Part shown: positions 1 through 64,000 of the stretch, piece after piece
Layout of the letters: each line of letters opens with the position of its first letter
Position numbering within the stretch: position 1 is the stretch's first letter
Assembly: GCA_046563655.1 (NCBI GenBank)
Contig: CM102286.1
Location: 8,866,001 to 8,930,000 of the forward strand
Length of the DNA: 64,000 bases
From: Yuukianura sp. NJ FZ-2021
Lineage: Eukaryota
Direction: 5' to 3'
The notes under the pieces: generated by a model
What the model saw: the letters and a program-made list of their open reading frames with translations, nothing else
What the model was told of the DNA's origin: nothing
The model's database searches: none
Translations under genes and position numbers: made by a program

Positions 1-98
1 GTTTATATTCTCAAAATATTTTTCAAAAAAAGTTCGTATTAACATATTTGAATAGACGTGGTGTTAATGTACGCTTGAATTATTGTTTAATCTTTTAG

Positions 99-1598
99 CA
101 AACACAGTTGACCTTGAAGAAAAGGAAATTCCGGTAACGGATTTGACGAGTGAAGCAGAAGGAATGAGCGAAACGCAGGCAACACTTGTAGTTTCAAAGA
201 AAATTGGCTTATCAAGAAGCCAGCAATATAAGGAAGCTGTAATTGACGCCATGAACAAATCTACTAAGGCCGCAGCCGTGGAGGTAATTTCCAAATTGAT
301 TCCAATTGAAGTATGTATGACTTGTAGTAATACAATATTAACTCTAGTCTGATCCGGAATTTGATCCCGACGAGGAAGAGGAAGAGTCAGAGGAAGAAGA
401 GGAAGAAGAGGAAGAGGAGAACGTCGACGACGACAGCAGTCAACATGATGCTGAGGTCAAAGTTTCAAAACTTGAAAAACAAATGAAAATCGGAAAAAAA
501 CCAGCTTTTGTGAAGGTAAGTCACAGCTATTTCGAAACGACATAGCCTAACCTAATTAAGTTTCTCATATATTTTCCGGCTTTCAGAACTTGGCCACTGC
601 ATTCAACGTCGTCGCTCCTTCAAAAGCAACTGGACGGAACCGACATTGCAATCTTTCTAAAAGTGTTGCTGGAACATCGAGAGCTGCTTCAAGTTCTGAA
701 TTATCGATGGTATAAAGCGTTTAACTTTTTTAACGATAACCATAATGATAATGATCAAAATATTGACCTTGCTTAGGTGACTTATGGCCAGGGTTGCAAA
801 AAATATTTACTAAAAACCAGCGAAATATTTAAATAAATGCAATATTTACTGAAAAAGCTGGAAATATTTACTAGCTTAACATTACGGGCATGGGGAAATA
901 AATAAATATTTCGTAACAAAAATGCTCGAAATATTGATTTTGTTAACATTACAGGCATGGGAAGTAAATATTTTTTGCAACCCTGCTTATGGCGTTGAAC
1001 CGACTAACCAACAGAAGAGAAAAGTGGCTACGCAATCCAAAGGAGCTTCAAAGGCATCCACTGCTAAAAGAGTTCCAAAAATTGTAAGTAGATTACGGAC
1101 TTATGGGTCAGCCGATTATTTTCTATTTTAGGTAATGTCAATATTTCTTTTAATCAGGCAACGTCCCAAAGATGTCCGTCTGACGAATCGGATGATTCTT
1201 TCGATTCACCAATCGAAGTCGAAGAGGAAACGAAGCGCAGCGGAAGACGATGTAAATATATTAATTATGGTTATCATATTTCAGCAACTTTCTCTATTTT
1301 AGGTAAAGATATCAACTAATTTTCATGTATAAATTTACAGGAATTGGTGCTGGATTTTGCGCCGAGCGAGCACGGTTCGGAATCTTACAAGAAAATGCGT
1401 GAGGGGGATGTTCATATTGGACTTGGTGTTCATGTGAAATGGCATCGCTTCAAAGGGACGGATTACATTATGGTGAGACACTTTAGCAAGGGCGTTCCGG
1501 ATGGCAGACGAGGGATCAATATTGAAACTAAATATCTCCCAAATCTCAAGAAAGCAGTTGATACCGCTTATAAATGTTATTTGGAAGCCCAATCTTAA
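99..1598 (+). CDS. Multi-exon gene with acidic/low-complexity N-terminal region and C-terminal PC4/Sub1-like ssDNA-binding domain (5' end probably outside window; one exon interrupted by a MITE)
   Basis: GT-AG bounded exons at about 99-283, 348-515, 587-709, 777-1083, ~1132/1158-1251 and 1341-1598. The last exon, VHIGLGVHVKWHRFKGTDYIMVRHFSKGVPDGRRGINIETKYLPNLKKAV, parallels the PC4 pattern (LG..RYVSVRDFKGKVLIDIREY...PGRKGISL...QW..LK). The penultimate exon phase is ambiguous. Confidence 0.6.
789..985. mobile_element. hAT-type MITE (197 bp)
   Basis: Perfect 23-bp TIR cagggttgcaaaaaatatttact; 8-bp TSD cttatggc at 781-788 and 986-993. Confidence 0.92.
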
Positions 1599-2164
1599 GT
1601 CCATCATACTTGCATTCTTGAGCGGAGCTTTTTGAATTAGAAGTTCATCCTACCAATTGTAAAAATTAATAGCAAATCTACGTTATTAACAGTTGGAAAA
1701 ATAAATTGGAACATTAAATTCGGTAATAAGATGAAATGATGTACACAACGAATTTATTCTATTTCTGTTTTGAAGAACTAATATCCGTCTTAGTTGCATT
1801 TTCACTGCAAGAGGAAAGAATACGCTGTCTTTCTTGCATATTTTTTTTGTCTCTTTTTTGATCTCTTTCAAAGCGACGGCGATGGCGAATTCGATTTTGA
1901 GTTTTGTCAGGCTTTTTCTAAAAAAAAAAGAAAAGTAAATAGATAGAAGATGCACTTGTCTACAGTTAGGTTTGCATAAGGGTGTGGCTAACATACTATT
2001 TCGTACTGCTCCAAGACCCATTTTTGAAAGTGTTGCGCCTGCTTGTTGGTTCCCATTCTTCGAAACATGTTATCTTTTTTCTGAGTTAAAAAAAATAGTT
2101 TTGTATAAAAATTGTATTAAATACAAAAAGTCTAGCATGTCCTTTGTTAGTATTGATCATATGT

Positions 2165-2412
2165 CCAAAAATTTTAGGACTTAAGAAACAGCAACGAGAT
2201 TCAGCCGCAAACTTTGGCGTTGTTAATGTAAGACTTTGAGTGCAATGTAGACCTAATGAAAACACTTGAGCCGAACATAACCCCCCGACTGCGATGGGGC
2301 TAATGTTTCAGTGGAAAGGGTCCTAAAAAATGTGACAGACAGACAGACAGACAAAGTCGTATCAATAGTCTTCTTCAGCACGTCGTAGACGTGCGTCTCC
2401 AGAAGACTAAAA
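2165..2412 (-). mobile_element. Partial DINE-1/HINE-like (non-autonomous Helentron) element, 5' end
   Basis: (acag)n microsatellite followed by gtcgtatcaatagtcttcttcagcacgtcgtagacgtgcgtctccagaagactaaaa, matching the termini at 43.9, 45.6 and 47.3 kb and, with one substitution, 48.3 kb. Confidence 0.8.
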
Positions 2413-2602
2413 CAAGCACATCTCAGGATTTCTTTTAAAAACCATTCTTTGGAAGTAAATTGTGTTCTCGCAAAAAAAAAACTCTCCTATTTGCACTGCA
2501 TGTGAATTCTAACGAATTCCGACATAAGGAATTCCCAACTTGTTCTGTTTTGAGAAAATTTGGGGAATTCCTAGGAATAGAGCTTGCTGCTGGGGTAGAT
2601 TG

Positions 2603-2920
2603 CATCAAGTAAAAATTTTAGATATTGATGGGACTTAGCAAGATTTTATCAATTAAAAATTTTAGATATTGACGGCACTTAGCAAGATTTCATCAAGTAA
2701 AAATTTGAGATATTGATGGGACTTAGCTAGATTTCATTGAGAAGAAATTTTAAATATTCACGAGACTTAGCTACATTTCATCAAGAAGAAATTGTAAATA
2801 TTCACGAGCCTTAGCTACATTTCGTCAGGAAGAAATTTTAGATATTCATGAGACTTAGCTAGATTTCATCAAGAAAAAATTTTAGATATTGATGGGACCT
2901 GGCAAGATTTCATCAAAAAA
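2603..2920. repeat. Tandem repeat, ~44-bp unit x ~7
   Basis: Unit like catcaagtaaaaattttagatattgatgggacttagcaagattt; degenerate inverted copies at ~3100-3170. Confidence 0.85.
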
Positions 2921-3960
2921 ACAACAGCAATATCTTGGAAAATTTCAATTTTTCATGAATAAGGAAAATACATTTTTGAGAATTTGTTAGCCTAATCCTG
3001 ACTTTTTCCTCCTCTAGAAAGGTAGAAGGTGCGATGTTGTTTTCAAAAAACAATATTTTGCAAATTTTCAATTTTTCATGAATAAGGAAAATACCTATAA
3101 AGTCTCAGGAATACCTAAAATTTCTTTTTGATGAAATCTACCTGTGTCAGGAATACTTAAAATTTCTCCTTAACCTTTCTTCTTTCTAGGTATTCCTGAT
3201 TCTTAAGTAGATAGGTTTGTACACAAAATTTCAAAAAAATTGATAATTTCTATGTCAACGGTCCAACTGGAATTGTTTTCAAATTTGAAAACCGCCTACT
3301 AGAAAAAAGACAAACTATAGTATTCTTATCCTAAATTGTGATTAGGACGATTGAACGTGTCTGGGGCGGAGCCCCAGCAAACTTTGCTCAGCCAAGCTGG
3401 TAAATAATTAATTATAAGTAGTACAATATTATTGTTCCCAAATAAAATACTTGTCCAAGTGAATCCTCGTAAATTCTCTTCTACTTTGTCGCTTATTACT
3501 ATAGTTTTAGTCAATCCGAAGCTCCCGGCGGAATTGTACTTTCTTCGATGGGCTTTAGCTCGCTGCCGTCAGGGAATTCCAAGCGAACCAATATAGTCCA
3601 TGTACTTACAAAGGAGCCCCGGGATTTAGCCACGATTGTCTTGGTTCTCCTTCATATAGTTGTGTACGTTGGCCTGGTTTCATTCCAGAAAATGCAACCC
3701 AGGTGCTTTCACCCACATCACTCCACTAAAGGTGCTGAGAAGAAAAGTCCAAGCCATTCGGAACAAAAAAATACAATAGAAATCTGGATATGCAACAGGA
3801 TTCGATGGAGATAAGCTAAATTGCCAGTCAGTTCGTGGAAGCTAAAGTTTGGAGTCCCGAGTAGTGCTTCCTTTTTCCAGCCGATGAAACATAGGAAGCA
3901 GAGTTTCCCAGTAGCAATTTCTTCAATGTTTCGCAACTGAAAATTCGGAACCACTTGTCC

Positions 3961-4050
3961 CAAGATTGCTATAGCGACCATTTACACTAAAATGGCGTAA
4001 GTACGTAAGCTTACGCCATTTTAGTATAAATGGTCGCTATAGCAATCTTG
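3961..4050. mobile_element. 90-bp hairpin MITE with 8-bp TSD (P- or hAT-like)
   Basis: 41-bp TIR caagattgctatagcgaccattta(c/t)actaaaatggcgtaag with one mismatch and an 8-nt loop; TSD acttgtcc at 3953-3960 and 4051-4058. Confidence 0.88.
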
Positions 4051-7000
4051 ACTTGTCCGGTCATCGCTTCACTGGTCGTATTTTTGTCTTACACATCTGG
4101 ATTTCGGCATAACTTATTTGCGCAGCTTCTATTTTCCAATTTTGTCTGGAGTCTAGCATGGGGTGTGAACAAAGTAATGTTGGTGGTGTGGGTGCTGTGG
4201 CTGAAAATACAGTGACTGAAAATGGAGGGGCCGGAATTAAGGGAATACAACTTGAGTCACCTACTACTGGTAAGTTTGACAGTCAGTATTTCTCCTACAT
4301 TTGTTAGGCTTCAAATAATATGATTTTAGACCCTGGGTTTTTTTAACCTTAACCATAGCGGAAAAACATAAACGGCAGATGACAGAGGTTCCATTTTATA
4401 TTTTAATTAAGAAGGAATCACACATGGCAACGGGGTGTCTCGTTTCGCCTCAAATTAATTAACTTTAAGGTATAATTAGAATTCACAGGTATAACGTAGA
4501 AATGTGTACAAGGGCTCTAAAAATTCGTCTTTATCTGTAGAATACAGAGCAGTAATCGGAATTTCAATTTTTGTTGCAAAATGGTACTAAAAATTGAATA
4601 CAAAGTTCAATATTTTCTAAGCGTGGAATGATACAAAAATTCGGGAATTTGGTCACGGCGACTTAAGCGCCATGGTCTTCCGGATTTTTAGACACCTCAA
4701 ACGCATTTCTAGGTCTTATAATGAACATCTAATTAGCCAAAGTAGATGAAATTCTGCAGTAATTTACAAATTTGCAAATGTCGGCACTGAAATTAGCCGT
4801 CTCTATGGGAACACGTTGATTGTTTTGTTCCAGCTTAGTTGGTATGTTGTACTGTGGAAAACTTTGACTAGTCAACCATTCGAAACAGTGCCGACTTTTG
4901 CAAGTTTGAGCAGTGATTTTGCTTTGTTACTAACGGCAATGGCTGACACCAAATCGTAAACAAACGCTGCCTCTTACCCGTCCTTAAAGCATCTCTGATT
5001 GAAAATAGGTATTTTCTGAGGTTCCGAGTGTTTCAACCCTAACGCTTAATTGAATTTTGACTATTCTACATAAAAGCACATTCATACTCGATGGAGACCC
5101 ACATTATAGCTTGGTCAACATTGAATTTGAAAAACTAGCTGAAAAATGAAAGTTAAAGCTAGCTTACAAAGCAGCTAAAAGTTGCATAACATTATTATAA
5201 GAGTTTACGCTCGTAGATAGAAAAACTTTTGTACAGGAATGTAATAAATTTATATTCATAATGCCTAGGTAAATGGAATGCACATAGAACCGTACTTTTA
5301 CAAATTATTTCGGAATTTTACTTGTGCCTGCATCGGCGTTCTAAGGTACAAAAGTACAAGAAACAGCTTTTGTGTTGTCGTTCCTTCAAAGAAATGTCAA
5401 CTTTCACCTTTCCCTAAATGCGCAGATCCAACAACGTCACATCTCACAGTCCCTTTTGCTTCCTGTGGAAGGTACGAAAATAATTCAAACCTACTATATT
5501 CCCAGCAACACTGCATTATTGGAGCGTATAGTGACTATGATTCTAAAATGATTCAAAGTGTGGACGACACCATTTGTATTCTAAGGTAGAATCTTTAATG
5601 ATTATAAAAATAAAACTTTAGAAAACAAATTAAACCAACAAATTAAACCAACGAGAACTTTTTATTCGCAAATTGCTGTTTAGGAAGGCATATTCGAAAG
5701 TCTTGGGAAAGTTATGCAGTAAAATTGAAACAACTGACGTTTTAGAATAATTGCAAGACGTTGCTCGTTACTTCCTTACTAGTCTTATGTGGTGTGAGCT
5801 TCAACTACGAATACTTTTTTTTAAAAGTTGGTACTAACGTCGCAACAGCATACGTTTCCAGCTGTAATCTGTCCACTGGGTAATAATGCCGTAGCACTAA
5901 ATTACGATGGAAGCCAAGGAACAAGCACCCAAATCAGAAGAACTACTAAAGTAGAGCAAAGTAGGTGTACAAGATGTGAGTTGATGTCGTTTGGCGGCGT
6001 CTGTTCCTTCCTGTCAAAGTAAACTGTGTGACGCTTTTGAGGTTCCCCTTTCCCGTTCGTATAACAAAAATGATGCCGAAAGTGGCACAAATAGCGACAT
6101 CTACCGAGCCGCCATGGAAGTAAAATTATGAATGGGGGAAATTACTTTGAAAGAAAGCAAATGAAGTTAGAGTGGAAGATGATTTAGAATGGAAGTGAAA
6201 GTGGAATGATTTCCTTATTTGTTTTCACTTTCTCTCAAGCAATTTTCAACATTCTTTTGTTTTCTAGACGCACGATGAACGTTGAGTCAGAATGAACAAA
6301 CAACATTGGTCAACCTTCTATAATCTTTTCTCATTTTGAAAAGATAGAAGTGAGCTATGAATGATTTCAACTTTTTGCTCTACAATATTTATGAGTCGCC
6401 ATTTTTTCTTTCCTATTCATCCTTTTTATGTTCTTTTCAATTACCAAGTTTCCGCCCGGATTTTTAAAATCCAAAGCCTGTAAAAAACCATCTTTTTCCG
6501 TTCAAAAAAAGTCGCCGATCCATTACCCTTGACAACTCCGGCACGAACAATATGTGGGTGCTCCATTTCTTATGAACAAAGAGGAGGAAGTGGCAATTTG
6601 GAGTTGGCAAGAAAATGTTCCAGAAACAAATGAAAGTCCACATAGAGGTTTTTCCTTGAACAATTAAGTAATGCGCAGCATATTGTTGTCTGATTTATGT
6701 GTTCTTTGTTCCATGTGAACATCGTACGAATTTCAATTTTCGAAGATCAATCTTGTTGATCCTGGCAGATGGAGATGCCTTCGAATAAAAAAAATGGAAA
6801 AAAAAAGTTAAGAATAGTCAAACACCCCTGTGGTATACAATTGTTCCGCCGAAGAAAAGTTAGAGAAAGAATACAAATATTCTTCAACTTCAAAGGAAAT
6901 TATTCTCGATTTTGAATTCTAGATTCACACTCGCCTCGCCTCCTTTGGCTAAAAAAAATCAATGATAAATAATAGGGTTTTAATATCCTTTTAAAAGCTT

Positions 7001-10000
7001 TTTAAATGATTTCCCGGAAGCGGGTTTTAACTAACTAAGTTTTAAAAGCATTTTCTGAGACAGTTTGTATTTTCATAAAAGAACCCCCCATTTACCATTA
7101 CCATTATCTTTTACTAATTTAAAAACAACTCTTAGCCCGTAGTGGGAAAGTTCCTACATTAATGGCTGTTATTGGTTAAGTTGTTTTTGGCTGCAATCAA
7201 AATTTGCAAGTTTACTTTCCTGCTCCCCAAGAAAGTCGTCACTCTTTGCAATTTTAGGAAATATATTGTGGATGACATGCCACGGATTTTTAGGCACATT
7301 TACAACCCGGTGCTAATATTAAGTTTACATTTTTATCTTTTCGGTAAGTTTCCAAGAGTTCGAAGATGAATTCTTTTTGTTTGGAATTCTTTTCGGACTA
7401 TTCTCCAGTGTTTTGTGTCTAGAATTTATTGCATTTCTTTTCGAATTGTAAACTTTTGTACCTGGTGCTCGCTCTTTGGTCTATCTATAGTAACTATATA
7501 GTAGACATCAACACTGCAACTTACAATTTGTGAGTCACAAAAATCGACGTGCTGAAACCAAATCCCTGCTGAGTCAGGTAAAGGCGTTATTTACCCAGAG
7601 AGAAATGGCTGACAAAAGTTCCTGTTGCCATTTTCCCACCATTTCCCGTGAAGAAGCGTCCTTTCCGTTTTAAAAGTTCAGAGCCATTCCTTTTCAGCTC
7701 CTTTCAACTATTTAGTTCCTGCGCTCAACTTCCTTCTCTCTGTTGTCTCCAAGCTCCCATTTGACTCTTCAAAAATGTAGTATGCAGGGGCTCGGCTGTG
7801 ACTGTGAGGGGTTTGTGGGATGCGGGAAGACAGTTTTGTAAGTTGGTTGGTTCATAGATGAGGCCTGTCAGTCCTAGGTTAGGTTACGCTACATTGCTGC
7901 TGTGCCCGTGGCAGTCCATCCCAAGACGGAAGTTCGCGGGAAGAAAGTGATATCGATCAGTTGAGGTTCCTCTTCCTTTCGTCTTCGCAGTCCCAGTTAT
8001 TAGGCTGGAGAGGACGGATGGAAGAAAGAAAGTTCCTTGTCCAAACGAAGAAGAAAGTCCACAGTCGAGATGCTGTGGGAATTGCTTTCTGCTGAAATTA
8101 CTTTCTCTTCACTATCTTATAAATGAATGATGATAGAAGGAAAATAGTAGTGCAAGGGACGCTTCACTTCTCCTCTTCAAAGAAGAACCGAAAGTTTTGG
8201 TCCTATTAATAAGTTCAATCATCCTCAAGCATTTCCAAGAACTTTGTCCGTTTTCAAAAACTGTTCGTAAAACTTTTTTTGGAAAAGTAATCTAAGTTTG
8301 CCTTAAAAAGAAACTATAAACCGCATAAGTTTTATTCAAGAATTGGAAATATGCGTAGGCGCTCAACTTGAACTGCATTGACAGTGACACATCGCCTGTC
8401 AAAATCCTGCCCTGAGATGAATAATTAGGCGATACTTCAGCCAATCTGTAGCGAAAATAGAATCTCGTCAGTTCCATTTTGATTTTGCAATTTTGGTTTT
8501 TCAAAATCTTGGAATTTGTGATTCGTCGGGAGAGACGCACTCTCACGGCTTGCAACATTTCAACATTTGTAAGTAAAAAAAAAACAACGAGCCCTCCTTG
8601 CAGATATTTGTGCACATTCCAAGACGTACAACGTAAGGTGGACTTAGTATAGTAAAAAAAAAACTTATGAAATGCTGCAGAAGCGCTAGTCTTTTAAAGT
8701 TGAGGGATAGGCGGTGGCGAAAGTAAAGTTTTCCGCAGAAACTTATTTTTCCCTTTAAAGTTTAATTGGCTAAAAGCTACCAAAGTATTTTCAGCCGTGA
8801 GAAATATTATTCCTTGTGCGAACTCAAAAATCTGTTCTATACTTTGGTTGGTAGTGTGGTAAGGTCCACTATGCTACCGACAGGAGGACGCAACGACGGT
8901 AGAAAGTAAAAAAATATATATAGCAGCGTACCTCCAAGGATTTTGAAACCTTCTTATTTAGCCAAGGGATCACACGTTTTCCTTGCAAAATTGTTGGAAA
9001 TGTTCAAACTGGAATTCAACGGAGCAAAATCCAGAAGATGTCCTCTAGGGAAATAGAAACCTGAAAAAGAAAAGACTTCCCTGCGCCCACTCCGCTTTCC
9101 CTGGCTTTCACTGGTGAATCGGCAATATACGTACCCGTAGAGTACTCTCAGGACTTCTCTTGTAAAACTCCAGGTTAGTTGAGCTGCAAAAGCTAGAATC
9201 TAGACCATTCTCGAGCCATCAGGCAGTCGGTGTAGAGTTTAAGTAAAAACTGGTCTCCCAATTTTACACCTTTTGCCAAGTAGCATTGACAATCCAAGGG
9301 CCAACACCACAAATTATCTACGTCTGCCCGGCGAGACAAAGTTCGTGTCGAATTTACCAATAACATAAGTCAGTGGAAGCCCACAAGTCACTCTAATTCT
9401 CCAATTTATTTCGTGACGAGGCTCTTTGGCAACAAAACGACTTTCACCTGCTGAGTATTCTCAACGGTAACGATTCAATTCTTTACAATCTTAATATTTT
9501 TACGCAGTTCTACGCAAATGCTTATTTGTCATACTTTTACAAATCAATGCGCAAAACAAATTCGAAGAGTAACGACGACGACGACACTGCAAGTGAACTA
9601 AATTAATCTTTTCAGGAAATTTCAAAAGAATCTCACCTAAACCAAAAGGACGCCTTATGTTAACCTTACTTGTTCCAAGATTTTTTAATAAGTGTTCCGA
9701 TTTTTAACTGGAATGTTGTCAATTTTGTTTTCAAATGTTTTGCAACGCTTGCCAAGAATTTCAGTTCAGGTTAAACTCACCAAAATGAAAATTCACAATC
9801 CAAAACCTTTAATTAAAGCTTCCGTCACTGACACATCGTTGACAGTAGACAAGAAACGTTCGCCTTGGATTCCAAAAACTAAGCTAACAGAAGTGTCCCC
9901 TGTACATTCGCTACGCTTAAGTTTGCATATTTACTAGGCTAACGCTGCACAAGCTACACAGCAGATACTTAAATGTCACGAGCGCAAGGTAACTTGAAAC

Positions 10001-11540
10001 TCTGAACTCAATGAGAAAAAATTCATTCACTAAAACCATCATGTACGAGTTTCTAAGAGCTTTCTTTTCGTATACTTTTGTTAATTCCAAACAATTTTTT
10101 AAAATTATGCGGACAATTATTTTCACAATCTTGTTTCGGGTTCAAACAGGCAAAACTTCTAACTACATTGCTTTGGTTTGAGTTGAGTAATCCTTTGAAA
10201 TTAATAGTAATTATGGTTAATGGGAAAAACAAAAGAGAAAAAAGTCATCTTGGTCTCGGAGGTACTTCAGGATGATACTCGACGGCAAGTTTAGAAAATC
10301 CTGTGAAATGTGCATGAACATTAAGACGGGGATGCTAAAATACCTCAAGGCTTATTGAGGTTTTACTGTTGAAAGCTGCGAAGCTTTGTTTCATCGAGGA
10401 TATTAGATTTTGGCACCGAGCTAGTCTCACAATTAAACTTTTTTTCGGTAAAGCTTAGAGAAAACTTTATCTTGACACTTACTGCGAGATGGCGGTTTGG
10501 AGCGAATGATCTTATGTGAAGTTGATTAATTTTTTTTTTTATAAAATTCAAAGTTTGGGAACGGCGCGTGAGATATTTTGTGGTTTGGTTAACTTTTCTG
10601 GGTTCCATGTCATTGGTCCGAGTGAATTGCCACGAAACGAATTACGGCGAATAGTAGATTGCTCCGAAAGTCACATTGCACCGAAAATTCATTGCGCGCT
10701 TACTAAGCGTACTTACTAACCTAACCGTGTGACATACCTCAAACAAGTCTCATCCCATGATTGTTAGCCTGAAGAAAGGTTATTAACCCCCTGTTATAAC
10801 CTAACCAACTAATGTTTTAACTTATTAATTAATTGAATATTTAATTTTATTTTTTAATTCTTTAATTTTCTTGAAGGAATGCGCTTCAGAGCAATTCATT
10901 CGTAGCAATGGCATGCTTATACCACTTTTGATATGTGAATAGATTTAAAGCACTCAGGTTTTATGGTAGCATTGTTATGCCAATGCCAAACACCAATCTA
11001 GAAGTTTCTTGCGCAAAACTTTGTCTGGATTTCTAGAATTTTTTGTTGCTCAACATCGACATACCTTTTCATGGCATTCGGTATGAAGAGAAGAACAATA
11101 ACGGAAATAAAAAATCCAATCCATCCAGTGGAAACGGCTGACTATATATTTCTTATTTTCACGTTTTTCAAAAATTATTTTTTTAAACAAAAAGCTAAAG
11201 AGTTTTTTGTCTTGAATTACGACACGCAAGTCTTGTTGTTGGTTGGCAACGCTCGGTAAGCCGCAACTCTGAAAATGGTGTGCAATTAAATTTTTAAATT
11301 CTAGCAGAACCGTGGTTTGCCTTTGCCTACGAAACTCGAAAACTAAATTGTGAAATATAAGTTGTAACAATTAGTATTAGGTAGTAGATTTTAGTAAGGC
11401 TTATAGAACTGATGTTAATAGTACGGATGTTGTGAGCCGGAAATAATTATGGGTGGTAGCTGATACGAAATAAATCAGAGATGTTCCATTAGTTGAAGTT
11501 CTTAAAACATCCAACTTTAATCAAACTTTGAATTATTTAG

Positions 11541-13379
11541 ACCTTAGTGAACTGAATCTTGAGGATCCGGATCTTCAGGAAGCGGCAACCAAAATCCAAG
11601 CGAGTTTTCGAGGGCATAAAACGCGAAAAAACTTGCAAATGGCACAACCTGAGGAAGTTGTGGATATTGATCTGGAGGACCCAGGCAAGTAATTACGAAC
11701 TTTCCTCCCAATTCCCATCCCACAAACCCCAAAGTTCAACTTCGGTAGCCAGACATAATGAAAAATAGAAGTGTGGCGGGTGAAAACTAATTTGTGCTAA
11801 AATCTTTTGTGTTATTAATAGAATCTCAACTTTGAGGAAAGCGTGTTTTGTTTTGATTTTTCCTTTTCAAACAATTTCAGAATTTGAAAAGAATAAATTA
11901 AACACTATCACGATTTTTTCAAAACAGTTTCTGTTAAGCCTAGATTTTTGTGTTCTCTCACGATAAGACTTCTTCTTTTCACGTTCTCGTGAAAACTCGC
12001 TTGAGCGATTTTTCATAAGAGCGTACTTCAAAAATAATTTGGATCGATCCAGAAGAACTGGCAGAGAAATAGGACGCGGAAGACATTTTTGCGCAAACAA
12101 AAAAAGATTCATCATGGTAGTGTTATCGGATAAATAGAAAAATAGGCGCTGCGCGAAAATTGAAGTCACAGACAAAGATGGACGAGGAAAAAATAGTTTG
12201 TATAAGGTCTGCACCAGCAGAGCTTTTGTTGCATGTCTTCGACGTCGTCAGATTAAGTCCCTGAATTTTGGTGTCATGTTGTGTGTAATCTTTTGCAGAC
12301 GTTGCATTGGCAGCTACTCGAATCCAAGCTTCGTTCAGAGGGCATCAAGCGAAGAGGGCTGCTGAAAAGGCAGAGAAAGCAGAGGCAGAGCTTAGTAAAA
12401 AATTGGAAACTCTCAACACCAAGGCAGAGGTGAGCCATTTCTCCGTTTGCTATTTCCAAATCTCCTATTTTATTTTACCAACAATTTCTCCAGGGATTTC
12501 ACAACCCTATTTTTTTCGGCGTCCGCCCCTTTCCAATTTTCTGCACATGCAAAAGTGTTCTACCTTCTCAAATGCTCCAAAACTTCCAACTTTGTTTGCC
12601 ATCACTTGTGAAATTTTGAAAATAGGAGTCAAATCTGCCTCGTTGAAATTTTTTAAACCAGCATACAATTATTATATTAAATAAATTTTTGAAAGTATAC
12701 TGAAGCTAATTTCAAAATTTTATTACAACAATAGGATTCGCTACAGTTGTACAGTCCTAGGAAACTTTTTAACAATGTTTGAAAAATGTCAAAGATCATG
12801 TTCGCCACTACCTAGACATTTTTTATTCTGCACAGCACGACTTTGGAAATCAAAAAACGCTAGTTTGTGGTTGAAAATGAATTTGCGTGATAAAGTTTTG
12901 TGTAGTTTAACAAACTTGTTTCATGTTTTATTTGGTTGTAGAAAGTAATAAAAGGTAGGAAGTGAAAGTGTGGTTCAAAGCTTATGTATTTATTTGAAAA
13001 CATACTATTTTATTTCGAAAACTCATGGAAATGAAAAAGTTGTCAGTTGTCAGTTCTTTTTGCTTTTGTGTCAAAACTTTATGAGAGAGGCACTTGAAAA
13101 ACCAAATTTCAGTTTTTTGTTGTTGAAGGCAGTAGACACTGTCACTTAAATAGAATTGTGGTAAAAGTCAAAGGTTATTTGAATAAATTTTGTAAATACA
13201 ACGCAGAGCGACGCGCCAGAAGAATAATTTTTTTCGTACATCTTTTATAGGAAGCAGAGGAAATGCCTGACCTGACTGACCCTGAACTAAATAAAGCAGC
13301 AACTAAAATCCAAGCTCAATTTCGAGGTCACATGGTACGGAAAACTGACGAGAAGGAAAAGCCTACGGAATCCAAGTGA
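11541..13379 (+). CDS. igl: igloo / GAP-43(neuromodulin)-like calmodulin-binding protein with three IQ motifs (last three coding exons; first exon not located)
   Basis: Exons 11541-11684, 12299-12429 and 13251-13379 splice in phase and encode LEDPDLQEAATKIQASFRGHKTRK, LEDPDVALAATRIQASFRGHQAKR and LTDPELNKAATKIQAQFRGHMVRK, then TGA. Confidence 0.8.
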
Positions 13380-16300
13380 AAATTCAAATTCCTATGAGGC
13401 TTATGCAAGACCACAAATGGAAAGAAATTGTAAAACCAAAATGAAATTTTAACGCTAACTTTAGATATTTAGGTTAACATTTGAGTCTGCACCTTCAGAA
13501 ACTTTTGGGCTCCTTTGATACGCTAAGAAAATTATTGATAATGGTTAATTAGTTAGATTTTACGGTAGCTAGTTACATATAATTTCAATCGAGGAATAAT
13601 TTTAAAACCTCGCAAACATTGGTGCTCTTTGGAGCATCGACTTAAGATTTGAGAATTAACTTTTAAAAATTATTGAAAATTGCACATGAAAAAAATTCAG
13701 AAAATTGCGCCGTGGCTTCTGCGCAATCCAAATCATCTTCAGAATGGGAAACAAAAGAAATTCACCCAAGTGACTTTAGAAGACATTATCATCATCCTTG
13801 TTCTACTGAATTCAGTTACTAAACTCCTTTAACCCTACGTATCTAATTAATCACATGCCATCCCTAGATTTAGAAACCAGACAGAAGTTTGTTCTTGTCT
13901 TTTGGCTTATATAGAACGACAAGAGAGAAAGTCCTTCCATTTTGAGCTTAATCCAGGAATAGCTCAATTCCAGAAAGAGTTACAGTTCCAGGTTGACACT
14001 TATGACATTAAAGCAATTGAGTCACGTCAGGATTAATACTGTACTTCCAGACAGTCTTCGAACTAATGGAATTTCATCTCCAGATTAATCTTACTTTCCC
14101 TAGGTTACCTTCCGAAGGATCCCTTCATCCTAGGGTTCATTCAGAGGTCAAGGCCCCATGATATGTCACAGTGTCACTCCTTCTACTCAATGCCATGCCA
14201 GGACAGTAGGGACTATTCCTTGGCTTGAAACTTTGCACTTGACATGCATTCCAGTTGTTAGTGGTGCAGTGCGTTGTCAGGGAGATCAGACCTAATGGAT
14301 TTAAAACCCATTGTTCAGGAAATTCGATTCTTATTCTATATAATATTACCGTTCTAAAACCTATTGTCAGGAAAGGCGCATGTTTTAAGGAAAGAGTTTG
14401 ATGTTAATAAGTACAAGGTCGTGACAGGTACGGAAGAAATGTCGCTTATCGATGCAATAAAGCATGCTTTCTCTTTTAGTTTCTCCTGATAACATTACTG
14501 GAGTATCGAGAAAGTTAGTACCCCAATTTCCTGTTCCTCGTCATAATGCCTTTAAATATATATAGTTTCGCATTCGTCACTAGAAGTAATTTGGTCGTGA
14601 GGTCCTTGGACATCGTACTGTTGTTATTTGGCATTTAGGCTTATCATCCTCTGAATCGGAAATCGAAAGACATTAGCAAACGAAGTATGGATAATGTGAT
14701 GTCGAAATGCAGTTTATCTAGGAAGACTCGTTTCTGTAAATTGGTGTCTATTACTAGAAGGACGACGGAGATTGTTTACATAATTTGATGGAGTTGCGAT
14801 GTGATAATTACGGCGAAAGTTGCTAAATATTTTCTCGTATGGTTATTATGTAAACTCATTTCAACTACAAATTATCGTCTACCACAAAGCAGGAATTGAG
14901 ATCTCAACCTATAGGTTATGATTTTCAAAGCTAGTTTTAAACAAAATCCAAATTTTTACTTCTTTGACATTTTCTTCCAAGAAAAACGACGCAAAAATCA
15001 TTTTCGCGTGTTTGGCGACTCTTTGGGAGAAATGAGAACACTGGCAATTTGTAAATGCAACAGTGTCGTTTTTCGAGTCACTGGAACAAACGACACGCCC
15101 TACCTTACTATAGCAGTACCTAACTTAAATTCCACACAACCACCCTCTCAAAAGTCGACAATCAACAAATGCTAATAAACACGCATTTCAGAGGTGGAAT
15201 ACCTTAACTACGCTGCAAAAGCTTTCCTTGCTCTGTATAAAATATTAAAATTTTCATCAACTCCGATTTCCACGTTCCATGAAAAAAAAGGCGTTCCACT
15301 GCAAATCTTTCTCTATGACGTTAGTGTGTGGAAGGTGAGGATGGATAAGCCTATACCTCGTTGGATCCATTAACTGTCCAATTTTTCTTACTTAGCTTCC
15401 TTAACTGTCTCCTGTTCCATTTGTGAGTGAAAGTTGTGAGATTTTTGAGATTGAGGAGTTTAACATGAAACATGGTGATAGAACATGGGATTGATTTCCC
15501 CAGGCAGAAACTTTTCCTTCCAAATACATTTTAGACCAAACACATTCCAGAAGATCAGTAAAGTTATAACGTAAGGGGGAAAGGCTTACGTTAGGCTACT
15601 GCCGAAACCTTAAGCCGTCTCTTTTAGTTTAGGTTTTCTAAAAAGGAATACGCTCCGTCGTCGTTCTGTTGAATGTTAGGCCATTTCTTGTACATTCAAG
15701 CGGAATGGGCCATATACTCAGTTTCCTTGAAGATGAAAAGGATCATGTATGGGAATTGGTGCATGTTTTTCCTTGTAAATTCATTTTTCATCTCTGTATA
15801 AGGTTTGGCTTCGTCAGAGAGCGGAGGAAGGGCTGGAATGATGATGATGTATGGTCAGAATCTCCGTTGGAAATCTAAAGGCGGGTGATTTGTCATTCTT
15901 ACAGAATCGCTTTGGCAAACGTTGGAAGGGTCGAGTGAAGCCTTTGCGGTTTTATGTGAAAAAGATATGAAGCATTAATTCTTACAATGTTAGAAGACGA
16001 CCGGACGTAGCAGGGTGAACCCACAACGAGAAAGTTTGGCTCATGAGGTGGATTGAGGTGAAAGTTTGACTGCAGAGTGCCGCAATGAGAACGAAACTGA
16101 AAATGGACGTTGAAATGAATTCAATTGGAAGAAATGCCGAAAGTCAGATTCGAGTCATATCGCGCGGAAGTGTGATGTGGGTGGAGATCGATATAAAGAT
16201 TAGATGTACGACTAAGGAGCGTTTGGCGCATAATTTGAAAATGAGTCTTTGAAAACCTGGACCATTTTCAGGCCTTTGCGTTTCCCTTGTGGCGGTTACT

Positions 16301-18639
16301 TGCCGGTGAAAGTTGGGAGAAGAAAAGTCCTTATTTTCCATTTTCTTCTTACTTTTCTTTCTCAACGTCTCTTTGTTTATTTTCTAAATTCAAGCGGTTA
16401 ACCTACTTTCTTCCACCAAAATGGAATTCAGGAATGTACAGTATGAAGGAAATTTTTTTGAAACTTATTTTTTAGGTTCAAACATGTATGCTATCGTATC
16501 TTTCTTTGTTAATATTTGACTTGTTTCCAGAGGAGCCCATATCCACTTGGGAAATTTGGACGAACAATATTTCATTGTTAGGTTATGTAAAACTTTGAGA
16601 GTGGGTCAATTACGACGACTTTTGTACAGGCCCTTTGTCTCTTTTGTTCTGTTAGCTTCGGTTTTAAGGGTCTAAACCAATTGAAAACCCAAGAGCGTCT
16701 AATTCAGAACGAAAGTTTTGTTCGTCTTGTCAGCAAACCGCTGCCTCATGAGATTTCAATAAAACAGTGGATCAGTGGTAGGCAAATGGTGCAGAATAAT
16801 TTAAAATGTGCCTCACTCCATTTTAAAACTTAGTACTAAAAATTCGCATAAAATTGAAATCATTTTGTCCCTCAAGTTCAACTTTCAAAACTCATCCAGG
16901 ACAAGCTCCAATGTCATTTTGTAGATCTTACAGTCGATTTGTTTAGAAAAAGTTGAAAAGATGTCCTGAGCAATGGTCTTAAATCTTTTGTCTGAAGCGA
17001 AACTTAATTAAAGGTATTGTCATAGTTTAGTAATTAAAAATAAAATACGTCACGAATTTCCTTTGTTTGTTAGTTAAGTAAAACAAAGTCCTGGAACCTT
17101 TCCTGGACAAAATAACCTGGTACGAGAAGCAACTAAAGTAATTTCCAGTTTATTCTTTGGAACAAACGTATTTAAAAAAGTTTTAGGTAAAAATGTATAC
17201 ATTTAGAATAAAACAGCATGAATTCACCAAAAAATTAAGCTCACTTATGGAAATGAAAATCCCTATGAAAAAACAAAAATTACCTCACTTTTAATAGCTG
17301 TAACAAGCACGACACTCTTGTGTATCCTTCTTAACGCCTATAACACTTTGAACTAAATTTAGTCAGTGTTATAATGTCAGTGAGTTTGAATCGTTACACC
17401 TTTAAGTATAATAGACATTAAATTATGATTCCTAATGTAATTGGTTTAATTTAAATCATCCTCTGTGGAAATAAACATCAATATGGCTAATCTAGTTCGC
17501 CAAAAACCACACGTTTGCATCTGCGCGTTCTGAACATCTATACGGTTGCCAAATATTAATTGGACTACTTTTTGGCGCTGGTTCTGAATTGAAAAAGTTA
17601 TGACATCGGTCGTTAGGCTTCTGTCCAACGGAAAAACGTAAATTATATAAGATTTTAATTAAAATGGAGCTTCCAGATTCGGCAAGTAAAAATACGCAAT
17701 GCAATACGGAACTCTGTAACATTTCCTAAATTCAAAAATCTGACTCGCAGAACCTGCCAAAATTGGCTACACGAATGATAAATGTTGTTTGTTGGCTGTT
17801 CCGTTCAGAAAATCCGTTCTGTTCTTCCATTCTAGAAACGATGAGCAGTGCAAAAAAAAAATCAATCCCAAGGATACCAAACTCTCCTTAGTGCAAGTCC
17901 CCGCAAATATTGGGTCAGAGCTGCCTCTGGAAGTTACGATTAGTTCCTTCCATTTGCTAATTAAGTGAGGCATGAGACTCTGGGAAGACGTTGTGGCACA
18001 TTGACCTTAAGTGGGTCCACGAGATTTATTGATCCTGGCCAATCCCAGTAACTTTTTAGGTTAGTATGGCTAGTGTTAGGGTTAGGAGGAAAGGCGGAAT
18101 AGGTTGGGTTGAACGGTGAAAGCCTGAGAAAGGTTGTTCCTGAAAAGTGCAAAGGTAACACAGCGTGCGAACCTTTTAGACGTCTTATTCTTACACAATT
18201 TCCAAGGTACGCCATAACACCTCCATTTCAAATGAGAACCCATTTCAGAACGAGTCGGATTTCGAAAAACGGTTCCCAGAATTATCCGGAGGGAGCAGAA
18301 ACCCATTTTGTTCAAAAAGCTTCCAGAAAATTGAACTAAAAAGAGGTCTTTCGGGTCATGACTTTTGGTGCTTTTTGTTTATTTGCCCAAAATTAATACG
18401 ACAATTGCAAAAATTCAAAGACTTTCAGCTACTAAAGTTATACTTCTAAACTGTGCTTTACAAACACTGGAGACTTTTGTGTGATGTGGATTTGAAGACT
18501 CGAATTTTCGTCGTTAGTATTACTAAAAGACTTGGAATCTGATGTCCATGATCACAAAATAATAAATTATTACGTTTTGGTTCTTTGATTTAACAATGAA
18601 TCCTCAGGAAAAGTGCAGAATGAGCAACAAGCCTACAAG

Positions 18640-21600
18640 CTACGACGGTCGAGTAGCAAACTCATGTAAAATATCTCTCGCCATGTCAATATCATTTCTA
18701 CTTATACCCAATGCTCGAATCACAAGATCCTGCGAGAATCCTTCACTCGTGAGACGAGTAATGTAATCCATATTTAAATTTTCATATGGTGTGATTTCAT
18801 TATCTGAATATAATTGGAAGTTCTCATCAGATGACACCGCTCCACTTGGTTCTCTGGTGACTTCTGGCTTATTGCTTCTGCCAGGGCCAGTATTTTCGTA
18901 GTTCGAGGAAGCAGATGCTTCCAACTTGCCGTCACCAGATTTGTTGTTGCACGGTATGATATTCGTCGGTGTCCTACTTACGATAACGCGTGTAGAGAAG
19001 CTCGAGGACGGGACTTTTTCTTTGACACCCAACTGTGGATGAAGTGAATGCCTGGAAACGGGTTGAAGGAGCAGAGCTTGATTTTTTGTACTTGACGCAG
19101 GACCCTGGCCGCTGCCGCTCTTGGACGCATTGCTGGCGGGCAACAGGAGTTGCTGACTAGAATTTGGAGAGACTGTGGCCGAAGGAGGACATGATATTGG
19201 TAGGCAGTGAGCTCCACTGTTATTGTAAGAGGGAGCATTGTTGAGTGAGGGACATGACTGATGTCGAATTTGACTTTGATGAATTTGTGACACGACAGAC
19301 TTATTTGCTGAAGACATCATTCGGAATGGACCCGAAACATTCCTCTCAGGTAATACAACTTTTCTGGATTGAGATCTTGGCTGATGTGGATTTTGTGCGA
19401 CGGGAGTTATGCCGCGGGGAACGCGAGCAGGAACATCGTAGCCATTTTCAACTGATGAATTCATAACGAAATATTTATTAAATTGCATGTCAAACGACTC
19501 GTATCTAGTATGTTTTTTGTTGTAGTGGATTTAGACTTCCCATAGTAACTTACTATGCTCAGTCGAATCTCTAGATTGTCGAGGACGCTCCTCGATTCCT
19601 TCGGTGCTATTACCTCGGTGACCTCCATTCAGAGCTTGTGAGCAGGAAGTTATTGTGCACGCAGGTCTTGGAGCCACGGCTGGAGGTTCGGATGGCATAC
19701 TAGAAAAAGAGAGTACGTGTCACAGAAATGAAAAATATTAATATTGAGGAGAATCATATTTTTGTGAAGTTCACCTTGGGAAGGAAACGTCAGAAGAAGT
19801 ACTAGAAGGAGAGCCACGCGAAGGGGAACCTTTCCTTGGTGGCAGTGGAGGCGGGATTGCGTCTCCTCCAGGAGGACCAGCGCTTGAAGATGAGCCACTT
19901 TCTGTATGTGCAAGCATCGGAGATGCGGGTCTAGAGGACCGTGTTGTACCGTCCTCTGGTTGGATTAAAGTATTGGATACTTGTGGCACTGGATTACTCT
20001 GCCGCGTGCTCCTACGATGCTCTTCAGAAAGAAGCATTTCACAGTCTTTTCGTGATATCCGTGGAGAAGTTCTTGGAGTTGTCCCTGGTGTACCCTAAAC
20101 AAAAGACACAAAGACAACAAACATCATGAAGTAGAAACTAAATGGAAAGCAAAGAGGTTTTGACCTCGGCCTAGAAACATTAACAGACTAAAAAATTTCA
20201 AGATAGAAAGTAAACTCAGGGGCATTAAATTAATTAAATAGGCTGAAATCCCCGGAGTATACTGTTGACAACATGAAAATCCTCCGAGCTTACCCTAAAT
20301 TCCGGAGTTTCGGATCTTGGTGAAAGTGCCAAGGCTTGAAGAGAATTATTCGTCACGTTCCAATTCCCACCGTCCTACATAATTTTGGGTACAAATAACG
20401 GCCATGTTAATTATAAATTTGAGTTCCATAAATAGAATAAAATCAAGGCAAAGCGCACTTAGATGCTTACAAATTTGAATTATTCCCAGCATTCAAATTG
20501 ACTCAAGACTCAAGATTATATAACAGAAGACGAACATTTAAAGAAAGTTAATCTGAAGCAAACGATAGGATCTTCGGATCTTTAAGCATATACCTATTCC
20601 TTACATCCTCAAAGCACAAGGTGTAAAGTATCAATTTAAACAAAACTAGCTCTACGAGTACTACTTTCCACTTGGAAAAATGTTAAATCCTCACGCCCTG
20701 ACTATATTAGCGAACTCAGCGATTCATAAATTGCACTTAAAAATAAACTAAACGAGATCGGGTGCTTGCCGTATTAAGGGCTCCAGGTTGTGCACGAGGA
20801 ATGATTAAATAAATGATTTGCAAAAAGCTTAGAGTTGAGTCGTTCGCCACGCTTCGTCGAGACTGGAGCCAAATTGCCCGTACTTAAACTTAAGTAACCT
20901 ACCTACCAATTCAAGCCGAGCCATGCAATAAGCTTAATTATTTTTCCCACTGAGTAAATAATTGTAATAATAAGAAACTTTCTTTACTTGGTATAACTAT
21001 AAGGGAGAAACATTTACGTAATCGCAAAGCAGTTCATTGAGACCAAATTTCACTTTAGCTATAACATATCGTAAAGAAGGATTTACTGATTCAAATCATG
21101 ATTCAAAACTGTTTCGTATTAAGGGGGACTGGGAGTAATGCATTCGACTATTTGGAACAAGGAACGTCCTTTTGGTTTCTGAATCTTCAGATTAAGGTAC
21201 TAAAGAGACTGATTAAACGGAAACGCTACTACTGAATCAGGCACAACGTCAAGCGACTGTAAATGGGAAAGGAATTTTGATATACTCCGAATTCTCCATT
21301 CGACAAATACGACGTCAATTTTAGCTGCCCGAATTGCATGCAACAGCACTTGCACTATAAAGCCTTGCAAAAATTCGAATGTCCTCGGATGCAGGATGCA
21401 GTAGCAGCAAAGGCAAACAAACACAGGTTTAAGACAAAGTTAACATATCTACGTGGTATAACTATACGGCACACATCAAAAGGACGGAATAATGGACGAA
21501 CGTTGATGTTGATCTACCTCATCATCCTCATCCAATTCAACGAGGTTTCCAGTGGATCCGGCTTTGTGCTGCCGTCTAGGATCAAATGGATCTACAACTA

Positions 21601-23572
21601 TTGACTCCGTTCCTTTGATCTCAGCTCTGCAGAATGGACATCCCTGTCCCTCTGACTCCTAAAACCAAACGAAAAAGCTTTTAGGAAAAGTATTCGGTAT
21701 TCCACCAACTAAGAGAGGTAATTATCCAGAAATGTACCTGCCATGATGTTAAACACGGTGTACAAAGCAGATGGCCGCAAGGCTCAATTCGAATATCCTT
21801 GTCATTTTCAGCGCAAATTTTACATAATTGGAAGGTTGATCCCATTTCGCAGTAAAGTTCATACTGTTCCTGGGTCACAGTGACGTGATCTTCGGGAGCA
21901 GATTGTACGGCAGATGATAGATCGGGATTTACATTCCTCCCGTCCGGAAACAAATAACTGTGAAATCAAGAAATGAAAGATAACATTAATCAAAGCTTTC
22001 TGTATTAATGCATGTCCTCGCTGTTGCTCTCGTTCAGCGTACAAATATTTCGCGAAAGCGATTCGATTACTCAATTAAGACTCATGAATTAAATGCAAAC
22101 TAACTGAGAAAATATAAAATTAAATTGTACATGGAAAAACTGTGCACTTACAACCCTTCTCGGTAACCATCTAGCAGTGCTTGGCACAATGACTTGTTCT
22201 GAGGAATTGTTTGTAAAATGTTCCCATCACTTGTGACGTAACCAATAGCCCACTGCCCTAATCGAGTGCAGCTCAGACGAAAGACGTAGCTGTTAGATAA
22301 CAGAAAGAATCGACAAATATTCGACAAATATATTACTTTTAGTGAAAGTGAAACTGTGAAGATTTTACGCTGTAAAAGATTACCTTCCTGGTTTGTTGAT
22401 GTATTTTTGCAGTCTTGCTTTGACTTCATCGTACGTGAGAAAGGCAACATATCCTGGATGCGTGACTGCAAGTATTTGCCAGTTTCGCAATAACGAAGAC
22501 CAAGGCTGGAACAATCTGGAACGGAAAGACAATTTTTGCTCATTCCAACTGCGGTCTTAACATTAATTAAGTAGGCATGTAGTATTCACTCTCATGGGAA
22601 ATTGATATCGTACCTCGTAAAAACATCAAATTCAAAATTGGAAATGTAATCATTGCAGGTAAGGTCAATTGTTGACTTCAGAGCCATCGCTTCCAGTCCA
22701 GTACTAATTGAGTGAATAGCACTTAGAGTTTGACGAAAACATTTCCACGAAACCGTGGTTCTGAAAAGTAAGCATACAACACATTATTAATAATTCCAAG
22801 AATATCACTAAAAGTGTCAAAGGAAGAATCAGTGACCCTAATAAGAATCATTAAAACGACAATTTCATTGGAATTGCCAAGCAGAAACACTAACAAAAGA
22901 ATAGTACCTGTTCCCAAACGAATTTCTCCAAAACTCTGCCGCGTCAGACTTTGTAATTCGAAATTGATCCCCGTTGAAAATTCCACTGGGAAAAAGAGCC
23001 TGCGAATATTGCGAAGAATTCGATTAACGCTTTTTGTTAGCGGGGTATGGTTTCGATCGCTACGTAATAACAAATACTTCTTATACCTTAAGTTCACTAA
23101 GCATATGACTGAATACTAGACTGAGCTTTGTTAGGTTTCTTCTATAATGTGACGTTTCATCGAACATCTTGTCTTTTCCTTCTTTGAAGAGCTTGATGGC
23201 TTGCTTGCACTTATTCATTTGGTTTTCTATGAATAACCGAAAGTATTCATTGTTGTTGAGTGAAACCAATTTGTCTTCATACTTGGAGTATATAATCCGA
23301 AGATGTTGATAAGTGTCTGGTAAAATGTCCAAGATGAACGGTGGCGAATTTTTCAAATTCATCTTCGGGTGTTGACACAGTTTCACTACTTTGTCCATCA
23401 ACTTCCAAGATTTTTCTAACGTTCTCTTGTCGATTGTTAACTTAGGAGGCGACATCGCCTCGGCGAAGGCCCCATGCAGCTTCGAAAATAGCGACGTGAT
23501 GTTGTTTTGAGACATTGGGAGTTTCCCTTGAGGACGACCACTGGCAGATCCGGACATTATTCTCCCTTTCAT
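18640..23572 (-). CDS. Cbl: E3 ubiquitin-protein ligase Cbl, long isoform (TKB: 4H-EF-SH2, RING, Pro-rich, UBA)
   Basis: Ten phase-compatible GT-AG exons: 23572-23087, 22999-22908, 22760-22614, 22515-22384, 22289-22152, 21957-21738, 21658-21518, 20094-19775, 19699-19554, 19451-18640. Hallmark motifs: [78 protein letters not shown]...GCPFCR, PPPLPPR and a C-terminal UBA ([26 protein letters not shown]). Confidence 0.97.
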
Positions 23573-25381
23573 TTCCTTCGTACCATATCACGCTGTTCAA
23601 TAAGAACCGAAATAATTGGATAAGGAAAGTTAAATTACTCGGCCATCGATGCGCTTTAACACCGAAAGGTTCCAATGGGTATTGCAGTACTAATTCCAGG
23701 TTGTATGGACAAGTGTAGTTTACTGAAACACATAAGCCAATGTTAGAAAACTCATTAGGATATTATATTTAAGCTAACCATGGACCAACTGTGTACTACG
23801 GAGACAGGCGTGAGAGAATCTACTGCAATCAATGTAGATTGAGAGCGTCGCGTTTCATTCAAACAGAAAACGGAACAACTCAAAAACTGGGTTAACGGGT
23901 TAAAGACTTTCTGGCCCAATCAACTGCACCATTTTTGCTTTGAGAATACGCCTTTCAAAATTCGGAGAAGGTCGCAAATTCAATGACTCCCAAACACCTC
24001 CCCCAAGGCATAATTAATAGCCTTAGGAATAAGCTTTAAGGAAAATTAGTCTTACAAAATGACGATCAATGACCATAGCGACCTTCGCCAATAATTGTGG
24101 TTGATCCTCATGCTTGGCAGTTGCCACTTCCGCTACGTCATTCATCGTTCATGTTCGACGGAAATGACTTTTGGTTTAACTCAGAGATTTAATCCAAAGC
24201 CTCCCATATTAGGAATTAGGATGAAAATGCTAAGATAACGCTACGCCGCGCTAGTTTAGTTTGACTCCCAGATAACGCTACTCTTTTAATAATTCCTAAT
24301 AATTCAGTGTGAATATTTCAATCTGATTTGTTTCAGCTGAGACGCGCTGAACTTAATAAGCGTTCCGGGTGTGGACGGCGTGGGCGGAATCTTTGCGGCC
24401 CGACCCGACCACCCGAGACCCGACGGTGTACCAAACACAAAAGCCATTCTGGTGTTTGGTACACCTCTTGAGAAATAATTCTAGAAATGCTAACGTTAGA
24501 CGCATATGGCTACCGACTGTACAAATGTTGGCGTAACTCACGTAAAATGGAGTCAATGCGGATCTTACTCCGAAGAAACTTCGAGTAATACGAACAACTC
24601 CGTGTCGTCAACACTATCTTGAACGTCTCGAAACGATAACTTTTTCTTCAGATTTTGATCCTCTAACCTTCATTTCATCTTCATCTTACTCCAACTTCAA
24701 AGCTGGAACAATTCAGAATAAAATTCACAGTTAGTTCCCAAATTCAATTATCCCATCCAAAACTCTTTCAAATACAATACAAAGATCACTATTACATAAT
24801 TACCGTCACCGTCAGCCATGTACCGTACCAGCACTCAAAGACCAGAGACACTGATTGGTTGGAATAATTACTGCGTGATTCATTTACATTCACTCGATCC
24901 TAAAACCAGTCTTGGAAATTGACTTTTCAAAGGAGAACAATCGGTGTCGGTAGTGACCCGATTGTCCTGTCTAAGTTAAGTAGACCCGCCCTCCCGCCTG
25001 ACTCAATTTGTCTTGACTGAAATAAGTAAATGGCTGAATAGACTAAAAATACTAAAGCTCAACTCTACATAAAACAATATTTGCACCATCACATTTGTAA
25101 TTTTGCAATTTAACATAAGAAATTACATTAATTTTCTTACTGTGTGGTGTTTACCGGAACGGCTGACCGGGACTCGTGGTATAGTTCTTCTGTATGATGA
25201 TTAAAGTAAATCAATGAAATACCTTTCCAACAAAATTACAGTTACACCCTATTGGCTAGGGACATGGACATGGACATGGACCGGACAAGAGACCTGTGAG
25301 TTTTGTGAATGAATATCAGTGTATCGCTAATTCATTCCTAAATACTAATATTAAACAGGTTATTTTCATTCAGTACCAATA

Positions 25382-25904
25382 CCGTAAATCTTCAAATAAT
25401 GCCCCTCCCGCAAATAACACCCCATGTCCCTATTATTGCCCCTCTCCCGGGCACTACAAAATCCTACAATTTTGTGTTCTGAATTGCCATTTGTTTTGTA
25501 TTTTACCCAGTTTCTAGTAAGTTACTCTTCTGTGCGACACAAAATTGATGAAAATACCGGTGGAATTTGAGCAGTTCGAGATGTAATATGGCGGTTTACG
25601 TTAAATTTTGAGAGTTCAACAGAGTGAAAACGGATTAAAATTGCCGCAATTGAACGTTCTAATTCTAACAAATTCACAGAAATATTTAATTTGTAGTGAA
25701 AACACAGGAATTAGGCTCGAATAAATTACAAATACAAATAAACCAGCGATTTTGTGTTGGTAAATGACGACGATCCGGAGCATATCCGGCCAAAACGACA
25801 TTTCACCCCTGACTCTAATAGTGCCCCATGTCCCTATTAGTACCCCTCCCCTAAGGGTCGTCGAAAGAAATAGTGCCCCGGTGGCATTATTTGAAGATTT
25901 ACGG
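25382..25904. mobile_element. pogo/Tigger-type MITE
   Basis: TIR ccgtaaatcttcaaataatgcc / ggcattatttgaagatttacgg; TA on the left flank, CA (possibly mutated TA) on the right. Confidence 0.7.
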
Positions 25905-25984
25905 CACCTATAATAACTGTACAACTTCGTTCGTAGGTTACGAAGGCAGAGGCACACCTGTGCAGGAGCCAAAATAACGATCCA

Positions 25985-27190
25985 CGCTGGATCGCGGAAG
26001 CGACCCAGCGAACCAGGCTCGGATCGGATCGCGGTGTTTGAATGGTTCGAGTCGACTCGGATCGCGGACTTCATTGTATGGCTCGGCTCGCATCGCGGAT
26101 CGAGCCAAAAAGTTTTTGGGCCGGCTCGCCGAGCCAACAAAAGCCAGGCATTGGATCGCTCCTTGAGCGATCCAATTAACTTTCGGCAGTGCGAGGGGCG
26201 ATAGGTTTGTAATTACATCAAATTCTGAATTTTTACAGCATACCCTTTGATAGGGTATGCCTAACCAAATTCACATAAACCGCCAACTAAATACTCTCGG
26301 TAGATACGAAAGTATAACAGCAGCGGTGGTTACATTCCGTGGGTACACTGGATACAAGAGTTTAACACTGTCATTCTGTTATTGCGCAACGAATTGCCTA
26401 ATTACTAATTAAACAGTTAAATTCACATAATTCAAATAATATTTGCAATGAAAATGTGTCGAAAAAGAAGTTTTGCTCTTTGCTCAGAGAAGGCGGGAAA
26501 ACAGTGGGTCGCTTCTTTGCAATTATGGCTATGGGTAACAACATATGATATCCATCGATCTCATGTTGACGTGAAGAGTCTTTGCTGTTCTTTATTCGAG
26601 CACACCAGTATATCGCGTATGATTACAAATTGGATTAATAAATTAATTTACATTAGACACATGTAATGTTAACAATACAATGTTAGTTAGGTTAATACGC
26701 TATTAATTACTCTATTGATTATTGTTTGTATTTTGGTAAAAATTTATAGTAATAAATAACTAATACTTTGTATGTATAATTAATTGTCTATTTATGTTAT
26801 GTATCTCTCGAGTTGTCGTTTTGTAATGTTTTATCGATTGTAAACTGGGACTATAACACAATAGGGCTCCTCTCATGCCTTTTAGTCATTGGATCGCCGA
26901 ACCAACAGTGGAGGTTAGCGAGCCAGCGATCCTAGCAGCTGTTTTTTTTTTGGCTAATTCGGCTCGCTAACAAAATTTGCTTGCTCGGATCGTGGATCGC
27001 TGACTTTCCTTCTTAGCTTGGCTCGCTTCGGATCGCGAAAAGATTTTCTGGCTCGGCTCGGATCGCTGACTTTCCTATTTGGCTGGGCTCGGTTCGGATC
27101 GCGACAAAAATTTACTGACTCGGGTGGGATCGCGGATCGCTAAAGTTTCTATTCACTCGGCGCGCTTGGCTCGGCGATCCAAGCTATGCA
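25985..27190. mobile_element. Degenerate non-autonomous DNA transposon (hAT-like subterminal repeats)
   Basis: Dense ggatcgc/ggctcgg motifs at both ends (25985-26175 and 26890-27185) around an AT-rich core; clean TIR and TSD not resolved. Confidence 0.45.
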
Positions 27191-27564
27191 CAGTTGAGGG
27201 CCGAGGGGTTGTGACATCAAAACTTGTTTACCCATCCAGCTATAGTGTTCAAAGAAGAGGCAAAAGATATGATGATCGTTACATGATCTTGAATGGATTC
27301 TCGAAATACCATAGCAAAACAAGTGGCAGTGTGTGCCGTTCAGGTCAATTTATGCTTCGGTAAGTTCATAATGCAACAGTGTAATTAACAACTCAGGCTC
27401 ATATGTATTATAATCAGAGATCAAATAAGTACCTACGTAAAAACTTTTTTTTAGCACTTTTAGCACTTTGCGGACTTTTAAAAACTTAAAAAAGTTTTAA
27501 AAACTTTTTCGACCGTTAAAACTTTGGTAGGACTTTTTTCCTGAAACATGTCAAAATATGTCAA

Positions 27565-28010
27565 TTTTAGTCTTCTGGAGACGCATGTCTACGACATGCT
27601 GAAGAAGACTATTGATACGACTTTGTCTGTCCGTCCGTCACACTTTTTAGAATTTTTTGCACTGAAACATAAGCCCCATTTTGTTCGGGGTGTTCTGTAT
27701 GCCTTAAGTGTTTTCATTAAGTGCACATTGCACTCAAAGTGTTATATTAACACCGTAGAAATGGGCGGCCACTTTACGCACCCGCAGTAAAGTCGTTTCC
27801 CGAAATTTTTTTGGTTTCGATTATACTCAAAAATTATTAAAACAACGAAGTTTTGACCGGGTCATTTTCTGACAGCATGTTTATTTACGTTGTTAATTTG
27901 GCACTGGTGAGAGGGCTCTGAATCCAGTTTAATTTCGTAACAGGTAAGCAGCGAATAGGAGGGTTCAAATTTGCATTCACAAGAAATTTTTATGATTTTG
28001 ATTTTAAGGT
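27565..28010 (+). mobile_element. Partial DINE-1/HINE-like element, 5' half
   Basis: Begins ttttagtcttctggagacgcatgtctacgacatgctgaagaagactattgatacgac followed by a gtcc/gtct microsatellite; body collinear with the copies at 47-50 kb. Confidence 0.8.
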
Positions 28011-28063
28011 GTGCGAATACCCTGGAAACGGGGGGTCAAAATGCGGCTGTAACTTATCAAATG

Positions 28064-28343
28064 AAAAATGGTCTGGATCAGCGTAGGAAGGTCGTACAAT
28101 GACCAGCAATATATCAAACTTTAGGAAAAGACTTGATCTAGTACACTGCCGGAGCAAATTACAAAATTTTAGTTCTATCTATGTAAATATGGAGCTGGAA
28201 TGTTTCACATGTCAATTTGTTTCACAGTTAGAACTAAAATTGTGTAATTTTTCTCCGGCAGGGTACTAGATCAAGGTATTTCCTAAAGTTTGATACATTG
28301 TGGGTCACTGCACGACATTTCTACGCTGAGCCAGACCATTTTT
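28064..28343. repeat. Imperfect inverted repeat (~115-bp arms) of a dispersed repeat also present at ~42415-42600
   Basis: aaaaatggtctggatcagcgtagg...aaattttagttcta mirrored by tagaactaaaattgtg...ctacgctgagccagaccattttt. Confidence 0.7.
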
Positions 28344-29644
28344 GCATTTCAATGTCACAGTCTCACAAAAGTTGTTTACAATAGCCAAACGACGGCAACC
28401 GAACTTGAGTCTTTTTGTTTTTGTTTTGTTTGTTTGTTTGAAAGTGCCCACTTTTTTTATCCACTTTGCACTGAACGTTTTTCGCCACTTTCGAGGGTGT
28501 TTCCTTTTGTCGATGTCTGCAACTATTACTAACTGCACAAGTTCGGTTATCGTGGTTACTAAATTTAACGACAATTTTTTATTAGACGCATAACACACGT
28601 CCAGTGTGAATTTTGTCTTCTGGGCAATAATTCTAATTTTTTTGGCAATAGTATGACACTCGGATGGATGTAGAAGAGGCTTCTCTCCACTCGAGTCCTG
28701 AATCGGATCTGACTGTTCCCCTCATGTGTGTATTTCCTTTTGTTTACGAATGAAACACACTTCACAGCCAAACGCACTGGCATATGCACCAAATTTATTT
28801 AAATCCAGAGCTGTTTCATTCAACAACGTTTTCAAAAAAAAATATCCTACACTGTATGTGTCATGTTTCTAAAATATATATCAATCATCAATCATACACA
28901 TAAAACACAGTGTCCGGCTGCGGGCTGACGTACACTTTACACTGAGTCATTGTTCTCTACCAATACTTTGGTGAGGAACAAAACTTATTGCATCCCACTG
29001 GATGTCAACTCAAAAATCCAATACGTCTACAATTTACTAACTAACCTAACTTATACCCTACTTTAATTGAATTAGTGTTAGGTCAGGCAAAACTTCGGGA
29101 GGGATACAACCAGGTGGTATCACCTCGCCTGCAGATGTTTGAGCATGACTATTCCTCTGAAGTGAACTTTTCATCTCAAATAAGGTTGAAGCGCACTTTG
29201 ATTTCGCCATTGTTCCCTTTAGTTTACGTTTGCCAACGTATTATATTCGTAAGCATGTAAACTAAAAAAAAAGAACGTTTTGCAATTAAATACCTAAACC
29301 TGCACTACTCTTGCTGGCTTAGTCTTCGTGCGGAGCGATAGGTTATATCCCAAATAGAACTTGCGGGTACAACCAATCTGCACTTTCCTTATCTAACACA
29401 CCAACAACAGCAAAGAGCACTCTCTCATTCATCTCTTGGAGTTTCAGCTGACAGGTTTTATTTACTTTTATCAAATTCAATTTCTTCCATTTTCCAAACG
29501 TTTTCTAGCACTTTCGATTTTTGCAAAGGTTAAAGTATTGAAGTATTAGTTAGGATAATTGTCTTTTGTTAGGATTTGAGTACAAGTTCGAGTTAGGTTA
29601 GTTATTTTAGGCAGGGTGCACTCTGTGCTGTCCTTTTATTTAGT

Positions 29645-29790
29645 AAAAGGCAAAAGTCCTTTTTTGAGTAAAAGGCGAAGTCCCTTTTTGGTTAAAGGGC
29701 GAAGTCCTTCGTTGTTCAGAAGGCAAAGTCCCTGTTTTGTTAGAGGGCGAAGACCATCTTTGGTCAGAAGGCAAAGTCCTTCAATATCCA
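29645..29790. repeat. Tandem repeat, 24-bp unit x ~6, in the Helitron 5' region
   Basis: Repeated aaggc(a/g)aagtcc...tt(g/t)gttag/a units. Confidence 0.75.
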
Positions 29791-30162
29791 ACATAGGATA
29801 AAAGGTATATAGTTTGCCTTAACCTAACCTAACCTAATACGTTAAATCTCTGGTTGGTAGAACGATATTTCCCTTAAGGGCATACAAAATTGGTTAGCCA
29901 ATCTAACCTATCAAGTTGTTGTGTAAGGGGTTTACAGGAAAGGTTATAAAGTTGTCAATAAAAGCAATCACTTTGAAAATGCCTGGAACGAATCGTGAAC
30001 TCTCACAAACTCCTAACGCGATTAGGAAAAGGCTTGCTCGCGCTAATGAAACTACCGAAGCGGCTGCAATACGGCGGGAGGCTGAGGCGAATGCGCGTAG
30101 AGCATCTAGATCCAATCGATCAAGTGAAGGAGCAACTGCACAACGTGCAGAAAATAGAATTA

Positions 30163-31936
30163 CCCTATTTCACGGCGTATAGGTCGCACTCGCGTATAGG
30201 TCGCACCCAAATATAATATGTTGGGTATAACTTAGGTGAAATTGGCCCGAATCTGTCGCAGGCGGACAGCGCTTGTTTGTTAACCTTTGCACTTGCTTTT
30301 TTATTATTAAAAGATACGTCAGAGCATAGATGGGCGTCCTCACTCAAAAAATCCTCAAAGAGGACGAAATCCTCAAAGAGGACACGATTTTGGATGAGGA
30401 TTGAGTATAGAGGATTTGAGGACCGATGGCCTGGAAGAGTATAGAGGATTGAAGTTTTGAGGATGGACTTTGAATGAGGATTGAAGTTTTGAGTATTTAA
30501 GGATATAGTATGAAGTGAGGATAGAGGATTAGAGTATTTGAGGATTCAAATTTACTTGAGGATTGAGTATTTGAGCACTCCTCAATTTCGCAATCCCTAG
30601 CAAATTGAGACATCCCCAGACATCCCGCTAACAACCGCGGTTTTTTCAAAGTTGAGCATGACCTTTGATCCTAATTTCTTCTCTTCACAATTATTCTTTT
30701 GTACCATCAAACGCTTGTTTTCCATTGCTGGAGCTTTGGGAAGATCAAGAATGTCTCGAATTACCGTTAGGCTTTTGGAAAAAGTGTCAATGATAAGCCA
30801 ACATCTGCTTAACACAAATTTGGGTTCCAATAACAATCGCGATTGTTCAGCCTAATTGCTACAATTGTTTGAATCCCTTTGGTAAGGCTTGACTTAATGG
30901 TTATGGGCTTTTTGGTTAATTAAATTGAATATTAGTCTGAAATAAAATTGACTTGGTGAACCAAACTGTATAGATAGTTATTTTCACTTAATTGAGGATA
31001 GAGGTTTAAGGATTTGAGGACATTATTGGGATTGAGGATAGAGGATTTGAGGTTTTAAGGATTGGGATACCAACGAGGATGAGGTTTTGAAGATTTGAGG
31101 ACTAGAAATCGAGTGAGGATAGAGGAGAAGAGTATTTGAGGATCGGGAATCGATTGAGGATAGAGGATTTGAGGACGTCCTCTTTGAGGATGCGCATCTA
31201 TGCGTCAGAGAGAAAATCATTTTTCATTACCCTTTTTTTTGAAAATATTGAAGATTTTTAAAATAATCAGTCTAGAATATTTATTTGCATGGAATGAAAA
31301 AAAAACACATCGAAAGTCATAGAAGAAAACTCTCCAACCGGAATTCTGATTTGAGCATATGCAAAGACTGGATTAACGGTGAATTGGTTGAAGGTCGGAT
31401 GAACAACTTATGGGGCAAACGAAAGAGTCTGATTTTCCCAAACCAAAAAAAGAAAACTGTCTCCTGGTCAAATGATACGCAAATGATGGCATACCTCATT
31501 GCCGAAATAGCAGAAGTGGTTCAAAAATTTACACAACGGGCAGTAATCTCCATTCCCGGCGAATTAGGTTAAGTTTATGCAACCACTTCATATTTCTCTG
31601 AACGAATCGTTTAAGGCTAAAATTTGTAATTTTTTAAATGAGTAGAAGTTGGACTATGAAACTGTATCACTCGAAAAAGCCGGAATCGTAGAAAGGCAAT
31701 ACTTGCCAACGTTTGTGAGAGTATCGTGAAATCGTAGAAAGAAATCACGGTAAAGAGTGTCAAAAATGGATTTAAAAAGGTTTCCGAAACATTAGTTTTG
31801 AAGATTGCAGACGTTTTCTTAGTTCTAGATTAGACCGATGGAGGAAATCAACAAAGTTAGGGAAATTTTTTTTTTGATTTCTCGTTGGGCCAGAAAAACA
31901 TCAGATAAGCCGCGACCTATACGCCGTGAAATAGGG
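30163..31936 (+). mobile_element. pogo-family (Tc1/mariner) element, internally deleted
   Basis: Perfect 25-bp TIR ccctatttcacggcgtataggtcgc with TA TSD (30161-30162, 31937-31938). DDE_1-like remnant at ~31540-31780 (IPGEL...RNRRKAILANVCESIVKS*KEITVKSVKNGFKK). Confidence 0.9.
30325..31202 (+). mobile_element. Non-autonomous hAT element nested in the pogo element
   Basis: 18-bp imperfect TIR catagatg(g/c)gc(g/a)tcctca; 8-bp TSD cgtcagag (30317-30324, 31203-31210); many gaggat subterminal repeats; hAT dimerisation-domain remnant KRLFSIAGALGRSRMSRITVRLLEKV. Confidence 0.88.
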
Positions 31937-34900
31937 TAGCAGTAGGAGGTTATTGGCTAACCTATCGAATGAAGACGCTACGAATGTGACGTTGGTTGGA
32001 AACCCTGTACAAACACATCAAGTACGTAATGTTTTTTTAAATGGGTTTGATGAGAGCAATGTCCAAGAACATTATGTTGGCACTATGACCGCGCATTGTG
32101 CCCATTGCAATTCCAAAAACTTCGAAGAGGAAAGGGCAAGTGACAAACAGTTTTCATCATGTTGCGAGAAGGGAAAAATTGTTTTGCCTAACCTACGAAC
32201 GAATGAATTTATTACTAATCTAATGAAACATGAGAATGAACTATCTCGGAATTTTGTGGAAAATATCAGATCCTACAATAGCGCAATAGCTTTTGCGTCA
32301 ATGGGAGCACAAATTGCCCCACCTCCTGGGTATGGACCTTATTGTTTCCGCATTCATGGACAAATTTATCACTTGACTGGACCACTGCACCCACGTCAAG
32401 GCGAGCAGCCAGAGTATGCCCAATTGTATATTATTGACGCAGAAGAAGCGTTAACTAACCGAGCAAACCAGAATTCCAATAAAGGTTGCAACATGGCTCT
32501 AATGAATGAATTAGACGTTCTCATGCGTCAAATTAATCCTTTTGCTCACGCATATAAAATGATGCGAGAATTTGAACTAGAAGAAGAGGAATTAGCTCGA
32601 CAAGAAGGTCGAGTTCCTCATCAAATTTCAATGTCCATTGTAAATGACTATTCTGATGATCAGAGGAGGTATAATGCCCCAAGATGCAACGAAGTTGCGG
32701 TGGTATTTCAAAATACTCTGGGCGAACCTCCGTTTAACCGGGACATTAGGATTCATTCCCGAGCTGAAAATAGAACTCAGCCGATTAGTTTTTTACACAA
32801 GAAGTGTGATGCGATGACATAGCCATTGCTGTTTCCCTATGGTGATAGTGGTTGGACTATCAATTTAACCGTGGGTAAAGCATTAAGCACCCAATTTCAA
32901 AGGCTCACAATTGGTGAAGTTGAAGAGCCACCCAATGACGAAGAGGATAAACAAAAAATTACGCAATTACAGTACTATGCGTACAGATTATCGGTGAGGG
33001 GACGAATTTAATCCCATTTTAAATGCTGGTAAACTAACGCAACAATTTATTGTTGACAGTTATGTTAAAATTGAAGCTAATCTGCTAAATTATATTCGTA
33101 TGAATCAAAAGGCTTTGCGAGTCGATAGTTATGCCGGCCTTATGGATCATATAAACAGCACTGCTCAAAATAATGGCCTAAAAGCAGGAACTGCAGTGAT
33201 TCTGCCGTCATCTTTTATTGGCAGCCCAAGGGCAATGGCACAAAATTTCCAAGACGCAATGACAATTGTTCGGAAATATGGAAAGCCCGATCTATTTGTC
33301 ACGATGACATGTAACCCAAAATGGCGGGAAATTACAGAAAATCTGGAACCTTGGCAAAAGGCTGAATTTCGCCCTGATTTAGTTGCCCGAGTTTTTAAAT
33401 TGAAACTCAAAGAACTCTTGAATGATATTCTAAAAAAGAATATTTTTGGCAAAGTTATTGCATACGTTTATGTAATTGAGTTCCAAAAACGTGGGCTGCC
33501 TCACTGTCATATGCTTTTAATTTTGGATGAGGAAAATAAACTTAAAGAGCCTGAATCAATTGACAAAGTGGTGAGCTCTGAAATACCAAATCCTGAAACC
33601 CACCCACGACTTCATGCAATAGTTTTGCAGAATATGATTCATGGACCCTGCGGGCAATTGAATCCATCCTCTATTTGTATGAGCAACGGAGAATGCTCTA
33701 AGAAATTTCCTAAGTCGTTTGTAAGCGAAACAAACCCCAACCAAGACTGTTACCCACAGTACCGAAGACGTGATACTGGGATACAATACAAACTGGGAAG
33801 TCACATGATTGACAATTCATGGGTTGTACCTTACAATCCATATTTGTTACTTAAATATAACAGTCATATTAATGTTGAAGTTTGCGCTTCAATTAAAAGC
33901 GTGAAATATTTGTACAAGTACATATATAAAGGGCATGACTGTGCCAACGTCCGCCTGGACACCTTGACTTGGGACGAACCTGCCCAGTTTGTGGATTCTA
34001 GATACATTAGCGCTCCCGAAGGAGTTTGGCGTATCAGAAAATATAAAATGGATGACACATCTCATGTAATTAAAAGACTCCCTGTGCATCTGGAAAATAT
34101 GCAAGCAGTGTACTTTGAAGATGGGGATGAAGAGGGCGCTTTTGAAGAAGCCAATCTCAGCAGTTCAATGCTGCAAGCATATTTCGAATTGAACAAGGGC
34201 GATATAAATGCCCGTCAATTCCTGTATTCGGAAATTCCAGAAAATTATGTCTGGGACCGAAAATGGAAGAAATGGAACCCAAGAAGACAAAGATTTGGCA
34301 AAACCATTTCTAGAATGTATACAGTTTCTGTATCTCAAGGCGAACTGTTTTATTTGAGGCTGCTCCTATTACATGTAAAAGGAGCACAATCGTTCAAAGA
34401 CGTTCGAACGGTAAATGGAACTGTCCATGACACATTTAAAGAAGCTGCTATTGCTTTGCAACTTCTTTTTGATGATTCCCAATGGGAGGGCTGCATTTTG
34501 GATGCTATAACTTACCAAATGCCATACCAATTACGGGATTTATTTGCAATGATTTGCGTTTTTGGACCACCCACGGATCCTAAGGCACTCTGGGAAACTT
34601 ACAAAGAAGATTTCCTGGAAGATTATTTAAAGGAACATTCTCCTGAACTGTCAGAGCAACTGGGCTTGCGAGATTTAGAAGAAACTCTAAATCTACATCG
34701 CAAATCTTGCGTTGAATACAACCTGCCGATGCCTAGAGATGACTTGGAAGATCTTTTGGGAGGTATTGACATTCAGGCTAAAGCTTCTGAAGCAGAGCGT
34801 TTAGCTGTAATGTTAAATGTCGCACAGAAAGAAGCCTATGATGCAATTTTAGCCGCAGAAAATGCTGAAACTTACAGCAAATGTTTTTTTATTGATGGCC

Positions 34901-36546
34901 CTGGAGGAAGTGGTAAAACCTTCCTCTATAATACTCTTGATAAAACTTTTCAAGGTAGAGGCTTAAAAAATGCTTAGTAGCATCCACTGGTATAGCAGCC
35001 ACACTACTAGAAGCTGGTACAACGTACCACTCAAGATTTGGACTTGGGATTCATACAAATGAGACGACAACGTCCAAAATTAAACCAACATCTAAAGAAG
35101 CAAAGCTTTTACGCGAAGCTTCGATTATTATTTGGGACGAGGTCACAATGACTCCATGCTATAACATGGACGCCGTTGACCGCTTATTCCGAGAAATAAT
35201 GGGAGTAAATAAACCCTTCGGAAATAAATTGTTCCTAATTGGAGGGGATTTTAGACAAACACTCCCAATTGTCAAGCATGGTAAACGTGCCCAAATTGTT
35301 CAAGCCTCGCTTAAAAGAAGCAAAGTTTGGAAGTTTTTCAAACCCCTTAAGCTTCTCGAAAATATGCGTACAGGCCCGGCAGAAATTGAATACAATAAAT
35401 GGCTCCTTGATCTAGGGGATGGAAAATTATCCAATGAATACAATTTGGGGGGAAGACTTTATTGAACTCCCAACCGATTGTATCGAGGAAAATGATTTAA
35501 TTTCTTCCATTTTTGGCGAAAAGCTTTCGCTGGATGAAGAAAATATTAAAGCTTTAGCCAAAAAAGCTATATTAACGCCAAAGAACGAACATGTTCATCA
35601 ACTAATTGAACAAATATTAAACCGCTGTGGCGGCCAAGAAGTCGCTTATTTCAGCACTGATTCTGTCGATGACGATGGAGAAGGTTCGGCAGAGGACTAC
35701 CCTGTTGAGTTTATCAACACCCTGACACCATCTGGGTTTCCACTTCACCACCTAAAGCTCAAAGTTGGAGCAATAATTATGCTTTTGCGTAATTTGAATA
35801 AAAGACGTGGTCTATGTAACGGCACACGCCTTATTATTAAGTCACTAAAGCCAAATGTCATTTGTGCTGAATCCTACAAGGAAGGCACGAAGGACAACAA
35901 GTCCTTCTACCTAGAATTGACTTATTATCCTCTGAAAGTGACTTTTCAGTAGAAATTCGAAGACGCCAGTTTCCAGTGGCCTTGGTTTTCGTCATGAGCA
36001 TTAATAAAGCCCAAGGACAATTACTGGATTCAGTTGGTATTTACCTGCCATTTCCAGTGTTCAGCCACGGTCAATTGTACGTGGCATTCTCTAGATGCAC
36101 CAAACAAGAAAATGTACGGGTAAAAATGATTACCCGTGAAAATCAAGGGAAATTGGTGCCTGGAGTGGACAAATGGTTTACACTTAACTGTGTTTACAAA
36201 GAAATCTTTGCGTAAAGCCCATTAAACGCAAACAAAAATAAACACAACTTTCAGAAATGACTCCAAAGTGAGAAAATGAGGGACTAACTCCTAGCCTCGG
36301 TCTACGGACCAAACATTGGGCATGGGCAGCGCCTTGGGGGCAGATCCCAAGTGCGCTCAACCATGATTTTATTGTAAAGCTATCGCTTCTGGCCTCATTA
36401 TTTGAGTGGTTGGTTTGTCAATCCGGCTACACACGCAATTCTCAAGCTATGCGCCCCGAGCGAAGCGAGGGGCCATGGCTTGTTCTCAATAAAAGTTCTT
36501 TAAAAAACTTTAAACCCAACAGGGAACATGGTAAATAAATGTCTAC

Positions 36547-39061
36547 TATGGTGGCCCCAGATTGCCAATGCTGTTTTTCCCGTTTTGTAATTCAAAAAGC
36601 ATTTTCAAATGCATTTTCAATTGCATTTCATTTTAAAAAGCATTTTCAAATGCATTTTCAATTGCATTTCATTTTAAAAAGCATTTTCAAATGCATTTTC
36701 AATTGCATTTCATTTTAAAAAGCATTTTCAATTGCATTTCATTTCAAAAAGCATTTTCAATTGCATTTCATTTCAAAAAGGATTTTCAATTGCATTTCAT
36801 TTCAAAAAGCATTTTCAATTGCATTTCAATTTCAATTTCAAAATGAAAATGCACTTGGCCCTTCTGGGCTCCTAATTCAAATTCAATTTGAAAATGAAAA
36901 TGCATTTGGCCCTTCTGGGCTCCTTATTCAAAAAGTGCGCCTCCTGCATACCATGTGACTTTTTTGTGTCTGAAAGTGGAAAAGTATTGAGTTCCTATAG
37001 ACACCACTAGTGCCAGTTCACAAATGGGCACATATGCTAAATTTCAAGTTATCGAATGTTTTGTTACCTGTAAGTTTGTGTATTAATTATGTATTGACTT
37101 AAATATTCATTTAAATTATTCATTTAAATATTAATATAATCTACGGTCGTGATATACGTGCTACTGCAATGTTGCGATTAAATTGATCATGTTACGTACA
37201 CATAGTTAATGAAATGTCATAAATCTCTACATTGTAATAAAAATTCAGAATTAAATTTATTGTAGGCTCAGTCCGAAGTTCATTTGTTTTTAATTGGCCT
37301 TTGACTGCGTTTAGAAAGTCGAACGGACGTAGCTTAGGACATTGGGCATATGAAAAGATAATAATTTTCAAAGTAACAGATTTCTTAAAAAACGAAAGGT
37401 CAGAATCTGATGACGTGATGCAAGGGCGGTGTTGGCTTATTGTAGTACCTACCCAATAAATTTCAGCTTTCCGACGTCAACTCTAATCTTCCAATAAAGT
37501 GAAATTTTCCTGTAGGATAACTTGGGTTATTTTGCTTTAGTTAAGCCTAACCCTACTTGCCTGCCCTGACTAAACGAAAAGTCAGATTTTGACGTGACTT
37601 CAGGGGTATAATTACTAAAGTGATTAGAGTATCCCCTTTAATTTACAGCTTCGCCACAAGTCGTTTTCTTGGTGAAATGTTGGTGGAGGTAGTGAGTCGA
37701 AGACGGACTTCGTTAACTAAGTTGACTCGAATCTTGTACCAATTAAATACAATATATCTAAAAAGTAATTCAGAAAACATGAAGAAGGGACAATTTAGCC
37801 GAAGAAAATCACTCTTTTCAAATAACATAATTCCAAATTCCAAAAAGTTAAAAGGTTACTCTGAAAATCACTCTTTTTAAATAACATAATTCCAAATTCC
37901 AAAAAGTTAAAAGTTTACTTTGAAAATCACTCTTTTTAAATAACATAATTCCAAATTCCAAAAAGTTAGAAGTTTACTCTGAAAATCACTCGCCGGACAC
38001 CAGCTTGGTTTGTGTGTTGAATTGTCAATATTGATTTTGATTGGTAAAAAATTAAAGTAAACTTGCTTAGTAAAACGAACGCCGTATTTAATTACCTATC
38101 TACACCCAATGCTCACCCAAAGACCGACTTGTGGCGAAGCTGTAAATTAAAGGGGAAAGTCTAATAAGTTTTATCCTTATACCCATGAAGTTATATCAAA
38201 TTCTGACCTTTCGTTTTTGAGAAATCGGTAATTTTGAGAATTATTATCTTTTCATATGCCCAATGTTCTAAGCTACGTCTTCGGTTGGACTTTCTAAACG
38301 CAGTCAAAGGCCAATTAAAAACAAATGAACTTCGGACTGAGCCTACAATAAATTTAATTCTGAATTTTTATTACAATGTAGAGATTTATGACATTTCATT
38401 AACTGTGTGTACATAACATGAGTAATTTAATCGCCACATTGCAGTAGCACGTATATCACGACCGTCGATTATATTAATATTTAAATAAATAATTTAAATG
38501 AATATTTAAATGAATACATAATTAATACACAAACTTACAGGTAACAAAACATTCGATAACTTGAAATTTAGCATATGTGCCCATTTGTGAACTGGCACTA
38601 GTGGTGTCTATAGGAACTCAAGACTTTTCCACTTTCAGACACAAAAAAGTCACATGGTATGCAGGAGGCGCACTTTTTGAATAAGGAGCCCAGAAGGGCC
38701 AAATGCATTTTCATTTTCAAATTGAATTTGAATTAGGAGCCCAGAAAGGCCAAGTGCATTTTCATTTTGAAATTGAAATTGAAATGCAATTGAAAATGCT
38801 TTTTGAAATGAAATGCAATTGAAAATGCTTTTTGAAACGAAATGTAATTGAAAATGCTTTTTGAAATGAAATGCAATTGAAAATGCTTTTTAAAATGAAA
38901 TGCAATTGAAAATGCTTTTGAAAATGCTTTTTAAAATGATATGCAATTGAAAATGCTTTTGAAAATGCTTTTTAAAATGAAATGCAATTGAAAATGCATT
39001 TGAAAATGCTTTTTGAATTACAAAATGGGAAACACAGCGTTGGCACTCTGGGGCCACCATA
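36547..39061. mobile_element. Foldback element with ~1 kb inverted arms containing internal tandem repeats
   Basis: Ends tatggtggccccaga / tctggggccaccata flanked by the direct repeat gtctac. Arms 36547-~37665 and ~38120-39061 carry arrays of aaaagcattttcaattgcatttcattt. The loop has a ~59-bp unit x3 (37803-37990). No coding capacity seen. Confidence 0.88.
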
Positions 39062-39508
39062 GTCTACCACATTCAATTCTACGCAATAAAAAAAAACGAA
39101 AAAAAATTCCGCCGACAATGCGATAATATATCTGAACTATAAACGTGTTGCACAGCGTTGCCCAATGTTATTATAACAACAGCTTTTTCAAGGAGGTTAG
39201 GCAATAACTCGAGCAATTTCGTAGATGCCGTGACCTTATCATAAAGTAAAAAAAAACTAGTCGGAAAAATTGAAAAAGAAGTATCTGCTTTTTGCTAATC
39301 GCATAACCACGAAGGATCTGGTCAACGTTAATGTATTCCATGCAATACCAATACATTACTTAAATTAATTCTTGAAAAAAGAAGCCCTTTCAAATACAGG
39401 TTTGTAGGTTATGTGTTGCGCTGGCTGCTACGACACAAGACTATCTGCAATAAGAAAATCAAAATTTTCATCAGCATCAACGTTCAAACTCTACAACTGT
39501 CATAAACC

Positions 39509-42085
39509 ATGCGTCGTTTTTTGTTTCTCGCAAAAATTGTTTTTATTTTGCTAGCATCAGCAAGTTTAGAAGAATCAACAATTTCAGCAAAAACAACAAT
39601 TTCAGCTGAATCAGAAATGGAATCAGCAACATCAGGGGAATCAGCAATCTCAACGGAATCAGCAACCCCACAGGATTCAGAAATGTCAACGAAACCAGCA
39701 ACCTCAGAGGAATCAGCAACTTCAACTGAATCAGAGGCATCAGTAAATCCGAAGGTTCCAGCAACTACTTTTCAAGTTGTGAATCTACATCAACTGATAA
39801 ACCAGTTTCCACATAGGGACAACTTGATAATCGCTGAAAATCATCAATTCGAAATTACTTCAAGTTTTTCCGTTCCCATAAAGTTGTATTACGCGTGCCT
39901 CAAAAATGGAACTTGTGAACGCGCCATTGAGCACCTTTACGAAAGAAGTCACTTCAGAATTAATACATATACACTCACATGCATTCACAAACTAAATTAT
40001 ATTGAAGTTGTCATAATACGCACAAACATTATTCTCGCACTACCAGGATTCTTTCCTGGTGTTTTTGTTCCAGAACACAATTCCATTTATAGAGCTTCAT
40101 TTAGTGCAGTAGCTTCAGTTCATCTTATGGATCTCAAGTACTCTGATGACATGAGAAGAATGTCAGTGGAATTCTTTCCACATGCATTAATATTTTATCA
40201 CAATCTGAGCACCCATTCTCAACTCCTAGAGACTGGTCACATCTACCTTATTTCAAAAATATTTTTGGCATGCAAGTTAAGAGTATGGTCGCGGAAAGCA
40301 CGTCTTTATACATGGCGGCATACGTGGAACCAGATGAACACGACACAGGCGCTGTCTCTCAATAACTTTCGACAATTGGCCACAGCAGTTGAAGTAGAAG
40401 GAAGGAATGCTATTTTCTTTCCAGACGAAAATGTAACCGAGGGGAAAATAGCTGTTGATAAAGTTTTGAATCCGTTCAAAGCACATGACCTTGTACCTGA
40501 GTGGTATGATTTTGATAAATACGTTGGTTTACTCTTACACTATAAGCAGGGGATACTCGTTTCGCAGAACAAAAATAATTTCATAGATGAGATAAAGTCA
40601 AGACAATGGGGGTATGGTCTGAATTTAGTTCATCCAAATCCCATGAATTATATGTTCTGTTTCGTCCGAATTACAAAGCAGGCCATAAACTTCTTAACTT
40701 GTGATGGCATGAGTGACGCCATAACTTTTGAAATTTATACAAAGCCATACGATACTTGGTCTTGGGGTGCAATGTTAGTAACCGGAATTTTGTTAATATG
40801 TTATGCTACTTTGGTCGTATGTCGGCAATCATACAAAACGTCTCTACATCTCGTTTGTTTAGACTTTTTCTTTGTGTTTTACGGAAGTCTAGTTGAAATG
40901 TTTCGTGAAACACAATATAATATTGGTCGAAATCGCAAAATACTTGTGATTAGCTTATGGATGTTGATGACTGTAATCCTGACAAATGCATACAAGGGAG
41001 TGGTCGTTTCGTATTTAACCAAGGGAAGATCAATTTGGCAAAAATACGACAAGTTCAATCAGTTAGAGGGCTTTTTAGTGTTAACCAATTATCACCATGT
41101 GCTCGGATACATCAACGGTATTTTTGATTTCTACGATACCTATACCGTTCTTCCAGAAGAGCTCAAGCCACTTTTTTACTGCGAGTGTGATTCGTATGTA
41201 TCTGCAAGCGAACCCAAACCAAAAATTTCCTTTCATTCATGCGCAGTTGGTATTTCTGAAAATGCTGCTCTCAAAGGAGTAGTAGATTTCACGAACTCAA
41301 GCAGTTTCCAATGCCTGGAGGGCAATATTGGCCTTCCTAACCTGGCCTTCGATTGCCATGACGAATACATATACGTTAACAATACTGAACAAAGTTATAG
41401 TATGAGGTTTCCTGATGATGATGACTTGACGGTAAGGCGTAAATTCCCATCATCATTTATACTTGCTGATCTCTACGTGCTGTCCACAACCATACTTCAT
41501 CTACCCGTACGTATTCAACGAACGCTTTCTGCAATTCTGTCGCTATGCTCCAATGTGGCCCTGCTGGCAACAGAGGCAGAATTAAATGTATTTTTAGCGT
41601 ACTACGATAAGGAACGTAAAGGTTTAAATTCTATTAGAGGTAAAGAAGTGATCTTTCGTAAAGGAACGGAACCACTAGTTACATTTGTTCTAGGGTACGA
41701 AGCATTTGAGCAGCATCAATACGTACGATTGCAGCAACTCATGCAGTCTGGAATTTATGAACTGTGGGAAGAATGGTTTCCCATCACTAGACCTAATGCA
41801 ATAGATAGGCTAATGAATGAGCACGAAAAAACTCAATTACTGAGTCGAAACCCCAAAAAACTAAAGTTGACAGGAAACATTGTAACATGTTTTTATATGA
41901 TTCTGTGTTGTTTGGGTTTGTGCACTTTAGTACTACTTTACGAAGTAAGACTACTAATTCATTATTATTTGAGTCAACTAATAAGTAATTTAAAAATGAT
42001 CATTCTATATTATGTCAAACTTGGAAAACTTAAATCTTTTCTCGTAGAACTATTTACCAATACAAGCCAAAACAACGGGAACTGA
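39509..42085 (+). CDS. Divergent ionotropic receptor (IR/variant iGluR-like chemoreceptor), intronless, 858 aa
   Basis: Signal peptide; pre-M1 FEIYTKPYDTWSWGAML; re-entrant segment; M3 LWMLMTVILTNAYKGVVVSYLT; S2 LQQLMQSGIYELWEEW; pre-M4/M4 PKKLKLTGNIVTCFYMILCCLGL. Confidence 0.82.
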   Translation: MRRFLFLAKIVFILLASASLEESTISAKTTISAESEMESATSGESAISTESATPQDSEMSTKPATSEESATSTESEASVNPKVPATTFQVVNLHQLINQFPHRDNLIIAENHQFEITSSFSVPIKLYYACLKNGTCERAIEHLYERSHFRINTYTLTCIHKLNYIEVVIIRTNIILALPGFFPGVFVPEHNSIYRASFSAVASVHLMDLKYSDDMRRMSVEFFPHALIFYHNLSTHSQLLETGHIYLISKIFLACKLRVWSRKARLYTWRHTWNQMNTTQALSLNNFRQLATAVEVEGRNAIFFPDENVTEGKIAVDKVLNPFKAHDLVPEWYDFDKYVGLLLHYKQGILVSQNKNNFIDEIKSRQWGYGLNLVHPNPMNYMFCFVRITKQAINFLTCDGMSDAITFEIYTKPYDTWSWGAMLVTGILLICYATLVVCRQSYKTSLHLVCLDFFFVFYGSLVEMFRETQYNIGRNRKILVISLWMLMTVILTNAYKGVVVSYLTKGRSIWQKYDKFNQLEGFLVLTNYHHVLGYINGIFDFYDTYTVLPEELKPLFYCECDSYVSASEPKPKISFHSCAVGISENAALKGVVDFTNSSSFQCLEGNIGLPNLAFDCHDEYIYVNNTEQSYSMRFPDDDDLTVRRKFPSSFILADLYVLSTTILHLPVRIQRTLSAILSLCSNVALLATEAELNVFLAYYDKERKGLNSIRGKEVIFRKGTEPLVTFVLGYEAFEQHQYVRLQQLMQSGIYELWEEWFPITRPNAIDRLMNEHEKTQLLSRNPKKLKLTGNIVTCFYMILCCLGLCTLVLLYEVRLLIHYYLSQLISNLKMIILYYVKLGKLKSFLVELFTNTSQNNGN

Positions 42086-42639
42086 AGTGAACAGCACATT
42101 TATTATTACCACCAAGAAGAAATCTAAAATATTTGTTTGGCTTTGAGGTCGAATTTTTGATAAGCAGAAGTTGCGGATTCCGTGTTAAAGTTTTTCATTT
42201 TGGAAGTCAATTTAATTGTGTATTAATATCTCTTCACATTTCGTGTAGAATAAACTTATCAGAGATAAAAGTGTTGAAGGAGTGGTTTAAAATAAGGTTT
42301 ACCTTGTGTAAGCATCATCATTAATTATTATATTATATAAAACGAATAGATTTTCATCAAACAAAAACTTTTCTAAAACAAAACTCTAAATTTTTCTTGT
42401 TAAGGCTTAAGAATACCCTGGAACCGGGGGGTAAAAATGCCACTGTAACTCATGAATTTAGAACTGGTTTAGGTCAACGCAGGAAGGTCGTACAATTACC
42501 CACAATATATCAAACTTTGGGAAAAGGAGTTGATCTGGTTTCTGTTTAAGAAAAGACTACAAAATTGCAGTTCTAAGAATTAAAAATATAGAGATGAAAT
42601 ATTTGGGTCGATTTTATTCATAGTTACAATTAAATTTTT

Positions 42640-43935
42640 TTTAATTTGCACCAGAATCATGTTTCAGTTTTGAGGCCCACAATATCTGCACTGAATTGAT
42701 GTTATTAATTTGTTCAGCAAGATCGCACAATGTATTATCGATGTTGCCATGACTATGTATTATTAGCGAACAACGTTAATTTAAGTTCATCAAAATGTTG
42801 TTCAAATTGGGCTCAGATTTCACTCTGCTCAAAATCATTTTGATGCACAATTGTTCTCAAGAATGCACAAACTTTCAGTTGTGTGCATCATGCACAAAAT
42901 TGAACGCTGGGTGTGGGGGAGGGGGCTGGGGGTGTCGAATGCCGCTTTCTAAAAATCAAAATCGATTCCAGTAAATGCACAATTCAACGTTTATGTATCC
43001 ATGTTGGTCATAACTGTGCAACATGCACAAAAATGAACTCTGAGGTGAGATGTCGAATATCGCTTGTTAAAATCGAAGTTTAAAAAATCTACTACATATT
43101 ACAGCATCTCTAACACAGTCCTCCTGTCCTCTGTGTGTGAGTGAAATGAGAGTTAACTCCTGGCTCTCTTATTCACTTTGTGTGAACAGGAGCAAAACAT
43201 AAACAGTTAACTCTCACTCAAGCACACGAGGAAAACAAGCTATATGTCATAGTAGTGGTCTTCTTATCCACTCTCCTCATTTACTCTCCCAATAGCGAAT
43301 CTACCCTCCGCTGCGCGCATGACAATTTTGTACAAACAACGGTTGAAATAAACTAAATATTGGATAATTGCACCCAACATTTGTTTTTGGCCCGTGTTTT
43401 TCTAAATTTAACTATTGTGTAATCGTTTTTTGTGCGATTAGTCAGTCAAACTGGTACGTACGCTACAGTCTAGAATCTTTCGGTGGCCGTAGGCCACCGA
43501 AGATTCTAGTTTCTAGTAAATGCAAATTTGACCCCTGTCATGCACTATTCTCATATTAAACATTTAAGCCGGATTTTCTACCCTCTGTTCAGTCTTAATT
43601 TAACAACGTAATTAAACATACTGTCAGAAAATGACAAGATCAAAACTCCGTTGTATATAAATATATTGAGTGCAATCGAGACCAAAACAGTTTCGCCAAG
43701 CCACGATACAGCGCATATGTAAAGTATACGCCAACTTCTACGTTGTTAATTTAACACTTTGAGTGGAATGTAGACCTACTGAAAACTCTTGAGCCATACT
43801 TAACCTCTCGACTGCGATGGGGCTAATGTTTCAGTGAAAAGTGTCCTAGAAAACGTTACAGACAGACAGACAGACAAAGTCGTATCAATAGTCTTCTTCA
43901 GCACGTCGTAGACGTGCGTCTCCAGAAGACTAAAA
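42640..43935 (-). mobile_element. DINE-1/HINE-like element, 3'-truncated, interrupted by a mini-Helitron
   Basis: Family 5' terminus at 43878-43935; body collinear with 44880-45593 on both sides of the insertion at 43088-43509. Confidence 0.75.
43088..43509 (+). mobile_element. Non-autonomous Helitron (422 bp)
   Basis: Inserted between A and T (aaaaaa|tttctagtaaatgc) with no TSD; starts TC; ends with the hairpin tcggtggcc-gta-ggccaccga and CTAG. Confidence 0.88.
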
Positions 43936-44702
43936 TGTAAAAACTAAAATCTATTAAAAGTAAACACTATTCGCGTTAAATACAGCACTTTATCTTGGTT
44001 TAAAAGAAATACCTCGAAACGTTCTTACAGAATTTTGAACTTTCTGATGCCGAAATTCATAGATCAGTTTTATAATTTCTATAGTTTTCAAAAGTACCAT
44101 GTAATTGGCTTAAATGACGTCATTTGACGCTATACGTTCCGTAAATTAATTTAAATGAAGTATCAAATTCATGAATTTTACGACGCCACCGTCACTTGGC
44201 TTCATAACTTCTCTAAATACTGTAATTTTTAAACCACGGGAAAACGGAAAACCTGCATTATTTAAACCATATTTGTGTGGTACACAATTGCGTCGTTTGG
44301 GTTATGTCAACCATGGTGTTGCCTGGGCCAACGAACCCAAATTCCAAATCAACAAACTGCCAATCGTTTTGAGTTGAACTATAATCAAGAACGATATTCG
44401 ACCCGTTCTCCTAAACGTTCAATTTTGTGCATTTTGTGTACCACAAATTAACAAAATCAATTTAGTGCAGATCTTTTCGGCCTCAAAACTTTAGCAGGAT
44501 TTTGGTTCAATTAAACGGTAAAATTGCCAAGACATTTGGTGCACAAAGTAGGATCTCACAGTCGCACTGAAAATTTTGAGTGACGTTTTAGAGCTTCAAG
44601 TGCATGAAAACGTTTTCTCCGTTAGTCCACAGTTTTGTGTTAGGCCGGTCTAAATGTCGTATCAATTGTCAACTCCCTCCAGAAGACCTATGCTCAACCC
44701 TT

Positions 44703-45593
44703 GTTGACAATTGATACGACATTTAGACCGGCCTACCGCAAAACTGTGGACGAATTAAGAAACCGTTTTCATGGAACTCTAAAACGTCGCTGAAAATTTT
44801 CAGTGCGAATATGAGATCCAATTTTGTGCATGATGAGTTGCACCAAAATTTTCTTCTCAATTTTACCGTTTAATTGAACCAAAATCATGTTAAAGTTTTC
44901 AATCCCCAAATATCTGCACTAAATTGATGTTGTTAATTTGTTGTGCACAAAATGCACAAAATTGAACGTTTAGGAGAAGATGTCGAATACCGTTCTTGAT
45001 TGATGTTCTTAATTTGTTGAGGAAGATGCACAATGTATTGCGGATGTTGTCATGGCAATGCTCAAGGTAGTTCTTAAACCTGCACAAACCTTCATTTGTG
45101 TGCATCATGCACAAAATTGAACGTTGAGTGGCAGGTGTCGAATATCGTTTCCTTAAAATCAAAATCATAAAAATTTCTTGTGAATGCAAAGTGGAACCCT
45201 GTCAAACACTGTTTACATATTATAAATTTGAGCCGGATTTTTCACACTCTAACTAGGCCTAATTTAACAACGTAATTAAACTAACTGCCAGAAAATGACC
45301 AGATCAAAACTTCGTTGTTCATAAATATTTTGAGTATAATGCAGACATAACACAAAAATATTGAGGACTTAAGAAACAGCAACGCGATGCAAAGGCAAAC
45401 CTTGTGCGTTGTTAATGTAAGACTTTGAGTGCAATGTATACCTAATGAAAATACTTAAGCCATACATAACCCCCTTACTGCGATGGGGCTTATGTTTCAG
45501 TGCAAAAGATGATAAAAAAGCGAACGGACGGACACAGTCGTATCAATAGTCTTCTTCAGCACGTCGTAGACGTGCGTCTCCAGAAGACTAAAA
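44703..45593 (-). mobile_element. DINE-1/HINE-like element fused tail-to-tail with an inverted partial copy (~44385-44702)
   Basis: Family 5' terminus at 45535-45593; the 3' region joins the truncated stem-loop ctatgctcaacccttg of the opposite-strand copy. Confidence 0.78.
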
Positions 45594-45846
45594 TGGCAAA
45601 AGTTATCAAAACAAGGTAGGTCGATGCTCAAGGGTTGAGCATAGGTCTTCTGGAGGGAGTTGACAATTGATACGACATTTAGACCGGCCTACCGCAAAAC
45701 TGGACGAACTGAGAAACCGTATTCATGTAATTGAAGCTTTAAAACGTCACTGAAAATTTTTAGTGCGAATGTGAGACACTACTTTGTGCATGAGTTGCAC
45801 CAAATTTGTCTTGGCAATCTTACCGTTTAACTGAACCAAAATCATG

Positions 45847-47388
45847 TGTAGTGAAATAAGGCCTTTTAGGCCTAAAAGAAACAAGACGCAAAGGTCAACA
45901 CACTACAAGTTTTTGTGCCTCGCTTATTGCGAGGGAAAAATGAACTTTTTATTTCGAAAAGTTAAATGTGAAACTCAGTTTGACCTCGCAGAGGTCAAAC
46001 TGGCGAGTAGTAAAGTCTTCTGCTCCAAGCAGAGCAGAAGGAAGAAGTGTAATGAATTGTGTGCACAGTCGGCGCTGGGTCCTTTTATAGGGCCCAGACC
46101 GGAAACCACAGGAGTAAGATTTAGCTTTGTCTTACTCGAGTTTTACATAAAAATCTATTTTTAGTAAAACAAAGTGCGACAAACTAGTTTGATCTGGTTT
46201 GGGTCCGTTATGGGCCCAAACTTACATAATGTAAAAAGAGACAATGAATAGAAGTTGATGTGCAATTTAGCACAAAAGGAAACAAGGTAGGGCAATGCTC
46301 AAGGGTTGAGCATAGGTCTTCTGGAGGGAGTTGGCAATTGATGCGACTTAAACCGGTCTGCCTCAAAACTGTAGAACTGAGAAACCGTTTTCATGTAGCT
46401 GATGCACCAAAACGTCGCTCAAAATATTCAGTGCATATGTGGGGCCTTTTTGTGCACAATTGCACCAAAATGTGAAAAAACCGTTTGCATAAGAATGTAG
46501 TTCAGCTTTAGTCCTGAACAGTTTTCACTCTCCTGAAAATTATTTTGATTCACAACATTTTTGCATCAAATTGTTCTCAAGTATGAACACAATTAGAATT
46601 CCATTAAATCTGTTCATATAAATGCACAATTATTCTGATGTAATCACCATTCTAAAAGATGTATGTGCAGTTATTCTCCAGTATGCACAAATGTTGAAAT
46701 AACAAGGTTCATTACTCAGCGTCAAAATATCTGCGCAATTTGACACTTATGTGCATTTACTTATAAGTGTGCACGAAATTAAACGTTGAGAGGCAGGTGT
46801 CAATTATAGCTTCTTAAAAATCAAAACGCATGCACCATGTGTTAAGTCATGTACATAAATAACAGAGTCGAATATCATTTGTTTAAGATCAAAATTATAA
46901 AAATTTCTTGTGAATGAAAATTTCAAACCTGCCAACAACTATTTACGTATTACGAATTTAAGGCGCATTTTCTACCCTCTAATCAGTCTTAAGTTAACAA
47001 CGTAACTAAACATACTGCCAGAAAATGACCAGATCAAAACTTCGTTGTTTAAATACATTTTGAGTGTAAACGAAACCAAAACAGTTTTGCGGAGCCACGA
47101 TACTGCGGGTACGTAAAGTAGCCGCCAACTTTTACGTTGTTAATTTAACACTTTGAGTGCAATGTAGACCTACTGAAAACTCTTGAGCCATACATAACCC
47201 CCCGACTGCGATGGGGCTAATGTTTCAGTACAATGAGTCCTAAAAAACGTGACAGACAGACGGACGGACAGACGGACAAAGTCGTATCAATAGTCTTCTT
47301 CAGCACGTCGTAGACGTGCGTCTCCAGAAGACTAAAATGTAAATTGTGACGATACTTGGAAGTTGAGAAACGGACGAACTTCATTACA
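45847..47388 (-). mobile_element. Putative solo LTR (~485 bp) split by a HINE copy
   Basis: Termini tgtagtgaa...ttcattaca (TG..CA, short inverted ends); on the minus strand TATAAAA (46083-46089) precedes AATAAA (45948-45953); the host element resumes at gttaaagtttt. TSD not clean. Confidence 0.6.
46280..47337 (-). mobile_element. Full-length DINE-1/HINE-like element
   Basis: Both termini present: stem-loop atgctcaa-ggg-ttgagcat plus subTIR gtcttctggag at one end; microsatellite, hairpin and ctccagaagactaaaa at the other. Confidence 0.85.
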
Positions 47389-48573
47389 CGTTAAAGTTTT
47401 GAGGCCGAAAACTCACTGCACTGAATTGATGTTGTTAATTTGTTGTGCACCAAATGCACAAAATTGAACGTTTAAGAGAAGGGGTCGAGTATCGTTCTTG
47501 ATTGATTTTCTTAATTTTTTGAGGAAGATGCACATAATGTATTGTCGATGTTGTCATGGCAATGCTCAATGTAGTTCTCAAACCTGCACAAACCTTCAAT
47601 TGTGTGCATCATGCACCAAATTGTACGTTGTGGGGTAGGAGCAGCCCCCTGCGTTCAACCCCCTTAGCAACCAACGCCAGCTTTTGTTTGTGACGTCACT
47701 CGTTGAAAAATACCGGAATTCGGGGAATAATGATGGTATCCCATAGAAACCCATATATTGTTTGATGTTTAGATACGCGCCTCGGATAATAAGCTGACGA
47801 TTACGGTATTTTTCAACGAGTAACGTCATAAAAAAATGCCGTGGTAACCTAACAAATTTTCTGTTCGCACTACCTGTAGTATTCTATTTACCTTGGGGTA
47901 GGAGTCGAATATCGTTTCTTTAAAATCCAAATCATAAAAATTGACTTGTGAATGCAAATTTGACCCCTTTCATTCACTATTCACATATTAAACATTTAAG
48001 CCGGATTTTCTACCCTATAACTAGGCTTAAACTAACAATGTGAATAGACATACTGTCAGCAAATGACAGGGTCAAAACTTCGTTGTTTAAATATATCTTG
48101 AGTGTAATCGAAACCAAAATGTTTTCGGGAAACGACTACACTGCGTGTGCGTAACGTGGCCGCCCATTTCTACGCTGTTAATTCTACAATTTTAGTGCAA
48201 TGTAGACCTAATGAAAACACTTGAGCCACACATAACCCCCCGAACAAATTGGGGCTTATGTTTCAGTGCAAAGTATCCTAAAAAATGTGACGGACGGACG
48301 GACGGACAAAGTCGTATCAATAGTCTTCTTCAGCAGGTCGTAGACGTGCGTCTCCAGAAGACTAAAAAATATACAAATTTGTTCAAATTGGGCTGAAAAA
48401 AATAACAGGAAAACACACCTCTCACAATTCAGCTTCAGAAAAAAAAATAGAAAAGAAATATCAAGTAAACGTCGACAGCATTTTACCATAGAAAACTTTG
48501 AATGTTTTGCATTTTGAACTAATTTTGGCAAAAATTAGTGATATTTCTTAATTTTCGGGACTTTTCGTACATA

Positions 48574-49428
48574 TTTTAGTCTTCTGGAGACGCACGTCTA
48601 CGACGTGCTGAAGAAGACTATTGATATGACTTTGTCTGTCTGTCTGTCACATTTTTTACAACACTTTCTACTGAAACATTAGCCCCATCGCAGTCGGGGG
48701 GTTATGTTTGGCTCAAGTGTTTTCATTAGCTCTACATTGCACTCAAAGTCGTACATTAACAACGCTAAAGTATGCGGCTGTTTCGCGTTGCTGTTTCTTA
48801 AGTCGTCAAAATTTTGTGTTAGGTCTGCATTATACTCAAAATATTTTTTAACAACGAAGTTTTGATCTGCTCATTTTCCGACAATATGTTAATTTACGTT
48901 GTTAAACTAAGACTGATCAGAGGGTAGAAAATGCGGCTTAAATGTTTAACATGTGAATAGTGCATAACAGGGGTCAAATTTGCATTTAGTAGACAATTTT
49001 GATTTTCACAAGGTATATTCAACCCCTCGCCCCAGCGTTCATTTTTGTGCATGTTGCACATGTATTGCACATCAATGTAAAATTGTGCAGTTCTTTTGAC
49101 GCTGGGTAATGGACGTTGTGATGTCAAATTCTGTGCATGTGGGAACAATTGTGCAGCAAAATAATTTTGAAGAGAGTGAAAACTGTTCAAGGTTAGGACA
49201 ACATTTTGATGCAAACGGTTTTTTAACATTTTTGTGCAATTGTGCACAAAAGGTCCCACATCTGCACTGAAAATTATGAGCGATGTTTTGTTGCATAAAT
49301 CTAGTAAAAACGGTTTCTTAACGTTTCTCCTAGACGGGTTTACGGACAGCCGGTCTAAAAGCCGTATCAATTGTCCACTACCTCCAGAAGACCTATGCTC
49401 AACCCTTGAGCATCGCCCTACCTTGTTT
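48574..49428 (+). mobile_element. Full-length DINE-1/HINE-like element
   Basis: ttttagtcttctggag...(gtct)n...ctccagaagacctatgctcaacccttgagcatcgccctaccttgttt. Confidence 0.85.
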
Positions 49429-49749
49429 GGAACTTTTTAACCAATTTTAAAGACTTTCTAAATGCTAAAAACGCCGTTTGTTGGAGCGTACTTATCCGAT
49501 CCTTGATTATAATAAATCAGCCCATGAAGCCCCAAAGCTGATCCATTCCATCCCAAATGCTGGGTTATGCTACGGTTATGGGTTGCAGCAACTGGCCGTA
49601 CCAATAGTATATTTCCCTCCACAAATGGTCGTCATAAATGAAATGATCATTATTTTCGAGTTCATGTACTGTGGCAGTGCTCCGAGATGCTTTAAAGAAG
49701 TTGCTTTTAAAGTAAATATAGAAAGCACGGGTTTTCTTGCTTTCTGCTG

Positions 49750-50736
49750 TTTTAGTCTTCTGGAGACGCATGTCTACGACATGCTGAAGAAGACTATTGA
49801 TACGACTTCGTCCGCTTGCCACATTTTTAGGATACTTTGCACTGAAACATAAGCTCCATCGCAGTCGGTGGGTTATCTACCGCTCAAGTGTTTTCTCTAC
49901 CTCTGCATTGCACTCAAAGTGTTAAATTAACAACGTATAAGTTAGTGACTACTTTACGTACCCGCAGTTTCGTGGCATGGCGAACACATTTTGGTTTCGT
50001 TTACACTCAAAATTTTCTGACAGCTACTTTAATTTCGTTGTAAATTTAACCTAGTTAGAGGGTGGAAACTCCGGCTTAAATTCGTAATACGTAAACAGTG
50101 CTTCGCAGGGTTCAAATTTGCCTTTGCAAGAAATTTTGATTTTAACAAACGATACTCGACTATAGCTTATACCCTTAATTTCAAACATTGTGCATTTACA
50201 TGAACCGATTTCGATTTAAAAGAAGGGATATTTGACCCCTACCCTGAATGTTCAATTTTGTGCACACTTATAAATGTAGATGCATATAAATGTCGAATTG
50301 CGCAGTTATACCCTGAGTAATGAAAGTTGTTATTTCAAAATTGGTGCATACTGAAGAGCCACTGCACATACATCTTTTAGAATGATGATTACTTCCGAAT
50401 AATTGCGCATTTACATGAACAGATTTAAACGCATTCTAATTTTGTGCATACTTGAGAACAAATAATTTTGAAGAGAGTGAAAACTGTTAAGAGCTCAAGT
50501 TGCACAACATTTTTAATGCAAACGGCTTTTTCACATTTTGGTGCAATTGTGCACAACAAAGCCTCACATCTGTATAGAAAATTATCAGCGACGTTTCGGT
50601 GCATAGATCTCGTGAATACGATTTCTTAGCGTTTTTCTTGAACGGGTTTGCAGACAGCCGGTATAAAAGCCGTATCAATTGCCAGCGCCCTCCAGAAGAC
50701 CAATGCTCAACCCTTGAGCATGACCCTACCTTGTTT
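49750..50736 (+). mobile_element. Full-length DINE-1/HINE-like element
   Basis: Same termini as 48574-49428; ends ctccagaagaccaatgctcaacccttgagcatgaccctaccttgttt. Confidence 0.85.
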
Positions 50737-52344
50737 GGTTGTGTTTTTGTTTTTAATAATAATTAATGAATAAACTAACACACTTCTTTTAAGTAAAACT
50801 GAGATTAAAATCAGAATGATTTCGTAATTGAATAATTATCCAGGCCCTACCATGTATTTGTACATGAACAGCGCTATTTGCATTATAAGGAATTCAAGAA
50901 AAGAACAAAAAAAGTAATTAAAGCAAAAACAGCAAAGCACAAGGTTAAAACCGCACTTTTTACGGAACACTGCGCACTGGTACTACGCGTGCCTCCCTGC
51001 AATATCGGTCGCGGACAAAGACTGAGGTTACCAAGTTTGCAGCGCAGAGGCTTTAAACTTCCCAAAAAATTATGGGACTACTCGCAAAAAATCTATTGCA
51101 ATTAAAGAGAAAATTTGACACTAATTTCGTCTCTCAAGAACGCGAAAAAAAAGTTTGACCTAGGTGAGATCGAACTCCAGCCTGATATGCAAGTTGCTAT
51201 AAAACATCAAAAATTATTAAAAATTCAAAAGTCGAAGATAACTAAACCTCATGACAGAAGCTAATGGCAGTGGCAAGGAAACTCCTGATTTTCAAAATGG
51301 CCGCCGCGTCTGCGCAAAAACGTTTTTGCACATGACGTCACCCCCCCCTTCCGCACCCCCCATACCCCCCCCACTATATATCCCTTCCCCCTATATCCCC
51401 CCCCACGTGACCCCCCCCCCTCCCCCAAACCACAAAAAAAAATCAATTTTTGAAAAAAAAAACAATTTTAAAAAAATCATTTTTTTTACAAAAAAAAAAA
51501 AAATAAAAGAATTTTTTCCTAAAATTTGGAAATTGGAAAATGTTTTGAAACTTGGAAATTGAAGTGGCTGTTAAAACTTTAGGCAAACTTCCCCAGATTA
51601 CCCCAACCCCAAATTTCAAGGTCACGCCAAATTTTTCAAGGTCGCGCGTGCCCGTTGCATTGGCATATGCATTTGTGTCAAGGTCATGCGCGCCCATTTG
51701 CAATTTCGTATAAATTTGTTCAAGGTCATTCCAATTTGTTTTTCAAGGTCAAGCGAGCATTTTGAAATTGAAATGTCCCGGGAGCCCTTTTCTGGGTTCC
51801 CGGGACCAAGAAGATCAAGGATGGTGCATGGGCAGTACATTCGGCTGGTCAGAGGATTAGTGGGGTGCCACTCGGCCACTGCCAAAACAAACCGCAAACC
51901 ACTTCCGGTTAGGCTGCCAAAAGAAACCGCAAACCACTTCCGGTCAGTAGAGTATTCGGGGGTGACTTCACGTAATTATTTTTAGCTCAGCCGCGGGGGC
52001 TAGTCGGGCGCAATATTGGGGAGGGAAAACCCCTCAAAAAATACATAATGACAAAATCTCAATATCTAAAATGTCAAAAATGTCAACAACAAAAAGGCCG
52101 ACATCAAAAAGGTCGACAACGAAAAAGTCAAAACACAAGTATTGGAATTTTTCATAGAAAATTCGAAAAGTTCTTTTCAAAACAACTTTTCACAAGAAAA
52201 AAACGTTTTTTGAAAATTTTTTAAAATTCATTCAAGCATTGTTTCGAGGGCTACTTAAACAGTGAACTCTGAATCTAGAAGTCATCAGTTCTGAACTTAG
52301 TAGTGGAAATTACAACATTCCTACTCCATAGCCATTCTCAAAAG

Positions 52345-52719
52345 ATGGAAGAAGTAAAGCATGAAATTGCTCTCCGAGTAAGAGGTATTCCATGGGAAAG
52401 GCGTCCAGAAAAGTGTCCTGGATTTTATATAACTCCAATTTGTTTGCAAAACTCGTCAGCGTTTAAAACTCACGAAGAGTACAAAGCGCTTCCAGTTACT
52501 CGGGTTTGCGATCACAGTCGCTGCAACTATAGTGGTGAATACGACTACATGATTGAAAAACTGTTTGGAGATGGAGTATTTAAATCAGCTGATTTGCAAG
52601 AAATTATGGACGAAGTTTCACGGCTCCGAAAATTTAAAAGTATTATTGCAAATACATGCAATGTTCTGGATTCATTTTACGAAAGGGGAAGAAAGCAACA
52701 GCCGACCCACATTCCCTAG
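52345..52719 (+). CDS. Unknown protein in the left arm (ORF A, 124 aa from first ATG)
   Basis: Open frame MEEVKHEIALRVRG..., preceded by tacttaaa (~52252) and tcagtt (~52286); mirrored at 57596-57970. Confidence 0.5.
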   Translation: MEEVKHEIALRVRGIPWERRPEKCPGFYITPICLQNSSAFKTHEEYKALPVTRVCDHSRCNYSGEYDYMIEKLFGDGVFKSADLQEIMDEVSRLRKFKSIIANTCNVLDSFYERGRKQQPTHIP

Positions 52720-53048
52720 TTCCTGGTTATGACTTTTCCAGAAGCAAAGAAGCTCCTTGTACCTTACCATGCAACGGCTGGAACTGTGATACAACGACGT
52801 TTGCAAAGTACATTATCATTGCGGCTTTAGCCCGTGGATATTTGGCTCCAACGTATTCCCTTCGAAATAATCCACTCATCATCCTGGAAAAAGTGGGGTG
52901 GACGGCAATGCTGAATGCAACTCCTCATGAAACACATAAAGAATTTATTCAAAATTCAGAAAACTGGCTTGCAAAACAATGGAAGTTTCTGTGGAGCCCT
53001 GACGTTCTCTACACTGCGCGTCAACAACGAATATCTCATTTTGCTTGA
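52656..53048 (+). CDS. Unknown protein in the left arm (ORF B, 130 aa; overlaps ORF A, possibly its frameshifted C-terminus)
   Basis: Open frame with protein-like composition; mirrored at 57267-57659. Confidence 0.45.
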   Translation: MQCSGFILRKGKKATADPHSLVPGYDFSRSKEAPCTLPCNGWNCDTTTFAKYIIIAALARGYLAPTYSLRNNPLIILEKVGWTAMLNATPHETHKEFIQNSENWLAKQWKFLWSPDVLYTARQQRISHFA

Positions 53049-53339
53049 AGTTTATTTCGAGCATGTCGTTTCCGAGTCGACGACCGTTTAACCTTTTTTA
53101 TTTTTAAGATTCCGAGAATGTCGTTTTGACTCGTTTAACCTTGTATTTTTTCAAAATAGTTTTAAAAGATAGGAATGTAAGCCGTTTCTTGGAAGAAGGG
53201 TCGTTTCTGTTGAAAAAACGTATCCCCCAATATTTTAAAAGATGGCTACAGAGTACAAAGTATTCAAGCTGAAACGCTTGAACACCTCATGGCTGGATTT
53301 ATCCAGCCCAGTCCTGGGGAAGCCTTTGGGCCGTGTGAG

Positions 53340-53820
53340 CCAGCCCTTGGACGCATGCCCTTGGACGCCAGCCCTTGGACGCCAGCCCTTGGACGCCAGC
53401 CCTCAATTCGCATGAATTTTTAACGTAATATAACAACTTCACTGCATAATACAATGGTCTCTCTACATAATACAATGGCCTCTCTGCATAATACAATGGC
53501 CTCTCTACATATTACCATGGCCCAGTTGTATAATACCACAACGTCATTACATAATGCCGAGTTTATTCTGTACAACATAGCGAGTTTGCGAGAGTAAAGT
53601 CTAGACTTTGTCAATGTCACGGGAACTTACTCCGTGAGTACACCTTGCAGAGTTCTTCCTCGGGATTATTTCCCGCAGGTAACCTTCCTTCGAGAGTCAG
53701 ATCATCGTCAATACCATGGTCACGTTGTATAATACCATGGTCACATTGTATAATACCATGGTCACGTTGTATAATACCATGATCACGTTGTATAATACAA
53801 TAACCTCACTGCATAATACA
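53340..53820. repeat. Tandem repeat blocks within the inverted arm (14-bp gccagcccttggac; 21-bp cataatacaatggcctctcta; 21-bp gttgtataataccatggtcac)
   Basis: Seen at 53340-53403, 53440-53540 and 53710-53820; mirrored at 56470-56975. Confidence 0.85.
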
Positions 53821-53896
53821 ACATTTTTTGTCAATTTTACATCCAATCACCACCACCACCACCACCACAAGCCCAACGTGCCCACCCATGCAAAAG

Positions 53897-53932
53897 TATA
53901 AATAGCGACGTTGACTTGCTCATCTCTCAGTT
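53897..53932 (+). promoter_or_regulatory. TATA box plus arthropod initiator (TCAGTT) for the GGFL-protein gene
   Basis: TATAAATA 53897-53904 and TCAGTT 53927-53932 (TATA about 32 nt before the Inr A); ATG at 53999. Confidence 0.75.
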
Positions 53933-53998
53933 TCGTTTCAGACGTTGAGCTGTTAAGACGTGAAGATTTTACCATCTGGAGCGGTTAGGCTAACAGTC

Positions 53999-55396
53999 AT
54001 GGCGCAAAAATACATTCTTGTTCACCAAGACGACTACAACAGTCTACTGGATCGGCTTGAGACATATGAGTCTCAGCAAAACAGCCCTTGCAAAAGTTAT
54101 TTTGGAGAAAAGCAAATCCATGATGGTTTTTTGCTTGATACTACACCCGTACAATACTTACAGCAACATACAATGAACATGTCTCAGAGCCGTGGACCAA
54201 TGGAGCTTCATGAGCGTAATTCGCGAGATTCTGGGAACAACATTCCAATCGAACTTCAGAATCATATGATGCAAACGGAATTACGCCAGAACTGGGAAAA
54301 TCAACGGAAGCGAAGGGAAGGCTACGTCAATGTGAACGTTGTAAACGATAGGCGGTTGAATGATATGGCTACAAGCCACTTTAGCGGATGGGATGGTGTA
54401 CCGGAAAAGTCAGCCAGAAAAACCGAAGACAGATATGACCGAATTACGACCTGGTCAGAAAATCCAACGAATGGTTGGTCAAATACTGTGGTAAAGCCGA
54501 ATGACGCGCTCGAGATGCCATTTTCTAAGAGATTTAAAAAAGAATCGCAAATTGCGAAAGATGAAACGCCGACAGCAGCACCGACAACTCCACCGTTTAC
54601 TATGGACCAGTTTTCAGCTGTTGGAAAACAGCTAGCACAATTTTTTGTAGCAAATGGTGCAACCTTTGCGAACAATAGCGTTAGTCTGGGTGATGCCAAC
54701 ATACCCAGGAGCGAGTTCGAGGAGGGAATACGAAAACTTGCGGATGGAAGATATAAGTTGACAAGACAAATGATTCCTGTCATCGTAGACTTTATGATTC
54801 AGACAGGCATTCCAAAATATCTGCTTCCGATCAGCCACCGAGGCTTGCTCGGTCGAGATGAACCTAAAAAGCTTTCTAGAAATCGCCCGCACGTGGAAAG
54901 TGATGTAGAAAATGAAGAAGAAGAAGATGATGAGGAAGACGAGGGGGATGAAGAATGGGAAGAAGAAGTAGAAGAAGAAGTAGAAGAAGAGGAGGAAAAC
55001 GAGGAAGACGAAAGGGATGAAGAAGGGGAAGAAGAGTATAGACAAACTGGAGGAGCTAAACCATCACCAGGTCCCATACGACATTATCAATTTCTCCACC
55101 AGATGAACCAACACTCCCCTATTATACGCGAGACACTGCTCTCCACAGCGTCTCGTGGTCAAATTCTTGGGTTACACAAATGTGTTCAGGACGTAATCCA
55201 GGGCAACATTCCTATTGAGGCCACCGTCAAAAATATCTTGAGACCGCATCGATATAAGATTAAACGTGTTGCAGAAGCTAAAGGATCGATTGAAGACAAG
55301 AAAAAACTACTTATACAGCACGGCGGGTTCCTGCCAGCTCTTCTCGCTGCCGCATTACCAATACTTGGAGAGTTTCTCACTAGCGTAATTTCGTAG
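53999..55396 (+). CDS. Polinton/adintovirus core-like protein (465 aa) with acidic tract and C-terminal adenovirus pX-like GGFLPALL motif
   Basis: N-terminal MAQKYILV; middle SVSLGDANIPRSEF...FMIQTGIPKYLL; E/D tract; QTGG; C-terminal LHKCVQDVIQGNIPI...KKKLLIQHGGFLPALLAAALPILG, resembling a conserved Polinton basic protein (from memory). AATAAA at 55445-55450. Confidence 0.72.
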   Translation: MAQKYILVHQDDYNSLLDRLETYESQQNSPCKSYFGEKQIHDGFLLDTTPVQYLQQHTMNMSQSRGPMELHERNSRDSGNNIPIELQNHMMQTELRQNWENQRKRREGYVNVNVVNDRRLNDMATSHFSGWDGVPEKSARKTEDRYDRITTWSENPTNGWSNTVVKPNDALEMPFSKRFKKESQIAKDETPTAAPTTPPFTMDQFSAVGKQLAQFFVANGATFANNSVSLGDANIPRSEFEEGIRKLADGRYKLTRQMIPVIVDFMIQTGIPKYLLPISHRGLLGRDEPKKLSRNRPHVESDVENEEEEDDEEDEGDEEWEEEVEEEVEEEEENEEDERDEEGEEEYRQTGGAKPSPGPIRHYQFLHQMNQHSPIIRETLLSTASRGQILGLHKCVQDVIQGNIPIEATVKNILRPHRYKIKRVAEAKGSIEDKKKLLIQHGGFLPALLAAALPILGEFLTSVIS

Positions 55397-55493
55397 AATT
55401 ATACACCTTTATGACTGTAAATTCGTTAGATTCCGAATTTTCAGAATAAAAAACTTGAAAATAGAACTTTTATCGTGTAATGTGTTTATTCAT

Positions 55494-56308
55494 TCATTCA
55501 TTAACATAGATTCGACAATTTTCAGGAAATATATTATCTCTAATGCGAAACAAATCATTTTGTCGTTGAGTTAAATCGATGAATAGATATCCATATTGCT
55601 TTAACATGCATTCCTTGTAGGCTTCTTCCATGGTTGTATTCTTCTTTCCTCCATTCATTTGACGTCCAAGACAAGCTACAAATTGAGAGTCTCGCGGATT
55701 CTTCATTAGAGCAATGTAGTGACAGTTTGACGTGATTTCTTTCATATTCCTGTGAAAAAGTTTTGCACAAGAATGATGAGTGATACGTTGCGGTGATGCG
55801 AAGTCCTTGTGAACGCAGCTCCAACTTCTCTGTTTTTGCCTGCTTCATGCATCAAATCGTCAAGGACGACGACTGACGGCTTGTCGGTTCCGTCATGCCA
55901 TTTTTCAGGAAGTCCACGATGAAATTGTATAGTTGGAATCTTGGTCTTCAATTCTCCAAACAGCGTAGGCTGGAACTCAGTGTAGCAATACATGATACGT
56001 TCCAAGGGCTTGTCAATATTAGTCTCGATAATTTCGTTTCGTCGTAGAAGTATTTGCTTCACAAGGGTGCTTTTGCCGCTCTGAGTCATTCCACTGATAC
56101 ACAAAGTAAACGGTGCAACCAAATGCGGGTCAAACTTTTTCCCAGAGTGTACATGTCGAAACATAGTAGATTTTTCCCGCTGATTCATGCATACCTGAAG
56201 CATTTTCGATACTGCGACGCTACTATGACAAGTTAACTTGTGTCGTTTCAATGCGTCCCTTCGTGAGAATTGTCTGCAGCAAATATCGCACGCTGTACTG
56301 GTATCCAT
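55494..56308 (-). CDS. Polinton-type A32/FtsK-like DNA packaging ATPase with N-terminal C2H2 zinc finger (1-nt frameshift at ~55757)
   Basis: CDICCRQFSRRDALKRHKLTCH; Walker A PFTLCISGMTQSGKST; Walker B VVVLDDLM; FTRTSHHRNVSLIILVQNFF; then, in the next frame, ITSNCHYIALMKNPRD...YGYLFIDL...RIRDNIF. One extra T in the T-run restores NFFHRNMKEIT. Confidence 0.9.
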
Positions 56309-56360
56309 GATGTATAGTCCACAGAATCTTCACGTCTTAACAGCTCAACGTCTGAAACGA

Positions 56361-56396
56361 AACTGAGAGATGAGCAAGTCAACGTCGCTATTTATA
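56361..56396 (-). promoter_or_regulatory. Second copy of the TATA+Inr promoter, for the ATPase gene
   Basis: Reverse complement of 53897-53932; ATG at 56308. Confidence 0.75.
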
Positions 56397-57266
56397 CTTT
56401 TGCATGGGTGGGCACGTTGGGCTTGTGGTGGTGGTGGTGGTGGTGATTGGATGTAAAATTGACAAAAAATGTTGTATTATGCAGTGAGGTTATTGTATTA
56501 TACAACGTGACCATGGCATTATACAACGTGATCATGGTATTATACAACGTGACCATGGTATTATACAATGTGACCATGGTATTATACAACGTGACCATGG
56601 TATTGACGATGATCTGACTCTCGAAGGAAGGTTACCTGCGGGAAATAATCCCGAGGAAGAACTCTGCAAGGTGTACTCACGGAGTAAGTTCCCGTGACAT
56701 TGACAAAGTCTAGACTTTACTCTCGCAAACTCGCTATGTTGTACAGAATAAACTCGGCATTATGTAATGACGTTGTGGTATTATACAACTGGGCCATGGT
56801 AATATGTAGAGAGGCCATTGTATTATGCAGAGAGGCCATTGTATTATGTAGAGAGACCATTGTATTATGCAGTGAAGTTGTTATATTACGTTAAAAATTC
56901 ATGCGAATTGAGGGCTGGCGTCCAAGGGCTGGCGTCCAAGGGCTGGCGTCCAAGGGCATGCGTCCAAGGGCTGGCTCACACGGCCCAAAGGCTTCCCCAG
57001 GACTGGGCTGGATAAATCCAGCCATGAGGTGTTCAAGCGTTTCAGCTTGAATACTTTGTACTCTGTAGCCATCTTTTAAAATATTGGGGGATACGTTTTT
57101 TTCAACAGAAACGACCCTTCTTCCAAGAAACGGCTTACATTCCTATCTTTTAAAACTATTTTGAAAAAATACAAGGTTAAACGAGTCAAAACGACATTCT
57201 CGGAATCTTAAAAATAAAAAAGGTTAAACGGTCGTCGACTCGGAAACGACATGCTCGAAATAAACT

Positions 57267-57970
57267 TCAAGCAAAATGAGATATTCGTTGTTGACGCGCA
57301 GTGTAGAGAACGTCAGGGCTCCACAGAAACTTCCATTGTTTTGCAAGCCAGTTTTCTGAATTTTGAATAAATTCTTTATGTGTTTCATGAGGAGTTGCAT
57401 TCAGCATTGCCGTCCACCCCACTTTTTCCAGGATGATGAGTGGATTATTTCGAAGGGAATACGTTGGAGCCAAATATCCACGGGCTAAAGCCGCAATGAT
57501 AATGTACTTTGCAAACGTCGTTGTATCACAGTTCCAGCCGTTGCATGGTAAGGTACAAGGAGCTTCTTTGCTTCTGGAAAAGTCATAACCAGGAACTAGG
57601 GAATGTGGGTCGGCTGTTGCTTTCTTCCCCTTTCGTAAAATGAATCCAGAACATTGCATGTATTTGCAATAATACTTTTAAATTTTCGGAGCCGTGAAAC
57701 TTCGTCCATAATTTCTTGCAAATCAGCTGATTTAAATACTCCATCTCCAAACAGTTTTTCAATCATGTAGTCGTATTCACCACTATAGTTGCAGCGACTG
57801 TGATCGCAAACCCGAGTAACTGGAAGCGCTTTGTACTCTTCGTGAGTTTTAAACGCTGACGAGTTTTGCAAACAAATTGGAGTTATATAAAATCCAGGAC
57901 ACTTTTCTGGACGCCTTTCCCATGGAATACCTCTTACTCGGAGAGCAATTTCATGCTTTACTTCTTCCAT
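57267..57970 (-). CDS. Right-arm copies of ORF A (57596-57970) and ORF B (57267-57659)
   Basis: Translations identical to the left-arm ORFs. Confidence 0.45.
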
Positions 57971-58015
57971 CTTTTGAGAATGGCTATGGAGTAGGAATGT
58001 TGTAATTTCCACTAC

Positions 58016-58410
58016 TGTTAGAAAGTCGACCAGAAAACTAACCGTTAACTGCTCTTTCTGAGTTCCTACAAATGACTGGCCGGAGCAACTGACTAACTGA
58101 CCAATGACTGGACAGGACGACTCAAAACTACCAACTCGTAGTTAATTGACTAAACCTTTTTAATTGATCAAAACGATTAATCCAAATCTTACAGATTCTC
58201 CTCTTATACTTGTATCTTAACTTGTTACGACTTGTTAACACTAAACTTAACACCTCGAGGTGAGAAACCTTGAGCGCAGGCGTAAAGCCTATTTTAAATT
58301 TAGAAAACCAGAAAGAGAAAACGCGCTCAAAATTCTCACTTCCTAAAACTAAACATTTCTAAAAACTAATCTTGAAAACACAAAAAATGAAAACACTCAA
58401 TTATCCAACA
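58016..58410 (-). repeat. 3' LTR of the BEL/Pao element (395 bp)
   Basis: On the minus strand: PPT gaaagtgggaagaaa, then TGTTGGATAA ... TTTCTAACA. Confidence 0.88.
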
Positions 58411-58611
58411 TTTCTTCCCACTTTCTGAGGTAAGAAATTACCGAAGAAACTTAACCAATCATTTTGAAACTCTATTGGAAAAGTAAACAGAGAAAGTTAA
58501 ATACCTAAAATGTACACTTAACTTTAAACTCAAAAATGAAACCATAACTTAGCCAATCAAATTAAACTAACCTTTAAACTTGAAATGGAAACGAAAATGA
58601 AAAAACTAAAT

Positions 58612-61600
58612 CTAACTGAAGGTGAAACGCTTCGGCTTCCTCACTTGTCTCCCGCTTCGGGTAACGACGGGATCCGATTCCACCTCCATATCCAGTTCTT
58701 CTACTGATGACTCCTGTTCCTGGAGTTTTCTTGGCTTTGTGATGTTCTTCTTGACTCCACTCTTCGGCTCTTCCTCCGTGATGATTTCGGTGACTTCATG
58801 CCGAATCTCCAGTGGAATCAAACGTTGTATGGGACGAAGCTGAGTTCCGTTTTTCGTCCTGATTCTGGCCACTCGAACTTCTCCGTCTTTCCCTGGAAGG
58901 AGTTCCACAATCTTCGCCATTGGCCAAAAGATCCGCTTCTGATTGTCGACTTCGACCAGAACGACTTCTCCGATTTCAAACTTCCGGATCTTCTGCTCCT
59001 TCCCTCTCTGTATCAATTGTCCCAAATATTCAGATCGAAAACGATCTCTGATTTCTTGATGGAGCTGCTGCAGATTCTTTTGCTCCTTCTTCAGTGTTGA
59101 CACTACGACGACACTTGACTCCGGTACCTCACTGTAGGGAAGATTGTACATAAACATAGCAGGAGTCAATGGCACAAAATCTTCCGGATCTTCTGTCACG
59201 TATGTCAATGGGCGGTGGTTGATGGCAGCTTCCACTTCACAAAGTGCTGTCTCCAGTTGCCCCAATGACAATTTGCCGAATCCAAGTGACTTTCGCAGCA
59301 GATCCTTGGTGCTACGCACTAAACGTTCCCACCAGCCTCCCCACCACGGTGCTGAGGGTGGGTTGAAAATCCAATTGATCCGTTGTTGCTGGGTTTCTTT
59401 TTTCACTTCTTCCCAGTCGATCTTCTTGAACAGATTCACGGCACCTACAAAGTTAGTCCCATTGTCCGTATAAACAATTGACGGTCGTTGCTTACGTTTG
59501 CAGAAACGGACAAAACACAGCAAAAAATCTTCAGTCGACAACGACTCGGTCACTTCCAAATGAACACCACGGTAAACGGCGCATGTGAACAAAACGATGT
59601 AGCATTTCTTCTTGTTCTTGAGACTTAGAGGACCGGCCAAGTCAATCCCTGTAACTTCAAATGCACTGGCCCCTCTTACTCTTGGTTCTGGTAGTGGACA
59701 TGACTTGACCTGGTGCTTCCTTCCGTCGAATCTTTTGCACTTTACGCATTGACGGATGACTTTGACCACTGTCTGTCTCCCCCGAACTATCCAGAACTTC
59801 TCACGTAACTTTGACATCAGCAGTTGAGCTCCACCATGTACATTCTGCAGATGCTCCTTTTGTATGATCAGATCCACCAGAGGGTGAGAATGTGGAAGTA
59901 GGGCTGGAAAACGAAATGACGCCGTGTCTTCTCTTCTGACTATCTTCGTAGACACTCGAACAATGCCCTCTTCGTCTCTGACTACTCGTAAACCCTCAAG
60001 TACTGACTTTGTAGTGTCAAAAGCTTCTGACTGTACAATTCGAATCAGCATCGTCTCCGTAGTCTCCAGTTCTTCTCTAGTAGGTCGTGGGCTCTTCTCA
60101 ACTGACTTTCTTTTGAGCTTATGCACGAACCTAAGAACATAACAAAGGACACGGAGATTAGACTCGTAGTGATTCTTCCTGATGTACCAGAGTTCAGATG
60201 CAGCATTCAAATTCACGAGAGACGAAATGTTCTTCTTTCTCTCCCGGTTCACTTCTTCCTCGTCCACGACGAATTCTGCATTTGGCCACTTCTCCTTAGG
60301 CAGTCTCAGCCACGCAGGTCCTTCCCACCATTTCGACTCGAGGAATTTGATGGGACTGATGCCTCTGGAGGGAACATCTGCTGGATTGTTGACTCCTGGG
60401 ATGTGGTTCCAGTCACTCACGTTGGTCAAAGAGCAGATCTCCTTGACTCTGTTTCCCACAAAAGTGCCCCAGTTGTCACTTCCTCTAATCCACGACAGTG
60501 CTGTTGACGAGTCTGACCAGTAGAAGGTATTGATGCCACTCAATTGAAGGGCCTCCTTGATACTAACTCCCAGTCTTGCTGCAATGGTGCTGGCGAGTAG
60601 TTCCAGTCTCGGAATTGTAGTAGCTTTCAATGGGGCGACTCGAGACTTGCACTGGACAAGATAAACTTTGACATTCGACGTCGTCTCCACACGCAGAAAC
60701 GCTACTGCTGCATAGGCCTTCTGAGATGCATCTCCAAACACATGTAATTGGCACTGGCAGTCTTGACCAACGTTACCAGTTATGTCCCTCGGAATTTGAA
60801 TTTTCTCCATGACACTGGACAGCTCCTTGGACCATAACAAAAATTCCGACTTGATTTCTTCTGTCACTTCCTCGTCCCACTTTTTGCTGTCACTCCAGGC
60901 TTTCTGTAGAATCATCTTTGGCACGATCAACACTGGAGATAAAAATCCGAGGGGTCAAACACTTTCTGAAAAACAGACAAAATTACTCTTTTAGTAATTT
61001 TAAGTGGAATGTCCAATGGAACTGAGTCACAAAACAAAGTATCAGTCTTCTTATTCCACTTCAGACCCAAAACACTAGTCACAAACTGTTCACCACAAAT
61101 ACCACTTTGTTCCCACTGTCGTAGCTCCATTTTGGCTGTTGACATAATTGAAGTAGACACCTCACGAATAGTTCCAAGGTCACTTTCTCTGTCTACTGCA
61201 AAAACCAAATTGTCAACATAAAGAGACTTTTCCATTAAACTCACGACAGTCTGTGCCACACTCCTATTTTTGGACAAGTGATGAAGAATAACTGCTCCCA
61301 GTAGAAATGGACTGCAGTTCATCCCAAACACGACACGATTATGCTGGAAGACTTTAACTTGACTTTGTGACGAGTCTTCCCACCAAAGAAACTGGAGATA
61401 CTTTCGGTCACTCTCATTGACATCAATCATCAGAAATGCTTTTCTGATGTCAGCAGTGACCCCAATTCTCCCAAATCTGAAACGCAGCAAAATAGAGGGG
61501 ATCAGTTCAATCAGATTTGGACCTTTCTCCAAACAGTCATTGAGTGACGGATTGCGGCCAACTTTACAACTGGCGTCAAAGACTGGTCGCACTGGTGTAG

Positions 61601-63866
61601 TGACACTGGATTTGAAAACGGCTCTGTGAGGAAGAAAATGGCAATTGGCAATGTCCACATCACTTTTCACAACCGAAATGATGCCTTCCTCCTCCCAGTC
61701 ACTAAACACTTTGTCGTAGTCACCAAATCGTCCAAGTGTCACCAACTTCCGGGTAGTATTTTCCAATCTCTTGAGGGCCACTGAACGATTGGAGGGCAGA
61801 GACTGAACACCATTTGACCATGGCAGAGACACTGAGTACCGACCATCCGAATTCTGCTTGACGGTACGTTGGAAATGGTCAATGGCTTCTCTCTCCTTCT
61901 CTTCTTTAGATTTCACTTCAACTGGGTCCAGAATTCCAATTGTGTCCAAATTCCACAGCTGAGACACAGAAAAACTTGAAATTGTCATTGACATGACAGT
62001 CATGGCCACAGTGTCCAATTTGGTTCCGCACATTGGACCAAACACTGCCCATCCAAACTTTGTCTCGGTTGCAGTGAGTCCACTGGCCAACCGCTGGATC
62101 CTTCCAGTCAAAATTCTTCCCATAGCGTCCGCTCCAAGTAGTACTTCGACTTCCATTGGGTTTTTCGGATCCACGTCACTGAGTCTCACTCCCCTCCTCT
62201 TAAACTGCTGAATCCATGGACCATCAGGAATCCTAGGAACTTCACCACAGATGTATTCCTGGTCCATCAGCGTAAACAAAGATGAAAACTTGTTGAGGGG
62301 ACTGCCAATGTTCACTTCAAAAATTGAATGTCGGTTTCCCACGACTTCATTTCCACCAAACAGCAAGTGATTCATAGTCACAGTCTCCTTCACATCCAAA
62401 TTCAGGGCCTCGGCAGTCTTCTTCAGGATGTAGGATTTTTGGGAACCACAATCCAAAATCATCCTCACATTTCTGGTTTGATGTGTCACTGGATTTTCCA
62501 TCCGAACAATTAGTGTACGTAGGAGCACTTCACTGGTACAGTTCAAACTGCTGAGAACTGTCTGCTCTTCCGTAGCCACTTTCGGTTTCACTTCTGCACC
62601 AGGACACAAAAGAATAGCATGTCTCTTCCCACAAAGTAAACACTTAACACGAATGTTGCACTTTGAGACGACATGACCAACTTTGAGACATGAGAAACAT
62701 GCACGTTTCTTGGAAGCAATTTCCTTCTTCTCTTCCAACTTCATCTTCTGGGCTTTGTAACAATTGTTGGAGTCGTGGGGCTTCTCACAAAAAATGCATG
62801 AGACTTTTCCCGCCTTCCCACCTCCACTTGTTCCACTAAAAAGTCCAGCTGAAGTTGGAAAGTCCTCATCTGAGTATTGCTGTCGATTCTGGACTTTCCG
62901 TTTTTCTTGAATGAGGCCGAATCCAGACCGGGCTAACTTCCGCTGTTCCTCATTCTCGATCTCGATCTTCAGAAACGACATTAGAAAATCCAGTTCCGAT
63001 TTTGGAGGATTTTCTTTCGATCCGTCCTTCCCAAAATTCGGACTGCGCTGCCAGGCAAGAAGAACATCTTCCGGCAGACTGGATTCCACCATTGGAAATA
63101 AAAATTCCACCATTTGCTCCATGCTGACACCAAGTGATTCCAAGGAACGTAGTGAAGCCTCCAACTTGTCAAAAAGTGTAGCGAGTGGCGTCTTCTCCTT
63201 TGAGCGATTATCCAAAATCAATTTAATCAGCTCACGGACGTACACTTGCTTGAGCAATTTCTCCTTGCCGAATCGTTCCTTCAGTGCAGCAAGGGCTTTC
63301 GGGTAATTTTCAGAAGACTGGGGATAACGCTTCACAACTTCTTCTGCACGTGAGCCCAACACCATGGACTGCACCAAGTAACTGAATTTGTCTGAATCGT
63401 GGAGCTCCTCATCTTCATCAATTTTCTTGAATTGGGCCCACCAACCCAACCAGTCCGTCAAATCTCCGTTGAATTTCATCAAATCGATCTTCGGCAGTTT
63501 GACACGACGACTGTAGGCGTTGGATGACTCGCTTCTCGTTGGACTGACTGGGCGTTGACTTTTCCACAGATTCTGGAGTTTCGTTTCTGCCTTGACTTTG
63601 ACTAAAGTTGCCTTCTTCCGAAACTCCCGACTTTCCGTCCGTTCTGAGGAAAGGGCACACCCATCAACATCTTCCATATCCAAAATAAACTCCTTGATCT
63701 TCTCATCAAGTTCGGACAATGTTTGTAGAGAAGAATCCAGTAACTGCAGTGACGTCACGATCTCATCTGGGTTCACTGGTTCTTTCTGCAATTCATCTTC
63801 AAGTGACTTGACTATTTCCAGTACGTCACTCCTCTCAGCAGCTCTTTCACGTTTAGCTCTCTCCAT
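58612..63866 (-). CDS. BEL/Pao Gag-Pol polyprotein (single 1-nt frameshift at ~60952)
   Basis: VKLPKIDLMKFNGD Gag; three Cys/His knuckles (CIFCEKPHDSNNC, CFSCLKVGHVVSKC, CLLCGKRHAILLC); protease ILDCGSQKSYI; RT ADIRKAFL...YVDN; RNase H LHVFGDASQKAY; integrase HHCC, GIDLAGP, TDNGTNF and GWWERLV. One extra C restores FDPLGFLSPV. Confidence 0.95.
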
Positions 63867-64000
63867 TACTCAAAAGGTAAACAAAAGAAAACCAAGTATC
63901 AGAATTTTGGTTTAACCAATTGATCTGAACGATCGTCACCTCAGGAAGTCCCGTTCCGGTTGGGACAGACCACTACGTATTCGATTGTGGCAGTATCGGC

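Follow-up and report, generated by a model that had tools for sequence, protein, structure and literature searches.

Polintons are usually treated either as complete virus-like elements of 15–25 kb or as decayed fossils. Bidnaviruses have small linear genomes with inverted ends and ambisense genes, and their link to Polintons is a pPolB gene. Defective adenovirus genomes, like the hairpin or inverted-duplication derivatives of protein-primed linear plasmids, are short replicons built from end sequences, with long inverted terminal duplications; copying from the ends keeps their arms identical, and they are usually near-perfect palindromes of one end. In vertebrate Mavericks, two transcription units converge on the centre (PMC8097293). 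Butterfly polintons have gene-containing terminal inverted repeats (TIRs) of about 2 kb, and derivatives without polB stayed mobile and appear to have multiplied (preprint 10.1101/2025.02.07.637071). The butterfly elements and derivatives covered there keep hexon, penton, integrase and other genes, measure at least 12 kb, and duplicate hexon and adenain within their TIRs. Transpovirons are linear TIR elements of about 7 kb derived from Polinton-like viruses; they no longer have the morphogenetic module but still carry a helicase, fused to a polymerase that is inactivated (PMC5499653). For adintoviruses, Starrett et al. 2021 (PMC8502044) call a domain of the 'GGFL' kind pX-like and describe PLA2X and GasderminX, in which a variable N-terminal part is followed by a pX-like C-terminal domain.

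Here, we describe a locus within a 64-kb window (the whole stretch of DNA analysed) in which two long inverted arms enclose a core of 2356 nt (Table 1). The locus is probably one integrated member of a compact, non-autonomous element family that derives from an animal Polinton/Maverick (adintovirus-like), is present in multiple copies and depends on a helper. With autonomous Polintons, Mavericks and adintoviruses of 15–25 kb it shares an A32-type ATPase, the GGFL domain that follows this ATPase, inverted repeats and convergent units. It differs from them in lacking pPolB, rve integrase, capsid proteins and adenain, in its core of only 2.36 kb, in the convergent rather than tandem order of ATPase and GGFL, and in the fusion of GGFL behind another protein part. 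An earlier note had proposed a candidate segment of a multipartite virus or a specialised satellite; the second half of that proposal comes close to our reading of a helper-dependent derivative, and nothing seen here requires a segmented virus.

Table 1. Coordinates of the element and its immediate surroundings in the window
Feature	Position	Strand	Remarks
Motif cluster left of arm	51616–51944	+	TCAAGGTCR ×5, ACCGGAAGTGG ×2; both enriched over shuffles
Probable outward continuation of left arm	52073–52298	+	X4 contigs bridging 52299
Left inverted arm, extent detectable in window	52299–53968		1670 nt; 0 substitutions vs right arm
Arm gene, left copy	52345–53048	+	two ORFs; frame broken once near 52635
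Inner arm module, left	53339–53932	+	repeat arrays, (CAC)7, TATAAATA, TCAGTT
14-nt repeat, 4.6 copies	53339–53403	+	left inner module
21-nt repeat, 3.7 copies	53445–53522	+	left inner module
21-nt repeat, 4.2 copies	53710–53798	+	left inner module
(CAC)7	53848–53868	+	left inner module
TATAAATA	53897–53904	+	left inner module
TCAGTT	53927–53932	+	left inner module
Gene 1	53999–55396	+	465 aa counted from first ATG
AATAAA after gene 1 stop codon	55445–55450	+	
AATAAA directly after ATPase stop codon	55485–55490	-	
Pox_A32-type packaging ATPase	55494–56308	-	N-terminal C2H2 finger; frame broken once near 55745–55755
Right inverted arm	56325–58016		1692 nt; outer edge cut by retrotransposon LTR
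Inner arm module, right (mirror)	56361–56975	-	21-nt unit in 5.2 copies
Arm gene, right copy	57267–57970	-	identical to left, including frame break (mirror near 57675)
BEL/Pao 3′ LTR	58017–58410	-	TGTTGG...TCTAACA; outside element; sets apparent right-arm end
BEL/Pao polypurine tract	58411–58426		beside the 3′ LTR
BEL/Pao pol	58612–63869		beside the 3′ LTR

As the earlier note had it, the core holds two convergent genes, gene 1 and the ATPase gene. Measured inwards from the arm edge, they begin after 31 or 17 nt; their ends meet tail to tail, and an AATAAA of its own follows each. The assignment of the ATPase to the Polinton type is borne out by homologs, invariant positions and phylogeny, and the element has in this respect the A32-like packaging ATPase of an autonomous Polinton/Maverick. 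Homologs number 41 among 94 candidates (the best 77% identical), with PF04665 found in 26 of the 41; by itself the window fragment reaches 19.1 bits for this family, below the cut-off of 22.8 that relatives exceed, and it keeps 19 of 19 invariant alignment columns, Walker A and B included. In a tree of 69 rows, the window sequence and L001–L004 make up a 100/99 clade, nested in a 100/99 clade of 19 rows, eight of which have pPolB upstream. The ATPase nests among ATPases that adjoin pPolB and rve integrase genes.

Gene 1 joins two protein parts that in relatives are separate genes or ORF extensions beside the ATPase. Its N-terminal and middle portions, to about residue 290, have homology to the gene that L004 carries behind its GGFL gene, and also to a C-terminal extension of the ATPase ORF in L002 and L003; an acidic run follows, and residues ~361–465 constitute the C-terminal GGFL domain. 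This domain has the family pattern (C..EC..N....GN.PL, a basic run, then Q.GGFL and a hydrophobic tail) and keeps the invariant C, Q, GG and L of a 19-sequence alignment. GGFL is matched by tblastn in 27 loci. In relatives it is a stand-alone gene of ~107–131 aa that immediately follows the ATPase in the same orientation, whereas in the window it makes up the C-terminal domain of a longer product, of 465 aa, encoded opposite the ATPase. By position, the small GGFL protein is possibly the 'PM' ORF named in PMC8097293. The earlier description of gene 1 as pX-like stands in that the conserved GGFL domain is present, but a likeness to Pfam's Adeno_PX (PF05829) is confined to relatives and is sub-threshold there. 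The window domain gives no Pfam match at E≤1, and the three of 19 GGFL relatives that match at this level all fall below the 25-bit gathering cut-off (among them L068, 19.6 bits, and L048, 16.6 bits; E≤0.05 in two, at 8.5e-4 and 7.3e-3). We regard this as a resemblance only. Gene 1 shares the layout of PLA2X and GasderminX, but its N-terminal part matches no Pfam family and, by sequence search, no solved structure, and its C-terminal domain lacks the Adeno_PX match. Among the variants listed for gene 1, 5 of 13 are synonymous, so constraint is not clear.

The loci of relatives show what is missing. Among 81 such loci, 23 have a pPolB homolog upstream of the ATPase in the same orientation and 21 an integrase homolog, with canonical Polinton gene sets in L028, L029, L034, L036, L046 and L079. 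None of 23 queries (pPolB, integrase, capsid-size proteins, protease) matched the 64-kb window apart from a C2H2-finger match, and Pfam likewise revealed none of these genes as part of the element. Four locus-derived pPolB queries found nothing in the window but a zinc-finger match, and DNA_pol_B_2 is absent from the Pfam scans. Three queries for an element-owned rve integrase were without match in the window, where the only rve domain belongs to the BEL/Pao pol (58612–60933). For capsid and adenain, the capsid-size ORFs and the Peptidase_C5 ORF of L036, L046 and L079 have no sequence-level match in the window. The earlier observation that pPolB, rve integrase, capsid and adenain genes are missing between the arms thus extends to the entire window. 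The note was also right to doubt a simple deletion derivative, which the element is not: the GGFL gene follows the ATPase on the same strand in 27 of the 81 loci, while the two genes converge here.

These absences separate the element from the other small systems as well. Like transpovirons, it is a small helper-dependent element between TIRs, reduced from a genome of the Polinton class, but the reduction went the opposite way, with the packaging ATPase kept; among the element's ORFs, Pfam detects neither a helicase nor a polymerase domain, and the transpoviron hallmark, an SF1 helicase fused to inactivated pPolB, is absent from them. Bidnaviruses differ in having pPolB and parvovirus-like genes, and no second segment is known for the element. 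With butterfly polintons and their derivatives it has in common long inverted arms that carry whole genes, and hence two gene copies per element, as well as apparent multiplication without polB, but it contains only three kinds of gene, and the duplicated one comes from an undescribed family.

The near-identity of the ~1.7-kb arms reported earlier is confirmed. In global alignment they are inverted copies without substitutions, differing by one 1-nt indel (53212/57102, in an A run) and by one extra 21-nt repeat unit in the right arm (56511–56531). Identical arms, together with two frame breaks that both fall within short stretches of A/T, a frequent site of errors in long-read consensus, might raise the suspicion of a false inverted duplication in the assembly. 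We consider such an artefact highly improbable: the arms differ by a whole repeat unit, the structure is no simple palindrome, the same arm end being joined to two different genes, and contigs from independent runs, some of another study and organism, show both the convergent core and the arm/gene 1 junction. A centre holding two different, separately promoted genes also distinguishes the element from defective adenovirus genomes and linear-plasmid derivatives.

Both core genes are preceded by the same TATAAATA (53897 and 56389–56396) and the same TCAGTT initiator-like motif (53927 and 56361–56366). Each arm has a TATA/initiator promoter aimed at the core, beside repeat arrays. The idea that each core gene is wired to an arm promoter holds to this extent, but the arms are more than promoters, as they also encode a gene of ~235 aa. 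Nor are their outer edges the ends of the element, as had been assumed. On the right, the arm stops at 58016/58017 against a BEL/Pao retrotransposon, whose 3′ LTR adjoins it, and five X1 contigs diverge in sequence before 58016; the retrotransposon landed later in the right arm. On the left, X4 contigs from a second organism bridge the edge at 52299 (52144–52431 and 52144–52374) and continue outward at arm-like depth. The probable continuation contains a 15-nt repeat in four copies (52075–52135) and a TCAGTT initiator-like motif at 52285–52290, 55 nt upstream of the arm-gene ATG; the run contigs listed have loose ends at 52068/52073 and 51990. Because the arm edges are not termini, the element's size of 5.7 kb is a lower bound, and its right end lies beyond the window. 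The motif cluster farther left is an uncertain candidate for part of the element, the run-contig depth profile there being ambiguous. The region as a whole is rich in transposons (Helitron, BEL/Pao, satellite-like repeats).

The arm gene was overlooked in the earlier note, whose claim that the element keeps only virion-assembly genes fails because of it. Its product is a Cys-rich protein with two similar modules and belongs to an undescribed protein family. Both ORF pieces show colinear homology to a 327-aa protein, P0048, which with P0043 and P0044 completes the set of homologs found in the libraries searched. Among the variant letters listed, 13 of 19 are synonymous, pointing to a synonymous excess.

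Contigs of four public runs (X1–X4), from two organisms and two studies, were compared with the window. Matching contigs number 230, 516, 724 and 105, at identities of 99+, 95–99 and 90–95%; the details given here come from the best-supported records, and a further 212 variant, 209 loose-end and 1562 contig records exist. The tail-to-tail gene junction is bridged in X1, X2 and X4, and the arm/gene 1 junction by an X4 contig; the ATPase/arm junction has no strict bridge among the contigs listed, record 14 of X2 entering the arm by 14 nt only. In both organisms the element forms a family of multiple copies that have this tail-to-tail core in common. As in non-autonomous DNA transposon families, the copies are many, are alike in architecture and carry no transposition genes themselves, the family being shown by contigs and not by a count of copies. 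Neither frame break is common to the whole family, since run contigs are one base longer or shorter than the window at both sites.

These data bear on the remaining alternatives. The two frame breaks and the transposon-rich surroundings would suit a one-off rearranged fossil, in which a decayed piece of a Polinton underwent inverted duplication locally and has no life of its own. Such an origin seems quite unlikely, given that the core and the arm/gene 1 junction recur in contigs (four runs, two organisms), that variants of 90–99% identity are many, that ATPase and gene 1 have similar contig depths, and that the frame breaks are not shared by the whole family; the synonymous excess in the arm gene and the compact promoters and AATAAA signals also speak against it. 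Somewhat less unlikely, though still a minor prospect, is that the core and its inverted promoter modules are the internal part of a larger Polinton family, and that the window copy is atypical, its outer arm module having been copied across. At 57092, single contigs of X2 (255 nt) and X4 (232 nt) pass from the inner arm module into one and the same unrelated sequence, which is absent from the window, and outer-arm depth is ~0.6–2 times core depth, not a clean twofold; some copies may therefore have one long arm or sit in something larger. Rearrangements are common in the clade, as in L004 and L009, where an opposite-strand integrase lies between the ATPase and the GGFL gene. However, nothing Polinton-like occurs within 50 kb left of the arm in the window, the arms are identical across 1.67 kb, and X4 contigs bridge arm and gene 1 and extend past 52299 at arm-like depth.

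The compact, genome-like organisation, the substitution-free arms, the frames intact in most run contigs and the join at 57092 could also belong to one segment of a multipartite Polinton-like virus, or to an episomal linear mini-genome, with sister segments that would share the arms and carry pPolB, integrase and capsid genes. Segmentation would show in arms that flank other gene pairs, and the join at 57092 is the one hint of this. A similar small unit exists in an independent lineage: L022 (4164 nt), in which 0.63-kb inverted repeats at both contig ends enclose an ATPase and a GGFL-type gene. We nevertheless hold this to be as unlikely as the fossil, since the window copy is chromosomal and has a retrotransposon inserted, the 90–99% spread of variants resembles a genomic repeat family, and neither a sister segment nor a capsid or replicase gene linked to the arms was seen. 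In organism A, moreover, element depth is within ~2.3-fold of the neighbouring BEL/Pao pol bin (X1, 171–263 vs 155; X2, ~2000 vs 868), contig depth being, with no single-copy baseline, neither a copy number nor a basis for ranking.

We thus return to the helper-dependent derivative. Only the ATPase, a core-protein-like gene and the duplicated arm gene are kept, and the spread of the element probably depends on a complete relative. Proteins of such a Polinton, resident in the same host, would replicate it from its ends and integrate it, and perhaps also package it; the element would then behave as a non-autonomous transposon, or as a satellite in the sense of helper dependence. No helper element was seen. 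The lack of substitutions between the arms may mean that this copy is very young, or that copying runs from end to end, in the manner of protein-primed replicons. Each half would be one transcription unit running from end to centre, the layout of a full Maverick in miniature.

There is a slim chance that the element goes further and is a true satellite of an animal polintovirus or adintovirus, a linear mini-genome of 6–7 kb with packaging genes of its own, or else one segment of a divided genome. Such a satellite would borrow polymerase, integrase and capsid from its helper while supplying its own packaging ATPase, pX-like core protein and Cys-rich arm protein. The arm protein, probably DNA-binding, might recognise the 21-nt repeat arrays, so that the satellite's own DNA would be loaded preferentially into helper capsids. 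If the satellite or segment reading were true, the unrelated L022 family would show that mini-genomes of ATPase plus GGFL arose more than once.

Finally, the element resembles neither a complete Polinton nor a fossil: it is compact and ordered, with three kinds of gene. Its arm gene adds a new protein family with three homologs among the libraries searched, and the whole is a small, tractable unit for finding what Polintons need in cis (ends, repeat arrays, promoter). Of the genome it retains only the packaging-ATPase side, and with that it has multiplied in two organisms; this pattern suggests that animal polintoviruses have a parasite-of-parasite layer, akin to satellites or defective interfering genomes.

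The two near-identical inverted arms of about 1.7 kb that the earlier note described are real. A repeat search returns three adjoining inverted blocks, and when the arms (1670 and 1692 nt) are aligned globally over their full length, no substitutions appear. The arms differ by a 1-nt indel in an A run (53212/57102) and in the number of 21-nt repeat units, of which the right arm has one more (56511–56531). The arm was found in five public sequencing runs, four of which we aligned to the window as Logan contigs: X1–X3, from one sample of organism A, and X4, from another study and organism B. The tail-to-tail junction between the two core genes is bridged in X1 (55149–56250), X2 (55232–56005) and X4 (55169–56325), and an X4 contig bridges the junction between the arm and gene 1, the plus-strand core gene (53769–55158). 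Contigs of X1 and X2 begin at 53939, 30 nt within the arm, as expected at a branch point; the junction of the ATPase gene with its arm is supported solely by an X2 contig, which extends into that arm for 14 nt. That the structure is an artefact of assembly thus appears very improbable.

In a correction to the earlier description, the element does not end at the outer edges of its arms. The LTR of a BEL/Pao retrotransposon abuts the right edge at 58016, directly beyond which lies the minus-strand 3′ end of that retrotransposon. Five X1 contigs carry differing sequence before 58016, as a repeated LTR would be expected to show at its tip, and X4 depth, about 115 within the element, drops to about 9 to the right of this position. 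On the left, edge 52299 is crossed by two X4 contigs (52144–52431 and 52144–52374), and single-base differences at 52197 and 52227 have arm-like depth in all or most runs. Together, the abutting LTR and the crossing contigs make 1.67 kb a minimum for arm length. The arms probably extend outward to about 52073, or beyond, and the missing part of the right arm is to be expected past the BEL/Pao element, beyond the window. Loose contig ends on the left cluster at 51990 and at 52068–52073, with a depth profile unlike between the two organisms. Beside clusters of the TCAAGGTCR and ACCGGAAGTGG motifs, inspection by eye shows an imperfect 13-bp palindrome (51776–51808) able to form a hairpin; X4 contig depth shifts around it, and this region might be an element boundary.

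Features of the element and of the retrotransposon on its right
Feature	Coordinates	Strand	Description
Inverted block, outer	52299-53218 / 57097-58016		100% identity
Inverted block, middle	53213-53821 / 56493-57101		99% identity
Inverted block, inner	53710-53968 / 56325-56583		98% identity
Second TCAGTT	52285		outside the detectable repeat, 55 nt before the ATG at 52345
Arm gene, first ORF piece	52303-52719		mirrored in right arm
Arm gene, second ORF piece	52656-53048		mirrored in right arm
TATAAATA	53897; mirror 56389-56396		upstream of both core genes
TCAGTT, initiator-like	53927; mirror 56361-56366		30 nt past TATAAATA
Gene 1 ATG	53999	+	near arm edge
AATAAA, gene 1	55445	+	close behind stop
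AATAAA, ATPase	55485-55490	-	close behind stop
ATPase ATG	56308	-	near arm edge
BEL/Pao 3′ LTR	58410 down to 58017	-	394 nt, TGTTGG...TCTAACA
BEL/Pao polypurine tract	58411-58426	-	minus-strand reading
BEL/Pao pol	58612-63869	-	Peptidase_A17, DUF5641, integrase and RT domains

The 2356 nt between the arms hold two convergent genes, as had been proposed, each starting just inside an arm edge; their stop codons are 98 nt apart. The window copy has a frame break in the arm gene near 52635, the same in both arms, and another in the ATPase near 55745–55755, both sitting in short A/T runs. At the ATPase break, run contigs and the window differ in length by one base across all depth in four of four runs; at the arm-gene break, a one-base length difference is seen in about half of X1 depth and in all X2 and X4 depth. 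These differences imply that the breaks are either private to some copies or consensus errors of the assembly. No Rfam family was found in 51000–58700, and the five runs containing the arm include no RNA data. A scan for bacterial-type promoters and terminators was set aside, the host DNA being an animal genome.

Taken alone, the first piece of the ATPase ORF contains a C2H2 finger and matches Pox_A32 weakly, at 19.1 bits against a cut-off of 22.8. Among 94 candidates there are 41 ATPase homologs, the best 77% identical, with PF04665 in 26. The alignment retains Walker A (G..SGKS), Walker B (DDL) and an SHH.N block, and the N-terminal finger is common to several relatives; against PDB, the ATPase profile returned only generic P-loop GTPases. 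In a tree of 69 rows, from which 13 loci lacking near-full ATPase matches were omitted, the window copy and four fetched loci (L001–L004) form a 100/99 clade; L001 has pPolB upstream and L004 an integrase. This clade is nested in a 100/99 clade of 19 rows, pPolB lying upstream in eight. Such nesting among pPolB-adjoining ATPases implies that the window ATPase descended from those of ordinary Polintons, in line with its earlier identification as a Polinton-like packaging ATPase. Another locus, L079, has a large ORF at the pPolB position (7081–10611) whose N-terminal C2H2 finger resembles the one with which the window ATPase begins (56228–56299); the finger is its only Pfam match, and its C-terminal part weakly resembles pPolB-type queries.

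We compared gene neighbourhoods across 81 loci with related ATPases, 80 from a metagenome scan and one, weak, from viral contigs (L081). A pPolB homolog lies upstream of the ATPase on the same strand in 23 of the 81 and on the opposite strand in 7; 21 carry an rve integrase homolog, and 27 have the GGFL small gene downstream of the ATPase on the same strand. These counts are lower bounds, since many contigs are merely 1–4 kb long. The canonical set of pPolB, ATPase, small gene, integrase with chromodomain, capsid-size ORFs and Peptidase_C5 is present in six long loci (L028, L029, L034, L036, L046 and L079). The gene sets of these loci agree with the pPolB-ATPase-PM-PZ module described in vertebrate Mavericks (PMC8097293). 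In L017, the gene right after the ATPase (758–1546) has a PI-PLC-X phospholipase C domain (Pfam E 2.7e-6), reminiscent of the membrane-active accessory genes described for adintoviruses.

Gene 1 was thought to encode a pX-like GGFL protein. The GGFL part of that description stands: by tblastn against the 81 loci, its last ~100 residues belong to a conserved family of small proteins (107–131 aa) marked by C..EC..N....GN.PL, a stretch of basic residues, and Q.GGFL with a hydrophobic tail behind it. The pX part is weaker. Adeno_PX is touched by 3 of 19 GGFL members at E≤1, two of these matches cover the GG-plus-tail region below cut-off (E 8.5e-4 and 7.3e-3), and the window's own GGFL domain does not match Adeno_PX. 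The label "pX-like" for this domain is one of resemblance. It agrees with the pX-like C-domains known from adintovirus PLA2X and GasderminX (PMC8502044). For the N-terminal and middle parts of gene 1 there are two matches: the ORF next after the small gene in L004 (E 4e-9) and, in L003, an extension at the C-terminus of the ATPase ORF (E 4e-13). The two separate sets of matches imply that gene 1 is a fusion of two Polinton neighbourhood proteins with an acidic run between them. An ATPase ORF with a C-terminal extension is found in two of the window's four closest relatives (L002, 72–1724; L003, 712–2313). The extension is homologous to the middle of gene 1, and the same protein part thus has different fusion partners across relatives. 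A word-based homolog search with gene 1 found nothing, its homologs coming through tblastn on the fetched loci; against PDB, its N-terminal part found nothing by sequence and the GGFL profile gave chance-level matches only. An adenain cleavage site at Q.GG|F was considered, but its fit to the consensus is not clean and we make no claim for one.

The element had been thought to keep only virion-assembly genes. In fact, the arms encode a further gene, present as two ORF pieces per arm. A full HMMER search with the second piece gave six protein matches at E≤0.001; P0043 and P0044 were judged real, and the other four, bacterial Listeria-Bacteroides-repeat proteins, spurious. A 327-aa protein of the P0044 cluster, P0048, matches the first piece at residues 56–86 (E 1e-7) and the second at residues 131–251 (E 3e-15), colinearly. 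The arm protein is built from two modules that resemble each other (C.GF ... C.H..C ... hydrophobic helix-like stretch). Pfam has no family for it, a word-based search with the second piece found nothing, and the arm family has no solved relative in PDB by sequence; the Atlas model of P0048 (pLDDT 0.33) gave no usable structural match. None of five window proteins has an exact match in the protein collection. Among the best-supported variants of the run contigs (a further 212 variant rows lie beyond these), 13 of the 19 letters inside the arm ORF are synonymous, which points to purifying selection on the arm gene during diversification of the family.

It is also possible to ask whether this copy stands alone. 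The four runs yielded 230, 516, 724 and 105 aligned contigs, in identity classes of 99+, 95–99 and 90–95%. Judged from these contigs, the spread of identities is the signature of a repeat family, and we give little credence to a one-off fossil. Contig depth is similar over the ATPase and gene 1 in each run (206 vs 171; 2148 vs 1958; 113.5 vs 117.9). Core depth is about 1.1–2.3 times that of the BEL/Pao pol bin in X1 and X2 and about 20 times in X4, ratios that give no copy number without a single-copy baseline. Contig cover is thin at 53099–53355 in X4 and at 57468–57724 in X2. Two observations cut against a simple family picture. Outer-arm depth is about 0.6–2 times that of the core across runs, with no clean twofold excess, contig depth being ill-suited to ranking. 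In addition, one contig each in X2 and X4 exits the inner arm module, with its repeat arrays and promoter motifs, at 57092 into one shared, unrelated sequence that the window lacks; on one side, then, some members of the family may carry another outer module. This single alternative neighbour is the extent of the positive evidence that the element is a segment of a divided or episomal virus, a reading we regard as improbable.

The canonical Polinton genes, reported missing between the arms, are missing more widely: 23 locus-derived queries found no homolog of pPolB, integrase, capsid-size protein or protease anywhere in the 64-kb window, a zinc finger being the only match. Under the main rival explanation, the core would be part of a larger element of which the window copy is atypical; we consider this unlikely. 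The other large ORFs of the window belong to a Helitron, BEL/Pao, Cbl exons and an ion-channel-like gene. The Helitron (31935–35952) has Helitron_like_N and PIF1 helicase pieces in several frames. That the window is chromosomal DNA of an animal is indicated by the host Cbl exons (minus strand, 18640–19530 and 23081–23587; Cbl_N E 5.5e-51, and UBA weakly at E 0.004, under the Pfam cut-off). A second long inverted-repeat pair (36545–37327 / 38281–39063; 783 nt, 97%) surrounds 953 nt whose longest ORF, at 95 aa, falls short of 100 aa; just downstream is an 859-aa ORF (39506–42085) that weakly matches a ligand-gated ion channel (E 0.0024). The element's neighbourhood is bordered directly on its left by a block (43473–50738) of satellite-like repeats or nested transposons, with diverged direct and inverted repeats spaced 1.0–1.7 kb apart.

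Overall, we think it rather probable that the element is the integrated copy of a Polinton/adintovirus derivative that is compact and non-autonomous. Two sources offer precedents: in butterflies, long TIRs that carry genes and polinton derivatives that lack polB but are mobile, for gene-bearing arms and loss of polB (preprint 10.1101/2025.02.07.637071), and transpovirons, for reduced TIR-bounded relatives of Polinton-like viruses (PMC5499653). Within the literature searched, we found no description of an element reduced to these three genes: ATPase, fused pX-like protein and duplicated arm gene. More generally, searches of CC-licensed PMC and bioRxiv texts turned up no polB-less, integrase-less Polinton derivative retaining the ATPase and a pX-like gene. 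Repbase entries and the original Polinton paper (Kapitonov and Jurka 2006) might include non-autonomous Polintons. We think it doubtful that the element serves an animal polintovirus as a packaging-competent satellite or as a segment of its genome. A further small unit is seen in L022, a 4164-nt metagenome contig (1–4164) with 0.63-kb inverted repeats at both ends (94% and 89% identity), inside which a decayed C2H2-ATPase (plus strand) and a GGFL-type small gene (minus strand) diverge from a central His/Pro-coding tandem repeat; five other loci (L032, L020, L021, L039 and L049) are 80–89% identical to parts of it. Its ATPase falls on the far side of the tree from that of the window, so the L022 unit is independent, and this family hints that reductions to small ATPase-plus-GGFL units recur.
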